A stretch of 64,000 bases of DNA from Gammaproteobacteria bacterium (GCA_021773175.1 JAJFKO010000059.1:845-64844), one strand, 5' to 3'; positions 1-64,000 are shown, counted from the stretch's first letter. Program-made: numbers and translations. The notes: generated by a model not told the origin, from the sequence alone.

Positions 1-529
1 CAGCCCGTTGTAAATAAACATCACGAGCACGCTGAAAAAACTGTTGTTGTTCTTGTTCAATACGGTCGAGCTCACCTCGGCTTTGTGTTCGTGTTAATCC
101 TTGTTCTATAGGTAAATCCAGCAAAATGGTAAGATCCGGCTTCAAATCACCAACAACCCATTCATCTAGGAACACAATTTTTTCTGCTGCTATTCCACGA
201 GCAGCACCTTGATAAGCATAACTCGCATCAACAAAGCGATCGCTAACCACCCACTTACCTGCAGCAAGTGAAGGTTTAATAACATGTTCAATATGTTGCG
301 CTCGTCCGGCAAAAAATAATAAAACTTCTGCTGTCGGCGTAATAGGTTCTTGGTGCTCATGTAATACAATATTGCGAATACGCTCAGCAACATCAGTGCC
401 GCCAGGTTCTCGCGTTAATACGAAATCAATGTTTTTATTTTTTAAAAATGACTCGATGCATTGAACCGCAGATGACTTGCCGGCACCTTCAACACCTTCA
501 ATGGTAATAAATCGACCTTTCACTTGCAT
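1..529 (-). CDS. tmk: thymidylate kinase, C-terminus cut by window start
   Basis: Hand translation of the minus strand from ATG at 529: MQVKGRFITIEGVEGAGKSS...EPGGT...DRF..SYAYQG. Classic Tmk P-loop and LID motifs. Not in the ORF track because there is no stop inside the window. The listed 190..393 ORF is a wrong-frame overlap. Confidence 0.85.
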   Translation of the reverse strand, partial: MQVKGRFITIEGVEGAGKSSAVQCIESFLKNKNIDFVLTREPGGTDVAERIRNIVLHEHQEPITPTAEVLLFFAGRAQHIEHVIKPSLAAGKWVVSDRFVDASYAYQGAARGIAAEKIVFLDEWVVGDLKPDLTILLDLPIEQGLTRTQSRGELDRIEQEQQQFFQRARDVYLQRA

Positions 530-537
530 GTTTCTTC

Positions 538-1908
538 CTATTTAAAGGCGCTAACCAAAAGTAAATTAAGTGATGGCAACAATGCTAACCAAATCGCAGC
601 AAAAGGAAAATGCTGCCTTACTCCTGTACGTTCACCAATTAATTTCATATGTGCTTGTTTATACAATAGAATCACCAAAACAACAAATAAAATTAACAAT
701 CCATAGAACTGGTAAGCATATCGAGTAAACATATAGGCAGGATTGTTAGCACTTTGAGCAGGAACGAGCATATAAGGAACATTCATTAAAAATAAACTGA
801 TTAGTAATGTAAAGATTATCGGCAAATTATAATAATATTTTTCAATAAATTTTATACTCAATAGTAAAGCAATCAATAAGACAGGAAAATAATATACCCA
901 CCCTAGCGGTGACAATAAAATCATGGCACATAAAACATAACTAAAATTCAAATCAAAACGTTGTTTGTCATCTTTCTGTTGACGTGTATTAAAAAACAAA
1001 ACACTTACAACGAATATAGCGGAAATAATATAGAGGCTGTGCGCAATTATAGGTATGTTGAGAATAGGCTGATTAAATGAGCCACCGAAAATACGCGATA
1101 AGAAACCATATAGTGATGCATTCCAACTTGCAGCAAACCAATCAGCAACGTGCAAAATCGCTATATAATCAATATAATTCTTACTGCCAACGATGCATAA
1201 GGTAATCAGATTTAAAATAATAAATGTTGTAACCATATACGCGAGTAAGCGCCAACGTTTTAAAAATAAGAAGTAAATTAAAAACATTCCAATAAACAGT
1301 TTTAAGGTTAGCAACAAGCCGAGCAGTACTCCTGCGGCTTTATCTCTACCGCTTCTTGACCAAGTCCAGCTAAATACTAAACCTGCAAATATAAATAGCC
1401 CGAGTTCCGCATAGCCAAAATTACTATAAACCGTAATGCTACCCAAAAACGCCGCGAGTCCCGCTACCATAAAGAGTAGATTATAGCGTTGTGGAAATAT
1501 TTTCTTTAACAAGTACAAAAATGCGCCAACACCCGCAATAAAAGATATTAGCAACCAACATGCAAGCGCTTGCTGATAAGTTAGTAACGCTAATGGTGTG
1601 ATTAATAATATAAAAAATGGTGAGTTTAATTCTGTCGAATGCTTTACACCAAGAAATGGAATTACTGGCGGTATATGTTTATAAACTGTCGCAATTTTTC
1701 GAACATTATAGTGCGCCCAATCTATTTTCATATACATCAGATGATGCTTAAGGAAGTCTTTAGCTGCCGAATAGAACATAGAGAAATCTGTTGCCAAATT
1801 TTTCTCTACCATTGTAACCATGATGATAGTCGTGGCTACTAGCATAACTATTAGCATACATATCGCCAACCATGTTAATACTGAACTAAAACTATTTTTT
1901 GGTGTCAT
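538..1908 (-). CDS. polytopic membrane protein, paralog 1 of 3; probable GT-C-fold glycosyltransferase (DUF2029/GT87-like)
   Basis: 456 aa with about 12 predicted TM helices. First loop carries D-F-x-x-F-Y-x-A-A. Shared motifs with the two paralogs: KLF(I/L)G(M/L)FLIYF..RWRLL, SWNASL.G...R..GG, LLSPLGW(V/L)YYFP(V/L)LL. 8-nt gap to tmk start. Confidence 0.5.
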   Translation of the reverse strand: MTPKNSFSSVLTWLAICMLIVMLVATTIIMVTMVEKNLATDFSMFYSAAKDFLKHHLMYMKIDWAHYNVRKIATVYKHIPPVIPFLGVKHSTELNSPFFILLITPLALLTYQQALACWLLISFIAGVGAFLYLLKKIFPQRYNLLFMVAGLAAFLGSITVYSNFGYAELGLFIFAGLVFSWTWSRSGRDKAAGVLLGLLLTLKLFIGMFLIYFLFLKRWRLLAYMVTTFIILNLITLCIVGSKNYIDYIAILHVADWFAASWNASLYGFLSRIFGGSFNQPILNIPIIAHSLYIISAIFVVSVLFFNTRQQKDDKQRFDLNFSYVLCAMILLSPLGWVYYFPVLLIALLLSIKFIEKYYYNLPIIFTLLISLFLMNVPYMLVPAQSANNPAYMFTRYAYQFYGLLILFVVLVILLYKQAHMKLIGERTGVRQHFPFAAIWLALLPSLNLLLVSAFK

Positions 1909-3058
1909 GCGTTTGCTTTTTTATATTTATTTCGCTGCCATCTTTATTATGACGATGAAACTTATGCTCTTTAATATATTCAATACGATGCTCTTCATCA
2001 ATTTCTTCACGCTCATGCTCGAGAATTTTCTCGTTTTTCTTAATCATTTTGGCGTTGAGAATATATTTCTTAACATTAGCATTATGTTGCTTTAATGTGG
2101 CTGAAAACACATGTGAACCATCACCCTTGCCGATAGCAACAAAATATAAATAATTCCCTGCCGCGGGATTGACCGCAGCTTTTAACGATGCCAACCCTGG
2201 TAACGCAATTGGCGTTGGCGGCAAACCTTTATTCAAATACGTGTTGTATGGCGTATTCAAACGTAGCTCGCTTCGCGTTAAAGTATTGCCATTATAATCG
2301 TAGTAGATACCATAAAGTAGTGTTGGATCAATTTGCAAGTACATATTCTTTTCCAAGCGTCTAACAATAACACCGGCAACCATCGCCCGCTCTTTTGGCA
2401 CACCGGTTTCTTTCTCAATCATAGATGCAACAATTAATGCTTGATAAGCAGTTTTAAACGGTAAATTCTTAGCGCGCTTTTGCCAAACTTTATGTAATCG
2501 TTTTTTCATCAACTGATAAGCTTTACGTAATACATAGCGATCAGATGTTCCGCGGGAAAACATATAGGTATCAGGGAAAAAACGTCCTTCAGGATGCTCG
2601 TTAGGATAACCGAGTTTTGTCATCACTTCATTTCTGCTCAATCCTTTCAACGTATGCTTTAAAAACTCATTCTTTTCTACTGCGCGTAACATGCGTTTAA
2701 AGGTCCATCCTTCAATAATCGTTAAACGATGCAAGATTACTTTACCCTTAACCATCATGTTAATTAATTGTTGCGGTTTCATTCCTGGAGAAATCTTATA
2801 TTCACCTGCCCGTAAAATTTTACCATCACGTTCAACACGAACCATAATGTCAAAAAATATAGGGTGGCGTATTAGACCTAACTTATATAATTGATGCGCA
2901 AAATCGCTAGTAGACTTACCTTTTTTAAACATGATATAAGTCGGTTGATCGCGCTTAACAAGAGGAGTATTTAAAAAGTTATACCATTCGGCTGCAAACC
3001 AGCCAATAATTAGACTCAACATGATTAAAACAATAATTGTTGTAAAACGCTTAATCAA
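1892..3058 (-). CDS. mltG: endolytic murein transglycosylase MltG (YceG-like) with an unusual K/E-rich C-terminal tail
   Basis: N-terminal TM, YceG signature GYPNEHPEGRFFPDTY, catalytic E region. About 55 extra C-terminal residues rich in K/E/H (KKNEKILEHEREEIDEEHRIEYIKEHKFHRHNK...). Overlaps paralog 1 start by 17 nt. Confidence 0.85.
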   Translation of the reverse strand: MIKRFTTIIVLIMLSLIIGWFAAEWYNFLNTPLVKRDQPTYIMFKKGKSTSDFAHQLYKLGLIRHPIFFDIMVRVERDGKILRAGEYKISPGMKPQQLINMMVKGKVILHRLTIIEGWTFKRMLRAVEKNEFLKHTLKGLSRNEVMTKLGYPNEHPEGRFFPDTYMFSRGTSDRYVLRKAYQLMKKRLHKVWQKRAKNLPFKTAYQALIVASMIEKETGVPKERAMVAGVIVRRLEKNMYLQIDPTLLYGIYYDYNGNTLTRSELRLNTPYNTYLNKGLPPTPIALPGLASLKAAVNPAAGNYLYFVAIGKGDGSHVFSATLKQHNANVKKYILNAKMIKKNEKILEHEREEIDEEHRIEYIKEHKFHRHNKDGSEINIKKQTHDTKK

Positions 3059-3070
3059 AGAATCATACTC

Positions 3071-4426
3071 CTAGAAAACATGAGGAATCACAAAAACAAC
3101 ACACAGTATTGATGGTAAAAATAACCATGGCAAAATGTTCTGCCATACTGATAACGAATCTACAGCAATAACCTTAGCCTGTGGCTCTATTAGTAGTTTT
3201 TTACGCACTATAATCAAGTTAGAAAATAATAGCAATAAACCATAGCAGGCTAGAGCATTACTGGAAAATAATTGTAACCATCCTGAAGCTATATGGTGAG
3301 CAAGACCAACAGGCCAGTTTGTTAAAATAAACGCTAAAAACATTGATGCTATCCAATATGATGAGAGCTGATAACTATACATAAAGCTAAAACATAATAA
3401 AAACACGAGCAATAGCAGCGGAAAATAATACAACCAGCCAAGCGGCGATAATAACAGCATGGTAACCAGCGTTAAGCAAAAGCCAATATCAAATTGAGAA
3501 GCACTATCATGTTCATGTTGTTGAGATTGTATTAGCGATATATCTCGCAAATACAAATAAAAACAAGTAATTGCTAATACAGCATAAGACAGAATTTCTT
3601 GTAATGACCAATGTACAATGACACTAGCATTATTCTGCCCTAATAATCGCGTTACCAACCCTAACAATGAAGCATTCCAACTTGCTGAATACCAATCAAT
3701 ACTATGAATAACATGCCAATAATTAATATATGCAGCACTACCAAAAACCCACGCCCCAATCAGCAACGTTAACAGAAAAGTAATCATTGCATAACAGAGT
3801 AATCGCCAGCGCCGTAATAATAGAAAGTAGATTAAAAACAAACCCAGAAATAATTTCATACCAAGAGTAAATCCAAGAATCACACCCGCTATATTGTCAC
3901 GACCTTTTCGCGCGCTTAGCCAAAAACAAATCAGAAAGAAGTACAGAATTAAGCCAAATTGACCATAAGCAATATTGGCATAAGTCGGAAAGTAGGCAAG
4001 CAAAAGTATAATCGATAATAATATTTGTTTGGTAGAACTTAATTTAAGGGTAAAGGTTTTTAGCAATAATAATGTCGCCATAAAACCTAATAATAAAGAT
4101 AAACATGTCCAGATAATAAAGGCCTGTGAATAACTGAGATAGGCAAAAGGCAGTATTAAACTAACAACAAATGGAGGGTTAAGATTTTCAGAATATTTAA
4201 TCAGTGGTGATAATTTCGCTCGCATACCTTTTGTTGTGAAATAAAGATTTTGTCGCTGCCGAGTATAAATTGATTCTTGATGATGGTAAGCATGCACAGA
4301 CTCATAGAAAGAGGTAAAGTCTGTCGCAATATTATTGCTGGCTTTGTAATAAGTCACACCGCCATATGCCAATAACAAGATCGGTAATAAACAAAGTATC
4401 GCTAAATAGTGGTATTTATTTAACAT
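3071..4426 (-). CDS. polytopic membrane protein, paralog 2 of 3 (GT-C/DUF2029-like)
   Basis: Same motif set as paralog 1 (NIATDFTSFYESVHAY; KLFLGLFLIYFLLLRRWRLL; SWNASLLG; LLSPLGWLYYFPLLLL). The ORF track start is 4498. The likelier start is ATG at 4426, overlapping the upstream paralog's TGA as TGATG (translational coupling). Coordinates given for that start. Confidence 0.5.
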   Translation of the reverse strand: MLNKYHYLAILCLLPILLLAYGGVTYYKASNNIATDFTSFYESVHAYHHQESIYTRQRQNLYFTTKGMRAKLSPLIKYSENLNPPFVVSLILPFAYLSYSQAFIIWTCLSLLLGFMATLLLLKTFTLKLSSTKQILLSIILLLAYFPTYANIAYGQFGLILYFFLICFWLSARKGRDNIAGVILGFTLGMKLFLGLFLIYFLLLRRWRLLCYAMITFLLTLLIGAWVFGSAAYINYWHVIHSIDWYSASWNASLLGLVTRLLGQNNASVIVHWSLQEILSYAVLAITCFYLYLRDISLIQSQQHEHDSASQFDIGFCLTLVTMLLLSPLGWLYYFPLLLLVFLLCFSFMYSYQLSSYWIASMFLAFILTNWPVGLAHHIASGWLQLFSSNALACYGLLLLFSNLIIVRKKLLIEPQAKVIAVDSLSVWQNILPWLFLPSILCVVFVIPHVF

Positions 4427-5817
4427 CAACTCACTACCGCCACAAAAGCATTTGCAATAATACTTAGCATTGAGGGTAATAACGCTAAGGCTAAACACAT
4501 CAATGTTATTTTATTTTCTCGTTGTAATATGACGCCTTTATTTTCATTTACACTTTTAGGCAGATAAAAAAATATTAAAATCAGTATCAGTAACGCATAA
4601 AAATAACTAGACGCCGCTGTTAACGAATACAATGTAGAACCAAGCTTCGCAGAATAAATTATTGTACTCGGAAGCGTAGCTAAAAAGACAACAACAATAA
4701 TTGCGTAGCGTATTTTATAATTGCCATTAAACTGATCTGTATAATGCCAAATCATAGCTAATGGCAATAATAAAACTGGAAAGTAATATACCCAGCCTAA
4801 AGGCGAAAGAAATAGCATTGCCACTACACAAAATGCATAGCCCAAATCAAACATCATCAGCTTATCAAGTGGCTTAGCATGTTTCATTGTAGGTGGTGTC
4901 TGTTGTTGTTTAGCATATTGAAATATTTTCCAGCTAAGCAAAAGCCAAATACCAACATAGATTATATTTTTCAGTAGCGGCAATGACCAAACAGAATATG
5001 GATAACGTCCACCAAATAAACGCGTTAAATAACCGAATAAAGAACCATTCCAGTTACCTTGAAACCAATGAACACCGTGTAAATTAGCAAAGTAAATAAG
5101 ATAAGCATGCTGCCCAACCAATGGTAAAGTACAAATAAAAATAAGCAGAAAACTGATAATCATTGCCGCAACCATTCGCCATTGTCGGCAAAAAATGAAA
5201 TAGATAAAGAAGAGCCCAATAAACAATTTTATCGTTGCAAGAAGTCCCAAAACTAAACCTGCGGTAACAAAAAAGCCACGTCGACATAAATACCAACTCG
5301 CAATGACACCACAACTTATTATTGTACCCACCTGTCCTAATAATATATTTGCAAGTAAAGGGAAACAAGCAAACATTAAAATATATAACGCCAGTTTTTT
5401 ATACGGGTAATGCTCTAGCAATTCCGTTCTATTAATTATCCAAACTGATAAAGCAGCCAATAGTAGAGACATAATCCCCCACACCCAATAAGCAGTGCGA
5501 TATGAAAGAAGAGCAAGAGGTGATATGAGAAAATAAAAACTCGGCATATTTAAATTTGCGGAATTACTCTGTTGCCACAGCTGCTGGATTGTTGGATGCT
5601 GAACCGCGTAATGATGCAGCGGTTTCACAAGTACGGGTTGATAGATATTTGTCCCAGCCAGTATTGCATGGGCAGAACGATAAAACATTAATAAATCGCT
5701 CGACATATTATGATTAGCTTTAAAAGCGACAACAATAATATTACAAATAATAAAAAATGATAAAACTAGAACGCCTTGCAGAAAACGTCGGCGATTGATT
5801 TGATTTAAGGCTATCAT
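4426..5817 (-). CDS. polytopic membrane protein, paralog 3 of 3 (GT-C/DUF2029-like)
   Basis: 463 aa. Motifs NMSSDLLMFYRSAHA; IKLFIGLFFIYFIFCRQWRM; NWNGSLFGYLTRLFGG; FLSPLGWVYYFPVLLL. Starts 14 nt after the fabF stop. Confidence 0.5.
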   Translation of the reverse strand: MIALNQINRRRFLQGVLVLSFFIICNIIVVAFKANHNMSSDLLMFYRSAHAILAGTNIYQPVLVKPLHHYAVQHPTIQQLWQQSNSANLNMPSFYFLISPLALLSYRTAYWVWGIMSLLLAALSVWIINRTELLEHYPYKKLALYILMFACFPLLANILLGQVGTIISCGVIASWYLCRRGFFVTAGLVLGLLATIKLFIGLFFIYFIFCRQWRMVAAMIISFLLIFICTLPLVGQHAYLIYFANLHGVHWFQGNWNGSLFGYLTRLFGGRYPYSVWSLPLLKNIIYVGIWLLLSWKIFQYAKQQQTPPTMKHAKPLDKLMMFDLGYAFCVVAMLFLSPLGWVYYFPVLLLPLAMIWHYTDQFNGNYKIRYAIIVVVFLATLPSTIIYSAKLGSTLYSLTAASSYFYALLILILIFFYLPKSVNENKGVILQRENKITLMCLALALLPSMLSIIANAFVAVVS

Positions 5818-5831
5818 TGTTTAACTACAAA

Positions 5832-7073
5832 CTAGGATATTTCAGTAAAAACTAAGCTACCATTAGTGCCACCAAAGCCAAATGAATTAGAAAGACTGAC
5901 TTTAATATTTCTTTCTTGTGCGGTATGTGCAACAAAGTTTAAATCACAACCTTCACTTGGGTTATCTAAGTTTATAGTAGGCGGCGCGACATTATCACAT
6001 AATGCCATAATTGCAAAAATAGCTTCAACAGCTCCCGCAGCTCCTAATAAATGACCCGTCATAGATTTTGTTGAACTAACCGCAAGCTTATGAGCATGAT
6101 CTTTAAAGGCCGTTTTAACCGCTAAATTCTCAACTTCATCCCCAGCCGGAGTTGATGTTGCATGCGCATTAATATAGTCAACTGAATCAGGATTTAGTTC
6201 AGCATCGCTTAATGCTGCCAGCATACTGCTCATTGCTCCTTTGCCCTCTTGTTCAGGTAAGGTCATATGATAAGCATCAGCCGTCGCCCCGAAACCTTTC
6301 AACTCAGCATAGATTTTGGCACCACGCTGCTTCGCATGTTCATATTCTTCTAAAACTAAAATACCAGCACCATCACCTAAGACAAAACCATCACGATCTT
6401 TATCCCATGGACGACTAGCACGTTGAGGGTCATCATTGCGTGTAGATAGTGCCCGCATAGAAGAGAAACCACCAACCCCTAATAATGAGGTTGCCATTTC
6501 GGCACCACCAGAAATCATTATATCGGCATCACCATATGCAACAGTTCTCGCGGCATAACCAATATTATGCGTACCCGTTGTACAAGCGGAGACTAAAGCA
6601 ATATTTGGTCCTGTTAAACCATATTTAATAGAAACCATACCTGCAGCAGTATTAATAATGGCACCAGGAATAAAGAAAGGTGAAATTTTACGCGGCCCAC
6701 CGTCAAGCCATGCTTTATAATTTGTTTCAATTTTAGCAAGACCACCGATACCAGCACCGATCGCCACACCTATTCGACTTAAATCCTGAGTATTAAGATC
6801 AAGACCAGAATCATCTAAAGCTTCTTGACTCGAGGCAAGAGAATATTGCACGAATAGAGCCGTTTTACGGATGTCTTTAGCAGACATAAAAGGACTAGGA
6901 TCGAAATTCTTAACTGTTCCACAAATTCGAGAAGCAAATCCGGAGGCATCAAAGTTATCTATCACGCCAACACCGCTTTTCGCAGCTAAAACATTCTGCC
7001 AAGTATCGGAAACATTTAAACCTAATGGTGTAACCATTCCAAGACCGGTTACCACGACGCGTCGCTTTGTCAC
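5832..7073 (-). CDS. fabF: 3-oxoacyl-ACP synthase II
   Basis: MTKRRVVVTGLGMVTPLG N-terminus. Full-length KAS II with conserved Cys/His/His regions. Confidence 0.9.
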   Translation of the reverse strand: MTKRRVVVTGLGMVTPLGLNVSDTWQNVLAAKSGVGVIDNFDASGFASRICGTVKNFDPSPFMSAKDIRKTALFVQYSLASSQEALDDSGLDLNTQDLSRIGVAIGAGIGGLAKIETNYKAWLDGGPRKISPFFIPGAIINTAAGMVSIKYGLTGPNIALVSACTTGTHNIGYAARTVAYGDADIMISGGAEMATSLLGVGGFSSMRALSTRNDDPQRASRPWDKDRDGFVLGDGAGILVLEEYEHAKQRGAKIYAELKGFGATADAYHMTLPEQEGKGAMSSMLAALSDAELNPDSVDYINAHATSTPAGDEVENLAVKTAFKDHAHKLAVSSTKSMTGHLLGAAGAVEAIFAIMALCDNVAPPTINLDNPSEGCDLNFVAHTAQERNIKVSLSNSFGFGGTNGSLVFTEIS

Positions 7074-7305
7074 AACTAAAACCTCATAGAATTAGTGATA
7101 ATCACAGGAGCTAAACTGCTCCTGTAACTATCTCCGTAATGTACTTAATTATAGTAAATTCAACAAGACATCTAAGTCACTCACAATAAAATGAGCTAAA
7201 ATATTTCAGCTCACCCATGGAAAATTCTTATCATCCTGCGGCTATAGACAAGTAACATTGCTAGACACTTACACCTTGTCTGCGCCTAAAACCTGAAAAT
7301 AAAAC

Positions 7306-7551
7306 TTATTCTTTTTCTGCTTGATGCTCTTTAATATAATTAATAGCTTGTTGAATTGTAGTGATTTTTTCAGCATCTTCATCTGGGATTTCAGTTTCAA
7401 ACTCTTCTTCAAGAGCCATAACTAATTCCACAGTATCTAAGGAATCTGCACCAAGGTCATCAACAAATGAAGCGTCATTACGAGCATCGTCTTCTTTAAC
7501 ACCTAACTGTTCAACAACGATTTTTTTTACTCTGTCATCTACTGTACTCAT
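7306..7551 (-). CDS. acpP: acyl carrier protein
   Basis: 81 aa; [20 protein letters not shown] phosphopantetheine-attachment motif. Confidence 0.9.
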
Positions 7552-7724
7552 ATGTACTATCTTCCTCTTAAAAATTGAAACTAAATCTTAAAGCCCATTT
7601 CGCGGTAGTTTATTCAAATCCATTGGCGCGTGCAACTAGCTTTTACAAAAACTCGATATATTTACCCATCGCATTTCGAAGTATGGGCGGTATTTACACA
7701 GAGTCTACGTAAAATCCTTCATTC

Positions 7725-8468
7725 TTAAGCCATAAACATTCCGCCATTCACATGAATAGTTTGTCCTGTAATATAATTTGCAGCGGGTGACGCTAAAAAT
7801 ACTGCAGCAGCAGCTATATCTTGAGGCTGTCCTAAACGCTGCATAGGAATGCCTTGAAAAATTGCCGTTTTCTGTTCATCTGTCAATTTGTTAGTCATAT
7901 CGGTTTCAATAAAACCAGGAGCAATCAAATTGGCAGTAATATTTCGTGTTGCGACTTCATAAGCTAAGGATTTAGTAAACCCCACTAAGCCCGCTTTTGC
8001 TGCCGCATAATTTGCTTGCCCAGGATTGCCTGTATAACCAACAACCGAACTAATATTAATAATGCGGCCCCAGCGTGCTTTTAACATGCCTTTTAAACAC
8101 AATTTACTCAATTTAAAAACTGCCGTAAGATTGGTTTGCATAACATCTTGCCATTCTTGGTCTTTCATCCTTAATAACAGATTGTCACAATTGATAGCCG
8201 CATTGTTGACGAGGATATCAATTTTGCCAGCTTTTTCTTGAGCATTAGCAAAAGCAGATTCGATACTGGCGTCATCTTTAGCATTAAATATAATTCCAGA
8301 CCCGGCTAAATTTGCTTCCGCCATTGTTTGAGCAAATTTCTCAGCACCTTGTTCACTTGTTGCAGTGCCAATAACTGTCGCGCCATGTTTAGCTAAATCT
8401 AATGCGATGGCATGGCCAATACCTCGACTTGCTCCAGTAACAAGAGCGATTTTGCCTTCTAAATTCAT
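7725..8468 (-). CDS. fabG: 3-oxoacyl-ACP reductase
   Basis: MNLEGKIALVTGASRGIG Rossmann motif and SDR catalytic YxxxK. Start moved to the FabG-like MNLEGK. Confidence 0.9.
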   Translation of the reverse strand: MNLEGKIALVTGASRGIGHAIALDLAKHGATVIGTATSEQGAEKFAQTMAEANLAGSGIIFNAKDDASIESAFANAQEKAGKIDILVNNAAINCDNLLLRMKDQEWQDVMQTNLTAVFKLSKLCLKGMLKARWGRIINISSVVGYTGNPGQANYAAAKAGLVGFTKSLAYEVATRNITANLIAPGFIETDMTNKLTDEQKTAIFQGIPMQRLGQPQDIAAAAVFLASPAANYITGQTIHVNGGMFMA

Positions 8469-8532
8469 CATAATCATCCCCCTATCAACATTTTCAACAG
8501 ATGAAACTAAACCTTGATTTAGCCGTTGCCAT

Positions 8533-9465
8533 CTACTGCGGAATTAAGGCTAAACGTAAACTTTCCGCAATAACGGATTGAGTTGCAATATCTTTTGTGA
8601 TGCGTTTATTTAATCCTGCAAGCACTTTGCCAGGACCACACTCCATAAAAACATCAACATTCTGTTGCGAAAGATACTCAATAATTTCAATCCAGCGTAC
8701 CGGCATATACAATTGTCGAATCAGCGCGTCTTGAATCGCACTGACCTCATTATTTATTGCGACATCAACATTATTCACAACAGCAACTTTAGGTTGCTGC
8801 CAAGTCATTGCTTTAACCACACTAATGAACTTTTCTGCAGCACTTTGCATTAACAAACAGTGAGATGGGACACTTACTTCAAGTAATTTCGCCTTCTTAG
8901 CGCCAACAGACTTAGCCTGTTCCACCGCTCTATTCACAGCATCAGTATGACCGGCAATAACAATTTGTCCCGGTGAATTATAATTTGCCGCACTTAATAT
9001 TTGTCCTTCCGCTGCTTGCTGACAAAGCACATTTACTTTGTCGGAATCTAAACCAATAATTGCAGCCATGCCTCCCTGTCCTGCCGGCACGGCTTCTTGC
9101 ATTAAGCGACCACGCTCAGCAACCAGCTTAATTGCATCAGCGAAATCAATTGCTCCAGCACAAACCAAAGCAGCATATTCCCCTAAACTATGGCCAGCGA
9201 AATAAATAGGCTCAGCTTGATTCAATTGTTGCCAAACACGATAGACGGCAACATCAGCAGCTAATAAAACGGGCTGTGTAAATTGCGTTTGATTTAATTT
9301 TTCTTCAGGACCATGTTGAGCTAACTGCCAGGCATCATAGCCCAAAATAGCAGAAGCTTGCTGAAAGGTTTCTTCAACAATAGAAAAAGTTTGAGCAAGC
9401 TCTGCAAGCATTGCGACAGCTTGTGAGCCTTGACCAGGAAAAACAAAAGCTAGATTTTGTGTCAT
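8533..9465 (-). CDS. fabD: malonyl-CoA:ACP transacylase
   Basis: AFVFPGQGSQ and GHSLGEYAAL motifs. Start set at MTQNLAFVFPG. Confidence 0.9.
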   Translation of the reverse strand: MTQNLAFVFPGQGSQAVAMLAELAQTFSIVEETFQQASAILGYDAWQLAQHGPEEKLNQTQFTQPVLLAADVAVYRVWQQLNQAEPIYFAGHSLGEYAALVCAGAIDFADAIKLVAERGRLMQEAVPAGQGGMAAIIGLDSDKVNVLCQQAAEGQILSAANYNSPGQIVIAGHTDAVNRAVEQAKSVGAKKAKLLEVSVPSHCLLMQSAAEKFISVVKAMTWQQPKVAVVNNVDVAINNEVSAIQDALIRQLYMPVRWIEIIEYLSQQNVDVFMECGPGKVLAGLNKRITKDIATQSVIAESLRLALIPQ

Positions 9466-9478
9466 ATTTTGCTCCCTA

Positions 9479-10516
9479 TTAATCATTCTCGGCTGTTTCA
9501 GTCGCTTGCATCAATACTGCAACACGATCATGAATAGTTTGAGTTACATTTTTTTCAACTTCTAACATGGCTTCTTTAATTGCATTGGTAAAACCAACAA
9601 CACTCGTACTACCGTGGCTTTTTACCACAACACCCCGCAAACCAATAAAACTTGCGCCATTATAACGAGCCGGATCGAGACTGGAATGAATTTTTTTCAA
9701 AACACCAAGGGCTATAAGACCGGTTAAACGCGTAAAAATATTTTTACCAAAGATTTTTTTGATTCGATCACTAATAAGGTGTGCGGCTCCTTCAGACACT
9801 TTCAAGGCAACATTGCCAACAAAGCCATCACAAACCACAACATCAGCAATACCTTTATAAAGCTCGGTACCTTCAATATAACCAGTATAATTTATAATTT
9901 CAGCAGCCGATAATAGTTGCGCAGTTTTTTTGACTTGTTCATTACCTTTAATTTCTTCTTCACCAATATTGAGCAATGCAACACGCGGTTTATCAAGATT
10001 GTCAACGGCTTCGGCTACAACGGAACCCATCACCGCAAATTGAAATAGATGTTCAGCTTTACAATCAACATTAGCGCCTAAATCTAAAACACGAACTTGG
10101 CCATTGGTCGTTGGTAATAGACTCAAAATAGCTGGTCGATCAATTCCTGGAAGTGTTTTCAAAACAAATCGAGCTGTTGCCATTAAGGCTCCGGTATTAC
10201 CAGCACTGACACAAGCATTGGCACAGCCCTCTTTAACTAGATTAATAGCAACACGCATAGAGGAATCTTTTTTGGTGCGTAATGCATGAGAAGGTAATTC
10301 ATCGCTGGCAACGACTTGTGATGCATGTCGAATAGATAAGCGCTCAGATTGCTGAACATTATGCTGCTTCAACTTTTCTAATAGCGTTGCCTGATCTCCT
10401 ACGATAATTAAGCGCAAATCTGCAAACTGTTGTAAAGCAGAATGCGCAGCAGGGATCACAACATCTGGACCGAAATCTCCACCCATAGCATCAAGTGCAA
10501 CTGTTACTTGATCCAA
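9479..10516 (-). CDS. plsX: phosphate acyltransferase PlsX
   Basis: ALDAMGGDFGP N-terminal signature. No fabH between plsX and fabD. Confidence 0.9.
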   Translation of the reverse strand: MDQVTVALDAMGGDFGPDVVIPAAHSALQQFADLRLIIVGDQATLLEKLKQHNVQQSERLSIRHASQVVASDELPSHALRTKKDSSMRVAINLVKEGCANACVSAGNTGALMATARFVLKTLPGIDRPAILSLLPTTNGQVRVLDLGANVDCKAEHLFQFAVMGSVVAEAVDNLDKPRVALLNIGEEEIKGNEQVKKTAQLLSAAEIINYTGYIEGTELYKGIADVVVCDGFVGNVALKVSEGAAHLISDRIKKIFGKNIFTRLTGLIALGVLKKIHSSLDPARYNGASFIGLRGVVVKSHGSTSVVGFTNAIKEAMLEVEKNVTQTIHDRVAVLMQATETAEND

Positions 10517-10522
10517 TGTTCA

Positions 10523-10732
10523 TTACTCTTCTGTTGTTGATTCTTCTTGTTCTTCTGCAACTTCTTTAACGTTAATCGGCTTACCACGGTAATAACCTTC
10601 AGCTGTCATATGATGACGAAGATGTGTTTCACCCGTAAAGCTATCAGTCGCTAACTCTTTACCAGTTAATGCATTATGAGCGCGTCGCATACCGCGTTTT
10701 GATCGAGTAGTGTGTTTACGTTGTACAGCCAT
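10523..10732 (-). CDS. rpmF: 50S ribosomal protein L32 with acidic C-terminal extension
   Basis: [22 protein letters not shown]...[15 protein letters not shown] matches L32, plus a 14-aa acidic tail [13 protein letters not shown]. No yceD upstream. Confidence 0.85.
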
Positions 10733-10885
10733 TTGCTGGAACTCCAATAAGTTTAATGAATTTGATAATGACTTCTAATTCAAACTGTTAACAGGCCGCA
10801 TCTAGTTCAAAGACAGCCCATAAAGGGGTGCAATTATACAGATTTCTGCTAACATTGTGCAAATATTATTTTCGGTCTTTCTAAG

Positions 10886-11476
10886 GTGCCTGTAATGTCC
10901 AAATTAATTCTAGGCTCAACCTCCTCTTCTCGTTATAAGCTATTGAAAAAACTGAAGATTGATTTCGAATCAGCAGCGCCTGATATTGATGAAAGTCCTT
11001 TGAAAGGTGAAACAGCTGCAGCGCTTGTCGAGCGTTTAGCCATTGCTAAAGCTGGAAAAATTGCAACCACCCAAGCCAATTCTATTATTATCGGTGCCGA
11101 TCAAGTGGCTGACTTTAATGGCCAAATTCTTGGTAAGCCAGGGAATTATGACAATGCCTTTGCCACCTTATCAATGCTTTCCGGGCACAAGGTTACATTT
11201 TATACGGGCATGTGTGTGATGAATAGTGAGACTCAAGAATATGAAGTTTGTGTCGAACCCTTTACCGTGATATTCCGTCAACTCACAGCAAGTATGATTG
11301 ATAATTATCTTAAGAAAGATGAACCCTGGCATTGTGCCGGTAGCTTCCAAATCGAAGGCTTAGGCATTACATTGTTTGAAAAGTTGATTGGCGATGATTA
11401 CAACGCCTTGATTGGTTTGCCTCTGATAAAACTCACCAGTATTTTACCTAAATTTGGCATTCATGTTTTGGATTGA
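10886..11476 (+). CDS. maf: Maf-like nucleoside triphosphate pyrophosphatase (YceF type)
   Basis: LILGSTSSSRYKLL...DIDES...IIGADQV Maf signature. Divergent from rpmF, as in enterics. Confidence 0.8.
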   Translation: MPVMSKLILGSTSSSRYKLLKKLKIDFESAAPDIDESPLKGETAAALVERLAIAKAGKIATTQANSIIIGADQVADFNGQILGKPGNYDNAFATLSMLSGHKVTFYTGMCVMNSETQEYEVCVEPFTVIFRQLTASMIDNYLKKDEPWHCAGSFQIEGLGITLFEKLIGDDYNALIGLPLIKLTSILPKFGIHVLD

Positions 11477-11523
11477 TATCCAACCACTATAATAATTAAA
11501 TGCTATGAAAATGCTTAACCTAT

Positions 11524-12966
11524 TTATGTCGCTAGTGTTGGCTTAAGCTGCGTCATGAATAAAGGTAACCACTTACCATTCAGATATAACATGCCGTTAC
11601 TAAACACCATATGAGCAACATAATTTTGCTGATCTCGATGTAAATAATCCTGCTTTAATGCTCGACTCAACCAATCTTTATCTGATTGTGATAATAAATT
11701 GCTTTGCATTACATGCTTAACAAAAGCTTGTGGAGCAATAACTTTAAGTGAAGCATCTAAACTTGACACGGTATGCGCTAATAATCCTGCTAAAAATTTG
11801 AATTCAGGCAATTTATTATTAACGAACATAGGCAAGCTCCTTGGCAAATCAACAACCCCATTCATACTTAATAGACCATTTGCTGTTTGCATTTGTAAGG
11901 TTTTTAATGTGATATGCGTAGCAGCAATTGCTTGTGGTAAAATTTTTCTCGAAAAAGCATTGTTCTTTTGTTGGGACAGCTTCGACTCAGTAGAACCCGT
12001 GTGTAAGGCTTGTAAATGTTGCCAATATTGCCAGCGTTGTAATGGTGACATAGCGAGTAAAGGACTTCCCCGTAAGGCTAAATTCAATTTAATTTTTTGC
12101 ATGCAAATGTTGTCTACGCATAATTCTGTAGCCATGCCTTTAAGGTGACTAAGCACTGATTGTGCGTGCAATGTATTATTCATATTAAGTTTAATATCAT
12201 TAATAACAGCATTATGCTCGTGTTGCTGCGCAGTCAATGTCAAAATATGTAAGCTGTTATTACCTAGCCATATTCCATTTTGATTTTTGTTCGCTGTAAA
12301 CGTATTTGTAATACCGGCAGCTGAAAATAAGTCTTGATTTGCCACCTGAAATTTTAATGAGGCAATCTGATAATCACCCTTAAAACACGCTGCACGCTTT
12401 TGCAAAAATATATGGCTCTGAAAATCATTCACTAAGATTTTAACCGTCTGCTTTGCCAATCCTTGATTAATTAATAATTTTGGTACGTTAATATTAAGCT
12501 CTATGTTTTGAGCGAAGTTGATCGAACCGTTAAAATTTGCCACAGCTTTATTATCGCTAGTGACAATTTGTCCCTGAAAATAGGCCAGCCCTGCTGCAAG
12601 ATGCGTATTATTTGTTGCAGTTTGTATAAATGCCAATGGACCATTAAAAATTTTCACATTTGCCAAGAGAGTTACATGTTTTATTCCTATTGGATTGGCA
12701 TTTAATGATGTGATGTGTCGATGTTGATTATTAATTTGAATGATAAACTCTGCATTAGAGTCAAACCAATGCGACTTATACTTCGTTAAGCTTATACTGA
12801 CGCCACTATGCCCAACGGTGTAGTTAGCAAAATGGCTTTGTATTTCATGTTTAAAATAATACGCAGCAACGCCTGGAAGTATTAAAATAGTGGCAAAGAT
12901 AAGAATTAAAGCGCTAGCAAGGAAATATAATCGACGCATAATGATAAAACCTACTTTAGACAACAA
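11524..12966 (-). CDS. membrane-anchored hypothetical protein (possibly DUF945/YdgA-like)
   Basis: 480 aa with a single N-terminal TM (LYFLASALILIFATILILPGVAAYYF), then a large soluble Q/N/L-rich domain. Family assignment is by size and architecture only. Confidence 0.35.
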   Translation of the reverse strand: MLSKVGFIIMRRLYFLASALILIFATILILPGVAAYYFKHEIQSHFANYTVGHSGVSISLTKYKSHWFDSNAEFIIQINNQHRHITSLNANPIGIKHVTLLANVKIFNGPLAFIQTATNNTHLAAGLAYFQGQIVTSDNKAVANFNGSINFAQNIELNINVPKLLINQGLAKQTVKILVNDFQSHIFLQKRAACFKGDYQIASLKFQVANQDLFSAAGITNTFTANKNQNGIWLGNNSLHILTLTAQQHEHNAVINDIKLNMNNTLHAQSVLSHLKGMATELCVDNICMQKIKLNLALRGSPLLAMSPLQRWQYWQHLQALHTGSTESKLSQQKNNAFSRKILPQAIAATHITLKTLQMQTANGLLSMNGVVDLPRSLPMFVNNKLPEFKFLAGLLAHTVSSLDASLKVIAPQAFVKHVMQSNLLSQSDKDWLSRALKQDYLHRDQQNYVAHMVFSNGMLYLNGKWLPLFMTQLKPTLAT

Positions 12967-13054
12967 AGCCCATTAGTGAATCAAAATTTCGCCAAGTGTA
13001 TCACTGTTGCCCACTAACTTCAAAACTTGTAACGTCCTCAATAACACTTCAATT

Positions 13055-13834
13055 CTACTTAAAATACAAGGCCATAAGCTCTTTACTTGATTTACAACCC
13101 AGCAACTCTTTGGTTTGAGCGATAATTCCTTCCACCGTTCTATGGGAAAGACTCATATCTCGAGCGATCAATTTTGATGACTTCCCTTGTGCTAATAACG
13201 TTAAACATGTTGCTTGCTGCGTTGAAAGTTGCACAGGTGAATGCCGTGTATTATGAAAAAAGATAGAATCAGACTTTTCTCGTGTGATGGCATTGCCGTC
13301 ATCTGACAAAACGTCAACATTAAATGATTCCCGCATAGCATTCATAACAACTTGTATATGCTCATCTAAAGCATGCTTATTGCCATCTATAGTGAGAGTG
13401 CTGACGAGTTTATTTAATTCATCGCGCTCATCATGAAGATTATCGAATAATTCTTTAGTTGTTATAAATGGTAACAATGGCGCTGCGCGCCGGATATTAC
13501 GCTCCAGCTGCACACTCGTGCTAGTATCTAAAAAAACAGAAAATTCCGCTGATAGAATTTCTCTATTAATTTTTGAACAAACCATACTGGCATCAGTTAC
13601 AACGACAACATGTTCTTCTTTTATCAAATTATTTAATATTATAGTTTGACAGTGAAAGAACGAGTCTGCAGCTTCTTTACTTAAAATTTCATGTATTGGA
13701 AGGCCTATTTTACTTTCTATTCCAATATCAGCATCGATGATGCGCCAACCTAATTTCTCTCCCAATGTTTTAGCAAATAAACCTTTTCCTGCACCAGGAT
13801 GACCAATAACAAAAACTCGTTTAATCTTATTCAT
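13055..13834 (-). CDS. fusion regulator: N-terminal shikimate-kinase-like P-loop domain plus C-terminal LuxR-type HTH
   Basis: N-terminus VFVIGHPGAGKGLFAKTLGEKLGWRIIDADIGIE is a Walker A with the shikimate-kinase DxDxxIE context. C-terminus LTLLAQGKSSKLIARDMSLSHRTVEGIIAQTKELLG is a LuxR/GerE HTH. Start set at MNKIKRVF. Confidence 0.6.
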   Translation of the reverse strand: MNKIKRVFVIGHPGAGKGLFAKTLGEKLGWRIIDADIGIESKIGLPIHEILSKEAADSFFHCQTIILNNLIKEEHVVVVTDASMVCSKINREILSAEFSVFLDTSTSVQLERNIRRAAPLLPFITTKELFDNLHDERDELNKLVSTLTIDGNKHALDEHIQVVMNAMRESFNVDVLSDDGNAITREKSDSIFFHNTRHSPVQLSTQQATCLTLLAQGKSSKLIARDMSLSHRTVEGIIAQTKELLGCKSSKELMALYFK

Positions 13835-14021
13835 GTCATATCTCACTTTTAAACACTTAGATTTTAAACCTAGATTCCGCAGTTGCCATCGTAGCAAGAG
13901 CGCTTAATATACTGAATCTAAGTTAAATATAGTATCGTTGTTATTGTCGCTAAATCAATACGTAGAACTACGTTATAAATAGTGTAAATATTAAGGGGAC
14001 GTCATAAACGCCGCTTGTAAA

Positions 14022-15011
14022 TCATAGAGTAACAAAACTTTGCGCAGAAGAAACTAGCGGCACTTTATTTAAAAAGTTTTGATTAAAATCTTCAGGAAGC
14101 ATTGCATTAACATTTAAATACCAGAGATTAGGCAAGCTAAAACTCTCACACTTCACCGCATCTTTCTCTGTCATAATAATGGGTAAGTCATCTTGGAAAT
14201 TAAGGTCTTGTACTTGATAAGTATAATGATCTGGAAAATAATGAGGAATAACCGCATAACCAAGTGACTTTAATGTTTGAAAAAAGCTCTCTGGATTACC
14301 AATACCCGCTACAGCATGAACAGGCTTATCGATAAAACTTTTATTATCCATGCGCTCAGCAGCTCGCTGTACGCAGCATAGTTCGCCAGGCAGTAATTGC
14401 ATAGCATACTCACCAACAGCAGCCTCCCCTTTAACAACGACGAAATCAACATCTTGTAAACGTTGTACCGGTTCACGTAAAGGTCCTGCCGGTAAACATA
14501 ATTCATTGCCACAACGCCGTTGGCCATCAAGCACTGCAATCTCGATATCACGTTGCATAGCATAATGCTGCAAACCATCGTCGGCTAAGATAACATTACA
14601 ATTTGTTGCGCCTAATAATGCTTTGATAGCAACATTTCGTTTTGGCGCTATAACGACTGGGCAGCCACTACGTCGTGCCATTAATACAGCTTCATCACCA
14701 ACATCCGTCGCTGATGCTAGCGTATCAACAAAGTGCGGAAACGTTTTAATATTAGCTTTATAGCCACGACTGACAATGCCTGGTACAAAGCCTTGTTGTC
14801 GCAGTAACTCGGCAAGGTAAATTGTTAATGGCGTTTTACCGGTACCGCCAACACTAATATTGCCAACAACAATTATCGGTACAGGAAATGCTTGTGAGGA
14901 TAAGATATTCTTTTGATATAAAAACTTTCTCGTTGCAGCGATACCCTTATATAAACCCGACAATGGTCTTAATAACTGGGAAATCGTATTATGAGAATAC
15001 CAAAAATCCAT
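14022..15011 (-). CDS. lpxK: tetraacyldisaccharide 4'-kinase
   Basis: PVPIIVVGNISVGGTGKTP P-loop typical of LpxK. Coupled to the msbA stop. Confidence 0.85.
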   Translation of the reverse strand: MDFWYSHNTISQLLRPLSGLYKGIAATRKFLYQKNILSSQAFPVPIIVVGNISVGGTGKTPLTIYLAELLRQQGFVPGIVSRGYKANIKTFPHFVDTLASATDVGDEAVLMARRSGCPVVIAPKRNVAIKALLGATNCNVILADDGLQHYAMQRDIEIAVLDGQRRCGNELCLPAGPLREPVQRLQDVDFVVVKGEAAVGEYAMQLLPGELCCVQRAAERMDNKSFIDKPVHAVAGIGNPESFFQTLKSLGYAVIPHYFPDHYTYQVQDLNFQDDLPIIMTEKDAVKCESFSLPNLWYLNVNAMLPEDFNQNFLNKVPLVSSAQSFVTL

Positions 15012-16777
15012 TATGATACTTCACTTTCTGCTTCAGATTGTAAACTTTCATCGTGAAACTGTAGGGCATGTAATTTCGCATAGTGTCCATCTTGTTCAAG
15101 CAAGGTTGAGTGATTACCCATCTCGATAATTCTACCCTTTTCCATAACAACGATTTTATCGGCTTTTTCAATTGTTGAAAGACGATGTGCAATCACTAAG
15201 GTCGTGCGGTTTTCCATCAACGTTTCCAGTGCGGCTTGAATATGGCGCTCCGCTTCGGTATCTAATGCTGATGTTGCTTCATCTAAAATCAAAATTGGCG
15301 CATCTTTTAATAAGGCTCGGGCTATTGCTAAACGCTGACGTTGACCACCTGAAAGTAAAACGCCTTTATCGCCAACCAAAGTATCCAAGCCTTCAGGAAG
15401 TTCTTGAATAAACTCGTAAGCATGTGCCGCTTTAGCTGCCGCAATAATTTCTTCGCGAGAAACAGTCTCTAATTGTCCATAGGCAATATTCTTAGCAATA
15501 CTATCATTAAACAACACCACGTGTTGTGACACTAACGCAACTTGTTGGCGTAACGACGATAAACTAAGGTCACGAATAGTATAACCATCTATAGTGATGC
15601 ACCCTGTCTGATATTCATAAAAGCGCGGCAATAAATTAACAAGCGTACTTTTACCACTACCAGAACGTCCAACTAGTGCCACGGTTTCACCCGGTTTAAT
15701 CGTCAAGTCAATATTATGCAACACACCTTTATGACTACGCTCATATTGAAAAGAAACGTTCTCATAGATTAGCTCACCTTGAGCTCGCGGTAATATTGTT
15801 GTGCCAGTATCTTGCTCTGTCGGTTCATCTAAAACAGCAAAGATACTTTCAGCACCGGCAATACCTTTTTGTATTGTACTATTAACCGTCGTCAAATTTT
15901 TCAAAGGCTTTAACATCGCAAGCATTGATGCCGTAAAAGAAACAAAGGCTCCAGCTGAAATCCCAAAGCGTCCATCCGACGTTGCTAGATATACGGTAAT
16001 GGCAATAGCAAATGAAGCAAGAATTTGCACACTTGATGTACCAATGGAGTCTGCCACGATCACTTTCATTTCACGTTGACGATTATGCTTTGTCACCGAA
16101 TTAAACTTACCTTGCTCATAGTTTTGACCGCCAAAACTTTTCACTTCGCGGTAGCCTTCTAAGCCTTCTTGCGCAATATGGGTAATTTCGCTCATATTAT
16201 CTTGAATACCATGACTTAAACTGCGCATACGTCGACTGGTATAACTTACAATCAAAGCAATCACAGGAACGGTCAATATAAAAATAAGACTTAAACGCCA
16301 GCTATTTAAAAACATAACAACAATGAGCCCCACAATTAAGAAGCTTTCACGAATTACGCGAATAAAAGCTTTAGTGCTGGCACTTGCCACTTGCTGTACG
16401 TTAAAAATGATTACAGAGAGAAGTTCACCGCTATTACGCGTATCAAAATACGCTGCAGGTAATTTTAGGAAATGGGCAAACAATAATTGCCGAAAACGCA
16501 TGACAACATTGCGTCCTATCCATGTAATAAAGTAATTTGCAGTGAAGGAAGCAATGCCTCGAAAAACAAAGGCACCGACGATAATATAAGGCAGCCAGAA
16601 TAGGAAATGTTGATTTTTATTAATAAAACCATCGTTGAGTAATGGCTTTAAAAACCAAGTAAATGCCGCATCACTGCCAGATGACATCAGCATACCCACA
16701 ATACCAAAAATAAAGGCAGGCCAATAATCAAGAGCATAGCCCATGAGCCGCTTATAAACGCTAACACCCTGTTTCAT
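15011..16777 (-). CDS. msbA: lipid A export ABC transporter (fused permease/ATPase)
   Basis: 588 aa. Six-TM N-terminal domain, Walker A GRSGSGKST, signature LSGGQRQR, Walker B ILILDEATSALD. Confidence 0.85.
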   Translation of the reverse strand: MKQGVSVYKRLMGYALDYWPAFIFGIVGMLMSSGSDAAFTWFLKPLLNDGFINKNQHFLFWLPYIIVGAFVFRGIASFTANYFITWIGRNVVMRFRQLLFAHFLKLPAAYFDTRNSGELLSVIIFNVQQVASASTKAFIRVIRESFLIVGLIVVMFLNSWRLSLIFILTVPVIALIVSYTSRRMRSLSHGIQDNMSEITHIAQEGLEGYREVKSFGGQNYEQGKFNSVTKHNRQREMKVIVADSIGTSSVQILASFAIAITVYLATSDGRFGISAGAFVSFTASMLAMLKPLKNLTTVNSTIQKGIAGAESIFAVLDEPTEQDTGTTILPRAQGELIYENVSFQYERSHKGVLHNIDLTIKPGETVALVGRSGSGKSTLVNLLPRFYEYQTGCITIDGYTIRDLSLSSLRQQVALVSQHVVLFNDSIAKNIAYGQLETVSREEIIAAAKAAHAYEFIQELPEGLDTLVGDKGVLLSGGQRQRLAIARALLKDAPILILDEATSALDTEAERHIQAALETLMENRTTLVIAHRLSTIEKADKIVVMEKGRIIEMGNHSTLLEQDGHYAKLHALQFHDESLQSEAESEVS

Positions 16778-16827
16778 ATGGAATTAAAATCTTTTTGGTC
16801 ATTTAAAAGTGGCCATTTTAACATACT

Positions 16828-16920
16828 TAGGACTTACGATAAACCAGCAAGGTTGAGGCGAATGTGCTTTCTAAAAGCCGACAGTATTACGTAATACGTG
16901 GGGGTTTTAGAAAGCACAGG
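16828..16920. repeat. degenerate MITE-like copy with internal 13-bp inverted repeat
   Basis: Left terminus TAGGACTTACGATAAACC matches the MITE family. Contains gtgctttctaaaa...ttttagaaagcac, a perfect 13-bp IR, around the attacgtaat core also present in the 125-bp copies. No right terminus. Confidence 0.35.
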
Positions 16921-16955
16921 TGGATTCAACTCGTTAATGCAACATGCTATATTTT

Positions 16956-16994
16956 AAAAAAACAAGAGAAAAAACGATACTGCCTTTTCTCTTG
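16956..16994 (-). terminator. rho-independent terminator-like hairpin (read on minus strand)
   Basis: Perfect 10-bp stem caagagaaaa / ttttctcttg with a 12-nt loop, followed on the minus strand by a T7 run (plus-strand aaaaaaa 16956-16962). Sits between the accessory islet and the msbA promoter. Confidence 0.45.
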
Positions 16995-17009
16995 CTTAGA
17001 TTATTTCTA

Positions 17010-17594
17010 TCATGTAAAGGTGTTGGCTTTTCTAGCTCTTTCTGGCTGTGGAGCAGCATTGAAACTCGAAGCAGTCTGCTCTTTGCGAGAAGGTTTGAAA
17101 AGCATCGACAGTGGTGTTGCTGTAGGAATAGTATTATTCGACGCACTACTAGCGAGCTGTATAGACGATGTTTTTAGCCTGATATAATGATTGAATCTTC
17201 GTGGTTCTGACGAAAAGCCCTCGGCAGATGTACAAAGAACATCAAGTGCCTCAAAGTTTGCTCCATGACAACTTGTTCTAGCTAAGGACAACCGTCCACT
17301 CGTTTTCGTCACAAAGATTCGTAGATTCTTTCTTAAAATTAGTGCTAAAGCATCCATTACAGATGGAGATTTTTCGTTAAATGGTATCCAAACGCCAGCT
17401 TTTAAGAATGAGTGTAAGTACTTCTCCACTCTGCGTACATTACTATCAAAATGCTCCAAAGTCCGCTCATAACGAACATTATGAGCCACCTCTAAACCAT
17501 CCAGTAGCAGGTTTACAAGATCTTCCCTCTGGGTGTTACCATTGACAGCTCTCGAGAACCAACCTTGATTGCTGACGTGATAAAGCAGTCATAA
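17010..17594 (-). pseudogene. unidentified gene fragment (GTG-start ORF with in-frame upstream stop; possible degraded mobile-element gene)
   Basis: The ORF-track 159-aa ORF starts with GTG. The same frame continues upstream (…LLYHVSNQGWFSRAVNGNTQREDLVNLLLDGLEVAHNVRYER…) to a stop at about 17594. Low-complexity C-terminus. Flanked by IS remnants. Confidence 0.25.
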
Positions 17595-17796
17595 AAGTAA
17601 TTTCTTTAGCAGTCCAATCCGCATAAAAAAATGGACTGTGTCGATTCAACACTGGAAACCTGCGATGAATCACTTTATGAGCGAGTTCGAGGAGCAGCTA
17701 ACTCCTTATGTTTAGAGCGAGTACTTACACAGAATTATTTACAGGCTCATATGATCGAACCTATCTTTTAACCTCTCATTCTCAGCTTTAACAAGC

Positions 17797-18060
17797 TCAT
17801 TTCTTGCAACGTGCTTTTCCTACCATAAAAATATTAATTTGATTACCAATCTCTTCGACTTGCCCCTTAATTTCTTTGATTTTTTCAGACAGTGTTTTTA
17901 TTTGTACCATATGCCTATGAACTACTTCTCTTTTTTCATCTTCCAAATCCACTTTATTAAAACATGTAGACACTTCCAGTTGTTGTATCTCTTCTATCAT
18001 GTCTAATGTAATAGCATCTTGTAACTCTTCAAGCTGATCTTGCCCCGATTTGAAGGACAC
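17797..18060 (-). CDS. small coiled-coil hypothetical protein, probably a 5'-truncated remnant
   Basis: 87 aa, heptad-like E/K/Q-rich sequence. The ORF start abuts the IS3-family left end at about 18051. Confidence 0.3.
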   Translation of the reverse strand: MSFKSGQDQLEELQDAITLDMIEEIQQLEVSTCFNKVDLEDEKREVVHRHMVQIKTLSEKIKEIKGQVEEIGNQINIFMVGKARCKK

Positions 18061-18410
18061 CTTACCAAGAGAGTAAACTAACTTTTAGTGAGGAAATAAA
18101 ATGAACGAAACAAATTAATCTAACTCATTCAACTGTAAAATATAGTCCAGAATTTAAAGGTAGAACTTTGCTCCGAGCTAAGTCTGAAGGCGTGCCTCAA
18201 GTTGCGAAAGATCTTGGGTTATCGGAATCGATACTTTATCCGTGGCGGGCCAAACAAAGGCAATTTGGACAGCCTCATGAGCTTCAAAAATAACAACAGG
18301 CTGAATTATCCCGTCTCAAATGCGAAAATGATCGTCTTACTCAGGAAAATGCCTTTCTAAAAAAGGTCGCGCAGTACTTTGCGACGGAGCAGGCGTTTTG
18401 TGGAATATGA
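18051..18410 (+). mobile_element. IS3-family element remnant: left end plus orfA with lost ATG and internal stop; orfB absent
   Basis: Starts TGAAGGACACC (IS3/IS911-like IRL, 5'-TG). Translation gives …STVKYSPEFKGRTLLRAKSEGVPQVAKDLGLSESILYPWRAKQRQFGQPHELQK*QQAELSRLKCENDRLTQENAFLKKVAQYFATEQA. That is the HTH plus leucine-zipper OrfA of IS3-family elements. No transposase catalytic ORF follows. Confidence 0.55.
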
Positions 18411-18464
18411 TTTGCGTTGTGCAATATTGGAGGTTGGGCAGACCTAGCTTAATGGTAGATAGAT

Positions 18465-18833
18465 TCAATTGCCATAACAACTACCATTCTTCAAACATGC
18501 GCGATACCCCCCAACACATGCAGCTCTATGGTCGGAGGTTGATGAAACGTTGAAACTCCCCGAGGGGGAATTATTTTGACTCATAACCACTTGTAGTTGA
18601 GATGTACTCGAGTCGTTATTAAGTCCTGCTTTAGTGGATACATAACACCCGTAACGAAGATCAGCTTTTGCTTCGCATACGGCTGTAATGCCGGGCGAAT
18701 CGGATATTAGGGTCCAATAGCTAGCGTTCTCGCAAACCTTTGAGTTGGTTGAATTAGCGGCCTGAATGGTCGAGCCAAAGATTAAGGTTGATAAATATAG
18801 TATGGATATGAATACATTAACTTTTTTGTTCAT
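18465..18833 (-). CDS. small secreted cysteine-rich protein
   Basis: 122 aa. Signal peptide MNKKVNVFISILYLSTLIFGSTIQA, then S/N/G-rich mature part with 8 Cys (CENASY…CEAKADLRYGCYV…CVGGYRACLKNGSCYGN). Local GC visibly higher than surroundings. Confidence 0.45.
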   Translation of the reverse strand: MNKKVNVFISILYLSTLIFGSTIQAANSTNSKVCENASYWTLISDSPGITAVCEAKADLRYGCYVSTKAGLNNDSSTSQLQVVMSQNNSPSGSFNVSSTSDHRAACVGGYRACLKNGSCYGN

Positions 18834-19589
18834 AATAGTGGTCCCCTTCAGTTAATATACCTTTGTCATTGGTATGCCCCAAACACGCCAGCGGCGCACA
18901 TAACAGCAGTTTAGTATTTGTTCGATGATTGACAGCATTCGTTTGTCGTTAATGCTCCTGGTAATGATGACCTCCATCATAACAAAAATATACGCGGTAT
19001 TTAATGCAGCTTTAGAGACAATCCGCAATATTTGCTTGGTATCATGATAGTGTTTTGTCTTCGAATGTGATCGCATGCTTCACCCTGTATTACTTACCAA
19101 AATTTGCTTTATATTGCTAATAATAGTATATATCTTTGTAAATTCCATACCGATTTGATCTACCTCCTCTTTCTGAAGCCCCCTATATTATATTGAGAAG
19201 CAAGCAAATTAATAATCAAAATATTTATTAGCATTTTTATCAAGCGTCTTTACAAATACTTTCTTCAATCTATAGAATAGCTACTAACGTTCTGAACACC
19301 CTGCTCTAGGTTCATTTAATCTATATTACTGGAACCTTCTTGTTAAGCGTTCGGGTGGATTAAGTCCTTAATGCAACAGCAAGCTACCAACTATACTAAA
19401 CTTATATAAAAACTTAAATTAAGATTCTATCTGCAGCAGCAGATAATCTTGAGATAGCCACTTGAAATATTCAAGATATTCAACAGAAGCCATAGCCTCA
19501 ATACCAACTGACAGGATTAAGTTAATGTTGTCTTAATAATTACCTGCATAAACTTTTACGTATACCATAGTTTTATTAGAGTTATAGAA

Positions 19590-27944: not shown

Positions 27945-29957
27945 TTAATCATCATGTAGAAAACATTTTACTTTATGCGTATCGGTAATATTTGTTGTGT
28001 GAGGGTACGCTTGTCGACACTTCGCCATAACATGTGGGCAACGCGCCGCAAAATGACAACCTTGCGGCGGATTAAAGGGTGATGGCGGCTCACCTGTTAA
28101 TTTCATAAATTGCTGAGCTGTCTCTTGCTCAACATCTGGCACCGCAGCTAATAATGATTGGGTATAGGGATGTTTCGCTTGCGTCAAAATTTCTGTAACA
28201 CTACCCTCTTCGACAATACGCCCTAAATACATCACCGCAACGCGTTGTGCTAAATAACCAACCACAGCTAAATTATGCGTAATAAATAAATATGACAATC
28301 CCAGCTTGCGCTGTAACTCTTGGAGTAAATTTAATATTTGTGCTTGTACCGAAACATCCAAAGCACTAGTGGGCTCATCACAAATAATCAATTTAGGTTC
28401 AACGGCTAATGCTCGCGCAATACAAATACGTTGGCGTTGTCCACCTGAAAATTCATGAGGATAACGATCTAAAATATCAGTTGGCATGCCTACAGCAGAT
28501 AATAACTCTTCGATCCGAGGTATTAGCTCATTGCGTTTATGCTTAATACGATGGATACGCATGCCTTCTGCAATAATATCGGCAATCATCATACGTGGAT
28601 TCATTGAAGAAAAAGGATCTTGAAAAATAAATTGCATTTGTTGGCGTAACTCATGGCCTTGTCTTCTTGAGTTGTGTTGATAATCCTGGCCATTAAAATA
28701 AAGCTCGCCAGCAGTAGGCTTAATCAAATTTAAAATACCCTTACCAACGGTGGTTTTACCACAACCTGATTCCCCCACCAAAGCCAATGTTTCCCCTTCT
28801 TTAATCGTAAGACTAACACCATCAACCGCTTTAATATTACCAACAACACGCTGTAATAAACCTTTGCGTACAGGAAAATGCACTTTTAGACCTTTTACTT
28901 CAAGCACAGACTTGCTTATATCCTCAGTCGCTTTTAATTGACTTGATTTTGCTGTAATGGTTTCTTCGGCTTGAAAATAGTGAGCGTAACTTTTAGTAAA
29001 TCGATGACACAAAACACCATGCTTTGTTTGTGAAGTATGCCAACGTGGTGTTTGTTTATAACATATTTCTTTTGTGTATTGGCAACGACCAGCAAAACGA
29101 CAACCTGTCGCATCGGCCTGTAAAGTCGGCACGATACCAGGAATAGTAATGAGTTGTTCTTCGCGTCGATTCAAACTCGGCAATGCTTGTAATAAACGTT
29201 GACTATAAGGATGTAGCGGTTCTTTAAAAAAATCTTTTGTCGTCGCAGATTCAACAATATTACCTGCATACATTACAATTAAACGATCGGACATTGCCTT
29301 AACAACAGCAAGATCATGCGTTATTAATAAAATCGCCATACCTGTTTTGGTTTGAATTTCTTGTAATAGAGCAAGAATTTGTGCTTGAATGGTTACATCA
29401 AGAGCGGTTGTTGGCTCATCCGCAACGAGAATATCAGGCTCACCAGCTAAAGCCATGGCAATTACAATTCGTTGTTTCATACCACCAGACAATTGATGAG
29501 GGTATTCTTTATAACGCCGTTCTGCTTCTGGAATACCAACTAAGCTTAATAACTCTAGCGCGCGCTCACGTACTTTTTTTGCAGATAAAGAAAAATGTGT
29601 TCGAATCGCCTCGGCGATTTGATCACCAATGGTTAATACAGGATTAAGAGAAGTCATGGGTTCTTGGAATATTTGGCTGATACGCCGACCACGAAATTGT
29701 CGCATAGCCACTTCAGGCAATGCTAATAAATTTTGTTGATCAATAATAATCTCACTGCCATCAACAATTCGCACAGCAGGAGGCAATAACTGCATTAACG
29801 CCATTGCTGTCATGCTTTTACCACAGCCAGATTCGCCGAGTAACGCTAGAGTTTCACCTCGTTTTAAGGTAAAACCAATTTGATTAATAACAATCGCCGT
29901 ATGGTTTTGCTGCTGTATGCCAAGAGTTAAATTATTAACTTCTAATACTGCTGTCAC
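27945..29957 (-). CDS. ABC transporter ATP-binding protein with two tandem NBDs (YejF/GsiA/DppDF-like); no partner permease or SBP nearby
   Basis: 670 aa. Two sets of Walker A (GESGCGKS / GESGCGKT), signature (LSGGMKQR / FSGGQRQR) and Walker B. Cys-rich oligopeptide-ABC C-terminal extensions (CRFAGRC…C; CHFAARCPHVMAKC). Confidence 0.85.
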   Translation of the reverse strand: MTAVLEVNNLTLGIQQQNHTAIVINQIGFTLKRGETLALLGESGCGKSMTAMALMQLLPPAVRIVDGSEIIIDQQNLLALPEVAMRQFRGRRISQIFQEPMTSLNPVLTIGDQIAEAIRTHFSLSAKKVRERALELLSLVGIPEAERRYKEYPHQLSGGMKQRIVIAMALAGEPDILVADEPTTALDVTIQAQILALLQEIQTKTGMAILLITHDLAVVKAMSDRLIVMYAGNIVESATTKDFFKEPLHPYSQRLLQALPSLNRREEQLITIPGIVPTLQADATGCRFAGRCQYTKEICYKQTPRWHTSQTKHGVLCHRFTKSYAHYFQAEETITAKSSQLKATEDISKSVLEVKGLKVHFPVRKGLLQRVVGNIKAVDGVSLTIKEGETLALVGESGCGKTTVGKGILNLIKPTAGELYFNGQDYQHNSRRQGHELRQQMQFIFQDPFSSMNPRMMIADIIAEGMRIHRIKHKRNELIPRIEELLSAVGMPTDILDRYPHEFSGGQRQRICIARALAVEPKLIICDEPTSALDVSVQAQILNLLQELQRKLGLSYLFITHNLAVVGYLAQRVAVMYLGRIVEEGSVTEILTQAKHPYTQSLLAAVPDVEQETAQQFMKLTGEPPSPFNPPQGCHFAARCPHVMAKCRQAYPHTTNITDTHKVKCFLHDD

Positions 29958-29998
29958 AATCTTCTTCCCTGATGCTTTATAAAGCGGCTATTTATTAT

Positions 29999-30123
29999 CA
30001 GGACTCACGCTAAACCCCAATCTCTTTGTTAATTATCTTGTCAAAAAATCTCATGTATTACGTATACTATCAATTATTTTGAAAACATAATTGCCTCGAC
30101 CTTGGCATTTAGCGTGAGTCCTG
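29999..30123. repeat. 125-bp MITE-like element, copy B
   Basis: TIRs CAGGACTCACGCTAAACC / CATTTAGCGTGAGTCCTG. Its right end overlaps the last codons and stop of the aldo-keto reductase gene (stop at 30109). Confidence 0.6.
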
Positions 30124-31062
30124 ATTGTTAAGTATCGAGTTAATGGTATTCATAACATTATTATCTAACTTCTCAACGACATTGAGAGCTTGAATATTAT
30201 CTTCTAATTGTGAAATTTTTGATGCACCTAAAATCACTGTGCTCACATGTGGGTTTTTCAAACACCAGGCTAATGCCAGTTGAGCCATACTACAATCAAG
30301 TTTCTCAGCAACGGATGTTAATTCATTTGTAATAGCAATACGTCTATCAAGATCTTCTGGTTTGAATTGCTCGAACAATGCCATGCGGCTGTCAGCAGGA
30401 ATACCATCTTTATATTTTCCGGTTAAAACACCAGAAGCTAAAGGACTCCAGATTGTTGTGCCTAAGCCATATTTTTCATACAGAGGTAAATATTCTTGTT
30501 CGACACGCTGACGATGAAACATATTATATTGCGGCTGCTCCATGGTTGGCGGGATGCAATTATATTTTTCGGCAAGCTGGTAAGCTTCTTCTAATTGCGC
30601 GGCACTCCATTCTGATGTTCCCCAATAAAATGTATAACCATGGCGTACAAGATAATCCATTGCTCGCACAGTTTCTAAAATAGGTGTATTTTCATCGGGT
30701 CGATGACAATATAATAAATCAACATATTCTAAATTTAAACGCTCTAATGAATTATACGTACCTTCAAGTAAGTGTTTACGTGATAATCCAGTATCATTGG
30801 GCCCATCACCACCCCAAAATAACTTCGTTGCTATGACTAAATCTTCACGACGGTAATCTTGAATAGCTTCACCTAATAAAGTTTCTGCGGCACCTTGAGA
30901 ATAAACTTCAGCAGTATCAAAAAAATTAATACCCTGCTCAAGGGCATAAGCAATACATTTCTTGGCATTATCTAAATCGAGTTGAGTGGAGAAAGTCAGC
31001 CATGAACCAAATGATAACGCGCTAACCCTAAGACCAGAATTACCAAGCCTGTTATATAACAT
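30109..31062 (-). CDS. aldo-keto reductase (Tas/YajO/Kv-beta-like)
   Basis: 317 aa. LRVSALSFGSWLTF N-terminus. AKR catalytic tetrad context (D…Y…K…H) and NADP-binding C-terminal region. Confidence 0.8.
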   Translation of the reverse strand: MLYNRLGNSGLRVSALSFGSWLTFSTQLDLDNAKKCIAYALEQGINFFDTAEVYSQGAAETLLGEAIQDYRREDLVIATKLFWGGDGPNDTGLSRKHLLEGTYNSLERLNLEYVDLLYCHRPDENTPILETVRAMDYLVRHGYTFYWGTSEWSAAQLEEAYQLAEKYNCIPPTMEQPQYNMFHRQRVEQEYLPLYEKYGLGTTIWSPLASGVLTGKYKDGIPADSRMALFEQFKPEDLDRRIAITNELTSVAEKLDCSMAQLALAWCLKNPHVSTVILGASKISQLEDNIQALNVVEKLDNNVMNTINSILNNQDSR

Positions 31063-31090
31063 AATCTCTCTCCTTGTTTGATTACTCTTT

Positions 31091-32500
31091 CTATTTCTTT
31101 TTCTTTTTGTGAAACTTAATCATCTCTTTACGACGTCGTTCTTGTCCAAGTGTTAATTTATTTTTCTTGTCAGCAAAAGGATTGACCGTACTCTTAAAAT
31201 TAATCCGCATTGGTGTACCTTCAATCTTTAACGCCTTAATGAAATAATTCATTAGATAACGCTTATACGCCGTTGGAATCATTTCTGCTTGTGTACCGTG
31301 AATAATTATCGTTGGTGGTTGCTTGGCTCCAGCATGCGCATAACGTAGTTTAATACGACGGCCATGAGACAATGGCGGTTGGTATTTTTCAACAGCATCT
31401 TCAAGCATTCTTGTTAATTTCGGTGTAGACAACGATTGTGATGCGCAAGCATACGCTTTATTGATGGACCGAAATAAGTCGCCAACACCACTACCATGTA
31501 ACGCTGAAATAAAATGTTTTTTCGCAAACTGCGTAAAGCTCAAACGCCGATCAATTTCTTTACGAATAAACTCGCGTTGTTCTTGAGCTAGCTTATCCCA
31601 TTTGTTCACCGCAATAACGAGAGCCTTGCCGGCATCAATAATATAACTTAATAACGTCAAATCCTGGGTTGCCAGCTCTTGTTGACCATCAACTAACATA
31701 ACAACAACATCAGAATCAGAAATCGCTTGCAGAGCTTTGACAACAGAGAATTTTTCTAAAACATCATCAATCCGACTACGGCGACGCACACCAGCCGTAT
31801 CAATAATCGTATACTTATCCTCATGTCGCTCAAAAGTAATATAAATACTATCGCGTGTTGTACCGGCTTGATCAAAAACCACAACACGCTCTTCACCAAG
31901 AATACGATTAACTAAGGTAGATTTGCCAACGTTAGGTCGACCAACAATTGCAACTTTAATACCAAGCGTTTCTTTATCTCTACTAGGCTCAGAAACATCC
32001 ACTATATTTTCAGGAAAACACGCACTTATGATTTGCCCTAGCTTTTGTATACCACGACCATGAGCCGCAGCAATCGGATGAGGATTGCCTAAGCCGAGCT
32101 GAAAAAAATCAGCACTGACAATGTCTGGGTTACTGCCATCAACTTTGTTGAGGACGACGTGGAGTGGTGTATTTTGTTGACGCAGATATCGAGCCGTTAC
32201 TTCATCTTGTGCACTCAAACCAGTTTGAGCATCGACCATAAATAAAATTAAATCAGCCTCTTCAATAGCAAGCCGCGTTTGTGCGACCATGTGCGGATCA
32301 ATACCTTCTTTTTCATCAGTTAAACCACCGGTATCAATGAGAATAAATTTGCGTTTATTAAGCGTCGCCTCACCATATTGGCGATCACGCGTCACGCCCG
32401 GTGTATCAAACACCAACGCATCACGTGATTTCGTTAAACGATTAAATAAAGTGGATTTACCAACATTTGGGCGTCCAACAATAGCAACTACTGGTAACAT
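31091..32500 (-). CDS. der: ribosome-associated GTPase Der (EngA) with two tandem GTPase domains and a KH-like C-terminus
   Basis: Two G-domains, GRPNVGKST twice, and a Lys-rich tail. Confidence 0.9.
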   Translation of the reverse strand: MLPVVAIVGRPNVGKSTLFNRLTKSRDALVFDTPGVTRDRQYGEATLNKRKFILIDTGGLTDEKEGIDPHMVAQTRLAIEEADLILFMVDAQTGLSAQDEVTARYLRQQNTPLHVVLNKVDGSNPDIVSADFFQLGLGNPHPIAAAHGRGIQKLGQIISACFPENIVDVSEPSRDKETLGIKVAIVGRPNVGKSTLVNRILGEERVVVFDQAGTTRDSIYITFERHEDKYTIIDTAGVRRRSRIDDVLEKFSVVKALQAISDSDVVVMLVDGQQELATQDLTLLSYIIDAGKALVIAVNKWDKLAQEQREFIRKEIDRRLSFTQFAKKHFISALHGSGVGDLFRSINKAYACASQSLSTPKLTRMLEDAVEKYQPPLSHGRRIKLRYAHAGAKQPPTIIIHGTQAEMIPTAYKRYLMNYFIKALKIEGTPMRINFKSTVNPFADKKNKLTLGQERRRKEMIKFHKKKKK

Positions 32501-33657
32501 TAGCCGTGAACTCGATAAGCATTTAAATACCCGTTTTGTGTCGCGATGTAATCAAGCTTGCCTGCGACTAACGGTCTATCGACAATAGTAGAACCAATAT
32601 TGACGCGTGCTAAGAAACGGCCATCATCCGGCGATAACCAGTGCATATAACCTTCTCTATCCGCAACAACTAAAGCACCATGCATTAACACAGGGCCAGT
32701 TACATGACGATATTTCAATTGATTCATTTTCCAAGAAATACTGCCAGTATAACGATTGAAAGCCCAAATTACGCCATTAGCAGAGGTCACAAATAAATTA
32801 TTGTTATTAAGCGCCATGCCGCTATATGAAGATAACTTATGATGCCAAACAATTTTGCCCGACATTAATTTTAATGCAGCTAATTGGCCTTGGTAAGTAA
32901 CGACATAAATCATGTTATTACGCACAACCGGTGTAGCGTCAATATCAACTAAGCGTTGTACAGAATAGCTTCCTTGTGGCATGGCAATCCGTTGATTCCA
33001 AACCCTCGTACCATTGTTATTGTTCAGTAAAGCTAATGTACCGTCAGCGAAACCAACAAGCACATGGTTACCCACAATTACCGGACTACTTGATAGACGC
33101 AGAGTCAACATCGGTGCAGGATGCTTATAACCCCACAATAATTTTTTCGTTTTGCGATTAACCGAGAAGACTGTACCACCAAGTGCTTTACCAACAATCA
33201 AATCTTGATTTATAGCCGGAGCCGCAATCATCGTATTTGGAATGCTTAAATGCCATAATACTTTACCGCTTTTTTGATTCATCACATACATCGTACTATT
33301 ACCAGCTCCGACAACCACAATGCCATCTTTTGCTGCAGGTGAACTAGTAATGGATGTGCCTATATTCTTTGACCAGAGTTGTTTTCCGGTTTTCAAATTA
33401 TAAGCATTAACCACGCCATCGGCATTCGCAGCAATAATTTCAGAACCAACAATGGCTGGTCGCAATGCTAAACCTGTATCATTACTACCAACGCCGGCAT
33501 TTACTGACCACGCTTGGGCGACCTGAATGCTAGGCTTAAAAGAATGTAGAGCTGTTGATTTAGTAAAAGGCTCAGATTGCGAAAATGGATTATAAGTACA
33601 AGCCGATAATAAACTAACTAATAAACCAATAAAGACAAATAAACGTAGATTCTTCAT
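32500..33657 (-). CDS. bamB: outer membrane protein assembly factor BamB
   Basis: Lipobox LLSAC. Repeated PQQ-like beta-propeller blades (…G.V.A.dA.TG..LW…). Confidence 0.85.
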   Translation of the reverse strand: MKNLRLFVFIGLLVSLLSACTYNPFSQSEPFTKSTALHSFKPSIQVAQAWSVNAGVGSNDTGLALRPAIVGSEIIAANADGVVNAYNLKTGKQLWSKNIGTSITSSPAAKDGIVVVGAGNSTMYVMNQKSGKVLWHLSIPNTMIAAPAINQDLIVGKALGGTVFSVNRKTKKLLWGYKHPAPMLTLRLSSSPVIVGNHVLVGFADGTLALLNNNNGTRVWNQRIAMPQGSYSVQRLVDIDATPVVRNNMIYVVTYQGQLAALKLMSGKIVWHHKLSSYSGMALNNNNLFVTSANGVIWAFNRYTGSISWKMNQLKYRHVTGPVLMHGALVVADREGYMHWLSPDDGRFLARVNIGSTIVDRPLVAGKLDYIATQNGYLNAYRVHG

Positions 33658-34349
33658 GCATGGGTTCTCGTATTTAGGACATTATTAACAGATACCGGTG
33701 CTAATTGGTGAAACTTCATTTCTAAAATTGGCCTATTAGCCGCATCTTTGGGTGCTTCTTGCAATGCAAGTTGATAAGCATCGCGAGCTTGTGACGTTTC
33801 ATTGAGAGCAACATAAGCATCACCACGAATTTCATCAATAGCCGCTTTATAAGCTCTATCACTAACTTTATTTAATAATTGCAACGCTTGTTTAGGTTGC
33901 TTTTCAGCAATCAGAATACGTGCTGCGCGATTACGAGCAACTTGCTTGAGAGCGGGCACTTCTGAATTCTTTATTACCCATTGCAATGATTTTACCGCAA
34001 CTTGATAGTGTTGCTGTTCAACTGCTTGTTTAGCCATAAACAAACCGGCTAGTGCGGCATAAGGTGAGCTGCTATGGTCTTTTTGTAATTTGCGCGCAGC
34101 CTGTTGTGCCTGCTGGCTGTGACCTGTACTATATTGTGTCAGCATCATTTCGTAATATTGCGATGCTTGCAAAGCATGTACAACCTGCATTTTTTTCCAG
34201 TAGCGCCAGCCCATACCGCCACCTAAACCAACAACAACAGCTAGAATTATCACCAGTCCATATTGCTTAATCCATTTCTTAATGCGTTCGACCTGTTCGT
34301 CTTCTGTATCAAATGTGCTCACCTGAAGCTCCTTCTGACCTAATCCCAT
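33654..34349 (-). CDS. yfgM: YfgM-family membrane-anchored TPR-like protein
   Basis: N-terminus …EQVERIKKWIKQYGLVIILAVVVGLGGGMGWRYW matches the YfgM anchor. Conserved position upstream of bamB-der. Confidence 0.7.
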   Translation of the reverse strand: MGLGQKELQVSTFDTEDEQVERIKKWIKQYGLVIILAVVVGLGGGMGWRYWKKMQVVHALQASQYYEMMLTQYSTGHSQQAQQAARKLQKDHSSSPYAALAGLFMAKQAVEQQHYQVAVKSLQWVIKNSEVPALKQVARNRAARILIAEKQPKQALQLLNKVSDRAYKAAIDEIRGDAYVALNETSQARDAYQLALQEAPKDAANRPILEMKFHQLAPVSVNNVLNTRTHA

Positions 34350-34513
34350 AAAAAATAACGGAATGACGGGATATCTGCTAAATTTTTTCGCATTATACCG
34401 ATTTTTAGTGATATTTCCATTAATATTGTATTCATTTGATCTAGCTTTTATTTCTATGGAAGGCTATCCAGCTCTTGCAAAAAATTATCAAATCGGATAC
34501 CTAAGATAAAAAT

Positions 34514-37500
34514 TTAGAGCTTATTGATTATATCTGTAATTTCTTTTAATGCTTGGCCATGAAGGATAGTGTCATGTGTTGCGGATATTGTTTTTATTTC
34601 TAAGTGGTCAATCAATGATTTCCATCCATAATCATCATCAACTTTAAGTCTTTTAATAGGTTTTATGCTTGCTTCTTGTTTTGTTTCCTTCGAGGCTTTA
34701 ATTAATATTGTATCTCCATTATATTTTTCAGGCTTATAGTTCTGCAATAGATCTTTTGCTAATTTCCAATTATTCTTTATATGCTCTTTATATGTCTTAG
34801 GTAATAAATGCCATAGTGTGTTTATCTGTTGGATATGCTTTTCACTATATTGGTATATATCTAAACTATAATCTGTTGTTAAACAACTATCGACTAAAAG
34901 CAACTTCTTAACTGGTTGGTTTTCTTTTCGTAATTGTTGTGCCATTTCAAAAGCAATGACGCCTCCAAATCCCCAGCCTCCTAAACAATAGCTCTCAACA
35001 TGATTTGTATTTCTAATACAGCTTAAATAACGATTTGCAAGAGCTTTAATAGTTTTAATACATTGTGACGATTGAAATACAAAATCAGAATCAATGCCAT
35101 AAAAAGGAATATCTTCATTTATCGTCTTTGCTAGCTCAGCATAGACCTCTGCTCCAGAAGATATGGGGTGCACAAAATATATAGGAATTTTGCCACCAAA
35201 ATCATTATATTTTATTATAGGTTGGAACTTTGTGTTAATCTCGGCAGCACTAAATGCATGTATTTGAGAATTAATCGTAGCATGCTCAAATAACCATGCT
35301 AAATCATACTCTCTATTAAACATTTTGTTGATACACTCTAAGATTCGTATCGATAGTATTCTATTGGCACCCACCATATAGAAAGGATCTTTTGTACTAA
35401 AGTTTGAGTGGCCAAGGATTTCATACCATATCTTCGACAACTTATATTTTAAAGCAAACTCTTTATCCTTTGTTGCTGACAATGCCACTTTACTCGAAAA
35501 AGATAATTGTTGTTTTGCGGAAGAAGAAAGCAATATTTTTTGTTTATTTTGAAAGTGTTTTTTCAACTGAGAAAAGAGCGGCATTTCTATAATAGGTTTG
35601 TCTGAATAGCCGGCAAACAAACTAGACATTAAATCTTTAAGCGCCTTAAACACTGTTTTTATAGTGCCATCATTATATAAGCTATTATTATAAACCAACT
35701 GCATCGACAAACCTTCTCGATGCTCTACAAATCTAAAAACCAATTCTAGTTTAGTGATTAAATGATCGTCTTTAATTGGAGATAAAACAAAACCAGGCAT
35801 ATCGATTTCCGACTCAGTTGCAGCAAGAGTATAGTCGATAGCAACTTTATACAAAGGCAACGCACTCACACCACTGGACATTTTCAATCTCTCAAGCAAA
35901 ACTTCAAAAGGCACATCTTGATTGGCATAAGCTTCTAAACAAGTTTCTTTTACTTGACTCAATAAGTCAGAGAAAAGTAAATCTTTATTAAATTGAGCCC
36001 TAAAAGGTAAGCTATTTGCAAAAAAACCTACAATATTTCCTGTGTCAGGATAATGCCTATTTGCAACATTAGAGCCAACAACAACATCATCACTACCACT
36101 ACAAGCATATAATAATGACATTACACAGGAGAGAAAAAACATAAACGGTGTCACATTATGATTACTAACTATCTCATGTATTTTATTTTTTTCTTTGTTA
36201 TTTAACATAATTGAAAATTGACTTGCCAGAAAATTATCTTGCTTAACCTCTTTATGGTCACAAGGCACCGTAACTATATTGAAATTTTTTAATTTTTTCT
36301 GCCAATAATCAATTTGTGAATTAAAAACATTCTCAGATAGAAGTCTACGTTGCCAAAAGACAAAATCTTTATAGTGGTATTTTTGAGGGCTAAGTTCAGG
36401 CTCTTGGTTTATTATATATGCTGAATAGATCGCCTTTAATTCATTTAATATAATCTTAACAGACCAACCATCTGTGATCAGGTGATGTTGAGATATTACT
36501 AAAACATGTTTTTTGGCACTGAGGTTATAGAGTTTTAATCTAATTAATGGGCCATTTATCAAATCAAAAGGCGCATAAAAATCTTTTTTCAAGTGTTCCG
36601 GCAACTGTGCTTTTTTAACTGCAATCACATCTAATTTGAAACATTGATTTGTTACGACTTTCTGTCGAACTTGACCACCCCTTTCTATAAATACGGTATT
36701 AAAAGACTCATGCCTTGATAATATTTTGTCTAATGATTTTTCTAGTACAGCAATATTTACCTCACCATCTAGATTATAGGCATGAGGCATGTTGTAAGCT
36801 GAAAAATTCTTACCATAATACTGACTTAAAAACCAGATGCGTTCCTGAGATGTTGATAAAGAATATTCATTTTTTCTATCCTTGATAACACACATCTTAA
36901 ACTTATAACCACTTACATCAAAGAGATTGTTTCTAATATAACTTGCCATTTCATCAACTGAAGAATACTTAAAAACCAAGTTCACGGGAAAACGAATGCT
37001 AAAATGTTCTTGTATTAAAGAACATAATGTCATGGCCAATAATGAATTTCCGCCAATACAAAAAAATCCAACGCCTTTAGCTACTTTATTAATATCCAGT
37101 ACTTTACACCAAATTGTTAATACAATTTCTTCTATTTCATCATATTGGCTCGTTTCTCCGGTACCTATTTCATCCGCATTTATTTCAATAGCACTTAGAG
37201 CTTGTCTATTAATTTTTCCATTCGCTGTTAATGGAAATTGTTCTAATATCGCAACTTTAGATGGCACCATATATTCAGGTAATCTATCATGTAAGTATCG
37301 TCGTAATTCTTTACTGGTAACAGGTTGTTGCGTATTAGCTAAGACGATATACGCAATGAGTTGATTTTGGTTTTTATTCGAGGTAAGCACTTCGGCATTC
37401 TTAACTGCATCATGTTGACTAAGAGTAACTTTAATTTCATTTAGTTCAATACGGTAACCACGAACTTTCACTTGAAAGTCCACGCGTCCGATATATATAA

Positions 37501-40500
37501 CATCACCTGCATCAGACCATTTACATAAATCACCAGTCTTATATAAACGAACAGCTTGAGTGTTTGTACTAAAGGGATTAGGTATAAAAGACTGCTCGGT
37601 TAAGCTTTTATTATTTAAATATCCACGAGCGACACCCGCGCCACCAATATATAACTCCCCAATCACTCCCTCAGGTACAGGTTGTTGCATTTTATCTAAA
37701 ATATAGAGAGAAACATTCGCTAGCCCTTTACCAAGAGGTAAAGAATATTTTTGGTTATCGTCCCGCTTTAATTCATGTGTTATCGCCCCGATAGTGGCTT
37801 CTGTTGGTCCATAGTGATTGATGATGCGTAACTGAGGACTTAATGCTTGAATCTTTTTTAGTAAACATGGGCTGCTGCTTTCTCCTCCGAGTATTAATAC
37901 TTTCTTAGGCAATAAAGTAGGACCGTCATCAATACTGAGTAATCCTTCTAAATGTGACGGTGTTATTTTAAGACAATCTATATTATGAGTTCGCATATAA
38001 GTTGAGAAAGCTTGTCCATCAAGGCTATATTCATCCGTTAAAAAGTGTAAGGTTCCTGCTGACATTAGAGACATAAATAGAGTGGTATAACCTAAATCTG
38101 CCGCAAGTGTCGAGATATGAACAAAGCTTGTTTCAGAAGAGAATTCTAACCGTCGCTGTAATGCATGAGCATAATTGGTAACATTTTTATGTTCAATCAT
38201 AACTCCTTTTGGCTTACCCGTGGAGCCTGAGGTATAAACAATATAAGCAAGTTTATCTGATTGCACAGATGGTAAGGTCAGTTCTTTATATGAGCTATCT
38301 TGATGCTTGGCAATCTCAAGAATACTTATATATTCTACTTTCGTATGCTCACAAATTTCAGGTAAAGACGCAGGTTCTGCTATTAAAAATTGTGCATGAG
38401 CACTATTTAAAATATTTATCACTCGTTGTGCTGGAAATTTCAGATCAAATGGAATATAGGCAGCACCCGATTTCCAAACAGCAAGCATTGCAACAAGAAA
38501 TGCAACGGAACGTTCTAAAAGGATACCCACAAAAACTTCAGAGTCCTTATCGATGCCCAGAGCACGATGCCTGCTCATTAAATATTTAGCAAGAAGGTCA
38601 GAGCGTTTATCAAGCTCTGCATATGTGAGCTGCGACACAGCATCTACTACAGCTACCGCATCAGGGCAGGTCTGAGTATGGCTTTTCAACGATGCTAAAA
38701 GTGATACGTCCTTTATAGGTTGAGAATCGACTAGACTCCAATCATTTAAAATTAAATCATATTCTCCAGGACTTAATATCTTGTGACAAAGAATAGGTTG
38801 CTTTGGACTAGCTAGTGCTTCTTGTAGCAGCATAGCAAAATGGCCAGCCATATTAGCAATGGTTGACTCACAAAATAACGCTTTATCATAATTTATACTG
38901 CATGCTAATTTATCTTCTTTATCTATAATATCTAATGTTAAGTCAAACTTAGAAACCTTTAAACGTTGAGGATACTCTTCGACTTCGATGTCTGGTAATA
39001 ATAATTCCAATTGTTCGTCTTGTTGTTGCAAAACAAATCTCACTTGAAATAATGGCGTGCGTCGAGTATCACGAACGACCTCAAGTTCATCAACTAAATG
39101 TTCGAACGCAACATCTTGATGGCTATATGCTGCTAGACATGTTGACTTAACACGTTTTACCAACTCAATAAAATTAATATCACCAGACAAATCGCTTCGA
39201 ATCGCCAATGAGTTAATAAAGAAGCCCAGCATTGAAGCAACACTTTCTTGCTTACGGCTCGTGATCGGAGTACCAACAATAATGTCACTTTGACCACTAT
39301 ATCGTTGTAAAAGCATATTAAATGCAGCTAACATTACCATGAACAAGGTACTATCTGTCTCAGAACACAGTAATTTTACTGCCTCAACAATATTTTCATC
39401 CAATTCAAAATTATAGCTCTCACCCTCCGTTTTCTTTATTGCCGGACGAGGATAATCTGTAGGCAAATTCAATATAGGCATATTTGCTAACTGAGTTCGC
39501 CAATAATCAACTTGCTTTAATCTCTGTTCACTCGCTAAGCTTGACTGCTCCCATACCGCATAGTCAGTATATTGATATTGCAGTTCTGGGAGAGTTGGAC
39601 TCTGGTTCTTTATATACGACTGATAGGTTTCACCTAGCTCTTGAAGTAAAATTTGTAATGACCATCCATCCGTAGCAATATGATGATGATTAATTAATAA
39701 AACATAGTTTTTATCTGATAGCAGATAAAGATAAACTTTAATTATTGGCCCTGAACTGAGGTCAAAAGATTGATGAATATCTTTATGCAAAATAGCGTCG
39801 AGCGAGTTATTTTTAACATCCTTTTCAACAAACTCTATATCTACTTTTGCTTTAACAAATTGACGAGGAACACTCTTTTCCATGCCATAATGCGTTCGCA
39901 AAATATCATGCCGAGCTAATAGATAATCAAAACTTTTTTTCAACACAGCGGCATCTAACTCACCAAGCAAACGTATGACATAAGGGACATTATATGTTGA
40001 GCTAGATGAGGACTCATACGCATCTAAAAACCATAATCGCTGTTGCGCAGAAGAGAGCGGGTATGATGACGCCTTCTTTGCTTTTGTTAAAGTTGTTGTT
40101 TCATGTTGTTCTTGTGACACACTCTGATGGTCTTGAATATAACCTGATAATTCTGCGATAGTTTTATGACTAAACAGAATCGCAACGGGACAATCAATAT
40201 TAAAGTTTTTCTGTATTTTTAATGATAATTGTATTGCTAAAAGAGAATGTCCACCTAGTCTAAAAAAGTCATCATAAACACCAATTTTTTCAACAGTTAA
40301 AATATTTTGCCATAACTCTGTTAAGGTCTGCTCGGTTTTATTACGAGGTGCGGTATATTTTGCTTTAGATAATTTCCCCTTGTTTATTTCAGGTAGCGCT
40401 TTGTGATCTACCTTGCCATTAGCTGTAAGTGGTAAACTCTGCATTTTTATAATGACAGTAGGAATCATATGCTCAGGTAATCGCTCAGCTAACCATACTA

Positions 40501-43500
40501 ATAATTCATCAGTATCTAACATCTCAACTTCATTGTTATATACAACATAGGCAACAAGATGTGATGCATCACCAACTTTTGATAATAGTACTACAGCTTG
40601 ACTTACACTATCATGAGACTGTAACTCAGCCTCAATTTCACCTAATTCAACACGAAATCCGCGAATTTTTATTTGAAAATCCGAACGTCCAATATAATCA
40701 ATATTACCATCAGCTAAGCGACGGACAAGATCACCTGTTCTATAAAGTCGTAGATTACGTCCATCCTCAAGTTCCTCAGCTGTTAGAAAAGGATTATTAA
40801 TGAAACGTTCTTGTGTAAGCTCCTCACGATTCAAGTATCCTCGTGCAACACCAATACCACCAAGATATAGCTCACCCGTTATCCCAATAGGAACAGGACT
40901 TTTATCTCTATCTAGTATATAGGCGGTCGTATTTGAAGATGGTTTGCCTATGGGATAATGAGAAAGGCCTTCATGTTTGTCTCTAGAAATATTAAAGCCC
41001 GTTGATAAAGTTGTATTCTCAGAAGGTCCATATAAATTCAGCACTTGTACTTTGTTATTTTCTGGTATCTGTAACAGTTTATCAACAATTGCAGTATTTA
41101 CTGCCTCACCACCAAACATAATATATTTTAAACTAGAGAAAATTGTACTATCAAACAATACATATTCATGAAATAAAGCTGTAGTCATCACGATATGAGT
41201 CATATTATGTTGCGTTATAATATTTTTAAACCGTTCCGGATGTAATAAATCTTGTTTATCTATACAAACCATTGTGGCGCCATTCAGAAACCCAATCCAT
41301 AATTCAAAAGCTGCGACATCTGAGGAAATATTAGCAGCAAAAGCATAAACGTCCCCTTCTTGCATATCTATAAGGTGTTCTTCTTTTGCTAATGCAATGA
41401 CACTCTCATGTTCAATCATCACGCCCTTAGGAAGACCTGTTGAACCAGATGTATAAGAAATATAAGCAAGAGAAGAAGGTTTAGCAATATTAGGAGGTGC
41501 AGATTCAGGGCAGGCAAGAATGTCTGGCATTACTTGTTCAATAATAATAATTTCATTTTTAAGCTCATGTAGGAGCGCTAAAACATTAAATGTTTTTTCA
41601 TTTGTTATTAATAACTCTGCTTTTGTATCGTTTAACATATGTGCTAAACGTGCTTCAGGATAATTGAGGTCAAGAGGAACATATGCTGCTCCTACCTTTA
41701 ATATAGCTAATATAGAAATAATAAGGTCAATACTTCTTTCCATACAAAGAGCAATAAATGTATCAGGTTGAATGGCGACTTTCACTCTATCTTGATAACT
41801 TGTCCGTAAATAATTTGCCATTTGGTTAGCTTGCTTATCTAGCTCTGCATAGGTTAGAGATTTATTCTGATAAACAACTGCGATATTATTTGGATTGCGT
41901 TTCACTTGTTCTGCGAATAGTTCTGTAATATTTTTGGACTTTGGATAATCACTATTTGTCTGATTCCAACCATACAAAAGTTGCTCGCGCTCAATTGATG
42001 TTAACATTGTCAAACTAGCAATATTATCGGTCTTTCTCGTTACGACGTCTTGTAATAGTGAGGTGAAATGCCCTGACATTTGTGAAATCGTCACATTAGA
42101 AAACAGAGCTTTATCATAATTAAACCTACAACCAATTCGATTATTTTTCTCTGTAACACTTAATGTTAAGTCAAATTTTGCAACTTCAAGGCCTTGAGAA
42201 TAATCTTGTACCTCTACCCCAGGTAAGACTAATGTTGATAACTCATCAGCTTGTTCTAAAACAAACATAACTTGAAATAAAGGTGTACGACTTGTATCAC
42301 GCTCAATATTTAGAGTATCAACCAAGTGCTCAAACGCAATATCTTGATGACCATATGCTGATAAGCATGTTGCTTTTATTGTTTTAATATAGTCAATTGT
42401 ACTAATGTTTTCTGTGATATTACTACGAATTGCCAAAGTATTAATAAAGAATCCCAGCATCGTTGCGACACCATCTTGATGACGATTTGCAATGGGCGTG
42501 CCAACAACAATATCATCTTGCCCACTGTATTTATGTAGCAAAAGATTAAAGACTGCAAACAACACCATAAATAAAGTACTATCTGCTTCATCACACAATG
42601 ATCGTACGGACTTAACAAGTTCAGAGTCTAATTCAAAAAAACAGTTAGCCCCATCATATTTTTTCACTGCAGGACGAACATAATCTAAAGGTAATGTTAG
42701 GGTTGGCGCATCCAGTAGCTGTTCTTGCCAATAGCTTATCTGTTCAGAAAACCTTTTACTAATAGAGTTAGACTGCTCCCATGTAGCATAGTCAATGTAT
42801 TGATACTTTTGTTCAGGTAATTCAGGCATCCGCTCTTCAAGCAGTGCAGAGTAATACTCACTCAATTCATTTGTGATAATTTGTAAAGACCATCTATCAG
42901 TAATAATATGATGCTGGTTTATAAGTAGAATAAATTCATTATTGGCTAGAAAATATAAATATACCTTGAAGACAGGGCCATTGGCCAAGTCAAAGGGACT
43001 GTGTATAGCGGTGCGAGTTAATGCTATCGCATTCTTCTCATCCGTATGGATTTCCTCAAAAAAAACGTCGCATTTTTCATCTACACATTGATAGGTGGCA
43101 TCATCCTTAAATCCAAAATAGGTTCGTAATATTTGATGACGTTGTAGCAGAAGTACAAAACTTTGCTTAAGAATAGAAACATTTATTTTACCATGCAAGT
43201 GTACAATATAAGGAACATTGTAGGTTGCAGATGAAGAAGACTCATATGCATCCAGAAACCATAATCGCTGTTGTGCAGAAGAAAGAAGATATGAATCCGA
43301 TTTTTCTGCTTTTGTTATATTAATAATATTGTCTTTCACACTATTTTTATTAATACCACTCTTTATATGGGATGATAAATCAGCAACAGTTTTATACTTA
43401 AATAATATAGCAACGGGACAGTCAACATGGAAATATTGCTGTATTTTTAACGATAATTGCATCGCTAAAATAGAATGTCCACCTAGTTTAAAGAAGTCAT

Positions 43501-46500
43501 CATGAATTCCAACTTGCTTAACATTCAAGACCTCTTGCCATAGGTTTATTAAATTCACTTCCATTTCATCACGAGGTGCAGTATAGATAGATCGCGCTCT
43601 AAATGTATCCCATTCCGGTGCCGGTAATGCTTTCCTATCAAGCTTATCATTGGAAGTTAAAGGCAAGCTATCCAGTCTTATTATAACAGAAGGTACCATG
43701 TATTCTGGTAAGCACTTAGATAACCATGTTTGCAATTTCATGGATATCGCCATTTCTTTATTTATTGATTTTTTATTTAACACCACATAAGCGACTAAAC
43801 ATGCGACCTGATTATTCTCTGATAATATAACTACAGCCTGGCTAACATCTTCGTGTTGTTGTAATTTTGCCTCTATCTCACCAAGCTCTATCCTATACCC
43901 TCGTACTTTTACTTGAAAATCCATTCGCCCAACATACTCTATATTGCCATCAGGTAACCAGCGGCATAGATCTCCTGTTTTGTATAAAAGCAAATTACGC
44001 CCAGCAAGCTTATCTTCAGTACTTACAAATGGATTCGCAATGAAACGCTCGCTCGTCAATTTAGCTCTATTTAGATAACCTCGAGCCAGGCCTTCACCAC
44101 CAATATAAAGTTCTCCAACCATAGCAACAGGCAATAAATTTAAATTTTTATCTAAAACATATAATTGAGTATTAAAAATAGGGCGACCAATCGGCACAAT
44201 AGGTAGCTCATCTGAGCGCTCCTGCCGACAATTATAGATGCTCACTCCAATTGAAGCTTCCGTAGGTCCATAAAAATTATATAACGCAGCATCAAAACAC
44301 TGCGTAAATAACATAGCTAGTTCACTACTTAAAGCCTCTCCAATGACAAAAACTCTAGATAAGGATGTTAATTTCATACTCGCATTATCACGCAAGAAAT
44401 TTTTCACAAATGCATCAAGCATTGTGGGTACAAATTGTAATGTTGTGATTCTTTTTCTGTTAATCAACTCCATAAGATAGTGTGGGTCTTTATGCCCTTT
44501 CGGCTCCGCGATAACCAACTCCGCACCTGTAACGAGCGGCAAAAAAAGTTCCCAGACAGATATATCAAAACTGAATACGGTTGTCTGGAGCACACGATCG
44601 TCAGATGTGAAATTATATGCTCGCTGCATCCAAAGAAGCTCATTAACAATGCCTCTATGCTGCAACATCACACCTTTAGGATTTCCTGTAGAACCAGACG
44701 TATAAATGACATATGCTAACTGCTCAGCAGAAAATGGATCAAGATTATCTATAGGTTCAGCAGCGACCTCTGAGAGCTTCTCACTTATTAAAACTGGACA
44801 CGGAAGCTCATCAATCGAAAAAAGTTGTGATGCAAATTTTTCTTGGCAAAGAATTAAAACTGGCTGACTATCTTTAAGCATATAAGCTATACGTGATATT
44901 GGAAAGTCAGGATCAATTGGCATATATGCAGCATTAACCTGCATAATACTTAAAAGCGTAACGACTAAATCAAGATTACGCTCCATACACACGCCTATTA
45001 TAGAGTCTTTAGAGATGCCTTCCTTATAATGTTTGTGATACGTGTAATGCAATGCATTTGCTTTTAACATAACTTGCTGTTGTAATTCTGCATAGGTAAG
45101 CATTTCATCACGATAGCTTACCGCTATATTTTGGGGAGTTTGCGCTACCTGCTCTGTAAATAGCTCTACTATTGTTTTATCTCGAGGATAGCTTACAGAG
45201 GTGTCATTCCATTCAGTCAAAATCTGGCGACGCTCTTTTGCAGTTAATATATCAAGATTAGCAAGAGGCACTTGGGGATTTGCCAACAGGTTGGTAAAAG
45301 TCCTTTTGAACTGCTTTAAGAGAATGCCAATTGCTTCACTCTTAATTCGATTAGCGTCATATTGAATTTGTACAAATATGCCGTTATTTTTTGTAAAGTT
45401 GAAGCCTAGTGTGAAACTGTTTTTCTCATTGATCTTATAATTAGCAAAATCTGTGGATTGAATATAATCTGGATAATGTTCATAATTTGAAAAGCAATCA
45501 AATAACAAACGTTCATCACTGATATTTGAAAGTTTTTTAATGTCAGTAATACCAATTGCGGCATTGGAATTTACACTATGAATTTTTTGTTGTAATGCCG
45601 ATAAGAGGTCAATAATATTCTTATCATTATCCAGTGTCATGCGTAAAGGCAAGGTGTTAACTAGCAAACCAACAATTTTATCTGATTCCAACACTTCTGG
45701 AGGTCGACCAGAACAGACCATACCGAAAATAATGTCATCTGTATTTGTATATCTTGAAAATAAAGTCATTAATGTCATTTGCAGTAAAGTATTTAAGGTG
45801 ATTTTATAGTCTGCCTTAAATTTCACTGCTTTCTGTAAAACATTTACCGATAACTTCATTGACTTATCTTTAATAACTTTCACACGTTGAGAATGAGAGA
45901 TACCTTCCTTATAGCTAATGAATGGCAGTTGCATAGGAGAATTAAGACCTTCAACTTCAGATTTCCAAAATGCCATTACGCGATCCATGTTACTTGTGTG
46001 TAGCCATCGCAAATAATTATCATAGCTAGTAAGTTTTAAATTCGTATATTTTTCATTATTACAGTAGGCATGGTAGGCAGACATCACCTCTTTTTTAATT
46101 ATAGAAACACTCCAGCCATCCATAGTAATATGATGATGATTCCAAATGAAAACATACTTTTCATCTTCAAGACGAACCAAAAAAAACCGCATAATACAAG
46201 GTTCAGAAAGCATGAAACCCTTCTCTCGGTCATTTTTACATAATTTGCTCAATGCTCGATTGAGATTTTTCTTTGCGCGTTGACGCCAATCTAACACCAC
46301 CCAGGGGATTGTTGTATTCTTGTGAACAATCTGAATAGGCTCTGGTAAATTTTCCCATAGAAAAGAAAGTCTAAACACTGGATATCGCTGAATAATTTCT
46401 TGCCATGCTTGTTTAAAAAGATGAGGTTTACAGCTAGCCTCTAACTCCCATGATATTTGCACGCAATATTCATCAGAGATCGGTCCATAAAGATAGTGAA

Positions 46501-49500
46501 ATAACATCCCTTCCTGTATTGGACTTAAATAAGAAATATTCTCAACCTGATTCTTCTCAAAAATATGGTCTAATGTTTTTTGTGGAAAATCTCGTTTAAG
46601 TAGAAAGTCAGATGGAGTATAATAACGCTGGCTAGTATTGCAACAAGCATTAATAATATTTTCCAAATGAAATTCTAAAAGAGACAATAAATTATTAATT
46701 TCGTCAATTGAATACTGTTTAGTACTTGCATTAATTTGCAAACTAAATTTATCGTCAATAACCCATGATAGAAAATATAAAGAATGGATCGCTCTATTCT
46801 GTGGCGCTACTCTAAAGTTATCTAATGGTGATATCTTTTTATATAATGAGCTTGTTTTGATAACGCTATCAAGTTGTCCAATATAATTAAAGCAAATATT
46901 AAATTCTGGCTCGAAAGAAGCGTTATCATTATTTTGCTGTAAATAACGATACATTCCATAACTAAGTCCATTATCAGGAATATAGTGTAAAATATTTTTT
47001 ATATGCTTAATTAAAGAAAAGTAATCAGTCTCACTCTCAATTAAGCTACAAGGGTTTGTTAGAATAACAGGATACATCGATGTAAACCAACCAACCACAC
47101 TAGATACATCGATATCTTGAATACAATCTTCACGCCCATGACCTTCTAAACATAATCCAATCTTTTCTGTTTTTTGCCATGTACTATACGCAGCCACCAA
47201 GGCTGATAACAAAATATCATTAATATTTGTATTTATAAGCTTGTTGGCATCTTTTAATAACATTGTTGACAGTTTTTTACTTAATGTAAAAGTATAGGTA
47301 CCTGTATCTTCATTATTACTAGCATTATTTTTCTGAGCATGCTCTTGTGGAAAATCTTTCTCTACTGCTTGCCAGTAGTTAATCTCGTTCTCTTGCAGTT
47401 TGCTTGAACAGAACTTTAATAGAGCATCCTGCCAATCAAGAAAAGATTGAGTTTTGGCCGGAAAAGACAACGCTTTATTATCACACTGTAACTCATATAA
47501 AAAAGCAAAATCAGCAAATAAAACATGCCAAGAAATAATATCAACATATAAATGATGGATGGTTATATAAAGAAAATATTCCTTTTTAATATCATCATGT
47601 AATAAGCCTACTTGCAGAATGTCTCCATTCGAAATGTCTAACTGCTTATTCAGCTGACATACTATCTTATCAGTTTTCTGTTTTCTCAACTCTTCATTTT
47701 CTGCAGCAATTAAATGTTCATGTACCGACACATTGAAAATGTTGGTATTATTTTGGTAAGTTTGCAATATGTTACCGTCATCAAATCGAAAGCGTATTCT
47801 AAAAGTGGAGTGCTGCTCTATTAAAGCACAAATGATTTTTTCAACCTCAGGCTTCTTTAATTTAACTTTAGTTTCTAATAAGAAAGCCTGGTTATAATGG
47901 TTTTGGTTTAAAAGTTTTAATGAAAAGAAATGTTGTTGTATCGGTGATAAAGGGATATCACCTTCTTCGCATGAATTATGTATAACTAAATTTTTATTTG
48001 CATTTGTCGACTCTATAAATTTTGCTAGTTTAAAAACAGATGGATTGTCAAACACAAACTGTATTTGCAGACTATATCCTAATCGTCCAGCTCGAGAGAT
48101 AATTTGAATAGCAGAAATAGAATCACCACCCAATTCGAAAAAGTCATCATTTACAGAGATATTATCCAGCCCTAAGACCTCTTTGTAAATTTTTAGTATT
48201 TGTATTTCAATATCCGTCTCTGTATGTCCCTGTACTTCAGCTTTGTGCGTTTTGAATTTTTCTAACAGTTTTTTTCGATCTAGTTTGCCGTTGTTATTTA
48301 AAGGCAACTTTTCTAAAAAGATAATGCTCCCAGGAATCATATATTGAGGCAATATATCTTTTAAGTACTCTTTTATTTGTTGGAGGTCTAGCAGTGTTTT
48401 TTTATTAGTCAAAATAACATATGCGACTAAAACTGTTTTATCATTACGTTTAGCGCCGAGTACAACAGCATTTTTTATATCAGGATGAAGATTAAGAGCA
48501 TGTTCTATCTCTGTCAGCTCAACACGATAGCCTCGAACTTTAAGCTGGTAATCTTGACGCCCAATATACTCCACATTATTATCGGATAATACTCTAACAA
48601 GATCTCCAGTTTTATAAGCTCGCGTGGAGCCTTTCAAAAAGACACTATCTATAAAGGACTTTTTAGTTTCTTCTGGATTCTTCAAATAACCTCTCGCGAC
48701 ACCGTCTCCGGAGAGATATAACTCGCCAATCTCTCCTGATTTAACGGGTTTACGCTCTTCATCAAGCACATAAGCCTGCATACCATTTAAAACTTTACCA
48801 ATAGGAAGTGACTCTAAATATTTATTACCCTTTGTAAATGTAAAAGCCCCAATCGTTGTTTCCGTGGGGCCATAATGATTAATGATTTTTAATTTTGGCG
48901 ACAAATTGTGTAGCTTCATCAAAAGCTGTGGAGATGCGACCTCACCACCTAAAATTAATTGCTTATTAGGTAAAATTGCTTGTGGATTTTCACAATCCAA
49001 TAATACATTTAGATGAGAGGGGACTATTTTTACAACATCAATAGAGTGAGCATCCATTGTTTGTGCAAAAAGCATGGGATTATATGTTTGCTCTTCTGTT
49101 ATTAAAACTAATGTGTTAGCAGAACAAAGTGCCAGAAAAATATTGGTATAGCCTAAATCAGCATAAACTGGAGATAGATTTGCAAATTTCCCGCCTGGTT
49201 TTAATTTTAAAATGTCAGAAATAGCATTAATGTAATGGTTCAAATTTTGATGTTCAATCATCACGCCCTTAGGTTCACCCGTTGAACCAGAGGTATAAAT
49301 CACATAAGCCAAACTATCTATCGGTATGGTTATGTCCGGTGAGACATTTAAATTTGATTGTTCTCCATCATTTTTTTGAAGGTTCTCTATATACTCTACT
49401 TGACAATCTGCTAGAAAAGCTGAATTTTCATATTGATTACTTGTTAGCGCCAGCTTACATTCTGCTTGTTGTATTATAAAATCTAATCTTTGCTTTGGAG

Positions 49501-49810
49501 CATTGAGAGCAACAGGTAAAAATGCGGCTCCCGTTTTTAATACGCCAAGTAGAGCAATAATAAAATCAATATCTCTTTCAAAAACTAACAAAATAATGTC
49601 GTTGGCTTGTAAAGGATGCTTTACTATCGACTTGTATTGTTTGATAAGATTATACGCAACTTGATTAGCCGCAGAATTCAATTCATTGAACGTTAGCTGT
49701 CTATGGTTACAAATAACAGCAATTTTATCTGGGTAAATCGACGCTATTTTTTCAAATAGCCGGGAAAAACCTATATTACTGGTTGTTTTACCTCGATTGC
49801 CATCCTGCAT
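34514..49810 (-). CDS. non-ribosomal peptide synthetase, 5098 aa. Domains A1-T1-E | C2(DCL)-A2-T2 | C3(LCL)-A3-T3 | C4(LCL)-A4-T4 | C5-T*-TE*, with the terminal T and TE degenerate
   Basis: By motif. A cores: YTSGSTGxPKG at aa 172, 1703, 2785, 3859; A10 NGK/NDK. T serines: GGDS 561-564, GGHS 2110-2113, GGHS 3186-3189, GGNS 4253-4256. E motifs: PLSPIQQHFF 620, HHLYVDIISW 752, EGHGRE 889, VGWFTSMYPV 906. C motifs: HHHITMDGWS 1225, HHIITDRWS 2300, HHHIATDGWS 3375, HHLITDGWS 4442. Approx nt (±60): A1 48266-49753; T1 47996-48208; E 46631-47968; C2 45266-46543; A2 43625-45178; T2 43361-43573; C3 42011-43303; A3 40391-41938; T3 40136-40348; C4 38771-40078; A4 37196-38713; T4 36926-37138; C5 35576-36883. 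Confidence 0.95.
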   Translation of the reverse strand: MQDGNRGKTTSNIGFSRLFEKIASIYPDKIAVICNHRQLTFNELNSAANQVAYNLIKQYKSIVKHPLQANDIILLVFERDIDFIIALLGVLKTGAAFLPVALNAPKQRLDFIIQQAECKLALTSNQYENSAFLADCQVEYIENLQKNDGEQSNLNVSPDITIPIDSLAYVIYTSGSTGEPKGVMIEHQNLNHYINAISDILKLKPGGKFANLSPVYADLGYTNIFLALCSANTLVLITEEQTYNPMLFAQTMDAHSIDVVKIVPSHLNVLLDCENPQAILPNKQLILGGEVASPQLLMKLHNLSPKLKIINHYGPTETTIGAFTFTKGNKYLESLPIGKVLNGMQAYVLDEERKPVKSGEIGELYLSGDGVARGYLKNPEETKKSFIDSVFLKGSTRAYKTGDLVRVLSDNNVEYIGRQDYQLKVRGYRVELTEIEHALNLHPDIKNAVVLGAKRNDKTVLVAYVILTNKKTLLDLQQIKEYLKDILPQYMIPGSIIFLEKLPLNNNGKLDRKKLLEKFKTHKAEVQGHTETDIEIQILKIYKEVLGLDNISVNDDFFELGGDSISAIQIISRAGRLGYSLQIQFVFDNPSVFKLAKFIESTNANKNLVIHNSCEEGDIPLSPIQQHFFSLKLLNQNHYNQAFLLETKVKLKKPEVEKIICALIEQHSTFRIRFRFDDGNILQTYQNNTNIFNVSVHEHLIAAENEELRKQKTDKIVCQLNKQLDISNGDILQVGLLHDDIKKEYFLYITIHHLYVDIISWHVLFADFAFLYELQCDNKALSFPAKTQSFLDWQDALLKFCSSKLQENEINYWQAVEKDFPQEHAQKNNASNNEDTGTYTFTLSKKLSTMLLKDANKLINTNINDILLSALVAAYSTWQKTEKIGLCLEGHGREDCIQDIDVSSVVGWFTSMYPVILTNPCSLIESETDYFSLIKHIKNILHYIPDNGLSYGMYRYLQQNNDNASFEPEFNICFNYIGQLDSVIKTSSLYKKISPLDNFRVAPQNRAIHSLYFLSWVIDDKFSLQINASTKQYSIDEINNLLSLLEFHLENIINACCNTSQRYYTPSDFLLKRDFPQKTLDHIFEKNQVENISYLSPIQEGMLFHYLYGPISDEYCVQISWELEASCKPHLFKQAWQEIIQRYPVFRLSFLWENLPEPIQIVHKNTTIPWVVLDWRQRAKKNLNRALSKLCKNDREKGFMLSEPCIMRFFLVRLEDEKYVFIWNHHHITMDGWSVSIIKKEVMSAYHAYCNNEKYTNLKLTSYDNYLRWLHTSNMDRVMAFWKSEVEGLNSPMQLPFISYKEGISHSQRVKVIKDKSMKLSVNVLQKAVKFKADYKITLNTLLQMTLMTLFSRYTNTDDIIFGMVCSGRPPEVLESDKIVGLLVNTLPLRMTLDNDKNIIDLLSALQQKIHSVNSNAAIGITDIKKLSNISDERLLFDCFSNYEHYPDYIQSTDFANYKINEKNSFTLGFNFTKNNGIFVQIQYDANRIKSEAIGILLKQFKRTFTNLLANPQVPLANLDILTAKERRQILTEWNDTSVSYPRDKTIVELFTEQVAQTPQNIAVSYRDEMLTYAELQQQVMLKANALHYTYHKHYKEGISKDSIIGVCMERNLDLVVTLLSIMQVNAAYMPIDPDFPISRIAYMLKDSQPVLILCQEKFASQLFSIDELPCPVLISEKLSEVAAEPIDNLDPFSAEQLAYVIYTSGSTGNPKGVMLQHRGIVNELLWMQRAYNFTSDDRVLQTTVFSFDISVWELFLPLVTGAELVIAEPKGHKDPHYLMELINRKRITTLQFVPTMLDAFVKNFLRDNASMKLTSLSRVFVIGEALSSELAMLFTQCFDAALYNFYGPTEASIGVSIYNCRQERSDELPIVPIGRPIFNTQLYVLDKNLNLLPVAMVGELYIGGEGLARGYLNRAKLTSERFIANPFVSTEDKLAGRNLLLYKTGDLCRWLPDGNIEYVGRMDFQVKVRGYRIELGEIEAKLQQHEDVSQAVVILSENNQVACLVAYVVLNKKSINKEMAISMKLQTWLSKCLPEYMVPSVIIRLDSLPLTSNDKLDRKALPAPEWDTFRARSIYTAPRDEMEVNLINLWQEVLNVKQVGIHDDFFKLGGHSILAMQLSLKIQQYFHVDCPVAILFKYKTVADLSSHIKSGINKNSVKDNIINITKAEKSDSYLLSSAQQRLWFLDAYESSSSATYNVPYIVHLHGKINVSILKQSFVLLLQRHQILRTYFGFKDDATYQCVDEKCDVFFEEIHTDEKNAIALTRTAIHSPFDLANGPVFKVYLYFLANNEFILLINQHHIITDRWSLQIITNELSEYYSALLEERMPELPEQKYQYIDYATWEQSNSISKRFSEQISYWQEQLLDAPTLTLPLDYVRPAVKKYDGANCFFELDSELVKSVRSLCDEADSTLFMVLFAVFNLLLHKYSGQDDIVVGTPIANRHQDGVATMLGFFINTLAIRSNITENISTIDYIKTIKATCLSAYGHQDIAFEHLVDTLNIERDTSRTPLFQVMFVLEQADELSTLVLPGVEVQDYSQGLEVAKFDLTLSVTEKNNRIGCRFNYDKALFSNVTISQMSGHFTSLLQDVVTRKTDNIASLTMLTSIEREQLLYGWNQTNSDYPKSKNITELFAEQVKRNPNNIAVVYQNKSLTYAELDKQANQMANYLRTSYQDRVKVAIQPDTFIALCMERSIDLIISILAILKVGAAYVPLDLNYPEARLAHMLNDTKAELLITNEKTFNVLALLHELKNEIIIIEQVMPDILACPESAPPNIAKPSSLAYISYTSGSTGLPKGVMIEHESVIALAKEEHLIDMQEGDVYAFAANISSDVAAFELWIGFLNGATMVCIDKQDLLHPERFKNIITQHNMTHIVMTTALFHEYVLFDSTIFSSLKYIMFGGEAVNTAIVDKLLQIPENNKVQVLNLYGPSENTTLSTGFNISRDKHEGLSHYPIGKPSSNTTAYILDRDKSPVPIGITGELYLGGIGVARGYLNREELTQERFINNPFLTAEELEDGRNLRLYRTGDLVRRLADGNIDYIGRSDFQIKIRGFRVELGEIEAELQSHDSVSQAVVLLSKVGDASHLVAYVVYNNEVEMLDTDELLVWLAERLPEHMIPTVIIKMQSLPLTANGKVDHKALPEINKGKLSKAKYTAPRNKTEQTLTELWQNILTVEKIGVYDDFFRLGGHSLLAIQLSLKIQKNFNIDCPVAILFSHKTIAELSGYIQDHQSVSQEQHETTTLTKAKKASSYPLSSAQQRLWFLDAYESSSSSTYNVPYVIRLLGELDAAVLKKSFDYLLARHDILRTHYGMEKSVPRQFVKAKVDIEFVEKDVKNNSLDAILHKDIHQSFDLSSGPIIKVYLYLLSDKNYVLLINHHHIATDGWSLQILLQELGETYQSYIKNQSPTLPELQYQYTDYAVWEQSSLASEQRLKQVDYWRTQLANMPILNLPTDYPRPAIKKTEGESYNFELDENIVEAVKLLCSETDSTLFMVMLAAFNMLLQRYSGQSDIIVGTPITSRKQESVASMLGFFINSLAIRSDLSGDINFIELVKRVKSTCLAAYSHQDVAFEHLVDELEVVRDTRRTPLFQVRFVLQQQDEQLELLLPDIEVEEYPQRLKVSKFDLTLDIIDKEDKLACSINYDKALFCESTIANMAGHFAMLLQEALASPKQPILCHKILSPGEYDLILNDWSLVDSQPIKDVSLLASLKSHTQTCPDAVAVVDAVSQLTYAELDKRSDLLAKYLMSRHRALGIDKDSEVFVGILLERSVAFLVAMLAVWKSGAAYIPFDLKFPAQRVINILNSAHAQFLIAEPASLPEICEHTKVEYISILEIAKHQDSSYKELTLPSVQSDKLAYIVYTSGSTGKPKGVMIEHKNVTNYAHALQRRLEFSSETSFVHISTLAADLGYTTLFMSLMSAGTLHFLTDEYSLDGQAFSTYMRTHNIDCLKITPSHLEGLLSIDDGPTLLPKKVLILGGESSSPCLLKKIQALSPQLRIINHYGPTEATIGAITHELKRDDNQKYSLPLGKGLANVSLYILDKMQQPVPEGVIGELYIGGAGVARGYLNNKSLTEQSFIPNPFSTNTQAVRLYKTGDLCKWSDAGDVIYIGRVDFQVKVRGYRIELNEIKVTLSQHDAVKNAEVLTSNKNQNQLIAYIVLANTQQPVTSKELRRYLHDRLPEYMVPSKVAILEQFPLTANGKINRQALSAIEINADEIGTGETSQYDEIEEIVLTIWCKVLDINKVAKGVGFFCIGGNSLLAMTLCSLIQEHFSIRFPVNLVFKYSSVDEMASYIRNNLFDVSGYKFKMCVIKDRKNEYSLSTSQERIWFLSQYYGKNFSAYNMPHAYNLDGEVNIAVLEKSLDKILSRHESFNTVFIERGGQVRQKVVTNQCFKLDVIAVKKAQLPEHLKKDFYAPFDLINGPLIRLKLYNLSAKKHVLVISQHHLITDGWSVKIILNELKAIYSAYIINQEPELSPQKYHYKDFVFWQRRLLSENVFNSQIDYWQKKLKNFNIVTVPCDHKEVKQDNFLASQFSIMLNNKEKNKIHEIVSNHNVTPFMFFLSCVMSLLYACSGSDDVVVGSNVANRHYPDTGNIVGFFANSLPFRAQFNKDLLFSDLLSQVKETCLEAYANQDVPFEVLLERLKMSSGVSALPLYKVAIDYTLAATESEIDMPGFVLSPIKDDHLITKLELVFRFVEHREGLSMQLVYNNSLYNDGTIKTVFKALKDLMSSLFAGYSDKPIIEMPLFSQLKKHFQNKQKILLSSSAKQQLSFSSKVALSATKDKEFALKYKLSKIWYEILGHSNFSTKDPFYMVGANRILSIRILECINKMFNREYDLAWLFEHATINSQIHAFSAAEINTKFQPIIKYNDFGGKIPIYFVHPISSGAEVYAELAKTINEDIPFYGIDSDFVFQSSQCIKTIKALANRYLSCIRNTNHVESYCLGGWGFGGVIAFEMAQQLRKENQPVKKLLLVDSCLTTDYSLDIYQYSEKHIQQINTLWHLLPKTYKEHIKNNWKLAKDLLQNYKPEKYNGDTILIKASKETKQEASIKPIKRLKVDDDYGWKSLIDHLEIKTISATHDTILHGQALKEITDIINKL
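34517..35224 (-). other. degenerate thioesterase (TE*) domain of the NRPS: nucleophile position is Gly (GWGFG instead of GWSxG)
   Basis: aa 4863-5098. Codon GGA at 34970-34972, checked on DNA (…TTA GGA GGC TGG GGA TTT GGA GGC…). The second NRPS TE has GWSLGG at the homologous position. Confidence 0.7.
35261..35473 (-). other. degenerate carrier (T*) domain of the NRPS: Ser of the GGxS motif replaced by Arg (GANR)
   Basis: aa about 4780-4850: KYKLSKIWYEILGHSNFSTKDPFYMVGANRILSI. Checked on DNA (GGT GCC AAT AGA). Homologous to the T domain of the second NRPS (EYKLYRIWCHLLDQEKINFDEEFFACGGNSLLVI). Confidence 0.7.
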
Positions 49811-50071
49811 TCTCTACTTTCCCACAAGTCCATTTAACATAATATATTATAGTTATAATTCTTATTATCTATTTGGTATTTATAGCAAAAAATAAAATAA
49901 TGTCAAGCTGTAAAGTTAACGAGATTATTATAATTTCCCAGAAATTCTACTTTTAGTCAGAGATAGTCTAAGGGAGGATGATCCTCCTGCTTGACGTTTT
50001 TTTTGTGAGCCTATAAATTATAAAAGCATTTTCCATTTTTTTTAAATTTTTTCATCCATGCTAGAGATCTA

Positions 50072-50106
50072 CCCATTGGAATTCGAAATGCGAGAATTCC
50101 AATGGG
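50072..50106. promoter_or_regulatory. perfect 13-bp inverted repeat CCCATTGGAATTC-N9-GAATTCCAATGGG in the divergent NRPS / transporter intergenic region
   Basis: Seen directly. Sits mid-way in the about 650-bp AT-rich region between the NRPS start (49810, minus) and the first MOP transporter (50464, plus). Candidate operator for a dimeric regulator, or an intergenic hairpin. Confidence 0.4.
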
Positions 50107-50463
50107 TATATACATCATCTTATATGAAGATGCGAGAGTGACTAAAATGAGATACTTTATGAGCTGGCCGCTTTTAGTGGCGAATAGCCATTCTATGTAA
50201 CAATTTTTTCCATATGATTTATTGTCAATAATGATGTGCGAATGGCGTATTAAAAGTCGCATATTCATTTAAAGAAGATGTTACTAATATGATCGAATAT
50301 TAACACTTTAATTTTATACTAGAATTTAACTGTAAAATTTATGATAATCTCTTAAGAATGTTTATAACATCATCAGAGATAATGAAAATACTAACGCTGT
50401 ACCTAACAACTAAAAACATAAGACAAACTGATACTAGTTTGCACACTAAGCAACTAAAAAAAA

Positions 50464-51795
50464 ATGAAAGATAAGTACGTTAATACACACTTCCCACCTT
50501 TTAAGGTTCTCTTGAAAAATTCGATCGCAAGTATATTTCTAATGTTAGCTGCATTTATTATCAACTATTCATTCAACCTCTTGTTAGCCCGCTTACTAAC
50601 TGCAAAAGAGTATGGTGATGTCAATATTACAATTGCAGTTATTATGATATGTACACCATTTTTAATTGTTGGGGCAAATTATGCTGCAATGGTTTTTTTA
50701 AGTGGCTACTTTATTAACAAAGATTATTCACATGCTAAAGGCTTTCTCCTCTGGATAAAAAAACGATTCTTTCTAGGCTCGTTAATAACCATTTTTATTG
50801 GCAGTTTTGGAATCAGCCTAGAAATTGTGTTAATTAAATATAATATTGTTAACGCCCCTTTTATACATCCAGCTATTTTTTCTTTTTGGATAATTCCATT
50901 TTCTGCGGCAATGCTTATTCTGACCGCAATTACAGCAGCGTTTCAAGAGTATATTTTCTCTTCATTTAGTAACAAGGTTTTAATTTATTTATTCTCAATG
51001 ATACTTATCTATGTATGGTCAACATCAATAGGGATTCTAAATACTTATGTTGCAATTTTATGTATTGGTATAGCTTATATTATAACGGTTATCCTACAAT
51101 TAATTTATTTGTTTTTTAAAATCCCTGAAAGCTATTATAAAGCAAAATTTTTACGTGAAGACAAGTCATGGAAATCAGTATCATTACAATTATTTTATAC
51201 AAGACTCGGCTATCTTATTTCTTCAACAATTAATCTGATTATGTTAGAAGTTTTAGGTACTCACAAAGCGGATGTTGGTAACTTTGCGGCAATACTAACA
51301 ATTCTAAGTGTCATGCAGCTTACAAGTATAGCTTTTAGTTTCGTTCTAGAACCAATGATAAAACCATGCTTCACATATAATCGTCTTAAATTCCTGCAAT
51401 ATTTTCTAAATATTGTCAATGCAGTTAACGTATCCGCTCTTATTCTGTTCTCTCTCATTATTGCAATCTTTGGCAAAGAATTACTTGCCCACTTTAACCC
51501 TATCTTTGCTAACGCCTATGACTCATTAATCTTATCACTAATAGGAATAACTATTTATTTTCTATTACCTACATCACGGGCGGTACTGAACTTTGCTGGA
51601 TATACTCCAAAAATGACAAAAATCCTGTCTTATCAAGTTGCCATTTTCCTTGTTTTAGATTGTATATTGATTCCAAGATATAATTTATTTGGTGTCGCAA
51701 TTGCTATGACATCAGGTTACATTTTCACGAGTCTAATGGGGCTATTTTATTGTAAAAAATATATAAAGCAATTAAAGACATTCTTTATAATATAA
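50464..51795 (+). CDS. MOP-superfamily transporter, Wzx/PST-like, paralog A
   Basis: 443 aa, about 12 TM. N-terminal PST-like pattern …LKNSIASIFLMLAAFIINYSFNLLLARLLTAKEYGDVNITIAVI… About 35-40% identical to paralogs B and C. Confidence 0.55.
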   Translation: MKDKYVNTHFPPFKVLLKNSIASIFLMLAAFIINYSFNLLLARLLTAKEYGDVNITIAVIMICTPFLIVGANYAAMVFLSGYFINKDYSHAKGFLLWIKKRFFLGSLITIFIGSFGISLEIVLIKYNIVNAPFIHPAIFSFWIIPFSAAMLILTAITAAFQEYIFSSFSNKVLIYLFSMILIYVWSTSIGILNTYVAILCIGIAYIITVILQLIYLFFKIPESYYKAKFLREDKSWKSVSLQLFYTRLGYLISSTINLIMLEVLGTHKADVGNFAAILTILSVMQLTSIAFSFVLEPMIKPCFTYNRLKFLQYFLNIVNAVNVSALILFSLIIAIFGKELLAHFNPIFANAYDSLILSLIGITIYFLLPTSRAVLNFAGYTPKMTKILSYQVAIFLVLDCILIPRYNLFGVAIAMTSGYIFTSLMGLFYCKKYIKQLKTFFII

Positions 51796-52069
51796 CGAAT
51801 ATACAGCTGTTACTTGTTTAAAATAATCACTATAACAACAAAAATGTTTGGTATGATTTTCGCATTTTGAGATTTCTGAATAACGATAACCGTCATCATA
51901 AGCTAATACTGCTTTTATGCGGTCATGGATCGCTCGCATCTTCATTGGTGAGAGCTATATATCCCAAGACATTTGAATAATGCATAAAAATGGGCTCAGG
52001 AAGTGGACAAGCTTCAATTTTTAGTCTAGATATTGATAATGATAGTTAAATAAATCAGAATAAATCAAT

Positions 52070-53443
52070 ATGTCTCAAGAATATAGACGTCACACCAGTA
52101 ACAAACTAGATGAGGCTCCGCATAAAAAGGAAAACCTTTTTCCATCAGGGAAAGTACTCTTTAAAAACTCTTTATTCAGTATCTTCATGCTTCTACTATC
52201 TTACATTGTTATTTATTTTTACAATATTATTCTCGCACGATTATTAACACCTGCACAATACGGAGATATAGGCGTAACAATTGCCATTATTACAATTTGT
52301 ATCCCTCTTCTGCTTATAGGTGGAAACCTCGCCTCCAAATTGTATCTTGGCTCTTACTTTATGAGTCAAGATTATTCGCATGCGCGCGGATTTCTTGTTT
52401 GGCTACGTCGACGTTTTCTAATTGGAACACTTGTCATTAGTATTATTGGCACACTATTAATTACCGCGGATACGACTCTTCTAAATCTCGGCATAATCAA
52501 ACAACACTTTTTTCATCCTGCTATCTACGCTTTCTGGTTGGTCCCTCTTGCAACTTTTGCAACGTTACAGTCAGCCATTGCCAATGCATTACAGCGTTTT
52601 GTTTTATCTATTTTCCCCATAAAAGTATTACTCTATCTTCTCGCTATGCCTATATTTTATATTTATGCGGTTTGTATCGACAAAATGAACACTTATAGTG
52701 CCATATTTTGTATCGGTATTACTTACGTGATCGTCATTATAGTCCAGACTACATTTCTTTATATAAACTTTCCGAGCAAATATTTTAATATAAAAGTTAA
52801 AATGAAACATATTGAGTGGCATAAAACCTCCCTACAACTTTTTATTTCCACGCTTGCGTTCTTGAGTGTCGCAACAATAAGTTTAGTTATGGTTGAAGTA
52901 TTAGCCACACAAGAAGGTGACGTTGGAATCTTTACTGCAATATTAGCTATTACGGGCTCTTTACCACTGCCAAGTCTCGCCTTTAACTATATTATCTCTC
53001 CTATTATAGCCCCTGCATTTACACAAAATCAGATACCTTATTTACAAAAATTATTACATCACTGCAATTTCTTTAATATTATTATTACCTTTACTCTCTT
53101 AGTTATTATTATCTTTTTTGGGAAAACTCTATTAGCACACTTTAACCCAACATTTTCTCTCGCATACTCAACACTATTAATCTGTGCTATTAGTTTTGCA
53201 ATATATTACCTTGCCTTTTCTGCCATTATGCTATTAATGTATCATGGTCAAACAAAATTGCTTAGTAAAATTCTTATAGCTCAGTTGTTAATTATTATAG
53301 TTTTAGATCTGATTCTTATTCCAGAATATCAAATGTTGGGTGCTGCAATCAGCTTAGCTTGTGGATATATAACTGCGGGATTAGCCTTTATCTTCTTTGC
53401 CAGAAGACACATAAAAGATCTAAAAACATTCTTTATTCTTTAA
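52070..53443 (+). CDS. MOP-superfamily transporter, Wzx/PST-like, paralog B
   Basis: 457 aa. About 70% identical to paralog C over full length (FPSGKVLFKNSLFSIF…LARLLTPAQYGDIGVTIAII…). Confidence 0.55.
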   Translation: MSQEYRRHTSNKLDEAPHKKENLFPSGKVLFKNSLFSIFMLLLSYIVIYFYNIILARLLTPAQYGDIGVTIAIITICIPLLLIGGNLASKLYLGSYFMSQDYSHARGFLVWLRRRFLIGTLVISIIGTLLITADTTLLNLGIIKQHFFHPAIYAFWLVPLATFATLQSAIANALQRFVLSIFPIKVLLYLLAMPIFYIYAVCIDKMNTYSAIFCIGITYVIVIIVQTTFLYINFPSKYFNIKVKMKHIEWHKTSLQLFISTLAFLSVATISLVMVEVLATQEGDVGIFTAILAITGSLPLPSLAFNYIISPIIAPAFTQNQIPYLQKLLHHCNFFNIIITFTLLVIIIFFGKTLLAHFNPTFSLAYSTLLICAISFAIYYLAFSAIMLLMYHGQTKLLSKILIAQLLIIIVLDLILIPEYQMLGAAISLACGYITAGLAFIFFARRHIKDLKTFFIL

Positions 53444-53448
53444 CTGTG

Positions 53449-53525
53449 TAGGACTTACGATAAATGATAACATCAGCTTGAGCCCTCTGGGTATAATAAA
53501 GAAATCGGTGTTTAGCATAAGTCCT
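53449..53525. repeat. 77-bp MITE-like copy between transporter paralogs B and C
   Basis: AGGACTTACGATAAA … TTTAGCATAAGTCCT terminal inverted repeats. Begins 6 nt after the paralog B stop. Confidence 0.5.
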
Positions 53526-53622
53526 AATTATATTATTGACAGGACTACTGCATTTAAAAAAGTAGACTAAATGCCATTCCTAATCTAAACTTTTACAATC
53601 ATAGTTTAATAATTAAATAAAT

Positions 53623-54996
53623 ATGCCAATAAAAATAAATAATCCCCTACATAATCAACCGATTAGCGAACAGAAAAAAAACGAAACTCTTTTTCCTTCA
53701 GGGAAAAAACTCGCCCAAAACTCTGTACTCAGTATTTTTATCATGATCCTAAGTTATATCGCTATTTATTTCTACAATATCGTTCTAGCAAAATTACTTC
53801 CTCCTGGGCAATTTGGTGATATAGGCGTTACTATGGCTATTATTGCAATTTGTATTCCAATACTTGTTCTGGGTGGATCTCTTGCATCCAAACTATATCT
53901 TGGCAATTATTTTGTTTCTCAAGATTATCCTCATGCTCGCGGTTTTCTTGTTTGGTTACGTCGACGTTTCTTTTTTGGAACCCTTCTTATTAGTATAATC
54001 GGTACTCTTTTAATTACGACCGACCTTACTTTACTTAGACTGGGTATTATAAAAGAACATTTTTTTCATGTTGCGATCTATGCATTTTGGCTTGTGCCAC
54101 TTGCAACCTATGCAATGCTACAAGCAGCGATAGCCAATGCATTACAACGCTATGTTTTGTCAATCTTTCCAACCGGCGTCTTACGTTATTTTCTAGCTAT
54201 CCCAATACTTTATCTATTTGCGGTTTATGTTGATAAAATGAATGCTTTTCATGCTATTTTTTGTATTGGCATAACATATGTAATTCTTATTTGTATTCAA
54301 GCAGTATTCTTATATATCAACCTTCCTAATAAATATTTTAATACCAAAGTTAAAATAGAACATATAGAATGGAAAAAAACATCATTACAGCTCTTTATTA
54401 CTACTATTATTTATCTTTGTGTATCATCCGCCAGTTTAATGTTATTGGAAGCAATCGGAAATACGGAGTCTGAAGTTGGAACAATGACAGCGATGCTAGT
54501 CATTCTTGGCATAATGCCATTATCCAGCGTCGCATTTGGTTACATTGTTAATCCTATTGTGAAACCAGCACTTGAGCTCAATCAAATAGATTACTTACAA
54601 AAACTTTTAAATAGATGCAATTTTTTTAATATAATAACTCTTGCCATTGTACTATGTATTATTATATTTTTTGGAAGTGATTTATTATCACATTTCAATC
54701 CTGACTTTAAGCAGGCATATATACCCTTATTAATCTGTGCATTTGCATTTGCAATAAATTCCTGCCTTTACTTTACTAGAATGGTGTTGATGTTTGGTGG
54801 CGAACAAAAACTTTTTAATAAAATAGTCATCGCCCAGTTAATCATTATTGTTGTTTTAGATTTAATACTTATCCCCATCTATCAACTCCTTGGGGCTGCA
54901 ATTGGTTTAGCAACAGGGTATATAGCTATTGCCTTTATTGCTCTCTTCTTTGTAAGACGGCGCTTTAAAAATATCAAAACATTTTTTATTATTTAG
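53623..54996 (+). CDS. MOP-superfamily transporter, Wzx/PST-like, paralog C
   Basis: 457 aa. Near-duplicate of B. Convergent with hisS (11-nt gap). Confidence 0.55.
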   Translation: MPIKINNPLHNQPISEQKKNETLFPSGKKLAQNSVLSIFIMILSYIAIYFYNIVLAKLLPPGQFGDIGVTMAIIAICIPILVLGGSLASKLYLGNYFVSQDYPHARGFLVWLRRRFFFGTLLISIIGTLLITTDLTLLRLGIIKEHFFHVAIYAFWLVPLATYAMLQAAIANALQRYVLSIFPTGVLRYFLAIPILYLFAVYVDKMNAFHAIFCIGITYVILICIQAVFLYINLPNKYFNTKVKIEHIEWKKTSLQLFITTIIYLCVSSASLMLLEAIGNTESEVGTMTAMLVILGIMPLSSVAFGYIVNPIVKPALELNQIDYLQKLLNRCNFFNIITLAIVLCIIIFFGSDLLSHFNPDFKQAYIPLLICAFAFAINSCLYFTRMVLMFGGEQKLFNKIVIAQLIIIVVLDLILIPIYQLLGAAIGLATGYIAIAFIALFFVRRRFKNIKTFFII

Positions 54997-55007
54997 CCGT
55001 GCGAGCG

Positions 55008-64000: not shown

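What the first reader, a model, noticed from the sequence alone, without database searches (positions are those of the whole stretch)
50464..54996. Three tandem Wzx/PST-like MOP transporters (one old and two recently duplicated paralogs) immediately beside the NRPS
Paralogs B and C are about 70% identical over their full length, so the duplication is recent. A is at about 35-40%. A MITE copy sits in the B-C spacer, suggesting the duplication or rearrangement involved the repeat.

PST/Wzx-type flippases are normally linked to lipid-linked oligosaccharide export, not to NRPS clusters, where MFS/ABC/MATE exporters are the norm. They could be peptide or lipopeptide exporters recruited from the MOP superfamily, or they could belong to an unrelated glycan pathway.

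The only other triplicated membrane-protein set in the window, the GT-C-like trio at 538-5817, would also act on polyprenyl-linked substrates. Both trios may feed one periplasmic glycosylation route, though this is highly speculative.
Basis: inference. Interest (0 to 1): 0.5.

Follow-up and report, generated by a model that had tools for sequence, protein, structure and literature searches.

The report
Three tandem Wzx-like transporters beside NRPS
Three neighbouring genes encode old, diverged copies of a 12-helix membrane transporter of the Wzx/PST (MOP) type; together with one giant peptide synthetase they form a 20.7-kb insertion in a housekeeping gene row, so they may export that peptide, but this is not shown.

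Summary
The three ORFs exist exactly as reported: A 50464-51795, B 52070-53443, C 53623-54996, all on the + strand. B-C are 65% identical, A-B 43% and A-C 38%.

The B/C duplication is not recent. Synonymous sites are saturated (dS about 1.6) and dN/dS is about 0.16. The three form a lineage-specific clade ((B,C),A).

A 78-nt inverted-repeat element does lie in the B-C spacer. Nothing links it to the duplication.

The trio and a 4-module NRPS are the only contents of a 20,658-bp insertion between hisS and yfgM. Those two genes are adjacent in 77 of 80 other gammaproteobacterial loci.

The nearest relatives are at most 34% identical, and the named ones are chlamydial MAGs. In all ten contexts examined the relative is a single-copy gene, never beside an NRPS and never in a glycan cluster.

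Best guess: the trio exports the NRPS peptide (about 0.4). Glycan flipping or unrelated transport remain live alternatives. The link to the GT87 trio is unsupported. This is an ordinary kind of protein in a modestly unusual setting.

The parts
50464..51795 (+). Paralogue A, 443 aa, PST/Wzx-like MOP transporter (the oldest branch of the trio)
   Evidence: ORF. PF01943 24.9 bits, just under the 28.2 cut-off. 43% identical to B and 38% to C. Clade ((B,C),A) in 199/200 NJ bootstraps.
52070..53443 (+). Paralogue B, 457 aa, PST/Wzx-like MOP transporter (the one modelled)
53623..54996 (+). Paralogue C, 457 aa, PST/Wzx-like MOP transporter; its stop lies 11 bp from the stop of the convergent hisS
   Evidence: 65% identical to B. 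No Pfam hit on its own. dN/dS against B is 0.16.
53449..53526 (.). 78-nt MITE/REP-like inverted-repeat element in the B-C spacer
   Evidence: 16-nt arms, 88% complementary. The terminus family has 7 copies against 1.4 expected, all between genes.
49811..50463 (.). 653-bp divergent spacer between the NRPS start and gene A; presumed promoter region for both. It contains a doubtful 85-aa ORF with no Pfam hit.
   Evidence: The promoter-like scan is not enriched over shuffles. No Rfam match.
34514..49810 (-). 5,098-aa NRPS: A-T-E-C-A-T-C-A-T-C-A-T-C-T*-TE* (four adenylation modules). It starts with an A domain, not a lipo-initiation C domain.
   Evidence: Core-motif positions.
34350..55007 (.). 20,658-bp insertion between yfgM and hisS, holding only the NRPS and the three transporters
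   Evidence: The hisS-to-yfgM gap is 5-518 bp (median 49) in 77 of 80 gammaproteobacterial loci. GC3 of the inserted genes (0.25-0.29) lies at the low end of the flanking genes' range of 0.25-0.38, so it is not a compositional outlier.

Best explanation
A, B and C are three paralogous 12-helix inner-membrane transporters of the MOP superfamily. They belong to a divergent, functionally uncharacterised clade on the PST (Wzx-like, Pfam PF01943) branch.

Shown:
- The fold, the family placement and a topology of roughly 12 TM helices with both ends inside.
- Origin by two old tandem duplications within this lineage.
- Retention of all three copies under purifying selection. The C-terminal six-helix lobe has diverged about twice as fast as the N-terminal lobe.
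- The trio and a four-module NRPS are the only genes in a 20.7-kb insertion that splits the otherwise conserved hisS-yfgM-bamB-der row. The trio is transcribed divergently from the NRPS.

Inferred:
- They work by the alternating-access rocker-switch of MOP transporters, as seen for WzxE, MurJ and MATE.
- They move the NRPS tetrapeptide, or variants and intermediates of it, out of the cytoplasm, for secretion or self-protection.
- The three copies have diverged in substrate preference.

Confidence splits in two. That they are MOP/PST-like transporters: about 0.95. That their substrate is the neighbouring NRPS product: about 0.4.

For: Family: the profile search finds 8,435 relatives, 116 of them at E<=1e-30. 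27 of 36 close relatives match PF01943. The family consensus scores PF01943 91.6 bits, MurJ 43.2 and MatE 36.

Selection and age: dN/dS 0.16, dS about 1.6. pN is 0.13-0.15 in the N-lobe against 0.30 in the C-lobe.

Clade: 199/200 bootstraps.

Island: hisS and yfgM are adjacent in 77 of 80 loci, against a 20,658-bp gap here.

The insertion holds no other transporter and no glycosyltransferase, polymerase or ligase gene.

Ten relatives' contexts contain no canonical Wzx/Wzy glycan cluster, so this clade does not behave like a classical O-antigen Wzx.

The family has MATE-like traits. The only PDB sequence hit of the family profile is the MATE DinF-BH (E 6e-6). 8 of 36 relatives hit MatE. P0012, one of the two closest outgroups (with P0008), carries only a weak MatE hit. 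There is also a weak NCBIfam hit to a peptide-exporting MATE, WgkD.
Against: The link to the NRPS rests on position alone.
- None of the ten relatives examined lies next to an NRPS. All are single-copy genes among housekeeping or miscellaneous genes, so the ancestor may simply have sat beside hisS before the NRPS arrived.
- The best sequence-family match (PST) and the top Foldseek hit (WzxE) are lipid-linked glycan flippases.
- Three exporters for one tetrapeptide is more than is needed.
- The NRPS shows no lipo-initiation domain that would yield a lipid-like substrate.
- Neither the NRPS nor the trio has a close homologue elsewhere, so conserved co-occurrence could not be tested.
- No expression data are available.
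Confidence: 0.4

Rival explanations
1. They are transporters whose job has nothing to do with either neighbour. The clade carries out some general small-molecule or envelope-lipid transport task, as its stand-alone members presumably do in chlamydiae and other bacteria. On this view, an ancestral single copy next to hisS was triplicated and the NRPS landed beside it by chance.
For: All ten relatives examined are single genes in unrelated, non-biosynthetic surroundings. One sits between an FKBP/purL pair and putA, one beside groES/EL, and one is followed by three tandem MFS transporters.

The 11-bp convergent junction between C and hisS, and a GC3 equal to the host's, point to long residence.
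Against: In 77 of 80 other gammaproteobacterial loci nothing lies between hisS and yfgM. Trio and NRPS would therefore need two independent insertions at the same junction. A transporter transcribed divergently from a lone NRPS gene is the usual layout for a cluster-linked exporter (established knowledge of biosynthetic gene clusters).
Confidence: 0.3
2. They are true Wzx-type flippases. They move undecaprenyl-pyrophosphate-linked oligosaccharides, three different repeat units or precursors, to the periplasmic face for glycan pathways encoded elsewhere in the genome.
For: The family consensus matches PF01943 best (91.6 bits). The top Foldseek hit is the lipid III flippase WzxE. NCBI names one relative 'oligosaccharide flippase family protein'. 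They have 12 helices rather than the 14 of MurJ.
Against: There is no initiating transferase, glycosyltransferase, Wzy or WaaL in the insertion or nearby, nor in any of the ten relatives' contexts. wzx genes normally sit inside their glycan clusters (established knowledge).

A basic residue kept in 78% of the family (position 91 in B) is L, V and L in the trio, and a conserved acidic one (position 271) is S, N and S. Few Lys/Arg lie inside the predicted helices, whereas WzxE and Wzx of P. aeruginosa have a strongly cationic lumen (PMC11706664, PMC3412221). I could not map the lumen from coordinates.
Confidence: 0.22
3. One reading: the three MOP proteins supply flipped polyprenyl-linked sugars to the three GT87 (GT-C) glycosyltransferases at 538-5817, giving one or three periplasmic glycosylation routes.
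For: Both sets have three members, and GT87 enzymes use polyprenyl-phosphate sugar donors on the outer face of the membrane (family knowledge). The GT87 assignment is solid at 92-99 bits.
Against: The two sets are 45 kb apart with more than 25 unrelated genes between them. No GT87 lies near any relative of the trio. Known flippases for polyprenyl-monophosphate sugars belong to other families, GtrA- and ArnE/F-like (my own knowledge, not tested here). The GT87 paralogues (30-35% identity) differ in age from B/C.
Confidence: 0.05

Closest known systems
Wzx / PST family flippases (Pfam PF01943 Polysacc_synt; e.g. E. coli WzxE, PDB 9g9p/9g95)
   Different: Only 13-16% identity. Each of A, B and C falls below the Pfam cut-off (24.9 bits, 11.9 bits, no hit). 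No glycan-assembly genes are nearby, here or in ten relatives' contexts. A cationic lumen is not evident from the sequence. The genes sit beside an NRPS.
MATE efflux transporters linked to peptide or NRPS products (ClbM of the colibactin island, PDB 4z3n/4z3p; DinF-BH 4lz6; NCBIfam WgkD, tryglysin-associated)
   Different: None of the trio hits Pfam MatE. The family consensus scores lower on MatE (36 bits) than on PST (91.6). The WgkD score is 34.7 against a cut-off of 510. Cation-coupling acidic residues were not mapped.
MurJ / MVF lipid II flippase (PF03023; PDB 5t77, 7wax)
   Different: MurJ has 14 helices, with TM13-14 forming the lipid groove. The model of B has about 12 helices in 457 residues. 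The trio itself has no PF03023 hit.
Unnamed orphan PST-like clade (P0008, P0009/MDN3505400.1 Rhabdochlamydiaceae, P0014/MCI5053099.1 Simkaniaceae, P0017/MCH9614577.1 Chlamydiia)
   Same: True full-length homologues: 229-307 bits against the trio profile, 27-34% identity. They share the motifs LAR-x-L, YGD, W156/P159, W250 and HF(G/N)P.
   Different: They are single-copy, never triplicated and never beside an NRPS. The trio has lost the clade's conserved R91 and D271.

Membership tests
MOP superfamily (TCDB 2.A.66) | Two six-helix bundles forming a V-shaped 12-TM fold | tested here: met
PST / Wzx family (Pfam PF01943) | Sequence match above Pfam's gathering score (28.2 bits) for each protein | tested here: not met
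   A 24.9 bits, B 11.9 bits, C no hit. No NCBIfam hit. No PDB sequence hit for the trio profile.
PST / Wzx family (Pfam PF01943) | Family-level (profile or consensus) homology to PF01943, stronger than to the sister families | tested here: met
   The consensus of 148 clade members scores PF01943 91.6 bits, MurJ 43.2 and MatE 36. 27 of 36 close relatives hit PF01943. The clade profile reaches proteins annotated 'O-antigen/teichoic acid export membrane protein' at E 1.5e-36.
PST / Wzx family | Gene embedded in a glycan-assembly cluster (initiating phosphoglycosyl transferase, glycosyltransferases, Wzy or WaaL) | tested here: not met
   No such gene in 34350-55007 or in the flanks. None in ten relatives' contexts; the only GT genes there are a weak GT25 hit and two GT41 genes, each about 4 kb from the relative.
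PST / Wzx family | Cationic central lumen with conserved Arg pairs that bind the pyrophosphate (WzxE R44/R239 and R143/R282; PMC11706664, PMC3412221) | tested here: inconclusive
   Model coordinates could not be inspected. From sequence, few K/R lie inside the predicted helices (R57, K185, K352). The clade-conserved basic position 91 is L, V and L in the trio.
PST / Wzx family | Flipping of Und-PP-linked oligosaccharide | not testable with these tools
   Needs complementation or in vitro assays.
MurJ / MVF (PF03023) | 14 TM helices, with TM13-14 forming a hydrophobic groove | tested here: not met
   The model has about 12 TM helices in 457 aa with no extra C-terminal pair. The trio has no PF03023 hit.
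MATE (PF01554) | Pfam MatE match in both lobes and conserved cation-coupling acidic residues | tested here: inconclusive
   The trio has no MatE hit. The consensus hits MatE in the C-lobe only, at 36 bits. The profile hits the DinF-BH C-lobe at E 6e-6. D66, E276 and D413 are invariant among the three paralogues; across the 36-sequence clade alignment D66 and E276 are well conserved. Their equivalence to the MATE coupling sites was not established.
Cluster-linked exporter of an NRPS product (functional class) | Co-location with the synthetase in one accessory unit | tested here: met
   The NRPS and the trio are the sole contents of the 20,658-bp hisS-yfgM insertion and are divergently arranged.
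Cluster-linked exporter of an NRPS product (functional class) | Co-occurrence with the synthetase conserved in other genomes, or co-expression | tested here: not met
   None of ten relatives' contexts has an NRPS. Neither the NRPS (best about 30% identity) nor the trio (best 34%) has a close homologue, so no orthologous island could be compared. Expression is not testable here.

The most novel reading that the evidence does not exclude
A clade on the PST/Wzx branch has left lipid-linked glycan flipping. It occurs as stand-alone genes, and the relatives that carry a taxon name are chlamydial MAGs. In this gammaproteobacterium it has been triplicated and recruited as the export system of a non-ribosomal peptide. 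That would be a new substrate class for Wzx-like proteins.

A bolder form builds on the NRPS ending in a C domain followed by carrier and thioesterase domains whose key serines appear to be missing. The peptide might then be passed to a membrane lipid acceptor and flipped as a lipid-linked peptide.
Probability: 0.3. Interest if true: 0.55.

Novelty: new member of a known kind. Interest (0 to 1): 0.3.

Why it matters
If the trio exports the NRPS peptide, Wzx/PST-type proteins would have a role outside lipid-linked glycan transport. Genome-mining tools would then have reason to count PF01943-like genes as candidate exporters in biosynthetic clusters.

The wider clade has 116 representative sequences at E<=1e-30. 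Its relatives occur as stand-alone genes outside glycan clusters, and those that carry a taxon name are chlamydial MAGs. It is an uncharacterised transporter group worth a functional test.

Otherwise this is an ordinary tandem paralogue family. Its main value is as a correction: 65% protein identity here reflects an old duplication, not a recent one.

Tried and rejected
1. Finding the source genome or close relatives.
- The exact-sequence look-ups for B (P0001) and A (P0003) found no record.
- Cluster look-ups gave singleton clusters without names.
- A genome-contig scan with the trio profile found nothing.
- A scan with HisS gave at best 61-62% identity, to Methylococcales and others.

I did not repeat it, since the exhaustive HMMER search had already shown no relative above about 34% identity.

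3. Looking for an orthologous NRPS island. The best hits to the C-T-TE end are only about 30% identical, so no island could be compared.

4. Promoter and terminator scan of 49700-55100: no enrichment over shuffles. Rfam: nothing in 49000-56000.

5. The idea that the A-B spacer holds a transposase remnant. The 57-aa ORF at 51772-51945 has only a weak HTH_23 hit (E 0.028). It has no similarity to the HTH protein at 20349-21158 and no tblastn hit in plasmids. Dropped.

6. Compositional evidence for recent horizontal transfer. GC3 of the NRPS and the trio equals that of the host genes. Rejected.

7. The afdb50 fold library was unavailable.

8. Three literature searches found no report of a PST/Wzx protein serving an NRPS cluster and no description of this clade.

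Full report

They are full-length paralogues. B-C are 65% identical, A-B 43% and A-C 38%, with E-values from 0.0 to 3e-113. A tblastn of the three against the whole window finds no fourth copy or fragment.

Upstream, across a 653-bp spacer and on the other strand, starts a 5,098-aa ORF (34514-49810). Its core motifs give the layout A-T-E-C-A-T-C-A-T-C-A-T-C-T-TE, a four-module NRPS that begins with an adenylation domain.

**2. What the proteins are**

Taken singly, they are barely recognisable by sequence.
- Pfam Polysacc_synt (PF01943) scores 24.9 bits for A and 11.9 for B, both under the 28.2 cut-off, and nothing for C.
- NCBIfam gives nothing.
- A profile of the three finds nothing credible among PDB sequences.

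An exhaustive HMMER search with the three-sequence profile over 1.84 billion representative proteins shows a real family. It finds 8,435 hits at E<=1e-3 and 116 at E<=1e-30, all aligned end to end.
- Of the 36 closest members, 27 match PF01943 and 8 match MatE.
- A majority consensus of 148 members scores PF01943 91.6 bits, MurJ 43.2 and MatE 36.
- The 36-sequence profile reaches proteins that JGI names 'O-antigen/teichoic acid export membrane protein' at E 1.5e-36.
- Its only hit among PDB sequences is the C-lobe of the MATE transporter DinF-BH (E 6e-6).

An AlphaFold2 model of B built on that alignment is confident (pLDDT 91.0, pTM 0.89) and entirely helical, with about 12 membrane helices.
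- Foldseek ranks the lipid III flippase WzxE first (E 4e-8, TM 0.71/0.78), then MurJ and MATE structures.

The MOP superfamily assignment is therefore secure. At family level the PST branch is the best sequence home. The fold alone cannot separate Wzx, MurJ and MATE.

**3. Age and origin of the copies**

A neighbour-joining tree of the 36 closest sequences puts A, B and C in one clade and B with C, each in 199 of 200 bootstraps. P0008 and P0012 are the nearest outsiders. The triplication therefore happened within this lineage.

It is not recent.
- B and C are 68% identical at the DNA level.
- The proportion of synonymous differences is 0.66 (dS about 1.6), which is essentially saturated. A against B or C is beyond correction.
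- The spacers A-B (274 bp) and B-C (179 bp) share no similarity.

All copies are under purifying selection (dN/dS 0.16 for B-C). The constraint is uneven. Non-synonymous difference is 0.13-0.15 over residues 51-200 (N-lobe) and 0.30 over residues 251-400 (C-lobe), at similar synonymous divergence. This fits diverging specificity, but that reading is an inference.

**4. The repeat element**

The B-C spacer holds a 78-nt element with 16-nt inverted ends (53449-53464 and 53511-53526). Its terminus TAGGACTTAYG occurs seven times in the window against 1.4 expected, and in 0 of 100 shuffles that often. Every copy lies between genes.

Nothing ties it to the duplication. It is absent from the A-B spacer. 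One arm still matches another copy at 16 of 16 bases, although the genes on either side have diverged to saturation, so it most likely arrived later.

**5. The surroundings**

The genes on either side of the region are the conserved gammaproteobacterial row ndk-rlmN-pilW-rodZ-hisS | yfgM-bamB-der. I fetched 80 loci around HisS homologues from other gammaproteobacteria. In 77 of them yfgM follows hisS after 5-518 bp (median 49), and bamB is never more than 1.3 kb away.

Here the gap is 20,658 bp, and it contains only the NRPS and the three transporters. This is the strongest argument that the two belong together. The alternative is two separate insertions at the same junction.

Against a recent joint arrival:
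- GC3 of the inserted genes (0.25-0.29) equals that of the flanks.
- The stop codon of C lies 11 bp from the stop codon of the convergent hisS.

The insertion holds no other transporter and no glycosyltransferase, polymerase or ligase.

**6. Relatives elsewhere**

No protein above about 34% identity exists in either protein collection. The few named relatives come from Rhabdochlamydiaceae, Simkaniaceae and Chlamydiia MAGs, and NCBI labels one 'oligosaccharide flippase family protein'.

I read the genomic context of ten relatives. In every case the gene is single-copy. None is next to an NRPS, and none lies in a Wzx/Wzy-type glycan cluster. Neighbours include:
- an FKBP/purL pair and putA;
- groES/EL;
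- three tandem MFS transporters;
- a methyltransferase and PhyH;
- a FemAB-like acetyltransferase.

The clade therefore does not behave like classical wzx genes, and the NRPS neighbourhood is peculiar to this genome. The NRPS also has no close homologue (best about 30% identity over its terminal C-T-TE), so no orthologous island exists to compare.

**7. Mechanism**

Shown: MOP fold, PST-like family, lineage-specific old triplication, purifying selection, and shared insertion with the NRPS.

Inferred: alternating-access transport as in WzxE, MurJ and MATE, and the substrate.

I rate the options as follows.
- **Export of the NRPS peptide, about 0.4.** It rests on position, on the absence of any glycan genes, on the non-Wzx-like behaviour of the clade, on its MATE-like traits, and on precedents for MOP exporters in peptide pathways (ClbM among the fold hits; a weak NCBIfam hit to WgkD).
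- **Transport unrelated to either neighbour, about 0.3.**
- **Classical Und-PP-glycan flipping, about 0.22.**

On sequence, the Wzx hallmark of a cationic lumen (PMC11706664, PMC3412221) is not obvious. Few Lys/Arg lie inside the predicted helices. A basic position kept in 78% of the clade (91 in B) is L, V and L in the trio, and an acidic one (271) is S, N and S. I could not inspect model coordinates, so this test is inconclusive.

**8. The GT-C trio**

The three genes at 538-1908, 3071-4498 and 4426-5817 are GT87 family members (92-99 bits) and are 30-35% identical to each other. mltG sits between them, and they lie inside the plsX-fabD-fabG-fabF row.

They are 45 kb from the transporters, with more than 25 unrelated genes between. 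No GT87 lies near any relative. The proposed link has no support beyond the matching number three.

**9. Verdict**

This is a correct observation of an ordinary kind of protein in a mildly unusual setting. It is a new member of a known kind. Interest is modest (0.3). It would rise to about 0.55 if a Wzx-like clade were shown to export a non-ribosomal peptide.

Noticed in passing
window 34961-34978 and 35348-35371 (C-terminal end of the NRPS, - strand): The terminal thioesterase motif reads GWGFGG, with Gly where the nucleophilic Ser is expected. The last carrier-domain motif reads GANRI instead of GG(H/D/N)S(I/L). The second NRPS in the window has the canonical GWSLGG and GGNSL. The terminal C-T-TE of the big NRPS may therefore be catalytically dead, and release may depend on the last C domain.
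   Followed up: partly
window 538-5817: Three GT87 (PF09594) membrane glycosyltransferase paralogues, 30-35% identical to each other, interleaved with mltG. They are inserted in the plsX-fabD-fabG-fabF fatty-acid synthesis row.
   Followed up: partly
window 16828, 21290, 23763, 27375, 53449/53526, 59360: A dispersed intergenic repeat family with terminus TAGGACTTAYGMTAAAYACC. There are seven termini against 1.4 expected. The copies at 16828 and 27375 share more than 60 nt, so longer family members exist.
   Followed up: partly
window 60296-63988 (- strand, runs off the window end): A second NRPS ending in C-A-T-TE with canonical motifs. It lies on the far side of the hisS-ndk housekeeping block and cysZ, so that housekeeping block is flanked by NRPS genes on both sides.
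   Followed up: no
window 51772-51945 (- strand, A-B spacer): A 57-aa ORF with a weak HTH_23 hit (E 0.028). It might be a remnant of a transposase N-terminus, but it shows no similarity to the HTH protein at 20349-21158 and has no tblastn hit in plasmids.
   Followed up: yes
L086 8001-13179: In a metagenome contig whose copy of the transporter shares a 90% cluster with a Rhabdochlamydiaceae MAG protein, a relative of the trio (P0009) follows a NUDIX gene. Three tandem MFS transporters follow it directly. This is another tandem set of transporters next to this clade.
   Followed up: no
window 13055-13897 (- strand): A fusion of a shikimate-kinase-like domain (PF01202) with a LuxR-type GerE DNA-binding domain.
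   Followed up: no
window 17490-19590: About 2 kb with only short ORFs (87, 122 and 74 aa). One is a 122-aa protein with what looks by eye like a signal peptide (no signal-peptide predictor was run), and the flanking 159-aa and 218-aa ORFs have no Pfam hit.
   Followed up: no
window 55008-56874: rodZ is separated from hisS by 7 bp. In many of the compared gammaproteobacterial loci about 2 kb separates rodZ from hisS; from my own knowledge, ispG usually sits there. The gene in that gap seems to lie elsewhere in this genome.
   Followed up: no
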